A DNA stretch of 64,000 nucleotides from an uncultured bacterium (GTDB taxonomy: Bacteria; Fidelibacterota; UBA2242). The position numbers and the translations under genes are program-made. A model generated the notes under the pieces. The model was not told the origin of the DNA and made no database searches. It saw nothing but the letters and a program-made list of their open reading frames with translations. Shown here in pieces: positions 1 through 64,000 of the stretch. How positions within the stretch are numbered: position 1 is the stretch's first letter; each line of letters starts with the position of its first letter. The DNA lies in assembly GCA_964588795.1 (NCBI GenBank), contig CAZPQN010000010.1, forward strand, positions 1,148 through 65,147. Reading direction: 5' to 3'.

Positions 1-1551
1 GTGAAGGAAATGCACGGGGAGTTTCCCTTTCCGGAAGCGACCGCCACGACGGAAGTGCTGGTGGCCGGTGAAGCAGGCGGGGAGCAGGCCCAGATCCTCG
101 CTATTGCGGCGGTCATCGGCGGTTTGTATGATTTCTGTGTTTCCGCCTTAGGGTTGTGGAAAGAGGTTGTCACGACCCAGGTCTTTAGCTGGGGTCAGGT
201 TCTGGCAGATAAAATCAAGTGGCTGTTGAAAATTAATATTGGAGCAGCGGTAACCGGTCTGGGCTATATCATCGGATTGCGCTATACGCTGATCATCGCT
301 TCGGGTTCGTTTTTGGCCTGGTGGGTGCTGGTGCCGGTGGTGTTTTTTATCGGGCAGTATATTCCTGTTCCCATCCTGCAGTCGACACTGCCGATCAGCC
401 AGATGAATGCCAATCAGATATTTGCAGATTATGTCCGCCATATCGGTATTGGAGGCATCGCCGCGGCTGGAATTATCGGGGTCTTGAAATCATCCGGCAT
501 CATCGTTGGTGCGTTTGGACTGGCGGGGCGGGAGATTTTCGGAGGTAAATTAAGTCAGGCCGGTCCGACAATGGCGCGCACCCAGAAAGACATTTCGATG
601 AAATGGGTGGCGGCTCTGATTTTGGTGACGGTATTGTTGATCCTGGCCTTTTTCCTTTTCGGGGTAATGCACAATAACCTGACGTACGCCCTGACCGCCC
701 TGGGGATCGTGTTAGTGATTACTTTTTTATTCACGACGGTATCCGCCCGGGCGATTGCGATTGTCGGCTCCAACCCGGTTTCCGGTATGACGCTCATGAC
801 TCTGATCCTGACTTCGGTGATCCTGGTGAAAATCGGATTGGTGGGTGAGGCGGGGATGTTAGCGGCCTTGCTGGTGGGCGGCGTGGTTTGTACGGCGTTG
901 TCCATGGCTGGCGGCTTTATTACCGATTTAAAGGTCGGTTACTGGTTGGGAACGACGCCGCAGAGGCAGGAAATTTCCAAAGTGATTGGGACGTTTGTCT
1001 CGGCCGCCGCGGTGGGGCTGGTCATTCTGCTTTTGTACAAGACCTATGGTTTTGGACCGGGTGGGTTGGAAGCGCCGCAGGCTTCCGCGATGGCGGCGGT
1101 GCTGCAGCCCTTGATGACCGGCGCCCAGGCGCCCTGGTTATTGTACCTGGCCGGAGTGTTTTTGGCTGTCATTCTGAATTTTATTGGCGTGCCGCCGCTG
1201 GCGTTCGCTTTGGGGATGTATTTGCCTATTCATCTGACCTTCCCGCTTTTGGTGGGTGGATTGATTGGTTATTTTGTAACCCGCGGCAAAGACAAGGAGC
1301 TGTCTGAAAAGCGCCGGGAACGCGGGACCCTGATCGCTTCCGGTTTTATCGCTGGCGGGGCGATTATGGGAGTGGTGGCGGCCATCATCCTGTTTGTAGG
1401 ACGCAAATTCAGTGATGATACCTGGAGTCTCATGCGGAGTCTCGGCACTGAAAAATGGAGCGCGTCACCCGGGGCCGAAATCCTCGGCTTCGTGATGTTT
1501 GCCTTGCTGTGTCTGTATCTCTACTGGGATAGCCGGCGGGTCAAACGCTGA
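1..1551 (+). CDS. OPT-family oligopeptide transporter, 5'-truncated by the window edge
   Basis: The ORF runs from base 1. The product is a polytopic membrane protein with the OPT-superfamily 'GSNPVSGMTLMTLIL' core motif. Confidence 0.65.
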   Translation: MKEMHGEFPFPEATATTEVLVAGEAGGEQAQILAIAAVIGGLYDFCVSALGLWKEVVTTQVFSWGQVLADKIKWLLKINIGAAVTGLGYIIGLRYTLIIASGSFLAWWVLVPVVFFIGQYIPVPILQSTLPISQMNANQIFADYVRHIGIGGIAAAGIIGVLKSSGIIVGAFGLAGREIFGGKLSQAGPTMARTQKDISMKWVAALILVTVLLILAFFLFGVMHNNLTYALTALGIVLVITFLFTTVSARAIAIVGSNPVSGMTLMTLILTSVILVKIGLVGEAGMLAALLVGGVVCTALSMAGGFITDLKVGYWLGTTPQRQEISKVIGTFVSAAAVGLVILLLYKTYGFGPGGLEAPQASAMAAVLQPLMTGAQAPWLLYLAGVFLAVILNFIGVPPLAFALGMYLPIHLTFPLLVGGLIGYFVTRGKDKELSEKRRERGTLIASGFIAGGAIMGVVAAIILFVGRKFSDDTWSLMRSLGTEKWSASPGAEILGFVMFALLCLYLYWDSRRVKR

Positions 1552-1576
1552 TAATGATTTAGCAAAACCCGCGTAG

Positions 1577-1957
1577 CTAATTGTTCTGAGCGCCCGTGTT
1601 GATCCAGTCTTCGATGATCCTGATTTGGGTTGTAGTCAGGGGCGTCCGACCGAGCGGCATCCGCTCGCCGCGGGGCGGCTGTTCCATGGCCACCTTGAGA
1701 TAAAGCAGACTGTGATCAGCATCGCCGGGAACCACGACCACGCCGTTATCACTGCCGCGCATCAGCCCGGCATGGTTCGTTAGGTCAAGGTGAATATTCT
1801 GGTCGGAAGTATGGCAGAATTTGCAGTCGCGTTGCATGAAAATCGGCTCGACATCGCCCGCATAGCTGTAAGTATCGCGAGTATTTTCATCGCACGCTGA
1901 TACCATCAAAAGCATCAGACCGGCAATTAAAAGAATCAGGTAATTCTTCAATGACAT
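1577..1957 (-). CDS. PSCyt1-type monoheme cytochrome c-like lipoprotein
   Basis: Signal peptide with a lipobox (LMVSAC), one CxxCH motif (CKFCH) and the PSCyt1 signature '...IEDWINTGA'. Confidence 0.5.
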   Translation of the reverse strand: MSLKNYLILLIAGLMLLMVSACDENTRDTYSYAGDVEPIFMQRDCKFCHTSDQNIHLDLTNHAGLMRGSDNGVVVVPGDADHSLLYLKVAMEQPPRGERMPLGRTPLTTTQIRIIEDWINTGAQNN

Positions 1958-1969
1958 ATTTGCTCCTCG

Positions 1970-2890
1970 TTAGATTTTTTGGGTAAGGCTAATGGCGGTA
2001 ACCTGTCCGGCGTGTCCGATAGAAAGGGTGCTTACATCCAGCTGGAACGACCGCCAGCGGTAACCAGCGCCGAACGAGCTGGCCCCGAAAAAGCTGGTAA
2101 GGGTTTCCTGCGAGCCGATCTGAAAACGGCGCGTCGAGGTTCCCCAACGTAGAAAGTAGGTGTCGCGGAAGTTGAATTCGCCGCCGATCTTGATGGTGTT
2201 ATTGGCTACTGCCCGATGCATCAGATCACCGGTAAGCGTCATTGGTAAATGGGCTAATTTTTTAGACACACCGACCATCAGCAAGGGCCGAAGCTCTTCG
2301 CGCGTTCCGCCGAATCCTGCGGTCATATTCCCGAAATTCGTATAGCTCACTCCAACGGCGATGGTTGATACCGGTTCGTAATATAACAGCCCGGCTGAAC
2401 CCAGCCAGGCGGTAGCCTGTTGAGCTCCAATCCGACTCTGTGCCCGTGTCGTTGACAAACCGGCACTTAAACGACGGCTGATCTGATAACCATAGGCAAG
2501 TCGCAGGTACAGGTCGCCGGCGCTAAAGGTTCCGAGGGTATTGTTGGCCTCATCGGTTTCGGTAAAATCGCTGTAGTTGAGGTAACCGAGGTGAAAACCG
2601 ACGTGGCCACGATTCCTGGCGAGTGGTAGGATCGCGATCAGGTTGGTGGAACGAATATCCAGTATATAGGCGGTTATAGTGGTTTGCCAGAGTCGTTCCG
2701 AGCGGGTTAGCAGGGCCGGATTAAAGGTGATACCAGAAGGCCCGCCGGCCAGCCCGTTCAGTGCGGCTCCCAGCGCCCAGCCACGCGCATCCACCGGTTG
2801 ATCCAAGCCCTGAAAGAGCGCCTGGGCCAGCACCATCTGGCCTAACAGTATGCTCAGCGTGACGAGACTGACTTTAAATTTGCTCAGCAT
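1970..2890 (-). CDS. PorV/PorQ-family-like outer-membrane beta-barrel protein
   Basis: Signal peptide. The N-terminal 'ARGWALGAALNGLAGGPSGITFNPALL' resembles the PorV/PorQ motif (ARxxAMGGA...NPAGL). The rest alternates in a beta-strand-like pattern. Confidence 0.4.
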   Translation of the reverse strand: MLSKFKVSLVTLSILLGQMVLAQALFQGLDQPVDARGWALGAALNGLAGGPSGITFNPALLTRSERLWQTTITAYILDIRSTNLIAILPLARNRGHVGFHLGYLNYSDFTETDEANNTLGTFSAGDLYLRLAYGYQISRRLSAGLSTTRAQSRIGAQQATAWLGSAGLLYYEPVSTIAVGVSYTNFGNMTAGFGGTREELRPLLMVGVSKKLAHLPMTLTGDLMHRAVANNTIKIGGEFNFRDTYFLRWGTSTRRFQIGSQETLTSFFGASSFGAGYRWRSFQLDVSTLSIGHAGQVTAISLTQKI

Positions 2891-3764
2891 TTTCTTGCGT
2901 TATTTCTTCTGCGTTCCACTTCTGCAATATGCTTTTGTTCCGGTGGCGGATGCTCAAATAAGCCAAGAACACCAATCCGGGTATAATTAACCACAAAAAA
3001 TTCTGAATGTCCAGAAGAAATATCCAGGTGAAGTGTTTAGTCAGATATTGCTGGTACAAATCGGAGAATGTTTCGTCGGTGGCGATGATTTCAGACAGGA
3101 CTGCATCGAAATTAGTGCCCTGTTGCATGCGCTGGAGGATGGTCGAAACGGTTGAGGAACCATAAATGCTGATGAGAAACTCCACGGCTCCGGCGCATTC
3201 CGCATAAGCCAGTTCCGCCTGAGCAGAGGGAAAATGCAGGAGCTCATCCAGCTGCTCAAGCGGGATGAGGCGTTTGCTCCAGAGCGCCCGTGAGAGAGTT
3301 ACACGCTGGTCAATGTCGAATTCCCCGGTCAGGTAAGTCGCCAACCCCTCGTTGAACCAGGTTGGTGTCAGGTTAAGAGGCACCTGCTTGCCCTGGAGCA
3401 GATGAACCAGTTCGTGGCGCAAGGCTGTGCGATAGGCCCGCAGGGTCGAACGCGTCAGGTCGGGAGTCTTAATCACGATCACGCCCGGCGGGAAAATGGT
3501 CACGGCGCTGGCCCACTCCGGCAGAGCCGTTTGGGTATATTTTTCGAAATCGTTTTCCTGCGCTGTCAGCACGATTTTAACCGGTGCCGCGTCAAGTGCC
3601 AATTTGTCGGTGATCTCATTGATCAAGACTTCGGCGGCCTGGCGGGTGAACTGTCCGAGTTGGTTATATGCCGCAGGACATTTGACCTCCACTGGCGCAT
3701 TAGTGTTGGCTAATCCTGTTGCCATACAGAGCAGGCAGAGGCTAACCAGCCATGCGGTCTTCAT
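2874..3764 (-). CDS. Zinc metallopeptidase (gluzincin/peptidase MA-like), exported, C-terminal TM anchor
   Basis: Signal peptide, a HExxH motif (HELVH) followed by NEGLATY (third zinc-ligand Glu), and a C-terminal hydrophobic helix. Overlaps the next gene by 17 nt, so likely one operon. Confidence 0.5.
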   Translation of the reverse strand: MKTAWLVSLCLLCMATGLANTNAPVEVKCPAAYNQLGQFTRQAAEVLINEITDKLALDAAPVKIVLTAQENDFEKYTQTALPEWASAVTIFPPGVIVIKTPDLTRSTLRAYRTALRHELVHLLQGKQVPLNLTPTWFNEGLATYLTGEFDIDQRVTLSRALWSKRLIPLEQLDELLHFPSAQAELAYAECAGAVEFLISIYGSSTVSTILQRMQQGTNFDAVLSEIIATDETFSDLYQQYLTKHFTWIFLLDIQNFLWLIIPGLVFLAYLSIRHRNKSILQKWNAEEITQENAEQI

Positions 3765-6196
3765 AAAAGGTCCATCGGGTCAATGTCAATCGTAAGCCGC
3801 GCCTGGTGGCTGAGCGAACTATAGGTTTTAGAGTTCAATAATTGCTGAAGGAGGGCACGCAGGAGGTAACCGTTGGGATCATGTTCTTTGCGGGATTTGA
3901 GGATCAGGAGATAGCGATAGCGGTTGTTCAGCCGGCTCAAGGCTGCCGGCGCCGGGCCGCTGATTTCAATCTTACCTCGGAGCGGCAGGAGAAAATCGGC
4001 GACTTTATGCGCCACAGAATCCGCCCGCTGATCGTTCAGATCAGACACCTGAATCAGTGCCAGGCGGCTGAAGGGAGGATAATTGAGAGGATTGCGCTCG
4101 TTGAGCTCGCGATTGATGAACATTTCCAAGTTTTGCTGAACGGCAGCGCGGATCGCAAAATCCTGCGGATTGAAGCTCTGAATGACGATTTCGCCCTGTA
4201 TTTCACCGCGCCCGGCGCGCCCTGAAACCTGATATAGCAACTGAAAAACCCTTTCGCGGGCCCGGAAATCGGGCAAGTACAAACCGATATCGGCGTTGAT
4301 GACCCCCACGAGAGTCACGTTGGGGAAGTCCAGGCCTTTGGCGATCATCTGAGTACCGATGATGATTTGGATTTTATTCTGCTCGAAGCGGCGCAGGATG
4401 CGCTGTGTGTAGTCCCGTTCCTGTTTGGCATCGAGATCGAGGCGACTGACTATCGCGGAAGGGAACAAGTCTTTCAGAACGGTTTCTACTTTCTGGGTCC
4501 CCACGCCGGGGAAAAGGAAACGATTGGATTGACATTGAGGGCAAACGGCGGGAGGACGGGTGGTCAGATAACAATAGTGGCAGAGCATCAGGGCCTGTTT
4601 TTTATGGTAGGTCATGGGAATGTCGCAGTTACGGCACTCCTGCACCCAGCCGCAGTCAGCACAAAGCAGGACATGGGAATAACCACGGCGATTCTGCAGT
4701 AGCAATATTTGCTGGTGGCGATCGAGCGTAGTTTGGATTTTTTCCACTAACAGACGCGATAAGGGATTTTGGGAATTGCCGGTGGCGTTGAATTCCTGCT
4801 TCATGTCCACGATATGGATAATGGCGTTTGGGGCTTTGGAGTAACGGTGCGGCAGTACCAGGCGGGATAATTTGCCGGTGGCGGAATTATAGTATGTTTC
4901 CAGGCTGGGCGTGGCGGACCCCAGTACCACCGTTGCCTGGCACACCTGGCCACGGAGCAAAGCGGCGTCGCGGGCCTGGTAACGCGGTTCCTGTCCTTTT
5001 TGCTTAAAGGAAGTGTCCTGCTCTTCGTCCACGATAATCAGCCCCAAATTGGGAATCGGCAGAAATATCGCACTGCGCGCGCCGATTACAACCGGATACT
5101 CACCTTTCTGGATGGCTTGCCAGATATTACTGCGTTGCGCGGTGGTGAGATTGCTATGCCAGATGGCGATTTTATCGGCAAATTCTCCCCGGAAACGTCC
5201 GGCCAGGTGGGAAGTCAGAGTAATTTCCGGAACAAGAACCAAGGCTCCTCGTCCCCGATGCAGTGCCTCATGAATAAGTTTGAGATAGATTTCGGTTTTA
5301 CCGCTCCCCGTGACGCCCTCAAGCAGAAAGGGAGCGAATTTTTCCGCGGTCAGCGCCTGGCTGATTGTCTGGACCACGTGCTCTTGGTCGGGAGACAGGG
5401 TAATTGCTTTTTGGCGCGCAGTGTAATCCTGCCAGAGATTTTCAATTGTGCGGGCTTCGTAAGTAATGTTGATCAGACCCTTTGCCTGCAGGGCAGAAAG
5501 GGCGTTGGCCGAAAATGAATAACGATAGGCATCAGTAATCAGGCCGTTGGCTGACAGCAAGGCACTGATGATCTCCTGTTGCCGACGGGCACGGGAACTG
5601 ATGGTCAGCTCGGACACCGGGGCGGTCAGTTGAATTCGTTGCGGCGGAGCATTGCGGGTTCCACGCAAACGGAAGACCGGCGCTTCCTGGATGTAGCCGT
5701 TATTTTTCAGTGCAGTCAGTCCAGCTGACAGATAATCCGGAGCAAATTTGCGCTTTAAGTTCCCAAAGAGCCGCGCGCCTTTCTGAGCGATATAGTCATA
5801 CAGGTCACGATAGGCAGAAAGATCGGTGGCAGATCGGTCAGTCGGGCTAAGCTGACGGTTCTTTAGGAGCCGGTACTCCGCCGGGATGGCGGCCGCCAGA
5901 ACCTTCCCCAAGGGGCATAAATAATAATGTGCCAGTTTCTCAAGAAAGCCAAACAGTTCGACTGGGAAGAGCGGAACGAGGTCGATGAGCTCTTCGATCT
6001 GTTTGATTTCGCGATCGGCGGGTGGGATTGGTGAGGTTCGCCAAACAAAGGCCATTGTTTTACTGTTTTTAAGCGGAGCAATGACCCGCTGGCCGATGAA
6101 AACGGGTCCGTTGTAGGCCGGTGGCAGTTGGTAGGTATAGCTTTTGTGTACCGTCAACGGCAAAACGACCTCGATATAGCGTTTTTCAGGATTCAT
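3761..6196 (-). CDS. priA: Primosomal protein N' (replication restart helicase PriA)
   Basis: 811 aa. Walker A (GVTGSGKT), DEEQD helicase motif and the PriA-specific Cys4 zinc-finger cluster (CADCGW...CRNCD...CHYC...CPQC). Confidence 0.9.
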   Translation of the reverse strand: MNPEKRYIEVVLPLTVHKSYTYQLPPAYNGPVFIGQRVIAPLKNSKTMAFVWRTSPIPPADREIKQIEELIDLVPLFPVELFGFLEKLAHYYLCPLGKVLAAAIPAEYRLLKNRQLSPTDRSATDLSAYRDLYDYIAQKGARLFGNLKRKFAPDYLSAGLTALKNNGYIQEAPVFRLRGTRNAPPQRIQLTAPVSELTISSRARRQQEIISALLSANGLITDAYRYSFSANALSALQAKGLINITYEARTIENLWQDYTARQKAITLSPDQEHVVQTISQALTAEKFAPFLLEGVTGSGKTEIYLKLIHEALHRGRGALVLVPEITLTSHLAGRFRGEFADKIAIWHSNLTTAQRSNIWQAIQKGEYPVVIGARSAIFLPIPNLGLIIVDEEQDTSFKQKGQEPRYQARDAALLRGQVCQATVVLGSATPSLETYYNSATGKLSRLVLPHRYSKAPNAIIHIVDMKQEFNATGNSQNPLSRLLVEKIQTTLDRHQQILLLQNRRGYSHVLLCADCGWVQECRNCDIPMTYHKKQALMLCHYCYLTTRPPAVCPQCQSNRFLFPGVGTQKVETVLKDLFPSAIVSRLDLDAKQERDYTQRILRRFEQNKIQIIIGTQMIAKGLDFPNVTLVGVINADIGLYLPDFRARERVFQLLYQVSGRAGRGEIQGEIVIQSFNPQDFAIRAAVQQNLEMFINRELNERNPLNYPPFSRLALIQVSDLNDQRADSVAHKVADFLLPLRGKIEISGPAPAALSRLNNRYRYLLILKSRKEHDPNGYLLRALLQQLLNSKTYSSLSHQARLTIDIDPMDLL

Positions 6197-6223
6197 GGCT
6201 AACGCCTAAGATTATCCAATAAA

Positions 6224-6266
6224 CCGAAAAAACACAAGACGAAACATGTCAGTTTCGGACTTGTGT
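6224..6266 (-). terminator. Rho-independent terminator downstream of rplI
   Basis: Imperfect GC-containing inverted repeat (CACAAGUCCGAAAC...GUUUCGUCUUGUG on the minus strand) followed by a U6 run. Confidence 0.6.
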
Positions 6267-6292
6267 AAAAGGAGCTGGCGATCGGGGGCGGT

Positions 6293-6736
6293 TTAGGCCT
6301 TTACGACCCAGAGTTTGACAGTCGCGGTGACCTCGGGGTGAATCCGGATGGGAATTTCAAAGATTCCCAGCGCCTTGATGGGTTCTTCCAGCTGAATGTG
6401 GCGCCTATCGATGTCATAGCCCTTTTCCTGGAGCTGATCGGCAACCATCTGGGCGGTAACCGCCCCGAAAACGCGGTCTTCTTCGCCGACCTGCACCGGC
6501 ACGGTCAGAGACAGCGCCTGGAGTTTTTCCGCCAGTTCTTGGGATTTGCGCAAGGCTTTTTGATTGCGCAGGTCCTTGAGGCGGATTTCTTCCTGGATGC
6601 GTTTAAGGCTGGAACTATTAACGGGCAGGGCGATTCCCTGCGGAATTAAATAATTGCGGGCGAAGCCGCCTTTGACATCTAGGGTATCACCAATTTTACC
6701 TAATTTTTCCTGGTCTTTGATTAAGATGACGCGCAC
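6293..6736 (-). CDS. rplI: 50S ribosomal protein L9
   Basis: 147 aa. N-terminal 'MRVILIKDQEKLGKIGDTLDVKGGFARNYLIPQGIA' is the L9 signature. Confidence 0.9.
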   Translation of the reverse strand: MRVILIKDQEKLGKIGDTLDVKGGFARNYLIPQGIALPVNSSSLKRIQEEIRLKDLRNQKALRKSQELAEKLQALSLTVPVQVGEEDRVFGAVTAQMVADQLQEKGYDIDRRHIQLEEPIKALGIFEIPIRIHPEVTATVKLWVVKA

Positions 6737-6756
6737 AGAAACCTCCTGTCTGCCGG

Positions 6757-6993
6757 TTATTTGTAGCTTTGAATAACATCGTAACTGTAAGGTAACAGCG
6801 CAATATTGCGGGCGCGTTTGATCGCCCGGGTCAGTTCACGCTGGTGCCGGGCGCAGGTGCCGGTGATGCGGCTGGGAATGATTTTTCCCTGTTCAGTTAC
6901 GAAGCGCCGTAGCGTCTTGTAGTTTTTATAATCGATTTTCTCGTCACGATTTTCGCAGAATTTGCAGATTTTGCGTTTACTCAGTAATGCCAT
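6757..6993 (-). CDS. rpsR: 30S ribosomal protein S18
   Basis: 78 aa. 'CKFCE...[33 protein letters not shown]' is S18-typical. Confidence 0.9.
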
Positions 6994-7040
6994 GACGTTT
7001 CCTTTCTAATGGGTTTGATGGATGAAATTATTGCACCATT

Positions 7041-7379
7041 TCAGGCGCTGGTTGCGCTGACCGGTTCGTCAACCGGCTTGGCAACCGGTTTTTCTTCCAA
7101 GATGACCGTAATAAAGGCCAAAATGCTCTGGTTCAGTCGCATCCAGGCTTCCAGCTCGCGGATGATCTGGGCATCGGTGGACTCGAATTGCACTAAAATA
7201 TAGGTGCCGTAGCGATGTTTCTTGATCTGGTAGGCCAAGCGGCGTTTGCCCCAGTCCTCCAGATTGAAGACCGCTCCATTCAGCCTGGTGATCTCAGCCT
7301 TGACAGCTTCAATCAATTGGGCCAGACGGTCTTGTTCGATGTTGGGGTTGACAATAAAGAGATTTTCGTAGTACCTCAA
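7041..7379 (-). CDS. rpsF: 30S ribosomal protein S6 (probable TTG start)
   Basis: S6-like 'LRYYENLFIVNP' N-terminus. TTG at 7379 is preceded by AAAGGAG. The longer ORF to 7418 would overlap pth. Confidence 0.8.
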   Translation of the reverse strand: MRYYENLFIVNPNIEQDRLAQLIEAVKAEITRLNGAVFNLEDWGKRRLAYQIKKHRYGTYILVQFESTDAQIIRELEAWMRLNQSILAFITVILEEKPVAKPVDEPVSATSA

Positions 7380-7395
7380 ATCCGTACTCCTTTGT

Positions 7396-8022
7396 TTAAG
7401 AGATTTGTTTGTTGGCAACGGATGGCGTGGCGGTGCGGTGCGTATTGTCGGCGGGACGCAGGTCAGTTCGATTACACTGACTCATGACGTCGGCGAAATC
7501 ATGCTCGGGCAGGGTCAATAAACAGTTTACAGCTGATTGAATGACCGCGGTGACCAGCGGTAGTTCTTCCTGGCGAAAAGCGCTGAGCACGAAATCTTCG
7601 GAGGGTACGCCGGGAGTCTGCGGGCCGATGCCCAGCCGCAGACGCGGTACGGCGGCGCCTCCCAAATATTCAATCACCGATTGCATACCGCGATGTCCGC
7701 CGGCAGAGCCGCCCGTCCTTAGACGCAGTTTCCCCAGTGGCAAATCAAGGTCATCATAGACGATCAACATTTCCGATGGTTGAACAGACAATTTCTGCCT
7801 CAGCGCCCGAGCCGCCAAACCGCTTTGGTTCATATAGGTTTTATTCTTGGCCAGCCAGAGCGCCTGGTGTTGATCCCGGACGATCTGCACAGGTTTCCGG
7901 GCCGGTGGAAAAGTCAGGGCCTGGTGCTGGAGATAGGCATCCACGACCAGATGGCCGATGTTGTGCCGGTGATTACGGTAAGCTGTTCCGGGATTACCCA
8001 AGCCGAGAATGACCTTTATCAT
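7396..8022 (-). CDS. pth: Peptidyl-tRNA hydrolase
   Basis: 'GLGNPGTAYRNHRHNIGH' Pth signature. Confidence 0.9.
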   Translation of the reverse strand: MIKVILGLGNPGTAYRNHRHNIGHLVVDAYLQHQALTFPPARKPVQIVRDQHQALWLAKNKTYMNQSGLAARALRQKLSVQPSEMLIVYDDLDLPLGKLRLRTGGSAGGHRGMQSVIEYLGGAAVPRLRLGIGPQTPGVPSEDFVLSAFRQEELPLVTAVIQSAVNCLLTLPEHDFADVMSQCNRTDLRPADNTHRTATPSVANKQIS

Positions 8023-8043
8023 AAAAAGGGGAATTTAGATAGC

Positions 8044-8703
8044 TCATGCACGGGTTGATTTTTTTTCGGCGGGTTCTTCGGTGGCTGGCTCGCCTTCACC
8101 TTCCGCCTCCTCAGCGGCAGCTTCGGCGGCGACCTTGGCCTCCTCTTCTTCCTTGGCACCGGTCGGCTGGACTACTGATACTATCGAAGCGGTGGGTGCG
8201 GTAAGGATAGTAACCCCTTCTAATTTGATCTGCCCGGCATTGATTGACTGACCGAGGTTAAGGTCAGTCACGTCCAGGGTAATGGTATCCGGGATGTCGG
8301 TGGCTTTACATTTTACCTGCAATTCCCAGAGATGCTGTTCGAGTATGCCGCCGAATGTTTTGACTCCCACCGCTGTGCCCGTGACGCGAATTGGTACCGA
8401 AACGGTAATCAGTTCATCCATGGAGACGCCCATAAAATCGACATGCAGGATCGCGTCACTGACCGGATCGTACTGGACTTTACGGAGGATGCATTTATGG
8501 CTTTTTTTACCGATTTGCAGATCGTAGACATGGGCTTTGGAATGCAGTGCGGTAGTCAGTTCTTTTTGATCCAGAACAATGGCTACCGGGCTGGTGTGAT
8601 GGAAGTAATAGACGGCCGGAATTTTACCCGCACGGCGCAAGCGCTTGGTGGCACCTTTCTGCAGGTCAGGGCGGGGTTCGGAATTTAGTTTGAACTCTAA
8701 CAT
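8044..8703 (-). CDS. rplY: 50S ribosomal protein L25 / general stress protein Ctc
   Basis: L25/Ctc N-terminal beta-barrel domain plus an acidic, Ala/Glu-rich C-terminal tail. Sits in the conserved prs-ctc-pth arrangement. Confidence 0.85.
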   Translation of the reverse strand: MLEFKLNSEPRPDLQKGATKRLRRAGKIPAVYYFHHTSPVAIVLDQKELTTALHSKAHVYDLQIGKKSHKCILRKVQYDPVSDAILHVDFMGVSMDELITVSVPIRVTGTAVGVKTFGGILEQHLWELQVKCKATDIPDTITLDVTDLNLGQSINAGQIKLEGVTILTAPTASIVSVVQPTGAKEEEEAKVAAEAAAEEAEGEGEPATEEPAEKKSTRA

Positions 8704-8718
8704 TAAATACTCCTTGTC

Positions 8719-9660
8719 TTAGAACTCAAATAGTGAACTTATTGATTCTTCACGATGAATACGCTTGATCGCCTCGGCCAACATGGGTGCGGCGGAAACG
8801 ATCTCCAGTTTGGGGAAAATATGCTGTTCGGGAATCAGAATGGAATCAGTGACGACGACCTTATCAATAGGAGCGGCGGTCAGCCTTTCGATGCACTGAC
8901 CGGAGAACAGACCATGCGAAGCGACCACTATAATGGACTCCACACCGCGTTCTTGCAGGAGCCGGGCGGCTTCGGTGACACTGCCGCCGGTATCGATCAT
9001 ATCGTCAATGACCAGGGCTTTTTTAGCAGTGGCATCGCCAATGATATTCATGACCTCGGCCTTGTTCGGATGCGGACGGCGCTTATCAATGATGGTCAGG
9101 GGTAAACCTAAGATTTTGGCGTAGGAGCGGGCGATCTTGATCCCGCCGACATCAGGGGTCACCACGATGTATTCGTCGTCCCGAACCAGCTCTTTTAGAT
9201 ATTCGACAAATATGGTTTTGGCGTACAGGTGGTCGAACGGAATGTTTACAAAGCCTTGGATTTGAGTGGAATGCAGGTCCATAGCCATGATCCGATCGGC
9301 TCCGGCACTGACGATCGCATCCATAACCAGGCGCGCTGAAATCGGCACGCGGGGCTGGTCCTTGCGATCCTGCCGGGCATAACCGTAGTAGGGTATCACG
9401 GCAGTGATGCGGCGGGCCGAGGAGCGGCGCGCGGCATCCAAAATCAGGAGTAACTCGAGAATGTTTTCCGCCGGTGGATTGGTGGATTGCACGATGAAAA
9501 CGTCCTTACCACGGATGTTCTCCTCAATTTTGACCCGGATTTCACCATCGCTGAAATTACTTATGGAAATAGCGCCGGGCGTCGTGCCGAGCAGGTCCAC
9601 AATCTTGTGCGCTAAGGTGGGGTTGGAACGTCCGGTGAAGATCCTGGCTTGCATGTCCAT
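8719..9660 (-). CDS. prs: Ribose-phosphate pyrophosphokinase (PRPP synthetase)
   Basis: Prs N-terminal 'MDMQARIF...SNFSDGEIRVKIEENIRGKDVFIVQST' and the PRPP-binding loop. The start was moved to ATG 9660 (the in-frame ATG at the Prs N-terminus), because the longer ORF to 9855 runs through the tRNA. Confidence 0.9.
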   Translation of the reverse strand: MDMQARIFTGRSNPTLAHKIVDLLGTTPGAISISNFSDGEIRVKIEENIRGKDVFIVQSTNPPAENILELLLILDAARRSSARRITAVIPYYGYARQDRKDQPRVPISARLVMDAIVSAGADRIMAMDLHSTQIQGFVNIPFDHLYAKTIFVEYLKELVRDDEYIVVTPDVGGIKIARSYAKILGLPLTIIDKRRPHPNKAEVMNIIGDATAKKALVIDDMIDTGGSVTEAARLLQERGVESIIVVASHGLFSGQCIERLTAAPIDKVVVTDSILIPEQHIFPKLEIVSAAPMLAEAIKRIHREESISSLFEF

Positions 9661-9685
9661 ATTTATCTCTTTGGTTAATTGCATG

Positions 9686-9756
9686 CTCGGGGACCAGGAT
9701 TCGAACCTGGATGGACGACTCCAAAGGCCGTAGTCCTGCCGTTGGACGATCCCCGA
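9686..9756 (-). tRNA. tRNA-Gln (anticodon UUG)
   Basis: Hand-folded cloverleaf: 7-bp acceptor stem (TCGGGGA/TCCCCGA), 4-bp D stem, 5-bp anticodon stem, loop CU-UUG-GA, 5-bp T stem with a TTCGAAT loop. CCA is not encoded. Confidence 0.8.
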
Positions 9757-10115
9757 ATGAAGATTAGCTGTTGCGTTGACTGTGTGGAGCAGTAAAAGTG
9801 CCGGACGGCCCGGCAGGCTCTGTTGATGCTGACCTCCAACACAGTCGAGTTCCATCCCGACAAACCGCGCCGGCGGCTTCCGGATATGCTGGGAAACAAC
9901 AGATATAATTGATTTTCAAACAACTTGGTTTTCGGAAAAACGTGGCGGAATTTACGACCGGCGAAGGTATTTGACAAGCATCATGCATTTCCAGCGGTGA
10001 AAAGACTCAGGGCGTGACCAACTCTTATAACACCATTGGTGCAGAGCGGTGGATTTGCTTCTGAGCGCAAATTGGGATAAATTTTTGTGGAAATTTGAGT
10101 TGACGAGGAAATGAC

Positions 10116-11255
10116 TTGCGCCGGCTAAAGAAATTCGGGGCACTGTTGCGCAAAGGCAATACGCGCCTGATGCTGTTGTTTGCAGTTCTGATTATGACTG
10201 CATCGAGCATCGTGTTGTATTTCGAGCGCGCGCAGAACAGCAGTCTGTATGGTGATCTTTGGGATTCGATCTGGTGGACCTTAGTGACGGTCTTTACCGT
10301 AGGGTACGGCGATATTTTTCCCCGCAGTACCGGGGGGCGCCTGGTCGGCATCATTATCATGTTCATGGGGGTTTCCATGATCTCATTGATTACCGCGACT
10401 ATTTCCTCTATATTTGTCGCCAAGAAAATCAGGGAGGGTCAGGGTTTGGAATCCTTTGACTACGAAGATCACATTATTATCTGCGGCTGGAACAACCGTA
10501 CCGAGCCGTTGATGGACACGATGTTCACCTTGTCGCGTCAGGGGCTGCAGATCGTCTTGGTCAATGAATTGCCCGAGGCGGAAATCAATTCCATTCTCGA
10601 TAAATTCGCCAAGCGCCGGGTCAAATTCATCCGCGGTGACTATACCCGCACAGCTCCGTTGGAACGCGCCAATATCAAACGTGCCGCGCATGTCATTCTC
10701 GTCCCTAATCTGGTTCAGTACGATGCGACCGATGCCGATGAAAAGACCGTACTGGCGACCCTGAACATCAAATCCAGCTACCCCAAAGTGCGGGTCATCG
10801 CCTTTATTTTAAATCCGGACAATGAAGTGCACGTCAAACGCGCCAAGGCAGATGATGTCATCGTCAGCGACCGTTTCGCCGATTACTTCATCGCTAGCAA
10901 TATTCTCCAACCCGGTCTGCCCAAGGTTTTCGACCAAATTCTCGATCCCAAAACTCAAAATAACCTCAATCTCGAGAATATCCCCGCCCGCTTCGTCGGA
11001 AAAAAATACACCGAGCTCTTTCAGCATTACCGCAGTCAGCACAAAGCCCTGCTGATAGGCCTGCTAACTCAGGTCGAATCCATCGGGCTGACCGACTTTC
11101 TGTCTTCGGATACCTCGCATATTGACGCCTTCATCGAACGCAAACTGCGCGAGGCCGGCAAAAGCATCGGCGAGGAAAATAAAATCTTAGTCAATTTGAA
11201 TCCTGACGACAATTACATCGTCCAGGCAAATGAAAAGGCTATTATACTCAGATGA
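10116..11255 (+). CDS. Two-TM potassium channel with a C-terminal RCK (TrkA-N/TrkA-C) gating domain; TTG start
   Basis: Selectivity filter TVGYGD between two TM helices, followed by a Rossmann-type RCK domain ('IIICGWNNRTEPL'). MthK-like architecture. Confidence 0.8.
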   Translation: MRRLKKFGALLRKGNTRLMLLFAVLIMTASSIVLYFERAQNSSLYGDLWDSIWWTLVTVFTVGYGDIFPRSTGGRLVGIIIMFMGVSMISLITATISSIFVAKKIREGQGLESFDYEDHIIICGWNNRTEPLMDTMFTLSRQGLQIVLVNELPEAEINSILDKFAKRRVKFIRGDYTRTAPLERANIKRAAHVILVPNLVQYDATDADEKTVLATLNIKSSYPKVRVIAFILNPDNEVHVKRAKADDVIVSDRFADYFIASNILQPGLPKVFDQILDPKTQNNLNLENIPARFVGKKYTELFQHYRSQHKALLIGLLTQVESIGLTDFLSSDTSHIDAFIERKLREAGKSIGEENKILVNLNPDDNYIVQANEKAIILR

Positions 11256-11779
11256 GTACTCTACGCGACAATCACTGTGACTCCACCAGCCTGAGTGAGT
11301 ATGAAATATTCGCCGGCTTAAATGGCGATCAGGTCAACTCCTTCTGCAAGCTTTTTCAGGTCATCGAGTATGAACCGGGCGAGGCCATCATCCAGGAGGG
11401 CGCCATCGGCAACTCCATCCTCATTTTACTGAACGGCCAAGTGGAAATCAGTCAGGCCCTGACTCTGAAAACCGACGCTTCCGGCGTAGATAGTCGTGAA
11501 AAGAGCCTGATTAAACTCTCGGCCGGCGCCCATCCGTTCTTCGGTGAAATGAGCCTGTTCAGCGATGATGATAAACGCACGGCAACGGTCAAGGCGATCG
11601 ACAAGTGCCTGATCGGAAGGCTTGACAGACAGGATTTCTTCGATACCTGCAATCGGCATCCGGAGATTGGCAACTTAGTCATGCAAAATATCGCCCGGGT
11701 GCTCAGCCGGCGTCTGAAACAAGTCAATCAGAATGTCCTTAAACTCACCACAGCCTTCAGTTTGCTGATAGAAAGATAA
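11252..11779 (+). CDS. Stand-alone cyclic-nucleotide-binding (CAP effector-type) domain protein
   Basis: cNMP-binding phosphate-binding cassette 'FGEMSLF...RTATVKA'. Its ATG overlaps the channel's TGA (ATGA), indicating translational coupling. Confidence 0.75.
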   Translation: MSTLRDNHCDSTSLSEYEIFAGLNGDQVNSFCKLFQVIEYEPGEAIIQEGAIGNSILILLNGQVEISQALTLKTDASGVDSREKSLIKLSAGAHPFFGEMSLFSDDDKRTATVKAIDKCLIGRLDRQDFFDTCNRHPEIGNLVMQNIARVLSRRLKQVNQNVLKLTTAFSLLIER

Positions 11780-11792
11780 GCGAGGATAACAA

Positions 11793-14456
11793 GTGCCGTT
11801 TGCCTTAGAAAAAATATATAATCCACGGGAAGTGGAGACTAGGTGGTATAAATACTGGTCAGAACGGAAATATTTTCACGCCGACCCGCATGCGCCGGGG
11901 AAACCTTTTGTCATCGTCATTCCACCGCCGAACGTGACGGGCATTCTGACCATGGGTCACGTTCTGAACAATACCATCCAGGACATCCTGACCCGCCATG
12001 CGCGGATGAAAGGCTTTGTAACGCTCTGGTTGCCCGGTACTGACCATGCCGGGATCGCCACCCAGAATGTCGTGGAGAAAAATTTAAGGGCCAAAGGACA
12101 GACGCGCCATGATCTCGGCCGCGAATCGTTCACCCAATTGGTCTGGGATTGGGCGCTCAAGCATAAATCAATCATCCTGCGCCAACTCCAGCGCCTCGGC
12201 TGTGCGTTAGACTGGGAGCGCGAGAGATTTACCCTGGACGAGGGCTTGTCCCGGGCGGTGCGCAGGGTCTTCGTCGAACTCTACCACAAAGGCCTGATTT
12301 ACCGCGGTCAGCGGATCATCAACTGGTGTCCCGGTTCGCAGACGGCGCTGTCTGATGAGGAAGTGATTCATAAAGAAATTCAGGGACACCTCTGGTATTT
12401 TCGTTACCCGTTTGAGGAAGGCAGTGGTCACATTACCGTCGCCACTACCCGACCGGAGACCATGCTGGGCGACACGGCCGTAGCGGTCAATCCCCAGGAT
12501 GATCGTTACCGTGACTATATTGGGAAAACGGTGCGCTTGCCCCTGGCCGAGCGTTTGATTCCCATCATCGCAGATGACTTTGTGGATCGTACTTTCGGCA
12601 CAGGCGCAGTGAAGGTGACTCCCGCTCACGATCCGAATGACTATGAAATCGCTCTGCGCCACCACCTGCCCCTGCTTAACATTCTCAATCCCGACGCGAC
12701 CATGAATGCCGATGCTGGGACTTTGGTTGTCGGTAAAGACCGCTTTGCCGCGCGCAAAATCGTGGTCGCCGAAATGGAACGCCGCGGTTTGTTGGAAAAA
12801 GTCCAGAATTACAGCCACTCTGTCGGATTTAGTCAGCGCGCCGATGTCATGGTCGAGCCGTACCTTTCGGAACAATGGTTCGTGCGGATGAAACCTCTGG
12901 CGGAGCCGGCCCTGCAGGTTGTCCTTGATAAAAAGATCAAATTTCATCCGGAACGCTGGGTCAAGGTATATACGCACTGGATGACCAATGTCCGTGATTG
13001 GTGCATCTCGCGGCAGCTCTGGTGGGGTCATCGCATCCCGGTTTTTTATTGCGACACCTGCGGCTGGAGCGACGCCCTGTTAGAAGATCCGGCGGACTGT
13101 CCAAAGTGTGGGGCACCAGTACGTCAGGAGGCTGATGTGCTGGATACGTGGTTCAGCTCCTGGCTCTGGCCGTTCTCGACCCTGGGCTGGCCGGAAGCGA
13201 CCCCTGATCTGCAAAAGTTTTATCCGACCGATGACCTCGTGACGGCGCCGGACATCATTTTCTTCTGGGTGGCGCGCATGATCATGGCCGGCTTGGAATT
13301 TCGCGGCGATATTCCTTTTAAAAATGTATACTTTACGGGGATCATCCGCGACATTCAGGGACGCAAGATGAGCAAATCGCTGGGCAACTCGCCCGATCCC
13401 CTGCAACTGATTGATCAGTACGGGGCGGATGCCCTGCGATTCGGCGTCATGCTCATCGCCCCGCAGGGTCAGGATATTCTATTCTCCGAAGAACGCTTGG
13501 AGGTCGGTCGCAATTTCATGAATAAGGTCTGGAACGCCGCCCGGTTTATCCTGATGAATCTGAATCAACCGGAGCTGCTGGAACGATCAGTCGAGTCCGT
13601 CCGGGAGTCTCTGGATCTGGCTGATAGCTGGATTCTCCACCGCCTGCAGCTGACCATCCATGCGGTCGACCGCAACCTGAAGAAATATCGTTTTGATGAG
13701 GTCGCCCGCCTCATTTACGACTTTATCTGGAGCGATTTCTGTGACTGGTACGTCGAACTGATCAAAGACCGTTTGTATCACAAGACCCCGCGCGAAAAAG
13801 AGACGGCGCTGGTGGTCGCGGTCCACGTCATGCGGGACTTCCTGAAACTTTTACACCCGTACGCTCCGTTTATTACCGAAGAAATTTATCAACATCTCAA
13901 GGGTCCGGCCGAGCCGGATATCATGGTCGCACCCTGGCCTAAAGCCGCTTTGAATGTTGGAAACGAAGCGGCCCTAACGACCTTCGCCCTGATTCAGGAA
14001 GTCATTGTGGCTTTGCGAACCGCCCGCAGTGAAATGAATATCCCACCCGCCACCGCGCTCAAATTAGTCGTGCGCGGTGCCAGCGCAACACCTACTACGG
14101 CACTTTTTCAGGACTCCACAGCGCTGGACTACATCCGGAATTTAGCCCGTGTGGCAACTGTCGCAATCACCCCAGACGCCGTGAAACCGCATTCCGCCGC
14201 CACCGTCGTTGTGCAGGGCGTGGAGATTTTTATTCCCTTAGAGGGACTGATTGATGTGCGCAGTGAGAGCGAACGGCTGGCCAAAGAAATTGCCCGACTG
14301 ACCAATTTCTTAAAAGCGGCCAGCGCCAAACTCACCAACGCCGAATTCCTGCACAAGGCCCCCAGGGATATTGTCCGACGCGAGCGGGAAAAGGAAACCG
14401 CGCTAAAAGAACAGCTGAACAAGCTGAAATCCAACCTGAAAACACTGGCAGAGTGA
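11793..14456 (+). CDS. valS: Valine--tRNA ligase
   Basis: 887 aa class I aaRS with a HIGH-type motif (TMGH), KMSKS, and the ValS C-terminal coiled coil. Confidence 0.95.
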   Translation: MPFALEKIYNPREVETRWYKYWSERKYFHADPHAPGKPFVIVIPPPNVTGILTMGHVLNNTIQDILTRHARMKGFVTLWLPGTDHAGIATQNVVEKNLRAKGQTRHDLGRESFTQLVWDWALKHKSIILRQLQRLGCALDWERERFTLDEGLSRAVRRVFVELYHKGLIYRGQRIINWCPGSQTALSDEEVIHKEIQGHLWYFRYPFEEGSGHITVATTRPETMLGDTAVAVNPQDDRYRDYIGKTVRLPLAERLIPIIADDFVDRTFGTGAVKVTPAHDPNDYEIALRHHLPLLNILNPDATMNADAGTLVVGKDRFAARKIVVAEMERRGLLEKVQNYSHSVGFSQRADVMVEPYLSEQWFVRMKPLAEPALQVVLDKKIKFHPERWVKVYTHWMTNVRDWCISRQLWWGHRIPVFYCDTCGWSDALLEDPADCPKCGAPVRQEADVLDTWFSSWLWPFSTLGWPEATPDLQKFYPTDDLVTAPDIIFFWVARMIMAGLEFRGDIPFKNVYFTGIIRDIQGRKMSKSLGNSPDPLQLIDQYGADALRFGVMLIAPQGQDILFSEERLEVGRNFMNKVWNAARFILMNLNQPELLERSVESVRESLDLADSWILHRLQLTIHAVDRNLKKYRFDEVARLIYDFIWSDFCDWYVELIKDRLYHKTPREKETALVVAVHVMRDFLKLLHPYAPFITEEIYQHLKGPAEPDIMVAPWPKAALNVGNEAALTTFALIQEVIVALRTARSEMNIPPATALKLVVRGASATPTTALFQDSTALDYIRNLARVATVAITPDAVKPHSAATVVVQGVEIFIPLEGLIDVRSESERLAKEIARLTNFLKAASAKLTNAEFLHKAPRDIVRREREKETALKEQLNKLKSNLKTLAE

Positions 14457-14524
14457 TGATGCTGGCATTTCGGGGCCTCCGCGACTACCCCGTATATCCC
14501 CTGCTTACATACAGGAGGATTAAG

Positions 14525-15892
14525 ATGTTCAAATTAAAAACCCTGGTCTTGCTTGGCGGAAGTGTATTGTTGTTGACGCAGGGCTGGGCGGCGGAACCCG
14601 CACCGCAGGTGACGGTCTACAATAAAGACCTGGCGGTCATTCGCCAGTACCGGACGTGGAGCGTGCCCCGCGGGGTTTCGGAACTCAATCTGGAAGGCGT
14701 TCCTTCCCGGGTTGATCCGACCAGTGTCAAACTGACTTTCCCCAAAGCCAGCGGCAAGGTCAAATTGTTAGAGCAGAACTATCTCTATGATTTAGTGAGC
14801 TCCCAGAAGATTTTCGAAAAGTATTTGGGACAAACGGTTATCTTCCGCTTTGAAAACGGCGGGGAGGTCCGTGGCAAACTGCTTAATGTTGACCAAGACG
14901 CTGTGGTGATCGAAACCACAACCGGCGGCCTGCAAATCGCGGCGGTCAGAACTATCCTGAATTATGATTTTCCCGCACTGCCGCAGGGATTGATCATCAG
15001 GCCGACCCTGAAGTGGCAGGTCGAGGCCGCCAGTACGGGTGCCGTGGAAGCCGAAATCGTTTTTCTGACCGGTGGCATGCAATGGCATGCGGAATATATC
15101 CTTGCCCTGAGTCGTAACGAAACCGACTTCGGCCTGAACTCGTGGGTTTCCCTGGAAAATAATTCCGGCGCTACTTATGAAAATGCAAAGGTCAGGGTCA
15201 TTGCCGGCGATGTTCATCGCGTGACGCGACCAGCCATTGCCCGCGATGTAGAAACCATGGAATATGCGGTCAGCGCCAAGGGTGCCTTTCAGGAACGAGA
15301 ACTGATGGATTACCACCTTTATGAGCTCCAGCGTCCCGTCACCCTCCGTGATCGGGAAATCAAGCAAATTGCCCTCTACGATGAACTGCGTGGCAAAGCC
15401 CGCAAGCTCTACGTGTTGGACAATTATCGTCAGGCAGAGAGCGAAAAACCATTGACAGTTTACCTGAAAATCGAAAACTCTGTCGCCAACGGTTTGGGTT
15501 TACCCTTGCCACTGGGCACCGTGCGGATTTTTCAGGAGGACGCCGATAATTCTCTGCAACTGGTCGGTGAGGATCGCCTGGAACACACCAGCGTCAATGA
15601 TACCCTCTGGCTGCAAACCGGCAATGCTTTCGATGTCAAGGGCAAAAGAATCGTCAGGGATTTGAGTCGTATCAAACCTAACAGCGAGCAGGCGACGATT
15701 GAGGTCGAGGTACGCAACGCTCGTAAGGTGCCGGTGGAGCTCGAAATCCGCGAGTACCTGGACGGTGACTGGTTTCTGAAATCGGCCTCGCATCCATCTA
15801 TACGGCGCAGTAACCGCCTGTTAGTATTTCCCCTGAGGCTGGAAGCCGGTCAGAAAACTGTGGTCACCTACACCTATCAGCGCAGTTGGTAA
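14525..15892 (+). CDS. DUF4140/DUF4139-family protein, exported
   Basis: Signal peptide after the internal Met (RBS CAGGAGGA upstream of 14525), then the DUF4140-like 'VTVYNKDLAVIRQYR' N-terminal domain. The longer ORF from 14453 would overlap valS. Confidence 0.55.
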   Translation: MFKLKTLVLLGGSVLLLTQGWAAEPAPQVTVYNKDLAVIRQYRTWSVPRGVSELNLEGVPSRVDPTSVKLTFPKASGKVKLLEQNYLYDLVSSQKIFEKYLGQTVIFRFENGGEVRGKLLNVDQDAVVIETTTGGLQIAAVRTILNYDFPALPQGLIIRPTLKWQVEAASTGAVEAEIVFLTGGMQWHAEYILALSRNETDFGLNSWVSLENNSGATYENAKVRVIAGDVHRVTRPAIARDVETMEYAVSAKGAFQERELMDYHLYELQRPVTLRDREIKQIALYDELRGKARKLYVLDNYRQAESEKPLTVYLKIENSVANGLGLPLPLGTVRIFQEDADNSLQLVGEDRLEHTSVNDTLWLQTGNAFDVKGKRIVRDLSRIKPNSEQATIEVEVRNARKVPVELEIREYLDGDWFLKSASHPSIRRSNRLLVFPLRLEAGQKTVVTYTYQRSW

Positions 15893-18009
15893 ACGCCAGG
15901 TCCTCCCAGCAAAGTATGACCATGCTCCAGCCCGATATGGCCGTCGCTTATGTAAAGGGCGTCGGGCCGAAACGTGCCGCAGCTCTTGACCAGCTTGAGA
16001 TCCACACTTTTCGCGACCTGCTTTATCATTTTCCGCGGCGCTACCTCGACCGTAGTACCATCACTTCCATCAGCCAGCTCCAGGTGGGCAGTGCAGCTAC
16101 TATCGTCGGTAAAGTAGTATCTCAGAACGCCGTTCGTTCTTTTCGCCGGGCATTCTTTCAGGTTGATATTCAAGATGCTTCCGGACGTCTGGCCTGTGTC
16201 TGGTTCAATGGCATCAATTATATTAAAAACGTTTTCCATCTTGGCGAAACCGTGGCCATGAGCGGCAAGGTCGAATATTTCAAAGGTCTGCGTTTTATTC
16301 ATCCCGATTATGATCGGCTGGAAAGTGGCGAATGGGATTTGACCCTGCATACCGCCCGGATCATCGCGCTTTACCCGTCCTCCGCCGAGCTGAAACAAGT
16401 GGGATTGGACAGCCGGGGATTCCGGCGCTTGTTGCGCCCGGTGTTCGAAAAGTGCACCTGGAGCCTGCCGGAAGTTTTACCGCCGGCGATCCTGAGTGAA
16501 TTGCGGCTGGCCGGGATTGATTCAGCCGTCCGTCAAATCCATTTTCCGGACAGTGCCAATGCACTCGAGCAGGCGCAGACCCGCTTCAAGTTTGAAGAAT
16601 TATTTTTTCTGCAACTGATGCTGGGGGTCCGGCGGGCAGGAGTCAAGACTGTGCTGAAACCGCATCAATACCGGGGTACTGGTGCACTGCTTAAAACCAT
16701 TTATACTAAATTGCCTTTCCAGCTCACCGCGGCCCAGAAACGGGCAGTGCACGAAATCTGGGATGACCTGAAAGCCCCGACGGTTATGAATCGACTTCTG
16801 CACGGTGACGTGGGTTCGGGCAAAACGGTCGTGGCGCTTCTCAGCGCGAGCATTGCCATCAGCAATGGCTTGCAGGTTGCCCTGATGGCTCCGACAGAAA
16901 TCCTGGCCGAACAGCATTTTCGGGTTCTGCGACAGTTGGGCGAACCCGCTGGCATCCGGGTACGCCTGTTGATTGGAGGCCAGAATAAGCGTGAACGGCA
17001 GGCAGTCCTGACGGAAATCGCTGAGGGGCAGGCGGAGCTGATCGTCGGTACGCATGCCCTGATCGAAGAAAATGTGCAGTTCCGCAACTTAGCCCTCGTA
17101 ATTATCGATGAACAGCATCGCTTCGGCGTACTCCAGCGCAGTCAGCTGATCGCCAAAGGCTGGCAACCAGATGTATTGATCATGACCGCCACACCCATAC
17201 CGCGTACGCTGAGTATGACGATTTACGGTGACATGGATATCTCGGTGCTCGACGAACTGCCCGCCCGCAAAGGGCGACTCCATACGCGCATCATCAACGA
17301 GGATCAGCTGGGCAAAGCCTACGCTTTCATCGCCCAGCAGGTGACTAAAGGCCATCAGGCCTACATCGTCTATCCGCTGATTGACGAATCGGCCAAGCTC
17401 GATCTCCAGGCCGCGATTCAGGGTTTTGAATACCTGCAGACCAGCGTATTTCCCCAGTTCAGGTTAGCCCTGTTGCATGGCGGCATGAAAACCACCGAAA
17501 AGGAAGCGGTCATGCAGGCTTTCAACCAGGGAACCGTCCACATTCTGGTGAGTACAACCGTCGTGGAAGTCGGTGTTGATAATCCCAATGCAGTCATCAT
17601 GCTAATCGAAAATGCCGAACGCTTCGGCCTGACCCAACTGCACCAGTTGCGCGGACGGGTAGGACGGGGCACGCAGGACGGCCTTTGTATCCTTGTGGAA
17701 CGGAAGCGCAGTGACTTGGCCCGGCAACGCCTGGAGGTCATTTCATCGACGGTCAATGGCTTTGAAATCTCGGAGTCCGACCTTAAATTACGCGGCCCTG
17801 GCGAGTTCTACGGAACCCGTCAGCATGGCTTTCCCAGGTTAAAACTGGCTGATTTGACAACCGATTTGGAATTGCTGAAACTGGCACGCCGCTCAGCGCA
17901 TGATCTCTTGAAAAACGATCCGCATCTGCGCAAACCGGAACATCAGCCTACCCGTCAGTTCCTTTTGGACAACTATCGCAAGTATATGGAATTCGCCAAC
18001 GTATTATAG
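15886..18009 (+). CDS. recG: ATP-dependent DNA helicase RecG
   Basis: N-terminal wedge/OB domain, Walker A (GDVGSGKT), DEQH box (IIDEQHRFG) and 'TATPIPRTL'. The true start may be an internal Met (15916-15937). Ends with TAG. Confidence 0.9.
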   Translation: MVNARSSQQSMTMLQPDMAVAYVKGVGPKRAAALDQLEIHTFRDLLYHFPRRYLDRSTITSISQLQVGSAATIVGKVVSQNAVRSFRRAFFQVDIQDASGRLACVWFNGINYIKNVFHLGETVAMSGKVEYFKGLRFIHPDYDRLESGEWDLTLHTARIIALYPSSAELKQVGLDSRGFRRLLRPVFEKCTWSLPEVLPPAILSELRLAGIDSAVRQIHFPDSANALEQAQTRFKFEELFFLQLMLGVRRAGVKTVLKPHQYRGTGALLKTIYTKLPFQLTAAQKRAVHEIWDDLKAPTVMNRLLHGDVGSGKTVVALLSASIAISNGLQVALMAPTEILAEQHFRVLRQLGEPAGIRVRLLIGGQNKRERQAVLTEIAEGQAELIVGTHALIEENVQFRNLALVIIDEQHRFGVLQRSQLIAKGWQPDVLIMTATPIPRTLSMTIYGDMDISVLDELPARKGRLHTRIINEDQLGKAYAFIAQQVTKGHQAYIVYPLIDESAKLDLQAAIQGFEYLQTSVFPQFRLALLHGGMKTTEKEAVMQAFNQGTVHILVSTTVVEVGVDNPNAVIMLIENAERFGLTQLHQLRGRVGRGTQDGLCILVERKRSDLARQRLEVISSTVNGFEISESDLKLRGPGEFYGTRQHGFPRLKLADLTTDLELLKLARRSAHDLLKNDPHLRKPEHQPTRQFLLDNYRKYMEFANVL

Positions 18010-18017
18010 AGAAATCA

Positions 18018-18353
18018 ATGGCTAACCAACCTGATCGCCCAAAAGTTTTATTTGTCTCGCTGGTGCAATCATTTATCACCAACACCTGGATTCATCTCGG
18101 CAAGGTCAAGCATCCCATGACCCAGAAAATTGCTGTGAATCTGGCCGAAGCCGCCAATTCCATTGATTTCCTGGAGATGATCAAACAAAAAACCAACGGC
18201 AATTTGGATGCGGACGAAAACCGCCTGTTGGAGCATGCCATCACCGAATTGAAGATGAATTTTCTGGAGGAAAAAGTCAAGTCCGAAAAACCATCCTCCA
18301 CTCCGGAAAAACCCGATACGTCCACCGCACCCCCCCAAGCCTCATCCGATTAA
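18018..18353 (+). CDS. DUF1844-family small protein
   Basis: About 110 aa with the conserved '...IDFLEMIKQKTNGNLDADENRLLEHAITELKMNF' core. Confidence 0.5.
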   Translation: MANQPDRPKVLFVSLVQSFITNTWIHLGKVKHPMTQKIAVNLAEAANSIDFLEMIKQKTNGNLDADENRLLEHAITELKMNFLEEKVKSEKPSSTPEKPDTSTAPPQASSD

Positions 18354-18371
18354 CTGTAAACAAGGAATTTT

Positions 18372-21227
18372 ATGCACTGGTTAAAAAACAACAAGACCGA
18401 AGCTAGCTTAGCCCTCCTGACGCTGATCCTGAGTTTCCTGGTATACCTCGCGACAATGGCCCCGACTGTGCCGTTTTGGGACTGCGGGGAATTCATCGCC
18501 ACTTCTTATACCCTGGGTGTGCCCCACCCGCCAGGCAGTCCGTTGTACCTATTAATCGGACGCCTGTTTTCCATGCTACCGACCAATCCGAGCATTGCCT
18601 TCCGCGTCAATCTGATCTCACCCATCGTGAGCGCCCTGGCGGTCATGTTCCTGTTTCTGATAATCGGACAATTGCTGAAGAACTGGTTTGATAGCCAGAA
18701 CACGCTCGCCAAAATTGCCCGTTACGGCGGAGCTTTTATCGGGGCCATGACTTTTGCATTTACGGACAGTCACTGGTTCAATGCGGTGGAGGCGGAAGTA
18801 TATGCCTTTTCAACCTTCCTGACAGCTATCGTAGTCTGGCTGATTTTGGTTTGGGAAGAAAAGTCGGATCAACCCGGACACGAACGCTATCTGTTGCTGA
18901 TCGTCTATATCATCGGTCTGGCAATCGGCATTCATCTGCTTAATCTGCTGGCGATCTTTTTCATCGCGCTGGTGATTTATTTCAAGAAATACACCGTCAC
19001 CTCGGTGGGCTGGTTGATTGTAGATATTATCGTCGGTGTCGCCGCGATTGGTTTGATTTTCTTCTTTTTCCTGCAATTTAAAGTGCCTTTCGAACTGCAG
19101 GCGATACTAACCCTGGCCATTTTTCTGCTGGTTTATTTCCAGATCTATAAAAAAGCCGCCAAACCCCGCTTTCAGGAACATGCCCGCAATGTCCTCATGG
19201 CGATGGCGGCTTCCGGCGCCTACCTCGTCATCAACAGCGGAATTATCCGCGGTCTGCCGACGATTGCCGATACGTTCGGAATTGGGGCGGTGGCCGTGAC
19301 CATCATTGCCCTCTTAGCGGTGACCGCCTGGTTTATTTTAAAAAAGTACAACCTGTTGGCGCTCATCGCCATGGCGCTGGTTCTGATTGTCGTAGGCTAT
19401 TCTTCCTATACCATGATTTTTGTGCGGAGCAACCAGGATCCCACGATTGACGAAAACGATCCGGAGACCACTCACCAGGCGGTTGCCTACTTGGAACGCG
19501 AGCAGTATGGTCAACGCTCATTCACCGATATATTCGACCGCGCCAAATGGAAACCCGAAGCCGCCTATAAGTACAAAGGGGCCTGGGATTATTTCTGGAA
19601 GTACCAGATCAATTATATGTATATCCGTTACTTCAACTGGCAGTTCATCGGTCGCAAGGGCGACAGTGTTAATCCCTTTCAATTTATTCTGCCCCTGCCG
19701 TTCATAATCGGGCTGTACGGCATGGTGACTCACTTCGGGCGGGACAAACATAAGGCGTTAGGCGTTTTAGCCCTTTTCCTGTTTACCGGCCTGATGATTG
19801 TCCTGTATCTCAATCAGGACGATCCCCAGCCGCGTGAGCGAGACTATTCCTATGTCGGCTCCTTTTTTGCCTTTGCGATCTGGATCGGGATAGGGGTGGC
19901 GACGCTGATCAGCTACTTCAGCCAGCTGAAGAGTGTCCGCTGGCGCAAACCTTTGACCTGGCTCGCAACGATAGCGCTGGTGATTATTCTGCCAGTCAAT
20001 CTGTTGCAGGCCAATTACCGGGAGCATGACCGCACCGGCAATTTTGTCGCCTGGGACTATTCCTATAATCTCCTGCAATCCTGCGCCCAGGATGGCATCC
20101 TGTTCACCAACGGAGACAATGACACTTTTCCGCTCTGGTACCTGCAGGAAGTCGAAAAAATCCGCCAGGATGTCAAAGTTGTCAACCTCAGCCTGCTCAA
20201 CACCCCCTGGTATATCAAGCAACTCCGGAACAGCGAACCGAAAATCGCGATCGGCGACTTGTCCGATCAGATGATTGACCAGATCAATTTGGTGCGCTGG
20301 GAAAAGCGCAAAGTCAAAATCAGTCCTCCACCGGACAGCAAATTACCTCCAATGGAATGGGAGATGGAACCCACCTGGCGCTACGGACAGATGGGCGCCC
20401 TGCGTGTGCAGGACCTCATGATCATGCAGATCCTCGAGGCCAATCGCTGGAAACGTCCGGTCTATTTTGCCGTCACCGTCTCGCCGGAGAACAAACTCGG
20501 CATGGATGAGTACCTGCAGATGGAAGGGCTGACCTTCAGAATCCATCCGCAAAAGGTCCGGCGCATCAATCCCCAGAAAATCGCCGACAACATCAACAAT
20601 GTCTATCTTTTCCGCAATCTGAACAATCCTGACGTCTATTACGATGACAATATCATCCGCCTCATCGGCAATTACCGCTCAGCCTTCCTGCAACTGGCGG
20701 TTGACCGGTTGTACAGCAACGACCGCGCCGGCATGCTGGCCGCGCTCGATTCGATGTCCGCGAAAATGCCGGAAACGATTTTTCCGATTGGTAATGATGA
20801 CGTCTATCTGCAGGTCGGTCTGTTATATTTTGAAGGTGGGCGGCAAGGCTCCGCCGAACAGCCCTCGGACCTGGAAATCCGACTCGAAAGCTTGGTCAGT
20901 CAGGCGAATCAGAGCGTGAAAAACAAATTGAAGTACGCTTCCATCTATGCCCAGCACCTCAAACGATTTGACAAAGCGCAGTCCATCCTCGAGGCCCTGA
21001 ACCTGCAAAAGCCACTCGACCCCGAAATTGCTGGCTATCTGGTCAAGATCTATGAAGAGACCAAGCAATATGACAAAGCGCTGGGAATTCTGGACGCGTG
21101 GTTGGCGGTGCACCCCGATGACCAGAGTGCGACCGCGATGCGCGACCGGTACCGCACCCAACTTACACCCGCCCAGAAGGCACGGATGGATTCGCTTAGC
21201 CGGGTGCAATTTAAACCAGCGTCATAA
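18372..21227 (+). CDS. DUF2723 (TMEM260-like, GT-C fold) polytopic membrane protein with a C-terminal TPR-like domain; putative protein glycosyltransferase
   Basis: N-terminal 'FWDCGEFIATSYTLGVPHPPGSPLY' DUF2723 motif, at least 10 TM helices, and a soluble helical-repeat C-terminal region. Confidence 0.65.
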   Translation: MHWLKNNKTEASLALLTLILSFLVYLATMAPTVPFWDCGEFIATSYTLGVPHPPGSPLYLLIGRLFSMLPTNPSIAFRVNLISPIVSALAVMFLFLIIGQLLKNWFDSQNTLAKIARYGGAFIGAMTFAFTDSHWFNAVEAEVYAFSTFLTAIVVWLILVWEEKSDQPGHERYLLLIVYIIGLAIGIHLLNLLAIFFIALVIYFKKYTVTSVGWLIVDIIVGVAAIGLIFFFFLQFKVPFELQAILTLAIFLLVYFQIYKKAAKPRFQEHARNVLMAMAASGAYLVINSGIIRGLPTIADTFGIGAVAVTIIALLAVTAWFILKKYNLLALIAMALVLIVVGYSSYTMIFVRSNQDPTIDENDPETTHQAVAYLEREQYGQRSFTDIFDRAKWKPEAAYKYKGAWDYFWKYQINYMYIRYFNWQFIGRKGDSVNPFQFILPLPFIIGLYGMVTHFGRDKHKALGVLALFLFTGLMIVLYLNQDDPQPRERDYSYVGSFFAFAIWIGIGVATLISYFSQLKSVRWRKPLTWLATIALVIILPVNLLQANYREHDRTGNFVAWDYSYNLLQSCAQDGILFTNGDNDTFPLWYLQEVEKIRQDVKVVNLSLLNTPWYIKQLRNSEPKIAIGDLSDQMIDQINLVRWEKRKVKISPPPDSKLPPMEWEMEPTWRYGQMGALRVQDLMIMQILEANRWKRPVYFAVTVSPENKLGMDEYLQMEGLTFRIHPQKVRRINPQKIADNINNVYLFRNLNNPDVYYDDNIIRLIGNYRSAFLQLAVDRLYSNDRAGMLAALDSMSAKMPETIFPIGNDDVYLQVGLLYFEGGRQGSAEQPSDLEIRLESLVSQANQSVKNKLKYASIYAQHLKRFDKAQSILEALNLQKPLDPEIAGYLVKIYEETKQYDKALGILDAWLAVHPDDQSATAMRDRYRTQLTPAQKARMDSLSRVQFKPAS

Positions 21228-21236
21228 TTTATCTCC

Positions 21237-22286
21237 ATGACGGAAGCTCCGGCAGTTTCGGTCGTAATTCCCCATTTTAACGGGACGGCGATTCTGCGTG
21301 ACTGCCTGGCGTCGCTGTACGGCTCGACTCGCTTAAATTTAGAAGTCCTGCTGGTTGATAACGCTTCGACCGACGACAGCCTGGCCATGGTGCGTCGGGA
21401 ATTTCCGCAGGTCACGATTTTAAGTCTGACCCAAAACCGTGGCTTTGCCGGTGGGTGCAATGTCGGGATTCGTGCCGCCCGCGCGCCCCTGGTGCTCATC
21501 CTGAATAACGATACGATTCATCAGAACGGATGGCTGGAACTTTTGGTCGCGAAACTGCAATCAAGGGTGGAAATTGCCGCAGTTCAGCCCAAAATCCGGT
21601 CATATCAGACTCGTGCCGCTTTCGATTATTCCGGGGCGGCTGGCGGTGAAATGGACCTTTTTGCCTACCCCTTTGCCCGCGGACGCATCTTCGAGGCGCT
21701 CGAAACCGACACCGGCCAGTATGACACCTGGCCGGAGCAAATTTTCTGGGCTTCAGGCACGGCCTTTTTGGCGCGTCGTGAATTCCTGTTGGCGGTGGGG
21801 CTGTTTGATGAAACATTTTTCGCCCACATGGAAGAGATTGACCTGCAGTGGCGCTTACAGTTGATGGGTTATGAAATTGTGGTGGAGCCGAGAGCTGTCA
21901 TCTGGCATCGCAGTGGCTATACCCTGGGTGCCGAAGCGCCGCTGAAAAAATATTTGAATCATCGCAACAGCTGGTTGATGTTTCTGACCAATTATCGTCC
22001 CCTGCTGACCCTCTATTTGACACCCCTGCGTCTGGGACTGGACTATTTGGCGGTGTGTTTTTCGCTTTTACGTCGGGACTGGGGCCGCGCGGCGGGGATT
22101 TTACGCGCGCAGCTCTGGTTGGTGGGTCACGGGCCAACAATTCTCCGGCGACGAAGACAGGTCAAAGCATTGCGCCGGTGTAGCGACCGCCAGGTCAGCC
22201 GGCGTTTATTTCATGGCAGTGTGGCGCTGAGTTTTTATTTATTGAAGCGCCGTCACTGTAACGACCTGTTTTCAAACGCGGCGTAA
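21237..22286 (+). CDS. Family 2 glycosyltransferase
   Basis: 'VSVVIPHFNG...LLVDNASTDDS' GT2 (GT-A) signature and a DxD region. Lies 9 nt downstream of the DUF2723 gene. Confidence 0.8.
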   Translation: MTEAPAVSVVIPHFNGTAILRDCLASLYGSTRLNLEVLLVDNASTDDSLAMVRREFPQVTILSLTQNRGFAGGCNVGIRAARAPLVLILNNDTIHQNGWLELLVAKLQSRVEIAAVQPKIRSYQTRAAFDYSGAAGGEMDLFAYPFARGRIFEALETDTGQYDTWPEQIFWASGTAFLARREFLLAVGLFDETFFAHMEEIDLQWRLQLMGYEIVVEPRAVIWHRSGYTLGAEAPLKKYLNHRNSWLMFLTNYRPLLTLYLTPLRLGLDYLAVCFSLLRRDWGRAAGILRAQLWLVGHGPTILRRRRQVKALRRCSDRQVSRRLFHGSVALSFYLLKRRHCNDLFSNAA

Positions 22287-22288
22287 AA

Positions 22289-23146
22289 TTAAGGCGTCGC
22301 CGGGCGTTCGCTCAGGATTTTGTCGTAGACAGCTTTGTTGTCGGGATCGAGTGCCAGCAGTTTGCGTTGCTGAGCCGGTGAGCCGTGTTCCTTGATGACG
22401 AGCATAAAATCGCGAGCGTGGGCATCGAGAAAAACGCGCAGGTTGCGTTCACGGCTGTTTTCGCTAAAGGTTGCCTCGATGCAGCCCAGGGCTTTATCGA
22501 GCACCGGGGGAACTTCAGCCGTTTTTTTCTGATCGGATAAATCCACCGCCAGCCAGAAGTAATATTTGGTCATTCGGTAATTGCGCTGGCGCAGAATCTC
22601 GTCCTGAACCTGGAGGCGTTCTTTCCAGCCTTGGGGACGCTCCGACATCTGGGCGCGGGTGGCAATGTCGCGCGCTTTTTCATAAGCATTATTGCCGCCC
22701 AAAAGTTCATAGGTGTCCAGTTCGCCGGCAATCAGCATCCAGGCATAGTAATCGAGCACACTGGTCAGCGAATGGCTCATGTCTGAATGTACAACCGGAT
22801 CGTTGGGATTATAGACAAATTTGAAGGACTTTTCGAAAAAGCGCTGGTCGCCGGATTCATTGGTGATAAACATCTGAGCGGTGAAAACCCGCTCTGCTCC
22901 GGCAGTGCCGACGCTTTGGGGGAAGATGCTGATCTTAATCGGAATCTGCATGCCGTAACTGTTTTCAATCCACTGAAAGGACTCAAAATAGGCCGGGAGC
23001 AGACGCTCCAGCACTTTCAAATCCGCACGCTCCTTCTCCGGCATGCGCTCCACGGAAATTTCGGCGTTGACTTCGACGAACTGGGCGAAAGAGATGATCG
23101 GATAGCATACAATCAACAGCCAGTGCTTAAACCCGCTGCTATTCAT
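22289..23146 (-). CDS. DUF4835-like exported hypothetical protein
   Basis: Signal peptide. 'FKFVYNPNDP...VLDYYAWMLIAGELDTY...LRVFLDAHARDF' resembles the Bacteroidota DUF4835 family. Confidence 0.4.
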   Translation of the reverse strand: MNSSGFKHWLLIVCYPIISFAQFVEVNAEISVERMPEKERADLKVLERLLPAYFESFQWIENSYGMQIPIKISIFPQSVGTAGAERVFTAQMFITNESGDQRFFEKSFKFVYNPNDPVVHSDMSHSLTSVLDYYAWMLIAGELDTYELLGGNNAYEKARDIATRAQMSERPQGWKERLQVQDEILRQRNYRMTKYYFWLAVDLSDQKKTAEVPPVLDKALGCIEATFSENSRERNLRVFLDAHARDFMLVIKEHGSPAQQRKLLALDPDNKAVYDKILSERPATP

Positions 23147-23328
23147 AAACTACACTCCTCAAAAAGGCCGTTTAACAGGTAAAAGCTAAAATGCGCCTTT
23201 GTCATATTTGCCTGGAATATAATAATTCTGCTGCAAACTTGAAAACGGCATCATCGACTCCATTTTGGCAATTGATTAAATGGTGTTTTCTTGCTACATT
23301 TTGCCGTTTCCATAAACGTGGAGTGGCC

Positions 23329-24786
23329 ATGACCAATACGAATCAGTTACGCACATGGATTGCCCTAACCGTCCTGTTGTTAGGGGGAATGACCAGCTTC
23401 GGCGCGGGTCAGAAACGCCTGACCAAGGAACCACGTCCGGCCTGGATTGATAATCCCCAGCCCGGTTACTATATCGGTATCTCACATAAGTTCCCGGAGG
23501 AAGCCGATGCCCGGACGGATGCGCTCAACAACGCCAAGCGTCAGATCATTGAATCCCTGGGCGGGATAGTCGAAAGCGAACTGATTGACTCGATTATTGA
23601 GTCCGGTGCAACGGTAAAAACCCAGGATGCCTTTACCAACTCCCGGGTGAAGGTGGTGGCCAAAAATATCGTGGCGGTCAAGCCGGAAAGGACTTTCGTC
23701 GAGGAATATCAGGAAAACTCCGGGCGACGCGCACAGAAAAGCTATCTGGCTTTCGTAATGGTCTATTTTGACGAGGCGGCGCACCGGGAGTTTTTGCAAC
23801 AGCTGGTCGCGGAAACGGTAATGCTTGGCAATCAGCAATTTCTTGCGGCGCAAACGCAAGCAAACGCCGGGCAAATTTTTTTGGCGATTGATCAACTGCG
23901 TCAGGTCGCAAAGAATATCCAACCCCTGACCGAAATTACCGGATTGCCGGCGCCGGAAATGCGTGATATCCAAGCTTTTCAGGAGCAGGTGCGGGCGGGC
24001 ATTGAAACTATCCGTACCGGTCTCCGGATTGAGATTCGCGGAGAGCGACAAGTCACCAAATGGGGCGAGGGTCTGCCCGAGCCACTGGTGGTTATGGTGT
24101 CCTGCCAGATTGGCGAGAAACGGGTTGAGCTACCCGGACTCGCGGTTGATTTTAATGTCACTACTGGTCAGGCTATTCTGACCCCGCAGGTTAGCACCAA
24201 TGCTCAGGGAGAAGCGGTTTGTCAGGTGACTGAAGTGCGGACCAGCCAGCCACTGAAAATCGCCGCGCGGGTGCATTTTCCGGAAGGTTATGACGTATCA
24301 TCCAATAGCGCAATCTTCAATCTTTTGCCGGATAACCGGGTTGTTGTGAAAGTGACGGAGTTAAATTTGGGAAAGGTTGTGGCACTGTCTAACCTAGAAA
24401 ATGCCCTGTCCCAGGCTCTGACTGCCGCGGGCTTTACGATTTTGGAAAATAATCCCTTCGCACAGTTTGACCGTCAGCGGTTGGAAAACCTGTCACCGGC
24501 AGAGATTGGGCAGCTGGCGAAAAACAGCGGCGCCGATCTGATTTTACTGGGCAGCATCGTTGCCGACCAGCCGAGTAAAATCCAGGAAGATTTTTACTTT
24601 ATGCGGGCTAAGGGCACGCTGAAAATCTTCAATGCCCGGCGCCAGACGGTGATTGACAACTTTTTGATCGAGGATAAAAGTGCCGGCAATTCGCCGGAAA
24701 ACGCAGGCGCCAAAGCCATTGCCAAGGTAAGCGATTTGCTGGTGAAAAAAATGCGGGATTCACTGCTGGGTGGGTCGGAGCCCTGA
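23329..24786 (+). CDS. Exported protein with an N-terminal LPP20-like domain (tentative), first gene of the caspase operon
   Basis: Signal peptide from the internal Met at 23329. 'GYYIGISHKFPEEADARTDALNNAKRQIIESLGG' resembles LPP20/FlgP-type lipoprotein domains. Confidence 0.45.
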   Translation: MTNTNQLRTWIALTVLLLGGMTSFGAGQKRLTKEPRPAWIDNPQPGYYIGISHKFPEEADARTDALNNAKRQIIESLGGIVESELIDSIIESGATVKTQDAFTNSRVKVVAKNIVAVKPERTFVEEYQENSGRRAQKSYLAFVMVYFDEAAHREFLQQLVAETVMLGNQQFLAAQTQANAGQIFLAIDQLRQVAKNIQPLTEITGLPAPEMRDIQAFQEQVRAGIETIRTGLRIEIRGERQVTKWGEGLPEPLVVMVSCQIGEKRVELPGLAVDFNVTTGQAILTPQVSTNAQGEAVCQVTEVRTSQPLKIAARVHFPEGYDVSSNSAIFNLLPDNRVVVKVTELNLGKVVALSNLENALSQALTAAGFTILENNPFAQFDRQRLENLSPAEIGQLAKNSGADLILLGSIVADQPSKIQEDFYFMRAKGTLKIFNARRQTVIDNFLIEDKSAGNSPENAGAKAIAKVSDLLVKKMRDSLLGGSEP

Positions 24787-24818
24787 TCCGGATTGTCTGA
24801 TCTCACAAACAGCATGGG

Positions 24819-24868
24819 GAAAAATCCGATAGTTTTTGGTTGTAATTTAGCTGAAAAACTGATAGTTT
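24819..24868. repeat. Two copies of a ~16-nt direct repeat GAAAAA(T)C(C/T)GATAGTTT spaced ~34 nt apart, in the intergenic region upstream of the coiled-coil lipoprotein gene
   Basis: Read directly: GAAAAATCCGATAGTTT at 24819-24835 and GAAAAACTGATAGTTT at 24853-24868. Confidence 0.4.
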
Positions 24869-24965
24869 CGAACAATGGCGGCGCAATTGGAAATACGATC
24901 CCAATTCAGAACCGGCGCAGATACCGGTTCGCAACCCAAACAGGTATAACAAACAAGAGGACTTT

Positions 24966-25580
24966 ATGAAAAACAGATGGCTGATATTATCGATCGGGGT
25001 GCTGACTCTATTGAGCGGATGCTCGTCGCTAACTTTTATCCCCACCCCGCCGGCGGCGACGCTGGCAACCACTGATTACGTAAATAAGCAAATGACGACA
25101 GTAGCGGAAAGAACAACGCAGGAGCTGCTCGAAAAGACTCGTAGTATTCTGGATGAAGCATTGGCGACAGAACGCGCCCGGTTGGATGAATTAAAAAGTA
25201 CGATGGAGAGCCAGCAGAAAGATATCGCGTCCACTATGGAATTTATCAAACAGTCCAAACAGGAAATTGACCAGACGGTGACTACCATTCAGGATATTGT
25301 TGCCAAGGAGCGGAAGAAGGTTGACCTGTTTAAAAGAGAAGTTGCCGACAGTTTGGATAATCTTTGGAATGGCATAAATCAATTGCAGACGACTGACCAA
25401 AAATTGCAGGAAAATATCGCCTTGCTCGAAGCGAACATCAATAGGTTAGAGAAGGCTAACGAGCAACTGCGTCAGGATATCGCGCAGATCAATGTCCGCC
25501 TCGAGGGCATGCCCAAGGAGACGATGTTGGCCCTGCGCAAAGCCATCGAGAATTTTTATCAGCTCCAGTCGGGGAATTGA
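24966..25580 (+). CDS. Coiled-coil lipoprotein of unknown function
   Basis: Lipobox LLSGC, then about 150 aa of heptad-like Q/E/K-rich sequence. Its stop overlaps the start of the caspase gene. Confidence 0.55.
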   Translation: MKNRWLILSIGVLTLLSGCSSLTFIPTPPAATLATTDYVNKQMTTVAERTTQELLEKTRSILDEALATERARLDELKSTMESQQKDIASTMEFIKQSKQEIDQTVTTIQDIVAKERKKVDLFKREVADSLDNLWNGINQLQTTDQKLQENIALLEANINRLEKANEQLRQDIAQINVRLEGMPKETMLALRKAIENFYQLQSGN

Positions 25581-28500
25581 CTGATGCTGAGAGTGTGGAG
25601 GTTGGTATGAAGTGCCCAATTTTTTCCAAAAGTCGTTCGCGCCGGGGTCGGCTATCCCGGCTGATGGCGCTGGGTCTGCTTGTAGGTCTGATGCTCACAC
25701 TGCCGGTGCAGGGGCAGGAGGTTAGCTTTGAAACCGCCCAGACCAAACTCGCTCAACTGCTGGCCAGTCTGGGTAATTTGGATACTGAAATCCAGCAGGA
25801 AATCGAAAAGGCGCTGACCGCCGAGCTGGATCTCCGTCCCAAGGGCGAATTTGAGTCTACGGCCGAGTACGATGAACGACTTTGCCAAAATGAAACCCGG
25901 CGGCAGGAAATTGCGGCGCGCTACGAGGAACAAAAGACGGAACGCCGGGCAATATTGGACAAGGAACTGGAATTGCTGACCAGCAAAGCTTATCCCACGC
26001 CGATTCAACTGGAGCTGGGTTATTACCGGCCAGAGTTGGAGCGCTTTCCCTTTACCGTGCCCAAATACCAGAAAAAGGGCAGTTTGCTGATTCCCAAATC
26101 CATCGCCCAGCAGTTTAAGGAAGGCTTTGCCAATCTCAAACCCATTGGCTATTTTCAACTGTCACGCGACGGCGAAACCCGCCTCATCTACGTGGTGGTC
26201 GAGTTCAATGGTCAACCCTACACAGCCCGCACCGACCGGCGGATGCAGAGTATCAAGAATTTAGCGACCTTTAAAAACCATAGCCGCTCGGTCAATGCGG
26301 TGGTTTTTAATCCGGACGGAAGTTTACTGGCTACCGGCAGTGACGACAAGACGGTTAAAATCTGGGACGTGAAGAAGCAGACCCTGCTTTACAACCTGAC
26401 CGGGCATACCAAGTACGTTACGGCTTTGGCATTTCATCCCAGTGAACCGGTATTGGCCAGTGGCGGTTCGGATGGCTTGCTGATCATCTGGCAAATTGAC
26501 GGTCAGAAAATTTTGCAGAAGATCATGGTCCATCCGGAAGGCATCAAATCTCTGGCTTTCAGTCCCGACGGAAAGATCGTTGCCACCGCCGCGGCGGACT
26601 ACAAGATCTATCTCTATCAGGTAAGCGATGCGACCTGTTTGCAGACTTTGAGTGGACATACCGATGAAATCCACGCCCTGACCTTCAGCCCGGACAATCT
26701 CTGTTTGGTGAGCACCGGCTATGACCAGTCCATCCGCCTGTGGAGCGTGAAGGATGGCAGTAATATCAAAACCATTACCAAGGCGCATCCTTTATGGATT
26801 AATGCCATCGCCTATAGCCCGGATGGCGAACAAATTGCCAGTGCCGGTGATGATAAAATTGTCAAGATATGGAACGCCAAGGATCTTTCTCCGCAAAAAA
26901 CTTTCAGCGATCTGCCTGCCGGTGTCATCGCATTGGCGTTCAGCAATCCGGACGGTTTGACAATTGCTTGCGGGCTCGAAGACAACACGTTATTGTTCAA
27001 GCGGGTGGCCGATGGAACCACGCTGTTCAGCAACAAAGAACACAGTGGCACGGTGAAATCCGCCGCCTACGATGTGCAAGGGAAGCTCCTGGCGACTGCC
27101 AGCGAGGACCGCACGGTTAGGTTATGGGAAATCGTTTATGATGAAATGGCGGAGCTGGCGGGCGCCAGCGACGTGGTACGGACCATTGCCGGGGCGGCAA
27201 ACGGCCTGCCACCGAAACTGCGGGCTGAAATCAATTTCAGCGAACCCTCGGGCAACAACTTTCTGGATGCCAACGAAACCGGGCTCCTGAAAATCACCGT
27301 AATCAATAACGGGCAGGGGCCGGGTTTTGCCGTCTCGGCGGTACTGTCCGGTACTCAGAACCCGGAGCTGGATTATCCTCCGCGCACTTTGATCGGCGAT
27401 ATCAACCCCGGAGAGAGCAAGACCGTGGAAATTGCGCTTAAAGCGCGCTATAAAATGTCCGCCGATTCCATTGCCCTCAACTGTAACATCATCGAGGCCA
27501 ACGGTTTTAATCTCGATCCCATGCAGATCCAATTCGAGACTCGTCCCTATTTTGTCAACTTGGTCAATGCCGGCATCCAGGTCACTGACCAGAGCGGTAA
27601 CGGCATGATTGAGCCGGAGGAAATTGTCGAAGTAACGGTCAGGTTGCAGAATCAGGGTACCAGTGTAGCACGCGATGTACGCGCCGCTCTGCGACTGGGC
27701 GATAATGTCTTCTTTGTCGGCAAGGACACCAAAGAGCGGGTTCAGCAAACTCCGATCGGCGATTTGCCGGCGGGCGACTTTCGGGATTTGACGATCAAGG
27801 TCTACACCAACAACGTGGCGACGGCGGTTCCGGTTTTCCTGACGGTCTCGGAGTACTATCGGGAATGGGGCGTCGTCAACCTCCCGGTCGAGCTGAGTTT
27901 CAATCAGCGCTTAGCCACGATGCAGCAATTTGTGGTCAAGGGCAAGGAGGACGGCAGTAAGTATGTGACCGACGGATTCTCGATAGACGTGGAGCTGAAT
28001 ATTCCTGCCGGACAGGGCGTTAAAAATGATGCTGTCGCCCTGATCATTGCCAACCGCAAGTACCAGAACAGCGACATTCCGGAGGTTAGCTTCGCCCACC
28101 GCGATGGCGAATTTGTCAAACAATACCTGCTAAAAACTTTAGGTTTTCGGGAAGGCAATATCCTGGTCTACAATGACGCCACCCAGTCTCAATTCAAGAC
28201 CGCTCTCCAGAAATTGGCCAATACCGCCAAAGACACCGCCGAAATTTTCTTCTATTACGTCGGGCACGGGGCTCCTGATCCCGAGAGCAAACGTGGCTAT
28301 TTCGTACCTGTGGATTGCGACCCTAACTATGTCAGCGTGGGCGGCATCGCTCTGGATTACTTCTATGAACAACTCAATAATATCAAAACGGCGGCCACTA
28401 CCGTCATGATTGATGCCTGCTTCTCGGGCAGTAGCAACGAGGGCATGTTGATCAAGAACGTCAGTCCGGTCATGATCGAGATCGAAAAGGGGCACACGCT

Positions 28501-28774
28501 TTCCGATCATATCGTCGAATTCACTTCGTCCTCCGCGGATGAAGTCAGCTCCTGGTATCCCGAGAAAAAACACAGCTTGTACACCTATTACTTCCTGCGC
28601 GGCCTGCAGGGTGAAGCCGATGAAAACAAAGATCTGGTTTTGACGGTCGGCGAACTGGCAAAATATTTAGATAGTAAGGTGCCGTATGAAGCCCGGCGTC
28701 TGAACAACCGCCAGCAAACTCCCGGGGTAACACCCGACCGTGCGGACCGGGTACTTGTCAGATATGGTCAATAG
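25577..28774 (+). CDS. Exported multidomain protein: signal peptide, coiled coil, WD40 beta-propeller, 2x CARDB-like beta-sandwich, C-terminal caspase (peptidase C14)
   Basis: At least 7 WD40 repeats (e.g. 'GHT..VTALAFHP...LASGGSDG...IW'). Caspase block 'ALIIANRKYQN...FFYYVGHGAP...VMIDACFSGS' carries the His/Cys dyad. Ends with TAG. The start may be an internal Met (25607 or 25664). Confidence 0.8.
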   Translation: MTDAESVEVGMKCPIFSKSRSRRGRLSRLMALGLLVGLMLTLPVQGQEVSFETAQTKLAQLLASLGNLDTEIQQEIEKALTAELDLRPKGEFESTAEYDERLCQNETRRQEIAARYEEQKTERRAILDKELELLTSKAYPTPIQLELGYYRPELERFPFTVPKYQKKGSLLIPKSIAQQFKEGFANLKPIGYFQLSRDGETRLIYVVVEFNGQPYTARTDRRMQSIKNLATFKNHSRSVNAVVFNPDGSLLATGSDDKTVKIWDVKKQTLLYNLTGHTKYVTALAFHPSEPVLASGGSDGLLIIWQIDGQKILQKIMVHPEGIKSLAFSPDGKIVATAAADYKIYLYQVSDATCLQTLSGHTDEIHALTFSPDNLCLVSTGYDQSIRLWSVKDGSNIKTITKAHPLWINAIAYSPDGEQIASAGDDKIVKIWNAKDLSPQKTFSDLPAGVIALAFSNPDGLTIACGLEDNTLLFKRVADGTTLFSNKEHSGTVKSAAYDVQGKLLATASEDRTVRLWEIVYDEMAELAGASDVVRTIAGAANGLPPKLRAEINFSEPSGNNFLDANETGLLKITVINNGQGPGFAVSAVLSGTQNPELDYPPRTLIGDINPGESKTVEIALKARYKMSADSIALNCNIIEANGFNLDPMQIQFETRPYFVNLVNAGIQVTDQSGNGMIEPEEIVEVTVRLQNQGTSVARDVRAALRLGDNVFFVGKDTKERVQQTPIGDLPAGDFRDLTIKVYTNNVATAVPVFLTVSEYYREWGVVNLPVELSFNQRLATMQQFVVKGKEDGSKYVTDGFSIDVELNIPAGQGVKNDAVALIIANRKYQNSDIPEVSFAHRDGEFVKQYLLKTLGFREGNILVYNDATQSQFKTALQKLANTAKDTAEIFFYYVGHGAPDPESKRGYFVPVDCDPNYVSVGGIALDYFYEQLNNIKTAATTVMIDACFSGSSNEGMLIKNVSPVMIEIEKGHTLSDHIVEFTSSSADEVSSWYPEKKHSLYTYYFLRGLQGEADENKDLVLTVGELAKYLDSKVPYEARRLNNRQQTPGVTPDRADRVLVRYGQ

Positions 28775-28777
28775 CGC

Positions 28778-29665
28778 ATGGCAATGAGCGGCCAGGGCCA
28801 ATTCAAGTACGGCCTTAGGATAATTATTTGCCTGCTTGGTCTGCTTACCGCGGGTTTATTGGCCCAAAAGTCCCAGGCAATCTGGGTAGAAGTTGACACT
28901 GTCAGGGTTTTCGACAGCAATACGACACCAGCGGAAGCCCGCCACAAGACCCTGACCCTGGCGCGTGAATGTGCGATTAAAAAAGCTATTCCCGAGGAGG
29001 TGCTCACCAGTTCGGTGTTTTCGGATCTGCGCGCCGAGTCTGGTCAGCAGGCTCAGGAACAGACCGCAATCAATATTTTCGCCATTTCCACGCAGGCAGG
29101 GGTAATCACCGAGGAAAAGATCCTGATCGCCAAGCCGGAAATTCTGGAGGATCTGATCAGGTACCGGGTCCGCCTGCAAGCGCAGGTGGCACCGATCATT
29201 GGTCAGCGCAATCCGGCCCTCAAATTAGACCTGAAAATCAATAATAATGTTTTTAAAAGCGGCGACCGCTTGGTGATTACGGCAACGAGCACCCAGGAAG
29301 GCTATCTCTATCTTTTCAATTTTTTAGCCGACAATTCGGTACTGATGATGTTTCCCAACCATATTTCAATGGATAATTCCGTCAAGGCCCGTCAGCCGCT
29401 GACCATTCCCACTCTGGCGGAACAGAAACAGGGGGTGGTCTACAAGGTGCAGGCTGATCCTAAACGTACCGTCACGGCGGAAGCGATTTTCGGCGTATTT
29501 TGTACCACGCCGATTGCCGAGTTTGACCGCTTTCAAGCCCTGCAAAAAGGGCACACTATTTTTAGTGCCGGTGACGAAAGTTTTACGCGCTTCCAGCGCG
29601 GATTGGCCGAGGTGCCACTCAACCAGCGTTGCGAAACCGCCCTGCCGATTCAGATTTTCAAATGA
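28778..29665 (+). CDS. DUF4384-domain exported protein (caspase-associated)
   Basis: Signal peptide. C-terminal 'GDRLVITATSTQEGYLYLFNFLADNSVLMMFPN' matches the DUF4384 core. Lies 4 nt after the caspase gene. Confidence 0.55.
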   Translation: MAMSGQGQFKYGLRIIICLLGLLTAGLLAQKSQAIWVEVDTVRVFDSNTTPAEARHKTLTLARECAIKKAIPEEVLTSSVFSDLRAESGQQAQEQTAINIFAISTQAGVITEEKILIAKPEILEDLIRYRVRLQAQVAPIIGQRNPALKLDLKINNNVFKSGDRLVITATSTQEGYLYLFNFLADNSVLMMFPNHISMDNSVKARQPLTIPTLAEQKQGVVYKVQADPKRTVTAEAIFGVFCTTPIAEFDRFQALQKGHTIFSAGDESFTRFQRGLAEVPLNQRCETALPIQIFK

Positions 29666-29701
29666 AGTGAGTCCTTCACCCACAAGGACGAGGCAGACCT
29701 T

Positions 29702-31039
29702 TCAAGCTTTTTTCGGCGGTTTGCGATATCTTTCGGGCCACAGTGCGGTCAGGCGCTCGCTAATGAATTTTTCGCGCCCGATCAGCGTCGGTTCGTAAAA
29801 CGCTACTGCCGGCATGTGCTGTGGGAAATAATGCTCTTTCAGGAAGTGCCCTTCGTAGTGGTGCGGGTATTTGTATCCCTTGTGATAACCCATTTTTTTC
29901 ATCAGGCGGGTGGGAGCGTTGCGCAGATGCAAGGGTACATCAGGTGGTTCACCCTCCTGAACCGCCGCCCGCGCGGCTTCGAGGGCCATATAGGCGGCGT
30001 TGCTTTTAACAGTGGAAGCCAGGTAGGTCGTGACCTGAGCTAAAACGATGGCACCTTCGGGCAAACCAATGCTGTCCACCGCCTGGAATCCGGCTGTCGC
30101 CAGCGGCAGAGCCGCCGGGTCGGCGTTGCCGATGTCCTCGCTGGCAAGGATTACTAACCGGCGAGCGATGAACAGCGGATCTTCGCCTCCCTCCAGCATC
30201 ACCGCTAACCAGTAAACCGCCGCATCGGGATCACTGCCGCGTACGCTTTTAATGAATGCCGAGATGATATCGTAATGGTAATCGCCCTTTTTATCATAAA
30301 GCTGGTGACGCTGTTGCAAGGCTTCCTGAATCAATTCGACTGTGATACGGAATGGGCTGTTTTCGGCAGGAGCGCCTAATTGCAGGACGATTTCCAGGGC
30401 GTTCAGCAGTTTACGGGCGTCTCCGTTGACCTGCTTGAGCAGGAAATCGCGCGCGTTTGGTTCGAATTGAATTGGGTACTTGGTCAAAAGAATGTCGCGG
30501 TTCAGAGCCCCGGTCAGGATCTGGTCCAAGGCCGTCTCGCTCAAGGCCGCCAAGCGTAGCACCCGGCAACGTGACAATAATGGTGCGATGACTTCAAAGG
30601 AGGGATTTTCCGTGGTTGCTCCGATCAGCACAATCGAACCATTCTCGACCGCATGCAGGAGCGCGTCCTGCTGTCCTTTGTTGAAGCGGTGAATTTCGTC
30701 GATAAACAGTACCGTAGTGCGTCCGTTTTGCCGGTTAAATTCAGCGCGGGCGATTACCTCGCGGATTTCTTTCACTCCGGTATCAACGGCGCTAATCTGA
30801 AAAAAATCCGCCGCGATTGAGTTAGAGATCAGCCGCGCCAGGGTCGTTTTGCCACTGCCCGGCGGACCCCAGAGGATCATGGAAAAAATCTGCTGGTTAG
30901 CCAGCGCTTTGCTGATTATTTTGCCCGCCCCGACCAGGGCTTCCTGACCGATGAAATCCTCGATCCGCCGGGGTCGCATTCGCTCCGCCAGCGGGGGCAA
31001 TAAGGATTGTATTTCTTCCTTACTCTCGAATAAATCCAC
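29702..31039 (-). CDS. rarA: Replication-associated recombination protein A (AAA+ ATPase RarA/MgsA)
   Basis: 'WGPPGSGKTTLARLI' Walker A, Walker B 'LFIDEIHRFNK', and the MgsA C-terminal domain. Confidence 0.9.
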   Translation of the reverse strand: MDLFESKEEIQSLLPPLAERMRPRRIEDFIGQEALVGAGKIISKALANQQIFSMILWGPPGSGKTTLARLISNSIAADFFQISAVDTGVKEIREVIARAEFNRQNGRTTVLFIDEIHRFNKGQQDALLHAVENGSIVLIGATTENPSFEVIAPLLSRCRVLRLAALSETALDQILTGALNRDILLTKYPIQFEPNARDFLLKQVNGDARKLLNALEIVLQLGAPAENSPFRITVELIQEALQQRHQLYDKKGDYHYDIISAFIKSVRGSDPDAAVYWLAVMLEGGEDPLFIARRLVILASEDIGNADPAALPLATAGFQAVDSIGLPEGAIVLAQVTTYLASTVKSNAAYMALEAARAAVQEGEPPDVPLHLRNAPTRLMKKMGYHKGYKYPHHYEGHFLKEHYFPQHMPAVAFYEPTLIGREKFISERLTALWPERYRKPPKKA

Positions 31040-31043
31040 CGGT

Positions 31044-32435
31044 TTAGTCCAGTTCGTAGCGGTTCAAATATTGCGGAATTTCCGCCACCCAACCGAAATG
31101 CGCTTTGATCCGCTCTGCCAGACCACTCGATTGAGGCGGTTCACCGTGGACAATAAAGATTTTCCGGGGTGCGTAGTTGAAACTGGACAGCCAGGCCAAA
31201 GTCTCATTATAATCAGCGTGCGCTGAAAATCCGGTGATGTTCTCCACATGAGCGCGGACCGGAATGTACTCGCCATGGATTTTCACATCCGGGGCGCCTT
31301 CTAAAATTGTCCGCCCGCGGGTTCCTGCGGCCTGATAGCCGATGAATAATAAAGTGTTGCGTGGGTCCGGCAGACGATGGGCCAGATGGTGCAGGATGCG
31401 ACCTCCAGTAGCCATCCCGCTGGCGGAAATGATGACTGCCCGGTTTTTCACCTCATTGATGGCCTTCGACTGCGCGGGAGTCTGGGCAAACTGGAGACGG
31501 GCGGTGCGCAAAATGTCCGTGCCGCGCATACCCAGTACCTTTGATTCCAGATCGTGATCCTGCCGGTGGCGCATGAAAATGTCTGTGGCAGAGACGGCCA
31601 TGGGCGAATCCACATAAACCGGAATTTCAGGGATTACCCTTTCCTCTTCCAGTTCGCGGATGGTAAAGAGCAGTTCCTGCGTGCGCCCTACCGCGAAAGA
31701 AGGCACAACCAGTACACCGCCGCGCCCTAAACTATGATTGATTACCCGCGCCAAATCAGCTTTATTGTTGCCGGTACCGTGCAGGCGATCACCGTAGGTG
31801 GATTCGATTAGCAGGTAATCGGTTCCATGCACGGTGTGGGGATCGCGTAAGATCGGCTGAGCGGGGCGCCCCAAATCGCCGGAAAACAGGATACGGCGGG
31901 TGGCACCGTTTTGATTGAGCCGGATGTCTACGAAAGCACTGCCGAGAATATGTCCGGCGTCGCGGAAAGTCAGGGTCGCATTGTCACCTAAAGACACCGT
32001 CTGTCCATAAGGCACCGGTTGAAAAAGATTCAGAGTCTGCCTGACATCATCAATATTATAGAGTGGCAGGGCGGGCGCATGCTTGGTAAAGTGTTTTTGG
32101 TTGGCATACAGGGCATCTTCTTCCTGCAGGTGGGCGGAATCCGGGAGCATTACCGCACACAGATCGGCCGTAGCGCTGGTGGCGTAAACCTTACCCCGAA
32201 AACCTTCTTTGACCAAGCGCGGCAGGAACCCGGTGTGATCGATGTGGGCATGGGTCAGGATCACCGCATCGAGCGCTGCGGCGGGGATCGGAAAAGGCTC
32301 CCAGTTGCGCAGACGCAGTTCCTTCAAACCCTGAAACAGCCCGCAGTCAATCAGTAATCTCGTCTGCCCGGTCTCGAGCAAATAACGCGAACCGGTGACC
32401 GTACCGGTCGCTCCTAAAAAGGATATCGTCGCCAT
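31044..32435 (-). CDS. MBL-fold metallo-hydrolase of the beta-CASP RNA-metabolising family
   Basis: 'ILTHAHIDHTGFLP' metallo-beta-lactamase motif 2 plus the beta-CASP and RNA-specificity C-terminal region. About 460 aa. Confidence 0.75.
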   Translation of the reverse strand: MATISFLGATGTVTGSRYLLETGQTRLLIDCGLFQGLKELRLRNWEPFPIPAAALDAVILTHAHIDHTGFLPRLVKEGFRGKVYATSATADLCAVMLPDSAHLQEEDALYANQKHFTKHAPALPLYNIDDVRQTLNLFQPVPYGQTVSLGDNATLTFRDAGHILGSAFVDIRLNQNGATRRILFSGDLGRPAQPILRDPHTVHGTDYLLIESTYGDRLHGTGNNKADLARVINHSLGRGGVLVVPSFAVGRTQELLFTIRELEEERVIPEIPVYVDSPMAVSATDIFMRHRQDHDLESKVLGMRGTDILRTARLQFAQTPAQSKAINEVKNRAVIISASGMATGGRILHHLAHRLPDPRNTLLFIGYQAAGTRGRTILEGAPDVKIHGEYIPVRAHVENITGFSAHADYNETLAWLSSFNYAPRKIFIVHGEPPQSSGLAERIKAHFGWVAEIPQYLNRYELD

Positions 32436-32481
32436 TTTTACCCCGCTGTTAACTGTTAAATGACCGGTTCGGTATCGAACG

Positions 32482-32922
32482 CTAAACGGCTTTGGGCAAA
32501 GCGGTCAGACAGAAAACCATGATGAACAGTGCCACGGTTTCGATGATGCCGATGACCATGATATAATTGCCAAAGCCCTTGCCGGTCTCAGTCAAAGCGT
32601 CACAGGCTTTGGCCGAGGCCTTGCCCTGCATGAAAGCCGATAAACCCATGGCGAATCCGGCGAAAGCCCCTAAGAGCATCTGAGCTTTGCCGGTAGCGTC
32701 AACAATATTTGCTCCGATAATGGCGTTGCGCAGAATCATGCCGTAAATTGTCTGCGACAGGGGCGCCCCCACAAATGCGACCAGGATGAAAGGCGCGGCT
32801 TTGTTCAGGGCGTATGCTTTCTTCCAGGCTCCGATGGCAGAAAGTCCCGCCACACCGGCTCCCAGTCCCGATCCGATAGCCGCCAGGACGAGCGACAGAT
32901 TTAAATCACCTAAACCTTGCAT
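32482..32922 (-). CDS. ntpK: V/A-type ATPase proteolipid subunit K (4-TM, 16 kDa type)
   Basis: Four hydrophobic helices and the conserved ion-binding Glu in 'GIIETVALF'. Confidence 0.8.
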   Translation of the reverse strand: MQGLGDLNLSLVLAAIGSGLGAGVAGLSAIGAWKKAYALNKAAPFILVAFVGAPLSQTIYGMILRNAIIGANIVDATGKAQMLLGAFAGFAMGLSAFMQGKASAKACDALTETGKGFGNYIMVIGIIETVALFIMVFCLTALPKAV

Positions 32923-32966
32923 ATTTTTTCTCCTCAGATAATAGGCATTTAGAATTTTTCATGAAT

Positions 32967-34757
32967 TTACTCTTCGCGGAAGGGTAGATATTTTTTGCCG
33001 GTCCACTGCATGCCGAGATGACCGCTGAACTCCAACATATTCAGCCGGATGCCATGCACGATGACCGACATCAGGCACAGGATCATATTCAGACCATGTC
33101 CAAAAATCAGGATCAGGCCTGCGACTATGACTTTAACCAGACCGCCTTCCCCGCCCAGGGCCATGTTGTTGAAACTGACTTCGACCACCGAGCCGGCTAA
33201 TCCGACGGCAAATAAACGCAGGTAGGAGACAACATCCCCAAAAGAGCCAATGATGCTAAGCGGCAGGTTGCCGACCGTTGCGCCCACCCCTTTCCAAAAA
33301 TGCCCTTTCAGGTAGTTATCGAAACTGCCAATCAACAGCGCCCCGCCGCCGATCAGATAAGGCGTCACCGACGGCAGGGGGTTAGACAGCACTAAGCGCC
33401 CCGCCAGGAAGAACATGCCCCACACGACCCCGATCCAACCCACCTGCGCCAAGGCTTGCAGGGAATTGATTTTCTTCAGGCCGTTCAATAGATGGCCGAC
33501 CGTCAGATGCAGGGCGCCGATCAGGAAGGTGAAGTACATCAGAAAACGAGTAACTTCATCCGGTTTCTTACTGAAACTGTAAATCCGGTCAATGATTAAG
33601 CGGTCGAAAAGCGGTAAACGGGCAATGGTTTCCTGACCGAACCACATACCCGTGATGGCGCCCCAGACTATCAGAGCGCCGCTCAGTACGTACATTAGGA
33701 AAAAAGGCTCGCGGGCGGCTTGCCGATGTTTGCGGCGGAAGAGCAGAGTCCCTATCAAAAAGACCAGTCCATAGCCGGCGTCGCCTACCAAAATCGCGAA
33801 GAACAGGCTGAAGAAGCATAAGAACCAGAAACTGATATCGTATTCGTGATAACCCGGCAGCGTGCCCATGAAATTAAAAATAGGTTCAACCATATTCAGC
33901 CATCTTGGGCGCCGCAATAAAGTCGGGACATCGTCCGGCTCGCTGGGATCTTCGGTTATGTAGCCCCAGGCTTCCTGTTCCGCCGCCTTTTTAAATTGTT
34001 CGAGAGTATCGGTGGGGCAATATCCCTCTAAGAAGACGATGTCCTCGGCCACACCCATGCCGGCGCGCACACTGACGAAACGGTGTTGCCGCTGCAAATC
34101 AACGAGATGGCGCTTGAGAATAGGCTGATAATCCACCAACCGCAGGAGACGTTCGTCGATGCCCATAATTTCCTTTTCGGCGGCGGCGATGCGGTCACTC
34201 ACGGTCAGGAAATCTTCTGCGGGGACCGCTTCTTCCTTCAGATCAAGAAGCTCACCGTTGGCGCCGGTCAGGAGGGCAATCAGAATCCGGCCTTTTTCTT
34301 CTTTGAGGCTCAGGATCAATTTATCAGCCGGCAGGCGTTTCTGCTGGGCCTTATCAATGCTGTAGAGGCGGAGAAAGACTCCATGGGAAGCGAGTTCAGC
34401 GAGCTCGGCCTGGCAGGTTCGCCCCCACACCCGGTACCAGTTTTGTTTTTCGCGATCTTTTTCCAGCTCTCCGGCCAGTTTGGCTTTCTTTTCGCTGAGG
34501 CTCAGGATTTCACTGACCAATTGCCCCGGGTCAACTGGCTCCGGACTGGTTGCGCCGGAGGTCGTCCGGGATATATCAAGCTGGTGGAGGGCCCGTTCGA
34601 CGGCGCTAATCTGATTTTCGAGCTGGAGTAAGTTATCTCCCGCAACCGGGACGGTCGGCTTCACGTGCAGAATGCCAAGTTGCCGCAGACGCCGGAGGGC
34701 CGCATCGCGGTTGCTTGCGCTGAGGAAAACGGTCACTTTTTGCATGGCAACGATCAT
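32967..34757 (-). CDS. ntpI: V/A-type ATPase subunit I (a-subunit homolog)
   Basis: 596 aa with an N-terminal soluble coiled-coil domain and a C-terminal polytopic domain. V-ATPase 116-kDa family. Confidence 0.8.
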   Translation of the reverse strand: MIVAMQKVTVFLSASNRDAALRRLRQLGILHVKPTVPVAGDNLLQLENQISAVERALHQLDISRTTSGATSPEPVDPGQLVSEILSLSEKKAKLAGELEKDREKQNWYRVWGRTCQAELAELASHGVFLRLYSIDKAQQKRLPADKLILSLKEEKGRILIALLTGANGELLDLKEEAVPAEDFLTVSDRIAAAEKEIMGIDERLLRLVDYQPILKRHLVDLQRQHRFVSVRAGMGVAEDIVFLEGYCPTDTLEQFKKAAEQEAWGYITEDPSEPDDVPTLLRRPRWLNMVEPIFNFMGTLPGYHEYDISFWFLCFFSLFFAILVGDAGYGLVFLIGTLLFRRKHRQAAREPFFLMYVLSGALIVWGAITGMWFGQETIARLPLFDRLIIDRIYSFSKKPDEVTRFLMYFTFLIGALHLTVGHLLNGLKKINSLQALAQVGWIGVVWGMFFLAGRLVLSNPLPSVTPYLIGGGALLIGSFDNYLKGHFWKGVGATVGNLPLSIIGSFGDVVSYLRLFAVGLAGSVVEVSFNNMALGGEGGLVKVIVAGLILIFGHGLNMILCLMSVIVHGIRLNMLEFSGHLGMQWTGKKYLPFREE

Positions 34758-35365
34758 CGACTGACCATTTCCTTCCGGCTCTGGATTTTGGCTTTGGCGA
34801 TTTTGCCGCGCACTACTTCAGCGGTCATGGCATCGCCTAAGAAGATTTGGATGATACGGATGTTTTCACGGGTCTCGGGGATTTTGACTTTTTCGAACAA
34901 ATTGATGCGCTGGATGGTGACCCGCAATTCCTGGCGCAGGATTTCAGCCTGCTCCTGTAAAACCTGGATGTGAATCCGACGGGCGATCTGTTCCCGAAGA
35001 ACGATCAGAGCCCGGTCAACCCAAAGCGGGGTGGTGTAGAGATCATATTCGACATCTTCGAAATGTACATCCCGGAAAATGCGAATATCAATACCGGCAA
35101 TATTCCCCTCACCAGATAAGACTTCACTGACCTTCAGTAATGGTCGCAGGTCGAAATCTTCCGCCAGAACATCCACCCACTTGCGCAGTTCGTCGCCAGT
35201 CTGGCGCAAGGCGTTTTCAAGGGTTTCGATTTCCTGCCCGATGCGGCGGATTTCGGTGACCAGCTGGCTTTTCTTGAGCTCCAGTGTCGGTAGAAAGCGC
35301 TGGTAGCGGGACAGCGCCTCACGCTGGCTTTTGAGTTCATTCTTGGTATGCTTAATCTTGCCCAT
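34754..35365 (-). CDS. ntpD: V/A-type ATPase subunit D
   Basis: About 200-aa coiled-coil protein, 'MGKIKHTKNELKSQREALSRYQRFLPTLELKKSQL'. Confidence 0.8.
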   Translation of the reverse strand: MGKIKHTKNELKSQREALSRYQRFLPTLELKKSQLVTEIRRIGQEIETLENALRQTGDELRKWVDVLAEDFDLRPLLKVSEVLSGEGNIAGIDIRIFRDVHFEDVEYDLYTTPLWVDRALIVLREQIARRIHIQVLQEQAEILRQELRVTIQRINLFEKVKIPETRENIRIIQIFLGDAMTAEVVRGKIAKAKIQSRKEMVSR

Positions 35366-35376
35366 TTGAAGGTCAG

Positions 35377-36705
35377 TTAAGCCGGCTGAGCCTCTGATTT
35401 AGGCCAGAATTTGTTAATCAGTTCGGATTTCATACCGGTTTCTTCGGGCAGGAAACAGGTGGCCAGGATCTGCCAGCCGCGGTCGAGCGCGGCTTCGAGT
35501 GGGATATTGACCTTCAGATCCATCATGGAAGATTCGAACAGGGCGCCGTATTTCAAGAGCTTGCGGTCCCAGTCGCTCATGCGGAAACCCATGGCGCGTT
35601 TTTCCTCGGTTTCCTTGAACTGGGCGTAGAGCTGGATCATGCCATCCATAATCGCCCGATGATCTTCGCGGGTGCTTTTATTGACCTGTTGCTTGAGACG
35701 GCTGAGCGAACCAAATGGTTCGATGCGGCCGTTGCGCAGGTAGAATTGTCCTTCGGTGATATAGCCGGTGTTGTCCGGCACGGGATGGGTCACATCATCG
35801 CCCGGCATGGTGGTGACCGCCAGAACCGTTACCGAACCGGCTTCCTCGAAGTCCACGGCTTTTTCATAACGTGCCGCCAGCTGACTGTAAAGGTCGCCCG
35901 GGTAGCCGCGATTCGACGGAACCTGCTCCATGGTGATGGCGATTTCCTTCAGGGCGTCGGCGAAGTTGGTCATATCGGTCAGCAAAACCAGCACATCACG
36001 CCCCTTGAGTGCGAAGCGTTCCGCGACAGCCAAACTGAGGTCCGGCACCATCAAGCCTTCCACGATCGGATCGGAGGCGGTGTGCATAAAGAAGATCGAG
36101 CGACTGAGCGCGCCGCCTTCCTCCAGAGTATTTTTGAAAAACATATACTGGTCGTATTTCAGACCGATGCCCCCTAAAATGATCATGTCCACTTCCGCCT
36201 GCAGGGCGATGCGCGCCAGTAATTCATTATAGGGTTCGCCGGAAACGGAGAAAATGGGTAGCTTCTGGGAGATGACCAGCGAGTTGAAAACGTCAATCAT
36301 GGGAATATTGGTGCGGACCATGCGCCGTGGAATAATTCTTTTGGCGGGATTGACCGAAGGACCGGCGACCTGAATCAGGTTTTCGGTGAGGGCAGGTCCT
36401 TTGTCACGCGGGACGCCACTGCCATTGAAGATCCGACCTAACATGTCATCGCAGAAGGTTACCTGCATCGGGTGGCCGAGGAAGCGCACCTCGTCATTGG
36501 TCGCGATGCCCTGGCTTCCGGCAAAAACCTGCAGGGAGACGATGTCGTTATCCAGCTTGATGACCTGGGCTAACGACTTCCCCCGCTGAGTGGCAATTTC
36601 CGCCAATTCCTCGTAGTTCACGTCGGAGGCCTTGACGGTGATAACATTCCCGGTGACGCTCAGTATTTTATTGTAGACTTTTTGCATTTTGCGTTTGGCC
36701 CTCAA
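35377..36705 (-). CDS. ntpB: V/A-type ATPase subunit B (non-catalytic)
   Basis: AtpB-like nucleotide-binding domain. The start may be the internal Met at 36687. Confidence 0.85.
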
Positions 36706-38410
36706 TCATTTGGTCAATTAAAGCTTCCTGGTGTTTGAATTTTTCGTCGCCCATATCAAGGTAATTCCAGTCAATAAAGGTCTGGCGCAACTTGTTAAAG
36801 AACGCCCGGGCGTCGGGTTTGTCGGCGAGCGCAAATTTCGTCATCAAGATGCGGTGCACCTTGCGAAAGGCATATTTTTGCCGCTCCGGATTGCTGGCCC
36901 CGTCAACGTGGTCGAACGAATTCTGTTGCAGGTAAACGGCGTCCAGGAACTCGGCCTTCAGATAAGTCTGGAAATCGTCTAACGAGGTGCCTTCCTCTCC
37001 GACGACCAACATCATCTGGTGGATCTCATGCCCCTTGAAGAGAATCTCCCGCGCCTCTTCGATTTGCCGGGCGTCAATGAAACTCGCATACTTCGACCAG
37101 CTTTCGAGGGGATGAATTGAAGGAAAGCGGCGCGCGTTGGCCCGATCGCGGGACAGTCCGTGAAAAGCACCCACTACTTTTAAAGTAGACTGAGTCACCG
37201 GCTCCTCAAAGTTGCCACCCGCCGGGCTGACGGTTCCGCCGATAGTCAGACTGCCGGTTTGTCCATCCAAAAGTTCGACAATGCCGGCCCGCTCATAGAA
37301 TTGGGCGATGCGCGATTCCAGATAGGCGGGGAATGCTTCTTCACCCGGAATCTCCTCTAATCGTCCGGACAACTCCCGCATGGCCTGCGCCCAGCGCGAG
37401 GTGGAATCGGCCAGGAGCAGAACGTTAAGTCCCATCTGGCGGTAATATTCGCCCAAGGTCGCCGCCGTGTACACCGAGGCTTCGCGGGCCGCGACCGGCA
37501 TTGAGCTGGTATTGCAGATAATGATTGTTCGATCCATTAAAGATTTGCCGGTACGCGGGTCGGTCAGCTCGGGGAACTCCCGCAGAGTTTCCACAACCTC
37601 GCCGGCTCGTTCACCACAGGCGGCGATGATCACGACATCGGCTTCGGCAAAGCGACTCGTGACCTGTTGTAAGACCGTTTTACCGGCGCCGAACGGGCCC
37701 GGAATGCAATAGGTGCCCCCGCGAGCGATAGGGAAAAAGGTATCGATGATGCGGGTTTGCGTGATGAGAGGCTGACGGGGAACCAGTTTTTCCCGATAAA
37801 TGCTGATGGGCAGTTTGACCGGCCAATCGAAACACATTTGCAGGTCAAACTGCTGGCCCTTTTCATCCAGGACAGAGGCGATTTTTTCCCGTACCGTGTA
37901 GTTGCCTGCGGCGGCGATTGCCTGTACGGTATATTCACCGTTCAGATAGAAAGGCACAAATATCTTATGTTCGAAAATACCTTCACTGACCGTGCCCAGT
38001 GTAAAACCGGCGTGGACAATATCCCCGACCTTGGCGCGGGGAGTGAAGTTCCATTTTTTCTGGGAATCCAGAGCTTCAATGGCCACGCCCCGTTTCAGGA
38101 AAAAACCATGCGCCGCGGCTAATTTGTGCAAAGGGTTCTGCAGTCCATCATAAACCATACCCAGCAGACCTGGCCCTAACTGAACGGAAAGCAGGTGTCC
38201 GGTAAATTCGACTTTGTCGCCGACTTTCAAGCCCTTGGTGCTTTCAAAAACCTGCATGAAGGCCAGGTTGCCGCGGATACGAATGACCTCCGCCTTCAGT
38301 TGCTCCTCACCGGTAATTGCATAGCCGACCTCATTCTGCATAATATCACTCTCGCAGGCGACCGTAAGCATATTACCGTTGATGCCGATGATTTTGCCGT
38401 CTTTTTTCAT
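36668..38410 (-). CDS. ntpA: V/A-type ATPase catalytic subunit A
   Basis: 580 aa, Walker A '[12 protein letters not shown]', with the non-homologous insert typical of A subunits. Confidence 0.9.
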
Positions 38411-38913
38411 AAACTCGTTTCTGTGTATTGTTGATACTTTTGCATGCCGGTGGGTTTGTTAAAAGTGAACAGCCGGCGCAGGATCTGCAATTTGAGACAA
38501 TAAATCAGCAGGAAACCGAAGTCAAAATGATGTCCGGGTTCGGCTTCCTCCAAATATTGCCAGCGCCAGTACAGCAGATTTTTTTCAACCGTCAGGGGAT
38601 CGCCTTCCTTGACCAGAGCGGTCGGGAGGCAGGTCAGTTTGAAATCCTGATTGCGGCGCCGGGCGGCCCGCCATTCGGCCAGCTCTGATCGCAATTCCCC
38701 TTCAAACCTTTTGTACTGACGAATGAGTGCCGGGTCGCCGGATTGGACGGTGGTCTCGCTTAGATCCACACGCGTGAGCAATTCATAAGCGGCGGGTGAC
38801 AGCCACTTGCGCGCTTCTTCCAAAAATTGGGATTCGGTGATAAGTGGTTCACGCTCAAAATACAGCGTCGGAAGTTGCGCAATCAGATAAAAATATTTAT
38901 CCATTGTGGTCAA
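38407..38913 (-). CDS. DUF2764-family protein embedded in the V-ATPase operon
   Basis: Lies between the E and A genes, as in the Bacteroidota-type V-ATPase operon. 168 aa, 'MDKYFYLIAQLPTLYF'. Confidence 0.5.
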   Translation of the reverse strand: MTTMDKYFYLIAQLPTLYFEREPLITESQFLEEARKWLSPAAYELLTRVDLSETTVQSGDPALIRQYKRFEGELRSELAEWRAARRRNQDFKLTCLPTALVKEGDPLTVEKNLLYWRWQYLEEAEPGHHFDFGFLLIYCLKLQILRRLFTFNKPTGMQKYQQYTETSL

Positions 38914-39499
38914 GGATAGATCTAAGTCCCGGGTTCAGGAATTCCTTAAGTAAGTCCGCAATGCTCTGATCGGTGAAATCGTAGCAGACATCGGTGCCTT
39001 TCCGGCTGACCCGAAAGCCGCTGGCCAGACCACGCTCAACCCTGAAGGCGACCGGTTCTCGCAGGCTGTCGCGCGTGGCTTTCAGCAGGAAGTCCTGCAA
39101 TTTGGCGGCATCTTTCTCGGAGAGTGAGAACTGCAGCTCGCCCCCCGCGTTTGCTTTAATTACCGTGAGGATCAGCTCTTTCAGAAAGTCAGGGGTCAGA
39201 GTCTGGGCGATCTCTTTCTTTAAAACACGGTCTAATAACTTCTGCAGTTGCTCTTTGGTGGTCAGGACAGTGTCCCGCGCCGCCTGCCGGATAGCGGTTT
39301 CGGCATTGGTCTGCAGACGAGTGGCGGCTTGCCGGGCGTCCTCGATGATTTTCTGGGCTTCCTGTTGGGCAGTAGCGACAATTTCCGTCGCATTAGATTC
39401 GGCTTTTTTTACAATTTCGTCCGCCGCGCGTTGACCTGCGGCGATGCCATCCTGTTTTAATTTCTCGATCAGGTTGTCGAGTTTTATTTCCATAACCAC
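38897..39499 (-). CDS. ntpE: V/A-type ATPase subunit E
   Basis: 200 aa with a long N-terminal helix (Ala/Gln/Glu-rich) and a globular C-terminal domain. First gene of the operon. Confidence 0.7.
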   Translation of the reverse strand: MVMEIKLDNLIEKLKQDGIAAGQRAADEIVKKAESNATEIVATAQQEAQKIIEDARQAATRLQTNAETAIRQAARDTVLTTKEQLQKLLDRVLKKEIAQTLTPDFLKELILTVIKANAGGELQFSLSEKDAAKLQDFLLKATRDSLREPVAFRVERGLASGFRVSRKGTDVCYDFTDQSIADLLKEFLNPGLRSILDHNG

Positions 39500-39728
39500 T
39501 CCTCATAGCTTAAAAGCTTCTCATTTCTGCCTGCACCGCCAGTCGGCGCAGTCAAACAGTCTCTCCCGTCTGTGGAGAACTGCATAGCTGGATTCAGGGT
39601 TAGCGGTGCTCGGTTATTCATTGATTCACGACCGGTGAATTTAAGAGGTTTAGGTTGGATTATCAAGCGCCCTTTAACCGGCAAATACGATTAAAACCGT
39701 CGAGGATTTTAGCTACTACTGGCACTAA

Positions 39729-40418
39729 TCACAAGTACCATTTGATCCCGACGGTCGGCAGGACAAAAAGCCTGTCGGTTGCGAAAACTTGGCGGCGACT
39801 CCAGGCGCCGTTGAAATTCCATGCCACCTCAATCTCGCCGCCCATCAGGCAGTGTGCGTTGATCTTGTACCAGAACTGCGGCTCAGCCTGAACCACAATT
39901 TTCCGGGCGGGAAAAGCATCCCGGCTGGTGTTCCAGATGTCAAGGTAACCACTGATTTCGTATTTTTTACGATCAATCAGCCAGACGGAAGTAATTTGCC
40001 AGGTCAGTCCGCGAGTATTCATTTCCCGGCGCAGGAGGCAGTCCACCGGCCAATCGATTTTGCCGCATTTGAACCCGTACTGCAGGCCACCTAACCATAC
40101 CGGATTGAACGATCCGGCATTGGTCAGGCCGTCGTTATACTGGAGGGTCAGAGCGCAGCGCGGCAGGCGCCGGAGGGTGACGTACCGGGCGATTTCTCCA
40201 TAAGCCCCGGAGACGTTCCTGACCTTGTCCGGGAGCCGCTGATTGTAATCAAAATCAATGAATCCAAAGGTGGCGCCCCAGGCGTCGGTTTTGTATATTT
40301 CCAGCGTCGAGGTCAGATGGCGGCGCAATAAATCATAATGCAGTTGCAGATTCTGACCCAACCCCAGCCCAAACATGACTGCGAGCAGGGTCAGTCCCCG
40401 TACCAACGGCAAGGTCAT
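39729..40418 (-). CDS. DUF5020-family small outer-membrane beta-barrel protein
   Basis: Signal peptide. 'QNLQLHYDL...TDAWGATFGFIDFDY...EPQFWYKIN' matches the DUF5020 pattern. Alternating amphipathic strands. Confidence 0.5.
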   Translation of the reverse strand: MTLPLVRGLTLLAVMFGLGLGQNLQLHYDLLRRHLTSTLEIYKTDAWGATFGFIDFDYNQRLPDKVRNVSGAYGEIARYVTLRRLPRCALTLQYNDGLTNAGSFNPVWLGGLQYGFKCGKIDWPVDCLLRREMNTRGLTWQITSVWLIDRKKYEISGYLDIWNTSRDAFPARKIVVQAEPQFWYKINAHCLMGGEIEVAWNFNGAWSRRQVFATDRLFVLPTVGIKWYL

Positions 40419-40852
40419 TCTCCCGGGGTGTTCAACTTATAGAACTTGATCATTTCACTGCGCAGAAATTCGATTTTCTTTTCCAGATTGACAATCATGC
40501 GGAATATCAGGCCCAGAATCAGGAAAAGCAGGCCGACCAGCAACGCTAAAGCAATGCCCTCGGCTTTCAACTCGCTCCCGCCGAAAATATCCGGACGTAC
40601 TCCCAGGCCGATAAAAGTACCGAGCCCGGTTACAACCGCGAAAACACTCATGACGGTCGTACTCATAGCGGCGAGGTTCTCGGTCTGTCCGTTGAAAAAT
40701 ATTATGAACCATGCACAGAGCCCGATCAACAAGCCAATCGCCCCGTAATAAAACGAGCCGAACAGAAGCGCTACGCAAAAAATTAGAATTGCCAAACCTA
40801 AAATGCCATGTCCAATGAGAATACGATTATTCGATGCCATGTTATGCTCCAC
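40415..40852 (-). CDS. Small integral membrane protein (3-4 TM), unknown function
   Basis: The hydrophobic helices are only inferred. Translationally coupled to both flanking genes. Confidence 0.4.
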   Translation of the reverse strand: MEHNMASNNRILIGHGILGLAILIFCVALLFGSFYYGAIGLLIGLCAWFIIFFNGQTENLAAMSTTVMSVFAVVTGLGTFIGLGVRPDIFGGSELKAEGIALALLVGLLFLILGLIFRMIVNLEKKIEFLRSEMIKFYKLNTPGE

Positions 40853-40853
40853 C

Positions 40854-42347
40854 TTATTTTTCGGTCAGTACCCGAATACGGTTTTCGATCTGGCTATTGA
40901 TGGTCTTTTCTTTTTCGACTGCGGCGATTAAGATATCCCGCCCGACAATCCCGGTAGATTTGATCCTGACCTCCGTCAAGTTGAAACCGAAGAAGCGTTC
41001 GAATTGACCGACCACGAAGTTGTTCGTTGCCAGAGTGTACGACTTTTCGGGATTGAGGGGCTGTCCCAGGACAGTCACTTCGCGCAATCGCAGAGGATTT
41101 TTCTGGTAAGCGTACTGTATGCCGGAAACCTGCAGGAAATCACGGGGATTACGCAGACGGTATTCGAGCATCTGCCAGAGCTGGGCTCCACTCAAAGTAA
41201 TCAGGTCAATGGTGTTGTCGAAGGGCGATATTTCCCAGATGTCACGTACCCGGATCGGTCCGGCCTTCAGCCCTTTGCGAATCCCGCCGCTGTTCATGAA
41301 GGCAAGGTCCGCGTTGAAATAGCTCCGCGTGGCATCGCAAATCCAGTTGCCGATGTTGGACTCGCCGTCACTGTTCCGTGTCCAATCGGAGATCAGCTGA
41401 CCAATGACCCGGTTCATGGTAGGGGCAATGGTCGCCTCGAGCGAGTCCACGATCTGCCGCACGCGTGTATTCGGGCTGATCTTATTCACGCTGGTTTCGA
41501 GCAGCTGATATTCAAAGCTGTTGATTTTTTTCAGGGGAGAGTCTACCTGCGCTTTGAGATAACCCAGGGAACGCCCGTTGGCTCCAGCCTGACAGATCAG
41601 GATATTGTTGACGACTTTTGGCTGGCGGAGCACGGAGTGAGAATGGCCCCCGATAATGACATCGGCTTCGCTCAATTGCAAAGCGAGCAGGGAGTCCTCG
41701 TCAAAGCCGCTGTGACTAAGAATGACGATGAGGTCGGCTTGCGGATTGACTTCCCGGATACATTTCCGGAGTTGGGTCAGCGACGGCAGGACACCGATGC
41801 CGCGGACGTTTTCCGGCAGGCAACTGCTTTTCATGTCGTCACCAGCCACTCCGATGATAGCGATAGTCAGTTCACCGGCGCGTTTCAGGATATATGGCTT
41901 GGCCAGCAGGGCTTGCCGGCTGGAATCGTAAAGGTTGCAGGAGACAATCTCAAAATTTGCCCGGGACAGACATTTTTTTAGGTTGTCTACTCCGTAATCG
42001 AATTCGTGATTGCCGATCGTGAAGGCGGTTGGGCGGATCTGATTGAGGATAATAATTTGTGACCAGCCGCGGGTCAGGCTGGAAAGCGGCGAGCCCTGGA
42101 AATCATCACCAGCATTCAGGCTGATGGCCTGCGGATGTAGCCTGCGCAATGAGTCGAGATAACCGGCCAGGGTCGCCGAGCCTCCCACCCAGCCTTCGCC
42201 ACGCCCATAGCTGGGCTGGAAAGACAGATTGGCGCTGTGAAAATCATTCCAGTGCAGAATAACGGCTTCTTTTTGAGCCGAGCTCTCCCCCGGCCAGCCG
42301 AGGTAAATGAACAAGATAACCCAAACCCAATGTTTTTTGCATTTCAT
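40854..42347 (-). CDS. Exported bifunctional metallophosphatase / 5'-nucleotidase (UshA-like)
   Basis: Signal peptide, the 'ILHWNDFHS' and 'GNHEFDYG' calcineurin-like motifs, and a 5'-nucleotidase C-terminal domain. Confidence 0.8.
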   Translation of the reverse strand: MKCKKHWVWVILFIYLGWPGESSAQKEAVILHWNDFHSANLSFQPSYGRGEGWVGGSATLAGYLDSLRRLHPQAISLNAGDDFQGSPLSSLTRGWSQIIILNQIRPTAFTIGNHEFDYGVDNLKKCLSRANFEIVSCNLYDSSRQALLAKPYILKRAGELTIAIIGVAGDDMKSSCLPENVRGIGVLPSLTQLRKCIREVNPQADLIVILSHSGFDEDSLLALQLSEADVIIGGHSHSVLRQPKVVNNILICQAGANGRSLGYLKAQVDSPLKKINSFEYQLLETSVNKISPNTRVRQIVDSLEATIAPTMNRVIGQLISDWTRNSDGESNIGNWICDATRSYFNADLAFMNSGGIRKGLKAGPIRVRDIWEISPFDNTIDLITLSGAQLWQMLEYRLRNPRDFLQVSGIQYAYQKNPLRLREVTVLGQPLNPEKSYTLATNNFVVGQFERFFGFNLTEVRIKSTGIVGRDILIAAVEKEKTINSQIENRIRVLTEK

Positions 42348-42454
42348 GCGTTTACCGCCCCGAATATTGCTTTCAATTTATGACCGAATTTCATTATATT
42401 GACGAGAAAATACAAGATTTTTAGCTTGAATAAAATGCGGAAAGGCCAAATGGA

Positions 42455-43447
42455 TTGAAGGTAAAAATCGGTGTGATCGGAGCCGGGCACTTCGGTCGTT
42501 ATCATATAATGAAACTACTGACCCTACCCGAAGCTGATCTGGTGGGGTTTTTCGATATTGACCAAGGTCGTTCGGAGCAGATCGCCCGGGAGCTCAAGGT
42601 TAGGGCTTTCTCTTGCTCCGAGGAACTCCTGGCCCAGTGCTCCGCCGTCTCGGTGGTAGTGCCGACCGCCGCCCATTTCCCGGTCGTCCGCGATGTTATT
42701 CGGCATCGCCGCCATGTGTTTTGCGAAAAGCCGTTTATGCTGACGACTCGTCAGGCAGATGCCATCGTGCAATTGGCACGCTCGAGTAAAATCACCCTTC
42801 AGGTAGGCCACATTGAACGGTTCAATCCAGCCTTCACGAGTCTGCGAGCAGAAGCTGTTAATCCCCGGTTCATCGAAGCGCACCGGGTGGCTCCTTTCGG
42901 TGCTCGCGGGACTGATGTGTCAGTGATCTTGGAACTGATGATTCACGATATTGATCTCGTTTTGAATTTGGTAAAGGCTCCGATACGCCAGGTGGAGGCA
43001 GTCGGGGCCAATATCCTGACCCAGAATATTGACCTGGCCAACGCCCGTTTAAAATTTGCCAATGGTTGCATAGCCAACCTTACTGCCAGCCGGGTGGCGA
43101 CCAAGAGCGTGCGTCGCCTGCGTATCTTTCAACCGGAAGCTTGTTACAACCTGGATTTTCTAATGAAAAAAACAGAGCTGGTCAGGTTGGTTGATGATCC
43201 GGAGAGTTCCTCTATCCATCCGGCGCAGCAAAACCATTACCGTGAAGAACAATGGTTCCGCGGTCTGGTACGGCAGGAGCTTGCGGCTGAACCGGTCGAT
43301 GCCCTGCGGGAGGAACTGCGCAACTTCATCAGCTCCGTCCAGGGGCGCCATGTTGCCACCGTCAGCGGTGAAGATGGGCGTCAGGCTTTGGCAGTTGCCA
43401 ATCGTATTGAAAAACAAATCCTCGCCAAACTAAAAAGAGTAAACTAA
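42455..43447 (+). CDS. Gfo/Idh/MocA-family NAD(P)-dependent oxidoreductase (GnnA-like candidate)
   Basis: 'KIGVIGAGHFGRYH' Rossmann N-terminus and a Gfo/Idh/MocA C-terminal domain. First gene of a four-gene operon with lpxB and lpxK. Confidence 0.75.
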   Translation: MKVKIGVIGAGHFGRYHIMKLLTLPEADLVGFFDIDQGRSEQIARELKVRAFSCSEELLAQCSAVSVVVPTAAHFPVVRDVIRHRRHVFCEKPFMLTTRQADAIVQLARSSKITLQVGHIERFNPAFTSLRAEAVNPRFIEAHRVAPFGARGTDVSVILELMIHDIDLVLNLVKAPIRQVEAVGANILTQNIDLANARLKFANGCIANLTASRVATKSVRRLRIFQPEACYNLDFLMKKTELVRLVDDPESSSIHPAQQNHYREEQWFRGLVRQELAAEPVDALREELRNFISSVQGRHVATVSGEDGRQALAVANRIEKQILAKLKRVN

Positions 43448-44031
43448 TGGACATCAGAAACCTGTTATTCAAAGCTCGTGGTTTTACCCCTCTGCCCATC
43501 GTTTTGATCATCATTTATCAGGCGCAGCCGCATTGGTTAGGCGCCCTAATCGGGCTGACGATGGCGTTGAGTGGGGAAATTATCCGCCTGCAGGGAGTCC
43601 GGGCGGCCGGCGGACGCACGCGAACGCGCCAGGTCGGCGCTAAGGAACTGTGCACCTGGGGTTTATTTGCGCATGTCCGTAATCCGCTCTATATCGGCAA
43701 TGCCCTGATTTATTTTGGTCTGGTAGTGTTTGCCGGCGGGCGTTGGTTTTTACCCTTGATGCTGGTGGCGTTGGTCTATTTTGTTTTTCAATACGGAATG
43801 ATCATTTCTTTAGAAGAAGAAACACTGACCCGTTTATTCGGGGCACAGTATGAGGAATATAAAGCTCATGTCCCGCGACTGTGGCCCCGGCTAAAGCCCT
43901 GGGCGAAATCCGATGAACCGCATTTTCTGTCCTGGGGCAAGGTATTCCACACAGAAAAATCCACCCTGCTGACTTTCGGATTCTTTATCCTGGCAATCCT
44001 CATCAAGGTGCTGATCCTGCATGCCCGGTAA
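43447..44031 (+). CDS. ICMT/Ste14-family membrane methyltransferase (LmtA-like candidate)
   Basis: 'RNPLYIGNALIYFGL' and 'EEETLTRLFGAQYEEYKAHVPRLWPR' ICMT motifs in a multi-TM protein. Overlaps both flanking genes. Confidence 0.7.
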   Translation: MDIRNLLFKARGFTPLPIVLIIIYQAQPHWLGALIGLTMALSGEIIRLQGVRAAGGRTRTRQVGAKELCTWGLFAHVRNPLYIGNALIYFGLVVFAGGRWFLPLMLVALVYFVFQYGMIISLEEETLTRLFGAQYEEYKAHVPRLWPRLKPWAKSDEPHFLSWGKVFHTEKSTLLTFGFFILAILIKVLILHAR

Positions 44032-45151
44032 AAGAATATTTCTATCTGCCGGGGAACTATCCGGCGACATCCATGGCGGCCACCTCATCCGCGCTTTACG
44101 GGCGGAACGTGACGATCTGGAGTTCGCGGCTATCGGTGGCGACAATATGCACCACGCCGGAGCGCGTTTGATTTTCCATATCCGGGACACGTCGTTCATG
44201 GGTCTCACTGAAGTACTCAAACATCTGCCTTTTCTCCGGCGCATGTGGCGCCAGACGTTGCGTTTTATTGAAGAATACCGACCGCAGCTCGTCATATTGA
44301 TTGACTATCCCGGGTTTAATCTCAGACTGGCGCGGGCACTAACCCAGCGGGGAATTCCGGTCGTGTATTATATTTGTCCCAAAGTCTGGGCCTGGCATCA
44401 GGCACGGGTGCGGCAATTACAGCACTACACCAAGGAAGTAATTTGTATTTTGCCGTTCGAAGTTCCCTGGCTCAGGAAGCGACATGTACACGCTACATAT
44501 GTCGGGAATCCGCTATTGGACCAGCCGGTTTTTCAAACCGGATACGTTCCGCCGCGTCTTGCCCTGGCCAAGGCCGGTCAGCCGCTGGTAGGGTTATTCC
44601 CCGGCAGTCGTCCGGAAGAAGTCGAGCGCCATATCAACCTTTTGGTACACTGCGTCGACAGACTGCGAGCCGATTTTCCTGAACTGCAGGCCGTTGTCGC
44701 GGTGGCGCCGGGAATTGCAGCTGTACACCTGCAGAAACGGTTTCCGCAGGCCTGGCTGACCTGGCTGGAGGGTAGTAATTACGCCATCATGGCCAACGCC
44801 GACGTACTGATCATGGCTTCGGGAACCGCTACCCTGGAAGCCACTTTGATAGGCACGCCATATGTCGTGATTTATCGGGTGGCATTTCTCACCTATCTCC
44901 TCGGACGAGTGCTCATTAAAGTGCGCTTCATCAGCCTGGCCAATTTAGTGGCGGGCTATGCCGGCGTGGCGGAGTTGATTCAGCAATCGGCTACTGTCGA
45001 AAATATCACTCGCGAAACCCGAAAAATCCTCCGAAACAAATCCTATAACCAGTCCCTGCGCCATTTCCTGCACGACATCCAGAGACAGATGGGTAAAAGC
45101 GGGGCTTCCGCGCGCGCCGCCCGCATTGCCCTGCGGTACCTGAAGGACTAA
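44021..45151 (+). CDS. lpxB: Lipid-A-disaccharide synthase
   Basis: 'RIFLSAGELSGDIHGGHLIRAL' LpxB N-terminus, GT-B fold, 376 aa. Confidence 0.85.
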   Translation: MPGKRIFLSAGELSGDIHGGHLIRALRAERDDLEFAAIGGDNMHHAGARLIFHIRDTSFMGLTEVLKHLPFLRRMWRQTLRFIEEYRPQLVILIDYPGFNLRLARALTQRGIPVVYYICPKVWAWHQARVRQLQHYTKEVICILPFEVPWLRKRHVHATYVGNPLLDQPVFQTGYVPPRLALAKAGQPLVGLFPGSRPEEVERHINLLVHCVDRLRADFPELQAVVAVAPGIAAVHLQKRFPQAWLTWLEGSNYAIMANADVLIMASGTATLEATLIGTPYVVIYRVAFLTYLLGRVLIKVRFISLANLVAGYAGVAELIQQSATVENITRETRKILRNKSYNQSLRHFLHDIQRQMGKSGASARAARIALRYLKD

Positions 45152-45152
45152 G

Positions 45153-46217
45153 GTGGCCATGCCAACCAGACCCCTGACAGTCTTGCAGTTATTACTCTAT
45201 CCGCTGGCGGGGATTTATCTGCTGCTTGTCAGGCTACGCAACTTTCTTTTCGACCGAGGCTGGTTACCCATTCCCGCGATAGATGTTCCGGTCATCGCGG
45301 TTGGCAATATTACCCTTGGAGGAACAGGCAAAACGCCGTTTGTCATCGCTTTGAGTAATGCTTTTGGAAAGCGAGGCTTTCGGGTGGGCGTGCTGAGTCG
45401 GGGTTATCGGCGGAAGTCGCGGGGACTGGTGGTCGTCTCCGACGGCAGGAATGTATTTCCGAATGCTCGTGCGACGGGCGACGAACCGTTGCTGATTGCC
45501 CGGAGTGCTCCCGGCGTGGTCGTGATTGCCGACCGGAACCGCGTACGCGCCGCACAGACCGCGGTCGCCCGTTATGGATGCAACCTTTTAATCGCCGATG
45601 ATGCTTTTCAGCATCGTCGTCTGTCACGAACGCTGAACATTGTACTGTGGGATACTGAAAACAATCCGGAAAGCGCGCATATCCTGCCGGTTGGCAGACT
45701 GCGTGAACCATTGACCGGAATGAAAAGAGCCGACTTTCTGATCTTCACCCGTTCGGATGTAATGCCTGTCGAGCAAAGACTCTTTTTCGAGCGCTATCAT
45801 CCCGGGCTAAGGTTTTTTAATGTACCGCTGGTTATGGATTCGGTCATTGAGACCGCAACCGGACTCGATGTCGCCGGTGCACTTGCCGGCCAACCGATGC
45901 TTGCTTTTTGCGGATTAGGGAATCCCCGGCAATTCTTTCGCCTGCTTGAGCAACTGGCGCCGGCAAAATTGCATACTATAGTTTTTCCCGATCACCATCG
46001 TTACGACCACCGTGATATAGATCGGATAAAGTCCGCGGCGCGCCGTGGTGGGGCGGCCTATATCGCAACAACCGCCAAAGACGCCATCAATTTGCCCCCT
46101 CACTTAGCTCCATCTAACTTGATAGTCATCAATATTCGGATGGCCTTGCCACCCACGCTGGAATCGGCCATCGGCGCTATTATTCAGGCCGAGTCGGATT
46201 CACCTGCCGCCGGATGA
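45153..46217 (+). CDS. lpxK: Tetraacyldisaccharide 4'-kinase
   Basis: 'VIAVGNITLGGTGKTPFVIAL' P-loop typical of LpxK. Confidence 0.85.
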   Translation: MAMPTRPLTVLQLLLYPLAGIYLLLVRLRNFLFDRGWLPIPAIDVPVIAVGNITLGGTGKTPFVIALSNAFGKRGFRVGVLSRGYRRKSRGLVVVSDGRNVFPNARATGDEPLLIARSAPGVVVIADRNRVRAAQTAVARYGCNLLIADDAFQHRRLSRTLNIVLWDTENNPESAHILPVGRLREPLTGMKRADFLIFTRSDVMPVEQRLFFERYHPGLRFFNVPLVMDSVIETATGLDVAGALAGQPMLAFCGLGNPRQFFRLLEQLAPAKLHTIVFPDHHRYDHRDIDRIKSAARRGGAAYIATTAKDAINLPPHLAPSNLIVINIRMALPPTLESAIGAIIQAESDSPAAG

Positions 46218-49200
46218 TCAGCGCGCTACCAGATAGATGACACCCACCAGGGCTAATAAGGAAATGGTATCCCTGATGAAAGATAGGCGTTTGGTAGCCG
46301 GATTATGAAAAACGTGCACCTGAAATTCCTGCATGGTGCTCCAGCCGTGTGAGTCAACCACCTCGAGGACGACGTCATTGACGCCTTTTTGAACCTTGCG
46401 CGGATTCCAGGTCAATAAACCGCTTTCGGGATCAAAACTGGCGTATTTAGGCAGGCGAATTACCTTGTAAGTCATCGCGTCGCCATTGGGATCTTCAGCT
46501 TCGAGCTGATATTCGTATTTCAGGTTTGTCAGCGCAACCGGCTTGGGAACGGATAATATCTTGGGTTTGACGTTGACGAACACCCGTCCTTTCTGGGTGT
46601 CGCTTGCCATTCCGTCTGTGACGCGCACAATGAAACTGTGACCATTCAGCTGCAAGTCAGTTGGACGCCAGGTAATGACGCCTTGGGGAGAAATTACCAT
46701 GCCTTCCGGCCCTTTCAGGATTTCATAGCTGAGTTTGCTGTCGGTATTCAGATCGGTCACATTTAATTCATACTGCCAGAGCGTGTTGACATAGGCGTTG
46801 GTATCCGGTGAGGAGGTGATGTTGGGCGGATAATTCACATACACCTGCGCATGTTCCTCGGCTGAAAAATAGCCATCAGAGACGGTATAGGCGACTGACT
46901 GATAGTCGAACTGCTCGGCTGTCGGAGTCCATTCAATTTTTCCGTAGCCATCCATTTTTAATCCGGTGGGCGGATCTTTCAGGAGGAAAGTGTACAAATA
47001 AATCTGCTCCGGGGTAGATAGACGGGGGGTACTCATATTCAGATTTTTAAAAAACGATTCGACAATTTGATATGCACTAAGACCACGCGCCGCCGCCAAG
47101 TTGTAAACCAGAACGAGCTTACCGCTATCCTCAAAGACCTCCTGGAAAAGGTTTTTCGGGACACCGGTCATTGTGGCCGGGGTCACCGTGGGCTGGAAGG
47201 TTTTAATGTAGCGTTCGATGAATTTCCCGAGGTTGTTGCGAATGGGGTCATCAAGGATACGGGCTTCCATGACGCCGGTTTGGCGCCAGTTTTCGATCCG
47301 CGGAGCTGCGGTGTAACGCCCCAGGAAAGCGCCTTTGTTATTGTCAGCCGTGACGGGCTCGTAGGTGTAGTTCTTCCCGACGCTGGTTTTACTCGGAGCG
47401 GTTGATTCGATGGTCACAGGATGGTTAACGAACAGGGCGAATTCGATTTTGTCGGAATCGTACCCATCAGTCGCCTCGACGATGAAGTCGTACCAGTCGG
47501 TTTGTTCAAAGGTCGGTTTCCAGAGGATTTCACCGGCGGGATTGATCGTCGCACCTGCCGGGCAATTGAGCAGGTTATAGGTAATCAGGGCATCGGGATT
47601 TTCATCGCGCACCTCGACCCGGAAACGGAAGGTTTCGCCGATTTGAATGATATCGCGGAATGGAATAGTCGAGGTAATTTTTGGCATACTGTTAACATAG
47701 ATCGTAAAAGTCCGCACCTCTTTTTTTCCACCCCAGGACAGCGTGGCGGTTACTTTGTGCAGTCCCAGAGCTGTGTCGGTGGGAACCCACGTGAAAAGTT
47801 TATTGGCCAAGTCAAAGCGCATTCCCGGGGGAGTCTCGACGTTGACGTTCAGATTTTTTGTGTCAGCCAGGGACAAATCCGGCACATTCAAAGGTTGTTG
47901 AACAGTCTGCCCAGGATGGGTAAGAATATCCGGTTTGATGATTTTGCGGCCTTTGGCGGCAGTCGCCGTCTTGCCTTCACCTTCCGGCAGGGGCGAAAGG
48001 CCAATTTCCTCCCCCTCCAGGCCGACCAGCTCGCTTCTCAGATAATCTGCTTCCGATATCGCGCGCGGTGTGGCCTGAGGTGCTGGTTGTTGCAGAGCCA
48101 GGGCTGAGTCTACCGGTCCGAGCAATGTATCCATCAGGCCGGCGCTACTCAGGTCAGCCCCTTCCACCAATTGCCAGTAGCACAATCCGTGCTGGTTAAA
48201 ATTTTGCATGATAAAAGGTGCAACAATCGCCCCGGTTGGATCGCCTGTCGAGGACTGAACCATATTAAAGGTCAGATAGCGCACGTTCTTCAGTACGGGA
48301 TTGGGATAGGCGGTTCTGGCATACACATCAGGATTGGTGAAAGACCCTGTCAGAGTGTATTCAAGATGTTGAATGTCACTGCTCCCTTGTAGGTTTAAAA
48401 GGAGATCGCTAAGGGTGTTGTTATTGAGATCAAAGGCAGTCAGGCAATTTATTTTGAGCGCCTTGGGCAGAAAGGGGATTGCTTTTAAGATTTTATTCTC
48501 CTGCCTAATTAATTGCGCTCCGCCGGCTTTTTCAGGCAGGATGAGTTCGCTTAATCCATCGCCATCCAAATCACCAGCGCTCATGCCCTCCAGATCGAAT
48601 TCGCTGCGGCTCGAGCCAGCAATGGTTAGACTTGTAAGCGGGGCGCCCTTCAACTCAAATGGATAAATGGCAATCTCCAGCTCCTGCATACCACCCACAA
48701 TGACAATTTCTGCCCCTGGATTGGCATGCATATTTACCCCTAATGCTCGGAAAGGCTGGATGCCGGAAAGACCTTTCAGTTTTGAGGAATGGGAGATCAG
48801 TTTAAGATTTCCGGAGGCCAGGCTACCGTTCACCCCGAGGACAATGACACTTCTCTCAGGACCGACCGAGGAAATGATGATCTCATCACGCTCATCATTG
48901 TTAACGTCGCCCAAAGCCAAGAAAACAGGGCGAGGTCGGACATTGAATCCGAATTCGGAGCCGATCTTGATTAGCGGTTCGGCGCTAAAACGTTCATTCC
49001 AAGAAAACAAGTAGAGCCACGCCGGATCACCGGATGTTTCCGTTTCACTGATATTTAGCGCGCCGATTACTTCCCAAGTACCGTTTTGATCGAGGTCGGT
49101 GACTAATACATCAACGAAATCACCTTTCAATCCGGCAGGCACATTGAATCGCCACTGCACATTAAAATCGCCCCCCGGCGATTCCTCTAAATGGACTAAA

Positions 49201-49433
49201 TAGGTCGATCGCGGGATGATGTTGCCCCGACCATCCACCTGAGCGGCAATGCCGACAACATCTAAAAACTCATCGTTATCGAAATTGAAACCACCAGCAG
49301 TCTTCAACAGTATGGTATTGCTCTGCTTGAACGGAAATATTACCGGTTCGCGAATCTGCCCATACAGGCTGAATGACAAAACCAGCCAGCCGATTGCCAA
49401 CCCGAGCTTGGTTGTGGAATTCTTTGACTTCAT
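46218..49433 (-). CDS. Giant exported surface protein with FG-GAP/integrin-alpha-like repeats and Ig-like (He_PIG-type) domains, plus a C-terminal TM anchor
   Basis: Signal peptide. Repeated 'D.D.DG..E' FG-GAP calcium-binding loops. Ig-like repeats ('...ITYNLLNCPAGATINPAGEILWKPT...'). Final hydrophobic helix LLALVGVIYLVAR. Confidence 0.6.
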   Translation of the reverse strand: MKSKNSTTKLGLAIGWLVLSFSLYGQIREPVIFPFKQSNTILLKTAGGFNFDNDEFLDVVGIAAQVDGRGNIIPRSTYLVHLEESPGGDFNVQWRFNVPAGLKGDFVDVLVTDLDQNGTWEVIGALNISETETSGDPAWLYLFSWNERFSAEPLIKIGSEFGFNVRPRPVFLALGDVNNDERDEIIISSVGPERSVIVLGVNGSLASGNLKLISHSSKLKGLSGIQPFRALGVNMHANPGAEIVIVGGMQELEIAIYPFELKGAPLTSLTIAGSSRSEFDLEGMSAGDLDGDGLSELILPEKAGGAQLIRQENKILKAIPFLPKALKINCLTAFDLNNNTLSDLLLNLQGSSDIQHLEYTLTGSFTNPDVYARTAYPNPVLKNVRYLTFNMVQSSTGDPTGAIVAPFIMQNFNQHGLCYWQLVEGADLSSAGLMDTLLGPVDSALALQQPAPQATPRAISEADYLRSELVGLEGEEIGLSPLPEGEGKTATAAKGRKIIKPDILTHPGQTVQQPLNVPDLSLADTKNLNVNVETPPGMRFDLANKLFTWVPTDTALGLHKVTATLSWGGKKEVRTFTIYVNSMPKITSTIPFRDIIQIGETFRFRVEVRDENPDALITYNLLNCPAGATINPAGEILWKPTFEQTDWYDFIVEATDGYDSDKIEFALFVNHPVTIESTAPSKTSVGKNYTYEPVTADNNKGAFLGRYTAAPRIENWRQTGVMEARILDDPIRNNLGKFIERYIKTFQPTVTPATMTGVPKNLFQEVFEDSGKLVLVYNLAAARGLSAYQIVESFFKNLNMSTPRLSTPEQIYLYTFLLKDPPTGLKMDGYGKIEWTPTAEQFDYQSVAYTVSDGYFSAEEHAQVYVNYPPNITSSPDTNAYVNTLWQYELNVTDLNTDSKLSYEILKGPEGMVISPQGVITWRPTDLQLNGHSFIVRVTDGMASDTQKGRVFVNVKPKILSVPKPVALTNLKYEYQLEAEDPNGDAMTYKVIRLPKYASFDPESGLLTWNPRKVQKGVNDVVLEVVDSHGWSTMQEFQVHVFHNPATKRLSFIRDTISLLALVGVIYLVAR

Positions 49434-49916
49434 AAGGCGCTTCCGAAAAATTTACCCCTTCAGTTGCATAATCACCTTGAATATATTCGCCGCTCCTCAA
49501 AAAATCAAGCAAAAAAGTTGATTCCGGCCATATTTTGATTACTAAATCCTTCTGAAAGATTGCATCTTACAGGACGCATTTAAAGCAATCCATTAAAATT
49601 TAATAAACGTGATTCATGAAAATTAGGCCAGATATTGAGGTGTTCTGTTACCTAACCCCATCATCTTGAAAAAACCACTCGTCGCCAATCAGATACCTGC
49701 AATTCAACGCCAGCCGGAATGCAAACTCAAAGATATGATGGAACGGGAGAAAAGCAGATTTTCCCCGTTTTCATATCAATAATGTTTTGAAAGCTGCAAT
49801 AAAATTTGTAAAATTTGATACCGTTTTGTGAAGAAAATAATCCATAGCGCCTCTCAGGCAAAAGCATCGCGACCGTTACCATTACCCTTGATAATCAGAA
49901 ATTGTAGGGGATATTA

Positions 49917-51119
49917 ATGTTAGTTCTGACCATCAATTCCGGCAGTTCATCTGTCAAATACCAACTAATTGATACGGCTCGATCCGCAGTACTATGTAAA
50001 GGATTGGTAGATCGGATTGGGACCCAGGGCACCAATCTGACTCATAAGTTACCCGACGGCCGGCAGGTTACGCTGACCGATAATATTAATGATCATCAGT
50101 CTGCGATTGATCGAATATTGGAGACCTTGATTCATCCTGAATACGGCGTAATTGAAAATCTTGCGCAAATTAAAGCCGTCGGGCACAGGTTGGTGCATGC
50201 GGGCGACAAATTTACCCAGTCGATCTTGATTGATGACGAGGTGCTCGCCAAACTGCACGAATGCATCGAATTTGCGCCATTGCACAATCCACCCAATATT
50301 AAGGGCGTGGAAGCCAGCCTGAAGAAGCTACCGTGTACTCCCAATGTAGGGGTCTTCGACACTACCTTTCATATCAATATGCCCGAATATGCCAGTACCT
50401 ATGCCATTCCCCACAGCATCAGCAAGAAATATGGTATCCGTCGCTATGGTTTTCACGGAACGTCCCACTATTATGTCGCCCATCGTGCGGCCGCGATTTT
50501 GGCGCGCCCCATCAGCGACCTGCGGATCATCACTTGCCATCTGGGTAATGGCAGTAGTATCACGGCTATTAATGGCGGGATTTCCGTGGATACTTCGATG
50601 GGTTTTACGCCGCTGGAAGGACTGGTCATGGGCACCCGCTGTGGCGACATTGATCCGGGTCTGATTTTTATGATTGCCGCCCGGGAAAATTTGTCGCTGG
50701 ACGATGCCAGTTCCTTTTTTAATAAGAAATGCGGTGTTAAGGGAATATCCGGGCTGAGTAATGACATGCGTGAGATTGAAACTGCCGCCCAAGCAGGCAA
50801 CCAACAGGCCAAATTAGCCCTGGATGTTTTTTGTTACCGAGTCAAGAAATACGTGGCGGCTTACATCGGTGTGCTCAACGGGGCGGACGCCATCGTCTTT
50901 ACGGGAGGAATCGGAGAAAATTCAGTTCTGGTGCGGGAACAGTCAATGAGCAATCTGACAGCCTTAGGGATTCATCTCGACAGCCTCAAGAACCAAACTG
51001 TCCGGGCCACGGAAAGCACTATCAGCACTCCGGAGTCTCCGATTAGAGTGCTGGTAATTCCCACCAATGAGGAGCTGGTCATCGCGCGGGAGACCGAAAA
51101 AATCGTTAACAAAGCCTGA
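49917..51119 (+). CDS. ackA: Acetate kinase
   Basis: 'LVLTINSGSSSVKYQL' and the ASKHA-fold motifs. Confidence 0.9.
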   Translation: MLVLTINSGSSSVKYQLIDTARSAVLCKGLVDRIGTQGTNLTHKLPDGRQVTLTDNINDHQSAIDRILETLIHPEYGVIENLAQIKAVGHRLVHAGDKFTQSILIDDEVLAKLHECIEFAPLHNPPNIKGVEASLKKLPCTPNVGVFDTTFHINMPEYASTYAIPHSISKKYGIRRYGFHGTSHYYVAHRAAAILARPISDLRIITCHLGNGSSITAINGGISVDTSMGFTPLEGLVMGTRCGDIDPGLIFMIAARENLSLDDASSFFNKKCGVKGISGLSNDMREIETAAQAGNQQAKLALDVFCYRVKKYVAAYIGVLNGADAIVFTGGIGENSVLVREQSMSNLTALGIHLDSLKNQTVRATESTISTPESPIRVLVIPTNEELVIARETEKIVNKA

Positions 51120-51186
51120 ATCGCAGATATAAATGGCCATTTTCACCTGTTTTTTTTAAAAAAGTGGCTTCCGACGGAAGAAAGTC

Positions 51187-51215
51187 TTGACATTTAAAAA
51201 ATTGTCACTTAACAT
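51187..51215 (+). promoter_or_regulatory. Sigma-70-like promoter candidate (TTGACA, 17 nt spacer, TAACAT) for the small repeat-protein gene
   Basis: Read directly, in an AT-rich spacer about 40 nt upstream of a strong RBS (AAAGGAGGA). The organism's consensus is unknown, so this is tentative. Confidence 0.3.
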
Positions 51216-51255
51216 TTACCCATAAAATCTATTAACTCAAAAAGGAGGATTTACA

Positions 51256-51483
51256 ATGGCACAAAAAGTTGTTGCATGTGGCATCAAGAAAGAAAAAGGC
51301 TATCTCTACTATCTGGACAAGAACGGTGACGTAGCTTGCTCCAAGATGGCTCGTGGTGGTCAAAAGGGCGGCAACGCGAAAGTTATTAAGAAATGCGGCG
51401 TCAAGCGCGAAGAAGGCTATCTCTACTTCATCGACAAGAACGGTGATGTGGCTCGCGCCAAAATGGCTCGCGGCAGAAAATAA
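51256..51483 (+). CDS. Small (75 aa) basic protein built from two ~35-aa tandem repeats, unknown function
   Basis: The repeats 'CGIKKEKGYLYYLDKNGDVACSKMARGGQKGG' and 'CGVKREEGYLYFIDKNGDVARAKMARGRK' align residue for residue. Strong RBS. Confidence 0.6.
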   Translation: MAQKVVACGIKKEKGYLYYLDKNGDVACSKMARGGQKGGNAKVIKKCGVKREEGYLYFIDKNGDVARAKMARGRK

Positions 51484-51511
51484 CGCGGTCATCCGCCAAT
51501 TTTTCGCACAT

Positions 51512-51547
51512 TAAAAGACTCCGTTGTTGACGGAGTCTTTTTTTTCT
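51512..51547 (+). terminator. Rho-independent terminator
   Basis: Perfect 8-bp stem AGACTCCG/CGGAGTCT with a 7-nt loop, followed by a T9 run. Confidence 0.8.
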
Positions 51548-51566
51548 TAAATCCTGTTCGACAACC

Positions 51567-54500
51567 ATGAGGTATACGACGTCGAAATTGAATATCAAGG
51601 AATGCCTGGGCTGGGTATTGGGGACCTTGTTCACTGCCGGCGCAATTATTTTCCTAAGTTCTTATTTCACGCAAGCCTTTCCTGAACACCAGATTGACTT
51701 TAAGTTAAACCGCTCTCAGGCTTATCAGGCATCCCGGAATTTTCTCGAATCCCGCAAGCTCAACGTCTCCGGTTTCCGACACGCAATCATTTTCGACATC
51801 GACGAACCCGCCAAGACTTTTTTGGAAAGGACAATCGGGTTCGATTCAAGCGCGCGTCTTTTCCAGAACGAGATGCCCATCTGGTACTGGAGCACCCGCT
51901 GGTTCCAACCGCTCAATCGAGAGGAATTCAGAGTTGCCCTTTCACCGGCCGGGCAGATCGTAGAATTCGAACATATTTTACCTGAAGAAGCAGCCACCCT
52001 GCACAGCCGGGTTAGTCGTCACGAAGCCCGGCAAATCGCCCGTAACTTTATGCTTGCCCAGAAGATTGATGCAGATGAGTGGCAGCTGGTTGAAACCCGG
52101 AGTGAAGCCAAGCCCGAGCGTACAGATCATTTCTTAACTTTTCGGAATCACAAAAGCTCTGTGGCGAATGCCGAGTACCGCATCGAAGTGACCATCCAGG
52201 GCGATGCAGTCGGCAAATACCGGCGCTACCTCAAATTGCCCGAGACCTGGCAAAGAGCCTATCAACGTCTGCGTTCTGCGAATCTCACCACTGCCCTGGC
52301 GGCCGATATCGGGGCGATTGCAATGATAATTGCAGCCGGAGTTGTTTTTTTCCGCAATCTGAAGCGCCGGAATCTGCGCCTCAAAGCCGCCATCTGGTTC
52401 GGAGTCCTGACCATTGTAATTCAATTGATCGCCATGCTCAATTTGATTCCGATCAGCATTTTTCAGATTGATAGTAACCAATCGCTGGTGGATTATTTTG
52501 GGCAATTTACGTTAGCAGCGGTGATGATGGCCTTGCTTTACGGACTTTTGGTATTCCTGGTAACGGCCGCTGGCGAAAACTTGATACGCACGACGAATAT
52601 CTTCCCCCACATTTCACTCTCGCAGTCCTTTTCACGCAACCATCTGCGTTCGAAGCAGTTTCTGATAGAGGCAGGTCTCGGACTGGCCCTGGCGTTTATT
52701 TTCCTGGCTTTTCAAACTGGATTTTACCTGATTGCCAAACGCTGGGGGGCCTGGTCACCTGCGGATGTGTCGTATTCGAATGTCCTCAATGCCGCCTGTC
52801 CGGCGCTTTTTGTGCTGATGACAGGATTTATTCCGGCCGTGACAGAGGAGTTTCTTTTCCGGTTGTTTACCATTCCGTTCCTGTTAAAAATCACGCGCAG
52901 TAAAGCCATCGCGGTCATCGTGCCGGCGCTTATCTGGGGATTCGCCCACGCGAATTATCCCAACCAACCTTTCTGGATCAGGGGTATGGAAGTCAGCCTG
53001 TTCGGAATATTAATCGGGATTGTTTTCCTGAAGACAGGCGTTGTGACTTTACTGATCTGGCACTATACCGTAGATGCGCTGTATGCCGGTCTGGTGCTGT
53101 TTAAAAGTGGAGACTGGCTCCTGATCATCAGTGGTGGTCTGGTAGCTGGATTGATGCTCCTGCCGTTGCTCTATAATCTGTTTCACCGTTTGAAGTACGG
53201 TCATTTTACGCACGACGATACAGCAACCGTAGCGGCGATTCCCGAGATTATCCAGGATGTACAACCGCAAATCGCCCCCCAGCCAGCTTTGCTCCGGGAA
53301 GAGTACCTGCGCCTGCATCCCCGTCGGATCAGGCTGGCATTAATCATCATCACCGGAACAATTGTGATTGGTCTTTCGCCGGGTCAGTCCATTGGGAATC
53401 GGCGGATGAACCTCACGCGCCGCGCCGCGATGACTATTGCCCGCAGTTTTGTGGCGGAGCGAGACACCGGTTCCGCAAAATTCATGACCTCCGTCAGATT
53501 TACCAGCGATATCGAGCCACAATTCGTCCGCTATATCCTGCAACACTCCTCGCTCGATAGTTTGAATTATCTGATAGAAAATTATTTAGACGGTGGGCGT
53601 GGCTGGCAGGTCCGGTTTTTTGAACCCCTATCACCCACCGAATACCAGATTACGGTCAACCCGCTGAGCGGGGCGGTCTCTTCCTTCTCGCATATAGTAC
53701 CGGAAGAAAATCCCGGCGCCAAACTGACCCCTCGGCAGGCTCGCCGATTGGCGGAGAAATTTCTGCAACAGCGGCAGATTGATCTTCAGAAATTGAGGTT
53801 GATTGATTCGAAAACTAACCATTTGAAGCATCGCACCGATCACATTTTCGTGTGGGAAAGTTCGCCGCAGGATCAGGCCAGTATCGGTCAGGGGCGTCTG
53901 CGCCATCGCGTTATTGTGCGGGGCAAAGAGATCAGCGAATACCGAGTCTATTACAAGTTGCCCGAGGAATGGATTACCAATGAGACTGCTCGTACAACCT
54001 ACCAGACCATCTGGGAATTTTCGCAGATTGCGCTGTTAGTCAGCGGGATTTTTTTAATTGTCCGATACCTGCTAAGGCATCCGCCGGGAATGGCCTTCAA
54101 CTGGTCCATTCCGGTCAGGGTCGCCTTTTTTATCGGACTGCTATATTTGATCAACGCTCTGAGTGCCTATCGAGAAGCGCGCTGGGACTATGCCACCAGC
54201 TGGAACCTGAGTGCCTGGACAGCCTTTTGGTTTTTTTTAGTGATCCTGAAAACCTTGGCCGCGGCGGGACTGAGTTTGATGATGACCGCCGGTCTGGTTT
54301 ATCTGTATCCGAATTTACCGGCGTTCTTTTCACCGATCGGTCGGCGAGGCTATAGCCGCGATGCGATCGTTGGCGCCCTGACGGTCAGTTGCGGGATATT
54401 GGCTCTCCATAAATTGGTGACGCTGGCCATTCTGCGCTATCGCCCACCTCTATTGGCCGAAATATATTCGGTGGAAACTGAACTTGCGGCCGTCTGGCCG

Positions 54501-54923
54501 TGGCTAAATATCTTTGTTTCTACTGCTCTGCGCGCTCTTCTCTACCTTGCCGTCATCGGGCTTTTCTTATTCCTGCTGTCCGCAGTTTTGCACCAACGCT
54601 GGCGCCAGCTTGCGGTTCTGACTCTGGTAGCGGCGCTTTTTCAGACCTACCCGAACGGATTCGGGACAGATTTTTGGTTCGGGTGGCTAATCAATGCGGT
54701 CTATCTCGGATGGGGCGCCATCGGGGTCGTGTACTTTCTGCGGCGCAATTTACTCGCCTATCTGTTGGCCGTCACCTTTTACCTGATTTTAAATAGCGGA
54801 TTGAATTTATTTGCTGCCAGGACGCCTGGCGGCTATTACCAGATGGCAATTGTGTTCGGGGTGCTCATGGTTGCCCTGGCTTGGTATGTGACCGCTCACC
54901 GGCGCGAAGCTCTAAAAATTTGA
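51567..54923 (+). CDS. Giant (1118 aa) polytopic membrane protein containing a CPBP/Abi (CAAX-protease-like) intramembrane glutamic endopeptidase domain
   Basis: CPBP motifs 'TEEFLFR' (EExxxR), 'WGFAHANY' (FxxxH) and 'WHYTVDALY' (HxxxD) in the first TM bundle. Four extracytoplasmic PepSY-like modules. The second half is an internal duplication without the catalytic motifs. Confidence 0.6.
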   Translation: MRYTTSKLNIKECLGWVLGTLFTAGAIIFLSSYFTQAFPEHQIDFKLNRSQAYQASRNFLESRKLNVSGFRHAIIFDIDEPAKTFLERTIGFDSSARLFQNEMPIWYWSTRWFQPLNREEFRVALSPAGQIVEFEHILPEEAATLHSRVSRHEARQIARNFMLAQKIDADEWQLVETRSEAKPERTDHFLTFRNHKSSVANAEYRIEVTIQGDAVGKYRRYLKLPETWQRAYQRLRSANLTTALAADIGAIAMIIAAGVVFFRNLKRRNLRLKAAIWFGVLTIVIQLIAMLNLIPISIFQIDSNQSLVDYFGQFTLAAVMMALLYGLLVFLVTAAGENLIRTTNIFPHISLSQSFSRNHLRSKQFLIEAGLGLALAFIFLAFQTGFYLIAKRWGAWSPADVSYSNVLNAACPALFVLMTGFIPAVTEEFLFRLFTIPFLLKITRSKAIAVIVPALIWGFAHANYPNQPFWIRGMEVSLFGILIGIVFLKTGVVTLLIWHYTVDALYAGLVLFKSGDWLLIISGGLVAGLMLLPLLYNLFHRLKYGHFTHDDTATVAAIPEIIQDVQPQIAPQPALLREEYLRLHPRRIRLALIIITGTIVIGLSPGQSIGNRRMNLTRRAAMTIARSFVAERDTGSAKFMTSVRFTSDIEPQFVRYILQHSSLDSLNYLIENYLDGGRGWQVRFFEPLSPTEYQITVNPLSGAVSSFSHIVPEENPGAKLTPRQARRLAEKFLQQRQIDLQKLRLIDSKTNHLKHRTDHIFVWESSPQDQASIGQGRLRHRVIVRGKEISEYRVYYKLPEEWITNETARTTYQTIWEFSQIALLVSGIFLIVRYLLRHPPGMAFNWSIPVRVAFFIGLLYLINALSAYREARWDYATSWNLSAWTAFWFFLVILKTLAAAGLSLMMTAGLVYLYPNLPAFFSPIGRRGYSRDAIVGALTVSCGILALHKLVTLAILRYRPPLLAEIYSVETELAAVWPWLNIFVSTALRALLYLAVIGLFLFLLSAVLHQRWRQLAVLTLVAALFQTYPNGFGTDFWFGWLINAVYLGWGAIGVVYFLRRNLLAYLLAVTFYLILNSGLNLFAARTPGGYYQMAIVFGVLMVALAWYVTAHRREALKI

Positions 54924-54979
54924 CAAGACTATTTTAAATCGCGGTCTCATCCGTTAAATTTCAACCCGGAAGACGATTC

Positions 54980-56677
54980 ATGGTACAACCAAGCAAAGAA
55001 CCGGTCAGCGAAAATCCCTGCGAGTTCGTAGATGATCCGCAACTGCGGGCCAAGATTGCATCCGCAGTGCCCGAGATCCAGCAGTATATTGCCAATTTAT
55101 GTAAGCGGGTGCGGGATTTAGCCAAAATCGGTGCCGCGCTGTCCGCCGAGCACAATTTGCCCAAGCTTTTACAGATGATTTTGGAAGAAGCCCGCTATTT
55201 CACCAATGCCGACGGCGGAACATTGTATATGATGGACGAAGATGGACACGCGCTGAAGTTCGAGATTGTCCAGACAGATTCACTCAATATTCGAATGGGG
55301 GGGACTTCAGGTAATCCCATCAACTGGTATCCTGTGCGACTTTACTTACAGGATGGCCAGCCCAATCATGCCATGGTTTCGGCGCATGTCGGCTTGACGG
55401 GTGAGGTAATCAATATTCCCGACGTTTATGATGTCGAGGGTTTCGATTTCACCGGCACCCGCGCCTTTGACAACAAAACCGGCTACCGATCCAAATCAAT
55501 GTTGGTCGTACCCATGCGTAACCACGAAGACGAAATCATCGGCGTGGTGCAGCTCATCAACTCCCAGGATCCGGTAACCCGTGAGGTAGTGCCTTTTTCG
55601 CAGTCTGACCAGAACCTGATAATCTCACTAGCGTCGCAGGCGGCGGTCGCGATTACCAATACCAAGCTGATCCACGATCTGGAAAATTTATTTGAATCGT
55701 TCATCCAGGTGATTGCCTCGGCGATAGACGAAAAATCGCCCTACACCGGTGGCCATATCGAACGGGTGGCGGAGCTGACGATGCTCATTGCTCACAAACT
55801 AAACGACGTAAACTACGGTAAATACGCGGACTTTCTGCTGACGGAAGACCAGTTGAAGGAATTACGGATTGCCGCCTGGATGCACGATATTGGCAAAATT
55901 ACCACTCCCGAATATGTCGTTGACAAATCGACCAAGCTGGCAACGATATACGACCGGATCAATACCGTTCAGGCCCGGTTTGAAATCCTCAAGCGCGAAA
56001 CAAAACTGCGCCTTTTGGAGCAATACTGCCGGCCGGGAGCCGCACCGTTAAATGATACCGTCAACGAGGAATATGAGCGCGTCGCCCGGCAGATTGACGA
56101 CGATTGGGAATTCGTCAGGGTCGCGAATGTCGGGGGCGAATTCATGGCGCCGGAAAAACAGGAACGGATACGTCAAATTGCCGCCCATTCTTACCAACTT
56201 AACGGTCAGGATCAGTCACTCCTTTCGGAAGAGGAGGTTAAAAATCTCTGTATTGCCCGCGGAACGCTGAGTGATGAGGAACGCCAGATCATCAATAACC
56301 ACGTCGTCGTAACGATTAAAATGTTGGAAAAACTGCCCTATCCCAAAAAACTGCGCCGGGTGCCGGAATTCGCTGGCGGACACCATGAAAAATTGGATGG
56401 CACCGGTTATCCCAACGGCCTGAATGAAGAGCAGCTTTCGGTGCAGGCGCGGATTTTGGCTTTGGCGGATATTTTCGAGGCGCTGACGGCCAGGGATCGC
56501 CCTTACAAAAAAGCCAAATCGCTGGCGGAATCCATGAAAATCATGGGCTTTATGGCGAAGGACAAACACATTGATCCGGAAATCTTCAAGGTGTTTGTGC
56601 AGGAAAAAATCTACCTTGAATATGCCCGGAAATACATGGATCCCGCCCAGATAGACGAAGTCAATCTGCCAGTCTGA
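54980..56677 (+). CDS. GAF-domain HD-GYP phosphodiesterase (c-di-GMP signalling)
   Basis: N-terminal GAF domain, then HD ('WMHDIGK') and 'GGHHEKLDGTGYPNGL' HD-GYP motifs. Confidence 0.85.
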   Translation: MVQPSKEPVSENPCEFVDDPQLRAKIASAVPEIQQYIANLCKRVRDLAKIGAALSAEHNLPKLLQMILEEARYFTNADGGTLYMMDEDGHALKFEIVQTDSLNIRMGGTSGNPINWYPVRLYLQDGQPNHAMVSAHVGLTGEVINIPDVYDVEGFDFTGTRAFDNKTGYRSKSMLVVPMRNHEDEIIGVVQLINSQDPVTREVVPFSQSDQNLIISLASQAAVAITNTKLIHDLENLFESFIQVIASAIDEKSPYTGGHIERVAELTMLIAHKLNDVNYGKYADFLLTEDQLKELRIAAWMHDIGKITTPEYVVDKSTKLATIYDRINTVQARFEILKRETKLRLLEQYCRPGAAPLNDTVNEEYERVARQIDDDWEFVRVANVGGEFMAPEKQERIRQIAAHSYQLNGQDQSLLSEEEVKNLCIARGTLSDEERQIINNHVVVTIKMLEKLPYPKKLRRVPEFAGGHHEKLDGTGYPNGLNEEQLSVQARILALADIFEALTARDRPYKKAKSLAESMKIMGFMAKDKHIDPEIFKVFVQEKIYLEYARKYMDPAQIDEVNLPV

Positions 56678-56708
56678 AAACTCCCATTTTGCAGGAAAAC
56701 CTTCTCTC

Positions 56709-58115
56709 ATGCCTCCTGTGAAAAGAAATGCCGTAGTCGAGCTGACCATCACCGATCTGGCTTACGGGGGCAAGGGACTCGCCCGTCTGGGTGATTATTT
56801 GTTATTTGCCCCTGATTGCCCGGTGCCGGGACGCCGGATTTTGGCGCAGGTGACCAAAGCCCGCACTGCCTGGGCTGAGGTGAAAACGAGAAGTATCCTG
56901 GAGCGCAGTCCGCAGGAAATCCCCGCTCCCTGCCCGTATTTTGCGCATTGCGGCGGCTGTCGTCATCAGAATTTGCCCTACACTCTCCAACTGGAATATT
57001 TTCAGCGGCAGGTGCGCGATCTGTATCATCATTTGGGCGGCTTTGCTAAGGTAGTAATCGAACCGATTATCCCCGCAGTGCAGCTCTGGCACTATCGCAA
57101 CAAAATGGAATTTGCGTTTTCCAATAGGTGCTGGCGCACTCCCGCTGATCCTGCCGACCAGCGCCCCGATTTCGCGTTGGGGTTACGGGTGCCCGGTAAT
57201 TTTTACAAAGCCCTCGACCTCGCCGATTGCCTGATCGCCCCGCCGGCCACCCGATCAATCCTCGATACGGTGCGCAATTTTGCCACGGCCCAGGCGCTCG
57301 CCCCCTACGACGCTAAAAAACACACCGGCTTCCTGAGGCATTTGGTGATTCGGCACAGCATTCGTTCGGATCAGTACCTGATCAATATCGTGACCAATGC
57401 AGATGAGCCGGAAATGCTGCGGGATTTAATGGAGCCGTTGCTCGCCGTGGTTCCGCATATCGTCGCGGTGGTCAATGCCGTAACCGATAACGTTTCGGGA
57501 TTGGCCAGCGGGCGAAAAATAAATGCGCTTTATGGCGAAACCCACATCTACGAGCGACTCGGTGAGTTAACCTTCAAAATTTCTCCAGCTTCCTTTTTCC
57601 AGACCAATACCCTGATGGCGGAACGGCTGTACCAGATTGTGGAGGAGTACGTCGCTGAAGGTTCCCGCCGGGTGATCTGGGATCTGTACTGCGGAACCGG
57701 CAGTATCGCGCTTTACCTGGCACGCCAGGCCGAGGAGGTAATTGGTTTCGAAATCTCGCCCGCCGCTGTGGCCGATGCCCGGGAAAACGTGGACCTGAAC
57801 AAAATAAACAACGTACGTTTCATTGAGGGCGACCTGAATACGCTGTTTACTGATGATCCCCAATTACTGGCTCAACTGCCGGCGCCTGACCTGGTAATCC
57901 TCGATCCGCCCCGCGATGGTCTGCATCCGCAACTCCTGCCAGTTCTGGCGAAGGTAGCCGCCGAGCGTCTGATTTACGTTTCCTGCAATCCGGCGACCCA
58001 GGTGCGCGATCTGAAAACCTTGATCGCATCCGGTTATATTATCCGACGCGTACAACCCGTAGACCTTTTTCCGCAGACACCGCATATTGAAGTGATCACC
58101 CTGCTGACCCGCTAA
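56709..58115 (+). CDS. rlmD: 23S rRNA (uracil-C5)-methyltransferase RlmD/RumA family
   Basis: TRAM domain, Fe-S cysteines (CPYFAHCGGCRHQ) and a class-I SAM MTase with 'DPPRDG'. Confidence 0.85.
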   Translation: MPPVKRNAVVELTITDLAYGGKGLARLGDYLLFAPDCPVPGRRILAQVTKARTAWAEVKTRSILERSPQEIPAPCPYFAHCGGCRHQNLPYTLQLEYFQRQVRDLYHHLGGFAKVVIEPIIPAVQLWHYRNKMEFAFSNRCWRTPADPADQRPDFALGLRVPGNFYKALDLADCLIAPPATRSILDTVRNFATAQALAPYDAKKHTGFLRHLVIRHSIRSDQYLINIVTNADEPEMLRDLMEPLLAVVPHIVAVVNAVTDNVSGLASGRKINALYGETHIYERLGELTFKISPASFFQTNTLMAERLYQIVEEYVAEGSRRVIWDLYCGTGSIALYLARQAEEVIGFEISPAAVADARENVDLNKINNVRFIEGDLNTLFTDDPQLLAQLPAPDLVILDPPRDGLHPQLLPVLAKVAAERLIYVSCNPATQVRDLKTLIASGYIIRRVQPVDLFPQTPHIEVITLLTR

Positions 58116-58244
58116 AGAAATCGGATTTGATTCCCTGATCGTAAAAAAAAGTAAGTCATAACCTGCTCTAAATGCCTGTTCGCATAACGCCCCGATTGCT
58201 TTAAATTACCAGTCCAATTATGAACGGCACGTGGAGGCAAACCT

Positions 58245-60527
58245 ATGCTTCGTCTCGGTGAATGGATCTTAAAATGGCGTTTCTGGCTCAGTCTCCTGAT
58301 CGGGCTGGTGACGCTGTTGGCGCTTACCCAGTTACCCAAACTGCGCACCGAAGACGACGAGAATACCTGGTTTACACAACAGGATCCCGTGCTGGCGACC
58401 TTCAAACGCTTTCGGGAAAATTTTCCCCATACCGGTAATGTGATCGTCGCCTATCGTTGCTCCACGCCGCTGGATTCTGCGGAGCTGATTTACCTGAACC
58501 AGTTAGGGGGAAAACTGCAGGCCGCGCCTTTTGTAACGCAGGTGCTCAGTCTGTTGACGGTCGAGGATATTGTCGGTTCACCGGAAGGCCTGTCTGTCGA
58601 ACCGCTCATCGGCCAGACCAATTTGACGGAAAGTGACCGGCTGATGATTCAACAACGCATCACCCGCAATCCTTTCATCAGCGGCAACCTGCTTGCGCAC
58701 CACGGTGAGGTGTTGGCGCTGTTGCTGGAAATTGATTTGCCCGAAGATTCGACCCAAACCAACGTTGCGCGCTACATTGAGCTCAGCCGCACCCTAAAAA
58801 CGCTCTTGGATACGGAAACCCGGCGTACCGGACGGCAATTTCATTTCAGCGGGGAACAGATTTTGGATGGTGAGCTGAATGCCATCATCGAACATGATAT
58901 TGCCGTGTTTTTTCCGCTATCACTGTTAATTTCGGGCGCGGTTGTTTTTCTGCTGTTTCGCAACTGGCGGGTCGTCGTGACGGCGCTGGCAACAGTAGTG
59001 GTGGCGCTCCTCTGGACTTTGGGACTGAAAGGCTTTGCCGATATCCCCATTTCGCCGGTGTCCTCGACCCTGTTTGCCCTGATCAATATTATCGGTCTGG
59101 CAAACTCGATCCATCTCATCAGCCAGTTCCGGATAGAAATGACGCGGCATACCGAGAGACGCGGGGCAATTCTGCAAGCCTTGGTCAAAGCCGGTCGCCC
59201 CTGCTTTTTTACTTCCTTCACGACGGCGGTGGGATTTGGGTCGCTGGCGATCAGTCGCATCCCGGCGATTAAAAATCTTGGTCTGTTTGCCGGTTTTGGC
59301 ATCATGGTCGCCTATCTGTTGGCCTTAATATTGGTTCCGACGCTTCTAATGAGCACGCACTTAAATCTGACCGGTAAAAAGCAGAGCAACATGACATCCA
59401 TGCAAAAAGTGCTTGACCGAATTGCCAACTGGAATCTACGTTTTCCACGGCTGATCCTGTTGAGTGCGACTGTTTTGACGGTGCTGATGGCGATGGGCCT
59501 GCCGCGTATTCAGACCGAGGCCTCAATGCTGGAATACCTGAAAAAATCCAACCGACTGTATCAGGATACACGCTTTTTGGATCAATGGCTGACCGGCGCT
59601 TCCAGCCTCGAAATCGTCTTGTCCGGCGCTGAAGACACTTTCAAGGAACCGGCAGTTCTCCGACAAATCGATTCCATTCAACAGGCACTGGCTCCTGATC
59701 CGGCGGTTGCCGCCACTTACTCCGTTGTGGATTATCTGAAACTGATCAACCGGGCGCTGAACGCCGATCACCCGGAAGCATATCGCATCCCTGATTCACG
59801 CTCAGCGGTGGCGCAGGCGTTCCTGCTCTATGAAATTTCCGGCGGCGAAGAAACCGCCGACTTCGTGACGGCCGACTATGCCACGGCACGCCTTTCGATT
59901 CGCACCCGCCAGATGAACGCCAACCTGCGCCAGGGTTTGCTGAACCGCATTGAGCATTTGATGCGAAAATACGCGCCAGACATCAAATATGAAGTGACGG
60001 GCGTGGATTTTTTAGTCAACGCTGTCACCCACCAGATTATCCGTACGCAGATCGAGAGTTTAGGAATGGCCTTGATTGTCATCCTGGCACTGATGATAGC
60101 GCAATTCGGCTGGCGGGGTGGACTTATCAGTGTTCTGCCCAATATCTTTCCGATCGTCATGACTTTGGGTTTAATGGGTTATGGCAACTTTCATCTGAAC
60201 ATGGCAACGGCGATCATTGCCTCCATTGCAATCGGCATGGTCGTCGATGATACGATCCACTACTTTTCGCACTTCAAAACCGACTTTGTGGTGAGCGGCG
60301 CACGTCAGGTCGCGATGCGTAGTGCGCTCCTGGAAGTCGGCCCCGCCCTGATTTTCACGTCCGGGGTGCTTGTGCTCGGATTTGCGGTCAACCTGCTGTC
60401 GCAAACACGCATTCTGCGCGATTTCGGGATCCTGTCCGGGGTAGCGATTGTAACGGCTTTGCTGGGAGACCTGTTTATCGGACCAGTCCTGCTCAGCCGG
60501 TGGGAAGTGTTCCGCAGAAGAAAGTAA
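58245..60527 (+). CDS. MMPL/RND-superfamily exporter (HpnN-like)
   Basis: 760 aa with two 6-TM bundles and two periplasmic loops. MMPL-type SSD motifs. Confidence 0.7.
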   Translation: MLRLGEWILKWRFWLSLLIGLVTLLALTQLPKLRTEDDENTWFTQQDPVLATFKRFRENFPHTGNVIVAYRCSTPLDSAELIYLNQLGGKLQAAPFVTQVLSLLTVEDIVGSPEGLSVEPLIGQTNLTESDRLMIQQRITRNPFISGNLLAHHGEVLALLLEIDLPEDSTQTNVARYIELSRTLKTLLDTETRRTGRQFHFSGEQILDGELNAIIEHDIAVFFPLSLLISGAVVFLLFRNWRVVVTALATVVVALLWTLGLKGFADIPISPVSSTLFALINIIGLANSIHLISQFRIEMTRHTERRGAILQALVKAGRPCFFTSFTTAVGFGSLAISRIPAIKNLGLFAGFGIMVAYLLALILVPTLLMSTHLNLTGKKQSNMTSMQKVLDRIANWNLRFPRLILLSATVLTVLMAMGLPRIQTEASMLEYLKKSNRLYQDTRFLDQWLTGASSLEIVLSGAEDTFKEPAVLRQIDSIQQALAPDPAVAATYSVVDYLKLINRALNADHPEAYRIPDSRSAVAQAFLLYEISGGEETADFVTADYATARLSIRTRQMNANLRQGLLNRIEHLMRKYAPDIKYEVTGVDFLVNAVTHQIIRTQIESLGMALIVILALMIAQFGWRGGLISVLPNIFPIVMTLGLMGYGNFHLNMATAIIASIAIGMVVDDTIHYFSHFKTDFVVSGARQVAMRSALLEVGPALIFTSGVLVLGFAVNLLSQTRILRDFGILSGVAIVTALLGDLFIGPVLLSRWEVFRRRK

Positions 60528-60546
60528 TTGCTACACCTTAAAAGGG

Positions 60547-61659
60547 TTAGAATAATTCTGTCACCATTTCCGCGATTGCCGGCGCGGAGGTCAGTCCCGG
60601 GGAATCGATGCCAATGAGATTGATGAATCCCGGCAAGCCCCTGTCGCTTTCCTCGCGGATGACGAAGTCGCGGAACTTGTCACCCGGACCTTGCAATTTG
60701 GCGCGGATGCCCGCCATTTCCGGTGACAAATCACCGGGTTCGATGAATGGCAGGAAAGGATGCACGCTTTCCCAGAAAGCCGGCGCGTGGGCGGGATTGA
60801 CATCGTAGGTCAGCTCGGTGACGTAAAATGCGTTCGGTCCCAAAGCCAGCGTGCCGTCCAGGCGCAGACGGGTATGGATGCCCAGGCTGATGGCGGTCGG
60901 CGTCGGATAGATCAGGTGACTCAGGCGTCCGGCGTGACGATTGGCGACGTTGAAATATTCGCCTTTGCAGGGATGCAGGCGGTAGTTATGATGGTCAGGG
61001 TCGATGCCTGCCAGGGTGGCAATTTTGTCGGCGTGTAATCCGGCGGCATTGATAACAACCTTGGTGCCGATGTCGAATTCCTCGTCATACGGAGTGGCAA
61101 TGGTCAGTTTATAACCGGCGGACTCGCGGGCGATCGCTACGACCCGGCTGTTGTAGGCGATGGTCACGCCGTGCGCCTCGGCCTGCATTTCATAAAAACG
61201 CATTAGCTGATGGGCGTCAAGCAGGCCGGTTGCGGGGCTGTAGAGAGCCACCTGGGCTGTGACTTCCGGTTCCAATTGGTGGATGCGGGACTGATCGATG
61301 AGTTCCAGACCGGGGACGCCATTGGCCAGCCCCTGGCGGTAAAGTTCCTCGATGTGCTGGATTTCTTCGGGATGCGTGCCGACGATCAGTTTGCCGCATT
61401 TGCGATGGGGAATTTGATATTGTTCGCACAATTGATAGAGCAGGTGATTGCCGCGCACGCACAACCGCGCCTTAAGCGAATCGGTCGGGTAGTACATGCC
61501 GGCATGAATGACTTCGCTGTTGCGCGAGGAGGTCTCTTCGCCGAAGTGGGGATGCTGTTCCGCAAGCACGATTTCGCCCCGCCGGGCGGCAGACAGGCGT
61601 TCGGCAATTGCCAGCCCGACTACACCCGCGCCGATTACCACAATATCAACCTGTTCCAA
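60547..61659 (-). CDS. lhgO: FAD-dependent L-2-hydroxyglutarate oxidase/dehydrogenase-like oxidoreductase
   Basis: 'DIVVIGAGVVGLAIA' FAD-binding fold and 'NSEVIHAGMYYPTDSLKARLC' LhgO-like region. Confidence 0.7.
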   Translation of the reverse strand: MEQVDIVVIGAGVVGLAIAERLSAARRGEIVLAEQHPHFGEETSSRNSEVIHAGMYYPTDSLKARLCVRGNHLLYQLCEQYQIPHRKCGKLIVGTHPEEIQHIEELYRQGLANGVPGLELIDQSRIHQLEPEVTAQVALYSPATGLLDAHQLMRFYEMQAEAHGVTIAYNSRVVAIARESAGYKLTIATPYDEEFDIGTKVVINAAGLHADKIATLAGIDPDHHNYRLHPCKGEYFNVANRHAGRLSHLIYPTPTAISLGIHTRLRLDGTLALGPNAFYVTELTYDVNPAHAPAFWESVHPFLPFIEPGDLSPEMAGIRAKLQGPGDKFRDFVIREESDRGLPGFINLIGIDSPGLTSAPAIAEMVTELF

Positions 61660-61935
61660 AATCTCACCTCATACTTTATTGGAAAATTAATTAAATGATG
61701 CCTTAATCCCAACACCGGGAATTATGTTAATGCAATATTTGAGTAATAGATCTCGATCCATTATAGTTCTTGGACAAGGAGTTGGCAGGTATTATATTCA
61801 TGCGCAATGTTACGGTAACCATTCCATTGATGGAAAGGGTTTTTTCTTATTTAAAGTTTTAAAGTCAAGTCAGTAATCGAAAAAAAGTTACCGGATGGAG
61901 AGATCGGGAAGTCACAATACAACAGCGGAGGATGT

Positions 61936-62325
61936 ATGAAACCATTGGCGTTTTTTTTAATGTTGCTTGGATGTCTGGTATTGATGGGTTGCGCGACTCT
62001 GCCAACCGTAACCAACGTGGTTACGGCGCCGGATGCGGAGAAAATCGCCTATGCCCGGCAGAATTTCACTTACAGTCTGGCGCATAAACAGTGGGCGATG
62101 ATTGAGGAGGGCGGCGGGAAGACGGTCAAATCCCTGGCCAAGCCCAAGAATGCTCCTGAAGCCCTGAAGAAAGTGAAAAAGGTGGCGATCGTAGCGTTTG
62201 ACGTGACCGTCTATCGCAAGGGCGAAAAGCGCCAGGTCCAAGGGGGATTAGTTGGCGGTGTAGTGGCTTTGGCGGAAACCTTTGACGAGTTGGCCCGGGT
62301 CAAGAAGGAGATGGCGCCGCTCTAG
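61936..62325 (+). CDS. Lipoprotein, N-terminal segment (ends at an in-frame TAG)
   Basis: Lipobox LMGC. Its frame continues straight into the next ORF. Confidence 0.5.
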   Translation: MKPLAFFLMLLGCLVLMGCATLPTVTNVVTAPDAEKIAYARQNFTYSLAHKQWAMIEEGGGKTVKSLAKPKNAPEALKKVKKVAIVAFDVTVYRKGEKRQVQGGLVGGVVALAETFDELARVKKEMAPL

Positions 62326-62331
62326 GAGTTC

Positions 62332-62949
62332 GTGGATCAGATGTACGGCGAGCTCGGGAAAAGTTTTGAGAAGTACGGTTATACCGTCATGCCGGTCAAT
62401 AAAATTTTAGCCAGTGAGGCTTATAAAAAGCTGGCGTTTGAAGAGGAAGAGAAAAAGGTCAAAGGCGCCGCCGCCGGTTGGTGGAAGGGCATGATCGAGG
62501 CGCACGGCCTGAAGAACATCGAAGCCGTCAAAGTCACCCGTCTGCCGATCGGCTTTGGTAAGGCGAATACGGTGGACAAGGTCATCGAGAAAGTGACCGT
62601 GATGCAGAATTTGGCCAAAGGTCTGGGCGTGGATGCCGTCGTTTTGGTCGACAATACCGCGGCGCTTCAGTGGAATTTCACTGGTCAGGCGAAATTGGGC
62701 TATGGCCTCAAAGCCAAAACCGCTTCCGGGATTACCATTGACGTCTTCAGCGCGGCTGAGCCCCGGCTGATCTGGAGCGCTTCCCTCAAACCGGAAATCG
62801 GTTGTCCGACGGAGATCAAAGCCAGTCCGATTGATGCGATTATGAAATGGATCAGCCTCAGCTTGGACAAATTCGGACCGGATCTGGTCAAAACCTACAA
62901 GGATCTGGCTGACCTTGCCGTACTCAAACTGCAGGACGACACCAAGTAA
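62332..62949 (+). CDS. Hypothetical protein in the same frame as the upstream lipoprotein (GTG start 6 nt after the TAG)
   Basis: No signal peptide of its own. An AGGAG lies 3 nt upstream of the GTG. Could be the C-terminal half of a single 338-aa lipoprotein. Confidence 0.45.
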   Translation: MDQMYGELGKSFEKYGYTVMPVNKILASEAYKKLAFEEEEKKVKGAAAGWWKGMIEAHGLKNIEAVKVTRLPIGFGKANTVDKVIEKVTVMQNLAKGLGVDAVVLVDNTAALQWNFTGQAKLGYGLKAKTASGITIDVFSAAEPRLIWSASLKPEIGCPTEIKASPIDAIMKWISLSLDKFGPDLVKTYKDLADLAVLKLQDDTK

Positions 62950-62958
62950 TCGTCGGCG

Positions 62959-63459
62959 TCACCACTGTTCGTGGTGCACCGCCCGCGCGTCGTACTGCGT
63001 GCGCGGCTCCTTGCTTTCGGCAGGGTAACCGACGGCGACTAAGCTGAAAACCGCGATATTTTCGGGGAGGTGGAGCATTGCGCGCAGGAAATCGCTCGAC
63101 GGTTCGACGGGATGATAACCGATCCAGACGCCGCCCAGTCCCAGCGCCGGCAGGGACAGCAGGATATTTTCCGTCGCCGCGGCGCAGTCCTGATCCCAGC
63201 GTTGGATCGCTACCTGACGGTCGCCACAGACAGCCACTGCCAGCGGAGCCGTAAAGAGCATCTTGGCATAGGGATGCCGCTCGGCAATGGCGTTCAGACT
63301 CGGTCGGTTGCGGATGACGATAAAATGCCACGGCCTGCGATTGTGGGCGGAAGGCGCCGCCATGGCGGCTTTTAAAATGGCGTCAATTTTCTCCGGTTCC
63401 ACCGGCTGATCGGTGAACTGACGGATACTGCGGCGTCGGAATATGAAATCGAGATTCAT
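62959..63459 (-). CDS. Nitroreductase-family flavoprotein
   Basis: 'RRSIRQFTDQPVEPEKIDAILKAAMAAPSAHNRRPWHFIV' nitroreductase signature. Confidence 0.8.
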   Translation of the reverse strand: MNLDFIFRRRSIRQFTDQPVEPEKIDAILKAAMAAPSAHNRRPWHFIVIRNRPSLNAIAERHPYAKMLFTAPLAVAVCGDRQVAIQRWDQDCAAATENILLSLPALGLGGVWIGYHPVEPSSDFLRAMLHLPENIAVFSLVAVGYPAESKEPRTQYDARAVHHEQW

Positions 63460-63951
63460 TTAATGTCCCTGTCGTTTAAAATACCAGTGATTCCAGATGA
63501 AATAGATGGCAACGGCAATCGCCACAGTCGAGACGATGAAAACCGTCACGGTGACATTGGAAGTTACCCCAAAGAGTAAAAAGGAGCCGATCATCAGAAG
63601 CGGGTGCAGAAAAAGCCAGGCAAACTGCATTTCCAGCAGAATGATCACGAAAAACAACGATAGCAGGGAAAACAATCCGGTGATCAGTACAATGCGGTAG
63701 CGCTGTGCTACGGTATCCTTGCTGGCGGGCAGTTTAGTCACCAGCTCCGGCGCTGTTTTGATATGCCGGCGACAGTACCAGAGATCTTTATCTATCACAT
63801 AGGGCACCACCTGGAACTTGTACTGCCAGAGGGTTTTGACCGGCTGGGTGTCGAAGCGCCCGCACACCGCACACGGCGGACGGTTGGCGTAGGGCTTGAT
63901 TAACAGCCAGGTGACCGTGCCGATGAGTATGAACAGCAGAAAGATGATCAT
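63460..63951 (-). CDS. Membrane protein with a cytoplasmic CxxC...C..H zinc-ribbon-like loop
   Basis: Four or more hydrophobic helices. The 'CAVCG...YCRRH' segment lies between helices. Translationally coupled to the nitroreductase gene. Confidence 0.4.
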   Translation of the reverse strand: MIIFLLFILIGTVTWLLIKPYANRPPCAVCGRFDTQPVKTLWQYKFQVVPYVIDKDLWYCRRHIKTAPELVTKLPASKDTVAQRYRIVLITGLFSLLSLFFVIILLEMQFAWLFLHPLLMIGSFLLFGVTSNVTVTVFIVSTVAIAVAIYFIWNHWYFKRQGH

Positions 63952-64000
63952 GGTTACCTGCTGATTATTTTTCTGGCGAAAAGCCTGTACGAATTTTGTT

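Follow-up and report, generated by a model that had tools for sequence, protein, structure and literature searches.

A predicted extracytoplasmic caspase-type protease cassette with lipoprotein and DUF4384 partners in a Candidatus Neomarinimicrobiota chromosome

Basic P1 specificity is a trait of the orthocaspases and metacaspases, and caspase-fold cysteine peptidases that lie outside the cytoplasm and carry Ig-like accessory domains are known from other families, such as the gingipains and PorU (C25) and clostripain (C11). Discussion of caspase homologues in bacteria centres almost entirely on cytoplasmic effectors of death or defence, and no function is known for any that is exported. Both exported caspase homologues and their fusions with WD40, FGE-sulfatase or DUF4384 have been described before: in prokaryotic caspase homologues WD40 is the commonest accessory domain, FGE-sulfatase and DUF4384 belong to the top five, and by 2012 attention had been drawn to N-terminal transmembrane or signal segments and to forms that may be extracellular (PMC3501461, PMC8283722, PMC7475262). 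The same three domains are elsewhere fused to caspase, trypsin and kinase domains (PMC8283722, PMC6426788, bioRxiv 10.1101/2022.08.17.504292, 10.1101/2025.01.12.632604). Two described systems combine a peptidase with other proteins. The C-type-lectin/FGE 'antigen sensor' conflict systems, which have peptidase effectors and are diversified by diversity-generating retroelements (DGRs), are built on cytoplasmic NTPases (MoxR-vWA, STAND) and adaptor domains (PMC7159879, PMC10907252). Type III-E CRISPR Craspase (Csx29, with substrate Csx30) contains a clan CD caspase-like protease, and in one group of Csx30 proteins the C-terminal domain is DUF4384 (bioRxiv 10.1101/2022.08.17.504292); by analogy, there is a hint that caspase-like proteases can have DUF4384 proteins as their partners or substrates.

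Here, we analyze a locus in a 64-kb stretch of a Candidatus Neomarinimicrobiota (Marinimicrobia) chromosome, henceforth termed the window. Four open reading frames, g1 to g4, follow one another on the forward strand (Table 1), as an earlier note on this DNA had reported. The note also described their junctions as overlapping or 4 nt long, which holds only in part: a 4-nt g2/g3 overlap exists only if g3 starts at TTG 25577, whereas g1 and g2 lie 179 nt apart (24787-24965) and g3 and g4 are divided by a 3-nt spacer. The true g3 start is probably ATG 25607, because ortholog N-termini align there, and the g2–g3 gap would then be 26 nt. Promoter and terminator scans of the locus gave no signal above background, including a search of the 179-nt gap for a terminator. 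All four products open with a signal-peptide-like segment by direct reading and a hydrophobicity heuristic, in agreement with the signal peptides or lipoboxes noted before. Apart from g2 and g4, the surroundings of g3 consist of housekeeping genes, and a PorD-like gene of the type IX secretion system (T9SS) adjoins the module.

Table 1. Coordinates of the four genes and their predicted features in the window.
Feature	Position	Strand	Remark
g1, exported 485-aa protein	23329-24786	+	
g1 LPP20-like domain	23410-23778	+	
g1 Ig-like domain	24022-24330	+	
g1 TolB-N/PelC-like domain	24331-24768	+	
g2, 204-aa coiled-coil lipoprotein	24966-25580	+	lipobox LLSG-C, Cys codon 25020
g3, exported multidomain caspase-type protease	25577-28774	+	ORF from TTG 25577
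g3 signal peptide (MKCPIFSKSRSRRGRLSRLMALGLLVGLMLTLPVQGQ)	25607-25717	+	direct reading
g3 N-terminal helical region and unassigned domain (residues 48-225)	25718-26251	+	no Pfam match
g3 WD40 beta-propeller	26252-27196	+	Pfam WD40 (PF00400), E 2e-64, 6 stretches
g3 tandem CARDB (Ig-like) domains	27197-27976	+	Pfam CARDB (PF07705), 2 stretches
g3 Peptidase_C14 domain	28034-28732	+	PF00656, E 7.9e-19
g4, exported two-domain partner	28778-29665	+	DUF4384 (PF14326)
g4 signal peptide	28778-28879	+	
g4 alpha/beta N-domain, probably LPP20-like	28880-29203	+	
g4 DUF4384 beta-sandwich	29204-29662	+	

The g3 product, 1,065 aa long when read from the TTG, the length given in the earlier note, carries the WD40, CARDB and Peptidase_C14 domains that the note had named, all three supported by a Pfam scan. 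PF00656 scores 68.7 bits against a gathering cutoff of 21.4 over residues 820-1052, and CARDB reaches 25.6 bits (cutoff 22.7) when residues 536-815 are scanned alone, in a region that also matches DUF11 (26.3 bits); many beta-propeller models match the WD40 region as well. In 24 caspase proteins from several phyla, residues 48-225 have a counterpart that precedes or follows the WD40 domain. The predicted catalytic residues are His897 in YYVGHG (codon 28265-28267), which aligns with the SGHG motif of metacaspase-9, and Cys948 in DACFSG (codon 28418-28420), and both are invariant across a 25-sequence family alignment. The closest solved structures, metacaspase-9 and MALT1, match only at E ~2e-3. 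The g3 protein is predicted to be a catalytically intact C14 (caspase-fold) cysteine peptidase that has its fold and His-Cys dyad in common with orthocaspases and metacaspases, but belongs to a distinct subfamily in which a signal peptide and two CARDB domains precede C14. Among NCBIfam models, the C14 domain matches 'caspase, EACC1-associated type' (NF047832) best; this assignment was rejected, with 81 bits against a cutoff of 140 and no EACC1 membrane partner beside g3. Like gingipains, PorU and clostripain, g3 would be an extracytoplasmic caspase-fold enzyme with Ig-like domains; unlike them it belongs to family C14, lacks a T9SS C-terminal domain and has no detected sequence similarity to them.

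The DUF4384 partner of g3 and, in relatives, the FGE-sulfatase differ from the fused accessory domains of orthocaspases and metacaspases in being separate exported proteins with genes close by, and the module adds a dedicated coiled-coil lipoprotein. The lipobox and coiled coil of g2 can be read off its translation, which bears out the earlier description, and Pfam and NCBIfam searches with g2 returned nothing beyond coiled-coil noise. Its orthologs (47-53% identity) retain L[AS]GC followed by SSLTFIPTPP. A g2-like gene lies directly upstream of the caspase at 11 loci, all of Marinimicrobia type, and every sampled Marinimicrobia caspase ordered helical region-WD40-CARDB-C14 is directly preceded by g2. 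The DUF4384 domain reported for g4 was recovered by Pfam at 44.6 bits (gathering cutoff 27). Its N-domain is probably LPP20-like, judging from sequence profiles; Pfam LPP20 gave no match on g4, which has an ordinary signal peptide and no lipobox.

The core of g3, i.e., signal peptide, two CARDB domains and C14, defines a large family that comprises more than 1107 protein clusters at E < 1e-10 (40-45% identity over 98% of the core) and at least 584 loci in GTDB species genomes from many diderm phyla. CARDB is a precomputed annotation in most members, and N-terminal additions are of envelope type (thioredoxin/AhpC, CsgG plus LpoB, LysM, SH3_3). A sample of 77 loci was drawn with the caspase as the sole query. 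Of these, 35 have a distinct DUF4384 gene in the vicinity, and in 17 the two genes are immediate neighbours, across about nine or more phyla; where flanks of at least 4 kb were available, the count was 16/29. All 37 of these neighbouring partner proteins match Pfam DUF4384. The caspase-DUF4384 link is far beyond chance. An exported FGE-sulfatase (C-type-lectin-fold) gene lies near the caspase in 31/77 loci, LPP20-type lipoproteins flank caspase-DUF4384 pairs of other phyla in 6/77, and about 40-45% of loci with adequate flanks have neither a DUF4384 nor an FGE gene nearby. The recurring caspase/DUF4384/LPP20 association proposed earlier is thus visible in the sample. Homologues of g1 and g4 themselves were found in Marinimicrobia MAGs only, in line with the assigned source lineage. 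An N-terminal hydrophobic segment was recognized heuristically in 76/85 caspases, 37/38 DUF4384 proteins, 33/36 FGE proteins and 11/11 g2 proteins, compared with 1/9 reverse transcriptases (RTs), a cytoplasmic control, and 1/6 GT2 proteins.

Some copies of the module are linked to targeted hypermutation of an exported receptor. Six related loci (L022, L023, L027, L028, L050, L057) contain a DGR with RT, bAvd and HRDC found by Pfam, an FGE gene is hypermutated in six loci, and the VR/TR pairs show adenine-specific mismatches (e.g., 15/15 and 21/22). These loci resemble the DGR 'antigen sensor' systems in pairing a hypervariable FGE/C-type-lectin protein with a caspase-type peptidase, so that the sensor-plus-protease logic fits them, but the module analyzed here dispenses with the NTPases and adaptor domains and all its parts are exported. 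The whole 64-kb window holds no DGR module (RT, Avd or a TR/VR pair with adenine-specific mismatches), FGE-sulfatase or LPP20-type lipoprotein, and the DGR argument therefore applies to the window copy by homology of context only. Craspase is cytoplasmic, RNA-guided and CHAT-based, whereas the locus has no Cas genes and shares only DUF4384 with it.

The earlier assignment of an LPP20-like domain to g1 failed in its direct form and stood in a remote one. Even at E <= 10, Pfam LPP20 (PF02169) matches neither full-length g1 nor its first 200 residues. In a profile-profile comparison, however, a 50-sequence alignment of the g1 N-domain aligned over 112 columns with an LPP20-type cluster (hhalign probability 96%, E 4e-9), one member of which exceeds the Pfam cutoff (33.2 vs 25.9). 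Bridging homologues connect the two, 8/51 remote g1 relatives match Pfam LPP20, and profile comparison places the LPP20-like N-domain in g1 and probably also in g4. Three helices separate this domain in g1 from the Ig-like domain, and the C-terminal domain resembles the periplasmic TolB-N and PelC domains of the TolB-N/PelC/CsgG-like group. Unlike LPP20/FlgP-type outer-membrane lipoproteins, g1 is a four-domain protein, and g1 and its orthologs lack a lipobox Cys, their type-I-like signal peptides ending in AFAQ, ANAQ or VKAQ.

We put at about even the chance that the three genes g2-g3-g4 act together as a cassette, the functional unit, and that it encodes a membrane-tethered, extracytoplasmic, ligand-directed protease module, a reading drawn from sequence and gene context. 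The g2 lipoprotein would tether g3 to the membrane by coiled-coil pairing with its helical N-terminus; the WD40 propeller and CARDB domains would catch a ligand protein, either within the periplasm or on the cell surface, and the C14 domain would then cleave this ligand or g4. The latter may be a non-catalytic subunit that serves as target recruiter, or alternatively as regulated substrate or scaffold. Pfam found neither Por_Secre_tail, the C-terminal sorting domain of T9SS cargo, nor another signal for secretion across the outer membrane in g1-g4, which makes a periplasmic or membrane-tethered site more likely. The note's envelope-located caspase system is upheld as regards an extracytoplasmic, uncharacterised module, given the export signals; calling it undescribed was an overstatement, as exported caspase homologues had been catalogued (PMC3501461, PMC8283722).

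The principal rival to the cassette is a single co-transcribed operon of all four genes with g1 as an integral subunit of an envelope protease system, which the note had favoured and which we consider possible but unlikely. The order g1-g2-g3-g4 is kept at 51-67% identity (67% for g3, with plain ortholog signal peptides ending in AQ) in three further loci (L007, L008, L009). These share the window's genomic context, however, and the upstream backbone synteny is equally conserved, so that the g1-g2 adjacency is uninformative. The shared LPP20-like N-domain, its fusion to DUF4384 in two remote g1 relatives (P0204, P0252), the LPP20 lipoproteins beside caspase-DUF4384 pairs and the terminator-free 179-nt gap would fit an operon, yet the same gap contrasts with the tight junctions inside the cassette. 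In every case, g1 accompanies a divergent PorD-like DUF4835 gene and a TMEM260-like/GT2 block: it stays there in two loci without any caspase (L003, L005), and in L001 8 kb of other genes separate it from a divergent WD40-CARDB protein. Conversely, g2-g3-g4 occurs with different flanks in L012, L013 and L041, and g2-g3 in L052 and L055, in each case without g1 within 6 kb upstream. Neighbourhood conservation thus holds for g2-g3-g4 but not for the four genes as one unit; g1 is probably a neighbour from the PorD-like/glycosyltransferase block and at most an optional partner. The same adjacent T9SS gene, together with the fixed partner gene, the membrane tether and Peptidase_C13 matches of some family members, could instead point to a housekeeping maturation protease akin to the clan CD sortases/transpeptidases (PorU, legumain-type), with one specific target, possibly g4. 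This appears improbable: the family is patchy even within Marinimicrobia, where L003 and L005 have the backbone locus without the cassette, it is abundant in phyla without T9SS (e.g., Nitrospirota and Syntrophales), and its tandem paralogs and DGR association better fit an accessory, fast-evolving function.

CARDB and other Ig-like domains are common in secreted hydrolases, and C14 peptidases are specific endopeptidases. The former point and the predicted export of g3 would suit a nutritional exoprotease that digests environmental proteins for uptake, with WD40, CARDB and DUF4384 binding the substrate, and an extracellular degradation role has been speculated for bacterial metacaspases (PMC4933709). 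Specific cleavage, the missing T9SS tail or outer-membrane secretion signal, the absence of transporter or peptidase genes among the neighbours examined, and the family's dedicated, conserved non-catalytic partner and DGR-diversified receptors make this idea no less improbable. A classical cytoplasmic death or abortive-infection effector of the EACC1-associated or NTPase-coupled type could claim the top NCBIfam match and the WD40-caspase fusions typical of such systems (PMC3501461, PMC7159879), but is hardly credible: that match falls well below its cutoff, every component bears an export signal, and no NTPase, EACC1, MoxR, vWA or STAND gene was found at the locus. A defence role had been suggested earlier, and a comparison of the locus with PADLOC-DB v2 gave no defence system, only coiled-coil noise for g2, a WD40 cross-match and a weak generic caspase match (28.9 bits).

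For the tethered three-gene cassette, the DGR link in relatives suggests, by analogy, that ligands are variable and probably foreign, and variable ligands would speak for surveillance or defence at the envelope, or for remodelling of the surface, more than for bulk digestion. [quoted passage not shown] We regard this as doubtful; lectin-protease-macroglobulin cascades offer a loose parallel. If true, the known prokaryotic sensor-plus-protease systems would gain a branch that is located in the envelope and free of NTPases; if false, the family would still rank with the largest groups of periplasmic cysteine peptidases that await characterisation. The analysis defines a compact, testable gene set in hundreds of species of diderm phyla, in which a CARDB-caspase and its DUF4384 partner are joined by a lectin-fold protein or else by a WD40 propeller. 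It also provides DUF4384 with a specific setting, that of a protein accompanying an exported protease. The propeller in cis may here take the ligand-recognition role that the FGE-sulfatase protein would have in trans elsewhere. WD40 and FGE are nearly exclusive, with FGE in 1/12 WD40 loci and 30/65 others (Fisher p = 0.02, not corrected for phylogeny, which confounds the pattern), and DUF4384 is independent of this split (6/12 vs 29/65).

Comparison of the four forward-strand ORFs g1 to g4 with related genomes redefines the unit that they form. The earlier note had described a single four-gene operon of exported proteins around a WD40-CARDB-caspase. We find instead a conserved three-gene exported cassette of a very large family, comprising a coiled-coil lipoprotein (g2), a caspase-type protease (g3) and a DUF4384 protein (g4); the earlier observation is confirmed, and its interpretation supported, in part. 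The ORF calls agree with the same-strand arrangement described, and a signal-peptide-like segment is predicted at the N-terminus of each product, as had been proposed. The junctions, claimed to be overlapping or 4 nt throughout, are more varied: g1 and g2 are 179 nt apart, g3 and g4 3 nt, and the 4-nt overlap of g2 with g3 holds only with the TTG start of g3. Nine ortholog N-termini align with an ATG at 25607, which leaves a 26-nt gap similar to the 27–82 nt in relatives. For g1, an ATG at 23191 would yield 531 aa; against this start, a promoter-like site lies within the extension and ortholog proteins begin at the signal peptide. Neither scans for promoters and terminators nor folding of the g1–g2 spacer rose above background.

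Positions of the features discussed (numbers without a locus name are window positions; L007, L008, L009 and L023 are loci from other genomes)
Feature	Position	Strand	Description
g1	23329-24786	+	ORF, 485 aa
g2	24966-25580	+	ORF, 204 aa
g3	25577-28774	+	ORF, 1065 aa from TTG
g3 residues 48-225	25718-26251	+	helical region and Pfam-unmatched domain
g4	28778-29665	+	ORF, 295 aa
TMEM260-like/GT2/DUF4835 block	18372-23146		upstream of g1
V-type ATPase operon	32482-36705	-	downstream of module
Low-GC stretch	48001-52000		GC 0.465-0.484
Extra small gene	L007:10928-11338		3' of DUF4384 gene
Extra small gene	L008:10874-11296		3' of DUF4384 gene
Extra small gene	L009:10936-11310		3' of DUF4384 gene
CsgG + OMP beta-barrel gene	L007:11582-12751		just 3' of module
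DGR region	L023:1045-3700		
VR	L023:2043-2166		15/15 mismatches at adenines
TR	L023:2600-2723		

Housekeeping genes flank the four ORFs. Upstream lie RecG, DUF1844, a TMEM260-like glycosyltransferase, GT2 and a divergently transcribed DUF4835 gene, whose resemblance to PorD comes from NCBIfam NF052317 (73 bits, under the cutoff of 170). Downstream, g4 abuts a convergent RarA/MgsA gene, followed by a beta-CASP nuclease and a V-type ATPase operon (subunits c, I, D and further ORFs). This operon adjoins g1 in locus L005, where the cassette is absent. The low-GC stretch, compared with ca. 0.52–0.55 in the rest of the window, may be atypical sequence, for instance of foreign origin.

Homologues of g1 (26 clusters) and orthologs of g4 (14 clusters) came only from Candidatus Neomarinimicrobia/Marinimicrobia MAGs, which settles the lineage of the source; the exact g4 sequence had no entry in the contig index. 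The expected neighborhood conservation holds for all four genes in three MAGs, the closest relatives by synteny (L007, L008, L009), which keep the order TMEM260-like, GT2, DUF4835 (minus strand), g1, g2, g3, g4, at identities of 51–53% (g1), 47–53% (g2), 67% (g3) and 60–62% (g4). The same three MAGs have an additional small gene after g4, missing from the window, whose lipoprotein-like product of 124–140 aa lacks Pfam and NCBIfam matches. Every g1 is paired with the divergent DUF4835 gene and the upstream TMEM260-like/GT2 block (window, L001, L003, L005, L007–L009). In L003 and L005, this backbone occurs with g1 and without a caspase; in L001, a divergent WD40-CARDB protein without g2 is encoded 8 kb from g1, with other genes in between. 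Conversely, g2-g3-g4 (L012, L013, L041) and g2-g3 (L052, L055) are found in unrelated surroundings that lack an upstream g1, and each Marinimicrobia caspase in the sample with the order helical region, WD40, CARDB, C14 is preceded by g2. Because g1 stays with the DUF4835 backbone while the cassette occurs elsewhere without it, we take g2-g3-g4 as the conserved unit. Judged by gene order, g1 is a resident of the neighboring block, and its constant pairing suggests that it is part of a backbone linked to the outer membrane or T9SS, and not of the caspase cassette. The original four-gene operon with g1 as an integral subunit matches the order in three MAGs, yet is unlikely in view of this separability. 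An optional functional link between g1 and the module is possible, considering their common LPP20-like domains and the LPP20 lipoproteins encoded next to the module at six loci from other phyla.

The domains proposed for g3 were recovered by Pfam: WD40 (E 2e-64), Peptidase_C14 (68.7 bits, cutoff 21.4) and, when the middle segment was scanned alone, two CARDB stretches (25.6 bits, cutoff 22.7). Catalytic His897 (YYVGHG) and Cys948 (DACFSG) are both present and invariant across the family, and g3 reads as an intact C14 peptidase with a predicted export signal. The first ca. 225 residues had no Pfam match; the region at residues 48–225 recurs in 24 CARDB-caspases from several phyla, either N-terminal to WD40 or between WD40 and CARDB, and seems to be a mobile module not previously described. 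The best NCBIfam caspase model was the EACC1-associated type, an identity we rejected since its score (81) is under the cutoff of 140. A PDB sequence search with the single C14 domain gave no match, the caspase family profile gave only marginal metacaspase and MALT1 matches, and a PADLOC search matched no defence system. For g2, the description as a coiled-coil lipoprotein stands, with coiled-coil noise alone in Pfam and NCBIfam scans and a clean lipobox (LLSG|C) kept by orthologs.

The LPP20-like label of g1 failed as a Pfam assignment but stands as domain homology. No family passed in the Pfam scan of g1, LPP20 being missing even at E ≤ 10, and PDB profile searches with g1 and g4 returned nothing meaningful. 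Among 1.84 billion representatives, profile searching revealed a broad g1 family of ca. 450–550 aa with a common layout; among 51 remote relatives, Pfam matched LPP20 in eight, Big_1 in three, and CsgG and DUF4384 in two each. In bridging proteins, the same N-terminal region is matched by profiles of the g1 N-domain and of bona fide LPP20-type lipoproteins. Shallow, ortholog-only hhalign comparisons of the g1 and g4 N-domains with each other and with LPP20-type proteins were not significant; they were superseded by deeper alignments, which matched the g1 N-domain to an LPP20-type cluster (96% probability, E 4e-9, 112 columns) and, together with the bridging proteins, justify the domain label. 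The g4 N-domain matched that of g1 (90.7%, E 1.3e-6, 40 columns) and, compared directly with LPP20-type lipoproteins, was not significant (2.6% probability). With its DUF4384 match (Pfam 44.6 bits against 27), g4 probably combines an LPP20-like domain with DUF4384, the LPP20-like status deriving solely from the link to the g1 N-domain. Two remote g1 relatives of ca. 550 aa (P0204, P0252) join a g1-type LPP20-like N-domain to DUF4384 (E ca. 1e-10 to the g4 profile; best Pfam 4e-26), a fusion that, by these profiles, is a link between the two families.

A search with the last 530 residues of g3 (two CARDB and C14) yielded over 1107 clusters of proteins at E < 1e-10, with 40–45% identity over 98% of the query. 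The commonest form, of ca. 564 aa, consists of a signal peptide and the CARDB-CARDB-C14 core; N-terminal add-ons include WD40, thioredoxin/AhpC, CsgG with LpoB, LysM, SH3_3, MORN and EF-hand, several of which are typical envelope domains. CsgG/LpoB or thioredoxin/AhpC precede the core in P0146, P0156, P0092 and P0106. Scanning one genome per GTDB species gave at least 584 loci, of which 79 were kept and 77 non-redundant ones used for neighbor counts, with ORFs called, profiles built from our own alignments and neighbor proteins clustered. The 79 loci span Neomarinimicrobiota, Fidelibacterota, Bacteroidota (including the cultured Flexithrix dorotheae and Rapidithrix thailandica), Nitrospirota, Nitrospinota, Syntrophales and other Desulfobacterota, Cloacimonadota, Gemmatimonadota, Ignavibacteriota, Elusimicrobia, Deferribacterales and Gammaproteobacteria, nearly all diderms. 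The co-occurrence of caspase, DUF4384 and LPP20 recurs as claimed: a separate DUF4384 gene lies nearby in 35/77 loci (in 17 of them next to the caspase gene and on its strand; 16/29 among loci with at least 4 kb on both sides) and an LPP20 lipoprotein in 6/77. All 37 DUF4384-cluster proteins match Pfam at E ≤ 1e-3. An exported FGE-sulfatase (lectin-fold) gene occurs in 31/77 loci, either partner in 44/77, a reverse transcriptase (RT) in 9/77 and a g2-like lipoprotein in 8/77. N-terminal hydrophobic segments are present in 76/85 caspases, 37/38 DUF4384, 33/36 FGE, 11/11 g2 and 6/6 LPP20 proteins, against 1/9 RT and 1/6 GT2 among cytoplasmic controls. Many loci (L019, L020, L029, L038, L045, L057, L075, L078, L079, L084, L088) carry two CARDB-caspase paralogs, arranged in tandem or at most a few kb apart; paired paralogs often differ in their N-terminal add-ons.

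In Syntrophales and Nitrospirota loci, the usual order is DUF4384, FGE-sulfatase, bAvd, (HRDC), RT, CARDB-caspase, with Pfam support for FGE-sulfatase (1.4e-51), RVT_1, bAvd and HRDC. At six loci (L022, L023, L027, L028, L050, L057), the last 120–150 nt of the FGE gene (VR) are repeated 0.4–1.7 kb downstream (TR), and mismatches are nearly confined to adenines of the downstream copy (all in L023, 21/22 in L028), a pattern that marks a diversity-generating retroelement (DGR) active now or until recently. In these six, the DGR genes (bAvd, RT, sometimes HRDC) separate the CARDB-caspase gene from those for DUF4384 and FGE-sulfatase. Mainly in loci of these two groups, an IS200-like Y1 transposase of the REP-associated type (Y1_Tnp; L025, L036, L039, L056, L072, L082) or DUF559 endonuclease-like genes (L037, L044, L049, L053, L088) sit between the FGE-sulfatase and caspase genes. 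FGE-sulfatase, RT and LPP20-type lipoprotein are all absent from the 64-kb window. FGE genes accompany 1/12 loci with a WD40 caspase versus 30/65 others (Fisher p = 0.02, uncorrected for phylogeny), and DUF4384 is equally frequent in both. This near-exclusivity suggests that a WD40 propeller in cis and a lectin-fold protein in trans are alternative ligand-binding elements.

Gene order and domain content establish the conserved cassette, the family-wide association with a predicted exported DUF4384 protein and, elsewhere in the family, that with exported, sometimes DGR-diversified lectin-fold proteins. We infer that g2 would tether g3 by coiled-coil pairing, that WD40 and CARDB would bind a protein ligand on the extracytoplasmic side, and that C14 would cut this ligand or else g4. 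The latter may be a subunit that recruits or is regulated, and the DGR link in relatives suggests ligands that vary and are probably foreign. That the module exists is near certain, and the specific roles of g2, WD40/CARDB, C14 and g4 are much less so; as a whole package, we give module and roles an even chance. A housekeeping protease of envelope maturation is, set beside the DGR link, improbable. A nutritional exoprotease, compatible with export and likewise to be weighed against that link, is a shade less probable still. The classical cytoplasmic death effector is, next to the export signals, very improbable. A role as T9SS cargo or sortase was rejected: a CTD is lacking, and the family is common in phyla without T9SS. 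For the preferred exported cassette, the partner genes allow concrete experiments.

In the literature searched, no account came up of the exported CARDB-CARDB-C14 subfamily, of its pairing at operon level with an LPP20-like/DUF4384 protein encoded separately, of an NTPase-free exported version with DGR or of the Marinimicrobia g2 lipoprotein, nor of an LPP20-caspase or Marinimicrobia-metacaspase link; CARDB and Peptidase_C14 appeared together in a single paper, on corals. Among the accessory domains of prokaryotic caspase homologues, surveys place WD40 first and FGE-sulfatase fifth, and N-terminal TM/signal segments with possible extracellular roles have been noted (PMC3501461); in cyanobacterial orthocaspases, WD40 ranks first, FGE-sulfatase third and DUF4384 fifth (PMC8283722). 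DUF4384 is fused to trypsin/pseudo-caspase proteins (PMC6426788) and kinases (10.1101/2025.01.12.632604), and is the C-terminal domain in one group of the Craspase substrate Csx30 (10.1101/2022.08.17.504292). Accounts of NTPase-centred conflict systems (PMC7159879, PMC10907252) include DGR-diversified FGE/CLec sensors coupled to peptidases, whereas the DGR-linked CARDB-caspase relatives are NTPase-free and exported.

Follow-up and report, generated by a model that had tools for sequence, protein, structure and literature searches.

An exported WD40-caspase protein as a probable recognition-plus-protease module of the bacterial cell envelope

The window, as we call the whole 64-kb stretch of DNA that was analysed, carries a compact cassette of genes built around a protein with a C-terminal caspase domain. 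Positions 25577-28774 (+) form the maximal, unbroken open reading frame of this caspase gene, 1065 aa counted from the first TTG, and residue numbers given here follow that count. The true start is likely the ATG at 25607, giving a probable coding sequence of 25607-28774 and a protein of 1055 aa; GGAGG lies 7 nt 5' of this ATG, gene callers and orthologues use the same start, and the database protein P0001, also of 1055 aa, is 100% identical. Upstream, at 24966-25580 (+), lies the reading frame of a 204-aa coiled-coil lipoprotein (lipobox LLSGC, followed by SS), which gave weak coiled-coil-type matches only; its stop codon is 26 nt from the caspase ATG, and the Cys of its predicted lipidation site is conserved among its orthologues. 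Downstream, starting 3 nt past the caspase stop, 28778-29665 (+) encodes an exported 295-aa DUF4384 protein (PF14326, E 1.5e-11), and a DUF4384 gene adjoins the caspase gene in every close orthologue with a long enough contig (L001-L005, L088-L089). Comparison of the orthologous loci indicates that the cassette is maintained while the flanking genes vary. Further upstream, a gene at 23326-24786 (+) encodes an exported protein of ~485 aa with a weak Big_1 match and ends 179 nt before the lipoprotein gene. It might be an accessory, but there is doubt that it belongs to the cassette, and its conservation does not extend beyond the closest relatives (L004, L005, L009, L010). The T9SS protein PorD is encoded at 22289-23146. 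The 64 kb hold no FGE, RT or Avd gene, and PADLOC reported no defence system at the locus, returning a weak generic 'caspase' match (E 1.6e-7), a match driven by the WD40 repeats and coiled-coil noise from the lipoprotein.

The first-pass annotation had noted a signal peptide on the caspase protein without drawing any consequence from it. The peptide is indeed present, and its consequence is an extracytoplasmic protein with exported partners. It is of the Sec type, as read from the sequence (25607-25714, +; MKCPIFSKSRSRRGRLSRLMALGLLVGLMLTLPVQG followed by QE), and the orthologues have equivalent N-termini, likewise ending in A before Q. Signal-peptide-like N-termini, as called by our own hydrophobicity heuristic and not by a trained predictor such as SignalP, occur in 89 of the 98 proteins of the family with two CARDB domains and a C-terminal caspase. 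By the same heuristic, they were seen at these loci in 73/83 caspase, 41/43 DUF4384, 33/39 FGE and 15/15 lipoprotein gene products, against 0-25% of cytoplasmic control proteins (1/9, 3/12 and 0/8). Since the signal peptide is accompanied by exported operon partners, we infer that the caspase protein is exported and works outside the cytoplasm, and is not a cytoplasmic death protease of the orthocaspase type. A death or stress protease of that kind, with the WD40 repeats sensing an intracellular signal, is suggested by the combination of a C14 domain with WD40 repeats, which accompany prokaryotic metacaspases more often than any other accessory domain does (PMC3501461). It is nevertheless a very improbable reading, as the signal peptide is conserved family-wide and the operon partners all bear an export signal or a lipobox. 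Furthermore, the domain searches matched neither a NACHT/STAND NTPase nor any other domain of cytoplasmic signalling, the NCBIfam model NF047832 ('caspase, EACC1-associated type') scored the protein at 81 bits, under its cutoff of 140, and the domains stand in the opposite order to those of the orthocaspase-WD40 class.

The C-terminal domain (aa 820-1063; 28034-28765, +) was assigned to the caspase fold by Pfam, by alignment to MALT1 and by an AlphaFold2 model. Peptidase_C14 (PF00656) matches aa 820-1052 of the full protein with 68.7 bits (E 7.9e-19) and the domain alone with 73.2 bits, above the cutoff of 21.4. In the Foldseek search the model's top match was MALT1 (3v4o_A; E 1e-12, TM 0.72 on the target), followed by metacaspases and caspases. 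The His/Cys dyad that had been read from the motifs alone holds up in this wider comparison: catalytic His897 (28265-28267, +; YYVGHG) and Cys948 (28418-28420, +; IDACFSG) pair in a phmmer alignment with H415 and C464 of MALT1, and in the model, whose pLDDT is ~90 in the caspase domain, they are placed on two central strands, with H897 inside the strand of aa 889-900 and C948 ending that of aa 940-948. Two acidic residues predicted to line the S1 pocket, D843 (28103-28105, +) and D946 (28412-28414, +), align with D365 and D462 of MALT1. Among 103 aligned family members H897, C948 and D946 are each found in 103/103 and D843 in 99/103, the flanking Gly residues are invariant, and D988, acidic in 92/103, is a candidate third S1-pocket residue equivalent to MALT1 E500. 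With the dyad intact and invariant and the fold resembling caspases and paracaspases, the domain is likely a catalytically competent protease, as the earlier reading had supposed.

A non-catalytic scaffold or adhesin with a caspase fold must be weighed at this point, since pseudo-orthocaspases exist (PMC6426788), a distant WD40 relative (P0049) has Gly replacing the catalytic Cys, and a regex scan returned a few family ORFs without the D-x-C-F-S-G motif. Yet the invariance of His, Cys, flanking Gly residues and S1 Asp here and in the 103 aligned members is not easily accounted for unless selection has acted on catalysis, and a pseudo-protease is accordingly most unlikely. From the invariant acidic S1 residues, cleavage after Arg or Lys is predicted; an acidic pocket and a preference for a basic P1 residue are common to every characterised C14 enzyme outside the caspases (PMC5756287). 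A conserved basic residue, K960 (28454-28456, +), lies 12 residues past Cys948 in a loop of lower model confidence, and is K or R in 95/103 members.

Between the propeller described below and the protease, the AlphaFold2 model (aa 540-1065, pLDDT 89.6) places two β-sandwiches and a disordered linker ahead of the α/β caspase domain. The first sandwich, CARDB-like and of Ig type (aa 548-656; 27218-27544, +), is a block with pLDDT >90 whose structure matches are Ig-like (integrin, RbmA, transglutaminase); it has no Pfam match, but is modelled with the same fold as the second sandwich, to which hhalign shows it to be homologous (probability 98.5%, E 2.9e-15). The second (aa 662-770; 27560-27886, +) was recognised by Pfam, in agreement with the model, as CARDB (PF07705; 25.3 bits, cutoff 22.7) and as DUF11 (25.9 bits, cutoff 24.6). 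The predicted linker from the sandwiches to the protease covers aa 783-801 (27923-27979, +; model residues 244-262, pLDDT <50). MALT1 paracaspase is the best PDB match by both sequence and structure, at ~17% identity, and shares the fold, the GHG and D-x-C motifs, the S1 residues D365/D462 and the attachment of Ig-like domains to the protease. MALT1, however, is a scaffold-protease of the eukaryotic cytoplasm that includes a death domain and has one of its Ig domains after the protease, whereas here the Ig-like domains precede the protease and the protein is exported.

The N-terminal half comprises two further regions. The N-module (aa 47-225; 25715-26251, +) had been described as about 180 aa of coiled coil, but it is more than that: its first half looks helical, and its second is rich in Pro, Gly and aromatic residues. 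It is a conserved module with an invariant K-x-E-F-E...R motif, KGEFE(S/T)TxEYxxR, which is present in the orthologues and also in relatives without WD40 repeats (P0138, P0140, P0143, P0150 and others). It found no match in the PDB or Pfam, and a search of 1.84 billion proteins yielded no more than 66 representatives. The N-module is followed by the WD40 propeller (aa 226-522; 26252-27142, +). PF00400 scored 211.7 bits (cutoff 27) over six stretches at about aa 225-540, and whole-propeller families also match, a THOC3-type propeller covering 253/272 profile positions. In place of the 'at least seven' blades first counted, seven align and, on this alignment, the domain is a propeller of exactly seven blades. 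The broader claim, that a WD40 propeller and two CARDB-like domains stand ahead of a C-terminal caspase, was borne out by Pfam, AlphaFold2 and hhalign.

According to published surveys, the accessory domains of cyanobacterial orthocaspases, WD40 among them, follow the p20 domain (PMC7475262; PMC3501461). The first-pass annotation had considered the sensor-first order unusual, and it is the reverse of this published order, but it is not peculiar to the present protein, since throughout the family with two CARDB domains the caspase is always the last domain. The C-terminal 520 aa, comprising both sandwiches and the caspase, form a conserved module that a search of other genomes located at at least 581 genomic places in many phyla. 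The family, defined here by at least 40% identity across the whole ~520-aa module, a caspase domain in last position and an N-terminal export signal, comprises 368 protein clusters; its usual form is an exported protein of ~564 aa that NCBI names 'caspase family protein'. The present protein shows all these features together with a linked DUF4384 gene, and its identity to 102 family members is 39-54%, measured along ~96% of that module. The family is widespread and uncharacterised, with a fixed core of signal peptide, paired CARDB-type β-sandwiches and C-terminal caspase domain. The WD40 propeller, one among several N-terminal additions that are optional, is positioned between the older N-module and the sandwiches; the N-module and the propeller are nested additions to the N-terminal side of the core.

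An orthocaspase-WD40 architecture of the cyanobacterial type was considered and rejected, because the caspase is last, the WD40 repeats are N-terminal and a signal peptide is present. The prokaryotic orthocaspases and metacaspases with WD40 (the cyanobacterial metacaspase-NACHT-WD40 proteins, with MaOC1 as the characterised enzyme) share with our protein the C14 dyad, the acidic S1 pocket that predicts Arg/Lys specificity and the WD40 repeats as a protein-binding accessory, but differ from it in that here two CARDB sandwiches separate the propeller from the terminal protease, a signal peptide and exported partners are present, the NTPase is absent and the gene has a fixed DUF4384 partner. The activity of MaOC1 needs autoprocessing (PMC5756287), and by analogy this requirement may be shared.

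Gene neighbourhoods were counted for 48 family genes with full flanks. A DUF4384 gene lies within 10 kb of 35 of them (73%), adjacent and on the same strand in 21, and is missing, for example, beside P0140/L006, L057, L065 and L067. DUF4384 has been reported in fusion with protease domains, and in some of the Csx30 substrates of the caspase-like Craspase it makes up the C-terminal domain (bioRxiv 10.1101/2022.08.17.504292); fusions with cyanobacterial orthocaspases are known as well. The DUF4384 protein is hence a probable partner or substrate of the caspase. Its model, in which an α/β domain with a conserved but disordered loop (aa 74-95) is followed by a β-sandwich and by another α/β unit at the C-terminus, found generic β-sandwich matches only and thus gives no structural sign of a substrate role. 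Craspase (type III-E Cas7-11/Csx29) resembles our protein as a caspase-fold protease, and it has a dedicated substrate, Csx30, encoded with it, whose C-terminus is in some cases DUF4384, like the conserved neighbour here; a substrate role for this neighbour would by analogy be a lead; Csx29, however, is CHAT-type, RNA-guided and cytoplasmic, and nothing related to CRISPR is found at our caspase locus.

An FGE-sulfatase (lectin-fold) gene is a neighbour, within 10 kb, of 22/48 family genes (46%). The lectin-fold neighbour accompanies 20/33 WD40-less genes against 1/15 WD40 genes (Fisher p 4.7e-4, a test that ignores kinship, 10 of the 15 belonging to one clade), and WD40 forms of another clade (L007, L020, L021) do have FGE genes nearby. 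In several relatives the FGE gene is the target of a genuine DGR: its 3' end carries a VR that differs from the TR in an adenine-specific manner, and the cassettes read DUF4384 - FGE/CLec - Avd - RT - caspase. Cyanobacterial orthocaspase-CLec fusions are known DGR targets (PMC7517822). Like the known DGR lectin-fold systems (cyanobacterial orthocaspase-CLec and the Thiohalocapsa conflict systems, with caspase or trypsin effectors), these relatives pair a variable binding protein with a caspase-type protease; in the published cases, however, the caspase is usually joined to the CLec in a single protein, mostly cytoplasmic or STAND/MoxR-associated, whereas in the relatives they are separate exported proteins, and the locus in the window, lacking FGE, RT and Avd, has a fused WD40 propeller instead. 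The separate, sometimes DGR-diversified lectin-fold protein that WD40-less relatives usually encode beside the caspase gives indirect support to the still speculative proposal that the propeller is an upstream sensor.

β-sandwich and CARDB domains are common among secreted hydrolases. Their presence in a protein predicted to be exported, together with the large T9SS-type trypsin-like proteins near the cassette in L001, L003 and L004, might point to a degradative exoprotease for nutrient acquisition, one of many peptidases secreted by a marine bacterium that scavenges protein, in which sandwiches and propeller bind the substrate or the cell surface. We consider this unlikely. Although the organism uses T9SS (PorD), no Pfam or NCBIfam match to a Type IX sorting domain (Por_Secre_tail/CTD) was found at the C-terminus, which is the caspase domain itself, so that nothing points to release past the outer membrane; the endopeptidases of C14 are narrow in specificity (PMC5756287); and the strict DUF4384 pairing and the relatives' DGR-diversified binding proteins favour specific recognition over bulk proteolysis.

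The lipoprotein allows another role for the propeller, which could dock on it as an anchor and tether the protease to a membrane, while the N-module, the sandwiches or the DUF4384 protein would determine substrate choice. In the Marinimicrobia WD40 clade, 14/14 loci have a lipoprotein orthologue immediately 5' of the caspase gene, with a gap of 26 nt in the window. The orthologue is absent from the WD40-less N-module relatives L006 and L014, so that lipoprotein and propeller appear together. However, WD40-bearing loci of other phyla (L046, L056, L065, L067, L071) have no such lipoprotein, and the propeller is therefore able to function without it; moreover, the co-occurrence is limited to one clade, for which shared ancestry could suffice. 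For the propeller by itself, a role as anchor by way of the clade-specific lipoprotein is as live an option as that of a sensor, while the full anchor account is possible but rather doubtful.

The explanation that we favour, and hold to be reasonably probable as a whole, is a recognition-plus-protease module located at the envelope, for which the DUF4384 protein is a probable partner or substrate. The caspase protein of this Marinimicrobia/Fidelibacterota-like bacterium would act either in the periplasm or at the envelope, where N-module and seven-blade propeller would bind another protein, either a target or ligand (recognition) or the coiled-coil lipoprotein (anchoring), with the two sandwiches serving as a stalk. 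The caspase domain would cut after Arg or Lys, possibly following self-cleavage at Lys960 in the loop after the catalytic Cys, and the co-transcribed DUF4384 protein would be its likely substrate or regulator. In WD40-less relatives, recognition seems to be provided in trans by the neighbouring exported lectin-fold (FGE-sulfatase) protein, DGR-hypermutated in several lineages, and the fused propeller would replace this neighbour. The output of such a module may be envelope surveillance or defence, or the processing of surface proteins.

The caspase open reading frame at 25577-28774 (+) of the window is uninterrupted and encodes 1065 amino acids counted from its first TTG; residue numbers here follow that count, as in the first-pass annotation. 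The reading frame assigned there stands, but its start codon probably does not: ATG 25607 is more likely the true start, has GGAGG 7 nt upstream, and is shared with P0001, a 100% identical database protein of 1055 aa, and with the genes called on three metagenome contigs. Promoter and terminator scanning, which is uninformative for such organisms, gave sites no more numerous than in shuffled controls. Pfam places WD40 repeats at about aa 225-540 (211.7 bits, together with whole-propeller families) and, in the full protein, Peptidase_C14 at aa 820-1052 (E 7.9e-19); the C-terminal segment scanned alone is likewise called Peptidase_C14, at 73 bits (cutoff 21.4). The propeller, previously credited with at least seven blades, has exactly seven, each of about 42 aa, aligned over aa 226-522. 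An AlphaFold2 model of aa 540-1065, with 103 homologues as input (mean pLDDT 89.6), contains two eight-stranded β-sandwiches (aa ~548-656 and ~662-770), a disordered linker (aa ~783-801) and an α/β domain (aa ~820-1063). Pfam calls CARDB/DUF11 for the second sandwich only, barely over threshold, and profile-profile comparison finds the two sandwiches homologous (98.5%, E 2.9e-15). The Pfam calls, the model and the sandwich homology therefore uphold the architecture first proposed, namely a WD40 propeller, two β-sandwiches and then a caspase. Taken alone, the window protein is a solid, well-supported annotation of an unusual but non-unique protein.

By every testable criterion, the protein belongs to family C14. 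By sequence, the MALT1 paracaspase and plant metacaspase 9 come closest to its protease domain among solved structures. Sequence alignment pairs YYVGHG with YYAGHG of MALT1 (H897 with H415) and IDAC with LDMC (C948 with C464), and Foldseek returned MALT1 first for the model (3v4o_A, E 1e-12, TM 0.72 on target), followed by metacaspases and then caspases. The model predicts two central strands, of which the first contains His897 and the second has Cys948 at its C-terminal end, a predicted placement consistent with C14 enzymes. H897, C948, G896, G898, D913, D946 and the F-S-G after the Cys are invariant in 103/103 aligned family members, D843 is kept in 99/103, and position 960 is Lys or Arg in 95/103. 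Thus, the catalytic His and Cys had been correctly recognized, and the earlier view that the domain is likely active is supported, an active dyad being probable. Since D843 and D946 align with D365 and D462, two acidic S1 residues of MALT1, and since an acidic pocket and cutting after Arg or Lys characterize every characterised non-caspase C14 enzyme (PMC5756287), a basic (Arg/Lys) P1 specificity would be expected. K960 lies 12 residues past the catalytic Cys, in a lower-confidence loop of the model. This is the spacing of the intersubunit cleavage site of caspase-3, and because of this match K960 may plausibly be an autoprocessing site. Among the relatives, P0049 reads DAGFSG and has seemingly lost its catalytic Cys, and ORFs in L037, L040, L055, L081 and L085 do not match a D-x-C-F-S-G regular expression; these are possible pseudo-proteases in an otherwise invariant family, the latter five being flagged by a pattern scan only. 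Another homologue, P0141 (834 aa), has two caspase domains, one C-terminal and one at aa 25-289, the latter 37% identical to the window caspase domain.

The N-terminus of the protein, MKCPIFSKSRSRRGRLSRLMALGLLVGLMLTLPVQG↓QE, is built like a Sec signal peptide, with charged, hydrophobic and small-residue segments, and the signal peptides of orthologues end A↓Q. By a simple hydrophobicity heuristic, signal-peptide-like N-termini occur in 73/83 caspase ORFs of the fetched loci, 41/43 of their DUF4384 neighbours, 33/39 FGE-sulfatase (lectin-fold) neighbours and 15/15 lipoproteins, as against 1/9, 3/12 and 0/8 among cytoplasmic controls; in a separate set of 103 aligned family proteins the figure is 89/98. 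Gln very often follows the predicted cleavage sites of caspase orthologues, DUF4384 and FGE proteins, a pattern reminiscent of the 'Q-rule', under which exported proteins of Bacteroidetes carry an N-terminal pyroglutamate. Pfam and NCBIfam searches found no T9SS C-terminal sorting domain in the caspase protein, and the genome encodes PorD. Because of the export signals and the absent sorting domain, a location in the periplasm or envelope is predicted as likely. Orthocaspases are usually pictured as cytoplasmic (PMC7475262, PMC3501461), whereas the window protein is placed outside the cytoplasm by its predicted signal peptide and exported partners, a setting that the first-pass annotation had missed.

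A full-protein homologue search was swamped by WD40 proteins, the true full-length relatives amounting to 8 clusters at 61-100% identity, and for this reason a new search was made with the C-terminal half alone. These 541 aa retrieved 368 clusters, the commonest form being a ~564-aa 'caspase family protein' with 40-44% identity over 96% of the query, which also occurs in Nitrospinota, Syntrophales, Cloacimonadota, Bacteroidota and others. Marinimicrobia/Fidelibacterota members reach 49-53% identity to this query. When one genome was scanned for each species, at least 581 places proved to encode this caspase-last module; among the matches listed the closest are Candidatus Neomarinimicrobiota MAGs, which place the organism of the window, and the cultured carriers include Flexithrix dorotheae DSM 6795 and Rapidithrix thailandica. 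Lineages with WD40-bearing forms include Latescibacterota, Gemmatimonadota and Hatepunaea. In every family member the caspase is C-terminal, behind two sandwiches, and the N-terminal addition is none, WD40, SH3, CarboxypepD_reg-like or unknown. The order is thus indeed opposite to that of classical orthocaspase-WD40 proteins, as first noted, but it is no peculiarity of this protein, being standard in a large exported family. The N-terminal ~180 aa, earlier described as coiled coil, prove less simple: since Pro, Gly and aromatic residues abound in the second half, this N-module (aa 47-225; window 25715-26251; motif KGEFETTxEYxxR) is more than a coiled coil. Pfam and PDB profile searches gave no specific match to it, and it is rare, with 66 representatives among 1.84 billion representative proteins, about a quarter of them with WD40 and about a quarter with C14. 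It is also seen in many proteins without WD40 or caspase, at times internally (among P0270-P0332). As the N-module is present in WD40-less relatives, including P0138, P0140, P0143, P0150 and P0218, the architectures are nested: the core (~564 aa), the core with the N-module (~730-900 aa), and both with a 7-blade propeller inserted between them (~1045-1140 aa).

In the window, the caspase gene follows a gene for a 204-aa coiled-coil lipoprotein (24966-25580; lipobox LLSGC), which ends 26 nt before the caspase ATG, and precedes a gene for a 295-aa DUF4384 protein (28778-29665), which starts 3 nt past the caspase stop. Exact protein look-up showed this trio to be kept in the orthologous loci L001-L005, L088 and L089, with varying flanks (shikimate genes in L001/L003; PorD/GT2 or urocanase in L004 and the window). 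ORF clustering by our own scripts over 84 non-redundant sequences (83 fetched loci and the window) gave as recurring neighbours of the caspase gene DUF4384 (42 loci), FGE-sulfatase (32 loci, Pfam-confirmed), the lipoprotein (15 loci, Marinimicrobia WD40 clade only), reverse transcriptase (RT; 9 loci) and bAvd (5 loci). Of the caspase genes, 48 are flanked by 3 kb or more on each side; a DUF4384 gene lies within 10 kb of 35 of these (73%), adjacent and on the same strand in 21, and an FGE-sulfatase gene within 10 kb of 22 (46%). DUF4384 is an accessory domain of cyanobacterial orthocaspases (PMC7475262) and occurs in a known substrate of a caspase-like protease (bioRxiv 10.1101/2022.08.17.504292). 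Owing to this conserved adjacency, the fusions elsewhere and the substrate precedent, we infer that the DUF4384 protein is the best candidate for a partner or substrate of the caspase. Its AlphaFold2 model (pLDDT 76) comprises an α/β domain holding a disordered yet conserved loop (aa 74-95), a β-sandwich and a small C-terminal unit; Foldseek matched this model only to generic Ig- or arrestin-like sandwiches, and a homologue search gave only 14 close orthologues and no fusions. A candidate cleavage site …SDLR↓AESG… in the loop was set aside, its position not being conserved in the three most distant homologues.

Several features surround the cassette. Just upstream, 23326-24786 (+) encodes an exported ~485-aa protein with only a weak Big_1 match, and only the closest relatives (L004, L005, L009, L010) conserve it in that place; on visual inspection, the N-termini of this protein and of the DUF4384 protein resemble small α/β lipoprotein-type domains. 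A DUF4835/PorD (type IX secretion) homologue at 22289-23146 (-), with Pfam DUF4835 E 3e-21 and an NCBIfam score under cutoff, fits an FCB-group organism, and L001, L003 and L004 encode large Por_Secre_tail trypsin-like proteins close to the cassette. ORF sizes and order suggest synteny of window 15886-23146 with L004:1-5542 (RecG-like helicase, TMEM260-like/TPR protein, GT2 glycosyltransferase, PorD). Downstream, the window has an MgsA-type AAA ATPase (Pfam) and then, by eye, a metallo-β-lactamase-fold-like protein, and L004 has urocanase. In two unrelated relatives, the P0189 locus and L008 (1911-2755), HEPN/HepT and nucleotidyltransferase (MNT-type) toxin-antitoxin pairs lie directly beside the caspase gene.

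Some relatives (L024, L028, L029, L030 and the P0189 locus) have the order DUF4384, FGE-sulfatase, Avd, RT and caspase on one strand, so that the FGE-sulfatase gene, whose product is exported, sits between the DUF4384 and caspase genes. Every locus examined has a repeat pair of 119-153 nt, with one copy at the 3' end of the FGE gene, making it the VR-bearing gene, and the other beside the RT (TR/VR pairs L024:2043-2171 and 2600-2728, L030:7183-7301 and 8811-8929, L029:7727-7879 and 9492-9644). In the aligned L030 and L024 pairs, the two copies differ almost exclusively where the RT-proximal one has an adenine. Such adenine-specific differences are the signature of a working diversity-generating retroelement (DGR) with a lectin-fold target, and these relatives would, from their sequences, carry a working-looking DGR directed at the FGE protein. 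Orthocaspase-CLec fusions as DGR targets (PMC7517822), DGR-diversified sensors beside peptidase effectors (PMC10907252) and metacaspase-FGE fusions (PMC3501461) have already been described; in contrast to the fused cases, the proteins of these relatives are separate and exported, and are joined by DUF4384. The 64-kb window contains no FGE, RT or Avd gene. In a Gemmatimonadota locus (L056:3008-10191), two caspase paralogues, one of them WD40-bearing and without the Cys motif in the regex scan, flank a DUF4384 gene; RT and Avd are also there, and no FGE-sulfatase gene was detected.

FGE neighbours accompany 1/15 WD40-bearing genes versus 20/33 others (Fisher p 4.7e-4, uncorrected for phylogeny), 10 of the 15 coming from one clade. 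This distribution is consistent with the fused propeller standing in for a recognition protein that acts in trans, a more specific form of the 'sensor' on which the first-pass annotation had speculated. A strict complementarity holds only partly, as a second WD40 clade (L007, L020, L021) does have FGE genes nearby. Alternatively, the propeller may dock on the lipoprotein, which in Marinimicrobia occurs only with WD40 forms (14/14) and is missing from WD40-less cousins.

Four labels were rejected: T9SS cargo (no C-terminal sorting domain), EACC1-type conflict-system caspase (score under the NCBIfam cutoff), a DGR system in the window (no parts present) and cytoplasmic orthocaspase (signal peptide and exported partners). 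The window protein is not a cyanobacterial-type orthocaspase-WD40 protein, nor is it a catalogued defence system, and PADLOC and NCBIfam searches found nothing specific for the cassette. We regard it as unlikely, though conceivable, that the locus is a form of an undescribed extracytoplasmic 'sensor-caspase' system. In such a system, an exported recognition module would bind a foreign or envelope-derived ligand and trigger a periplasmic Arg/Lys-specific caspase; by analogy with Craspase and Csx30, the caspase would cleave the DUF4384 partner, thereby setting off an envelope response, e.g., defence or programmed lysis. Most lineages would have a DGR-hypermutated lectin-fold protein as the recognition module, and the locus here would have the fused WD40 propeller.

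The significance of the protein, previously centred on its reversed order, lies rather in the more informative context of its DUF4384 partner and, in relatives, the DGR-diversified lectin. Most discussion of bacterial caspase homologues treats them as death or stress proteases of the cytoplasm, and to our knowledge almost none has a known substrate. The window protein points to a large, phylum-spanning exported caspase family with three notable traits: a fixed architecture, a dedicated DUF4384 partner and, in many lineages, a DGR-hypermutated binding neighbour. This family-level pattern appears to be a real lead, and the cultured carriers Flexithrix dorotheae DSM 6795 and Rapidithrix thailandica make the idea genetically testable. 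If the partnership is true, it would provide a concrete, testable protease-substrate pair, and would mean caspase-type signalling or defence outside the cytoplasm.
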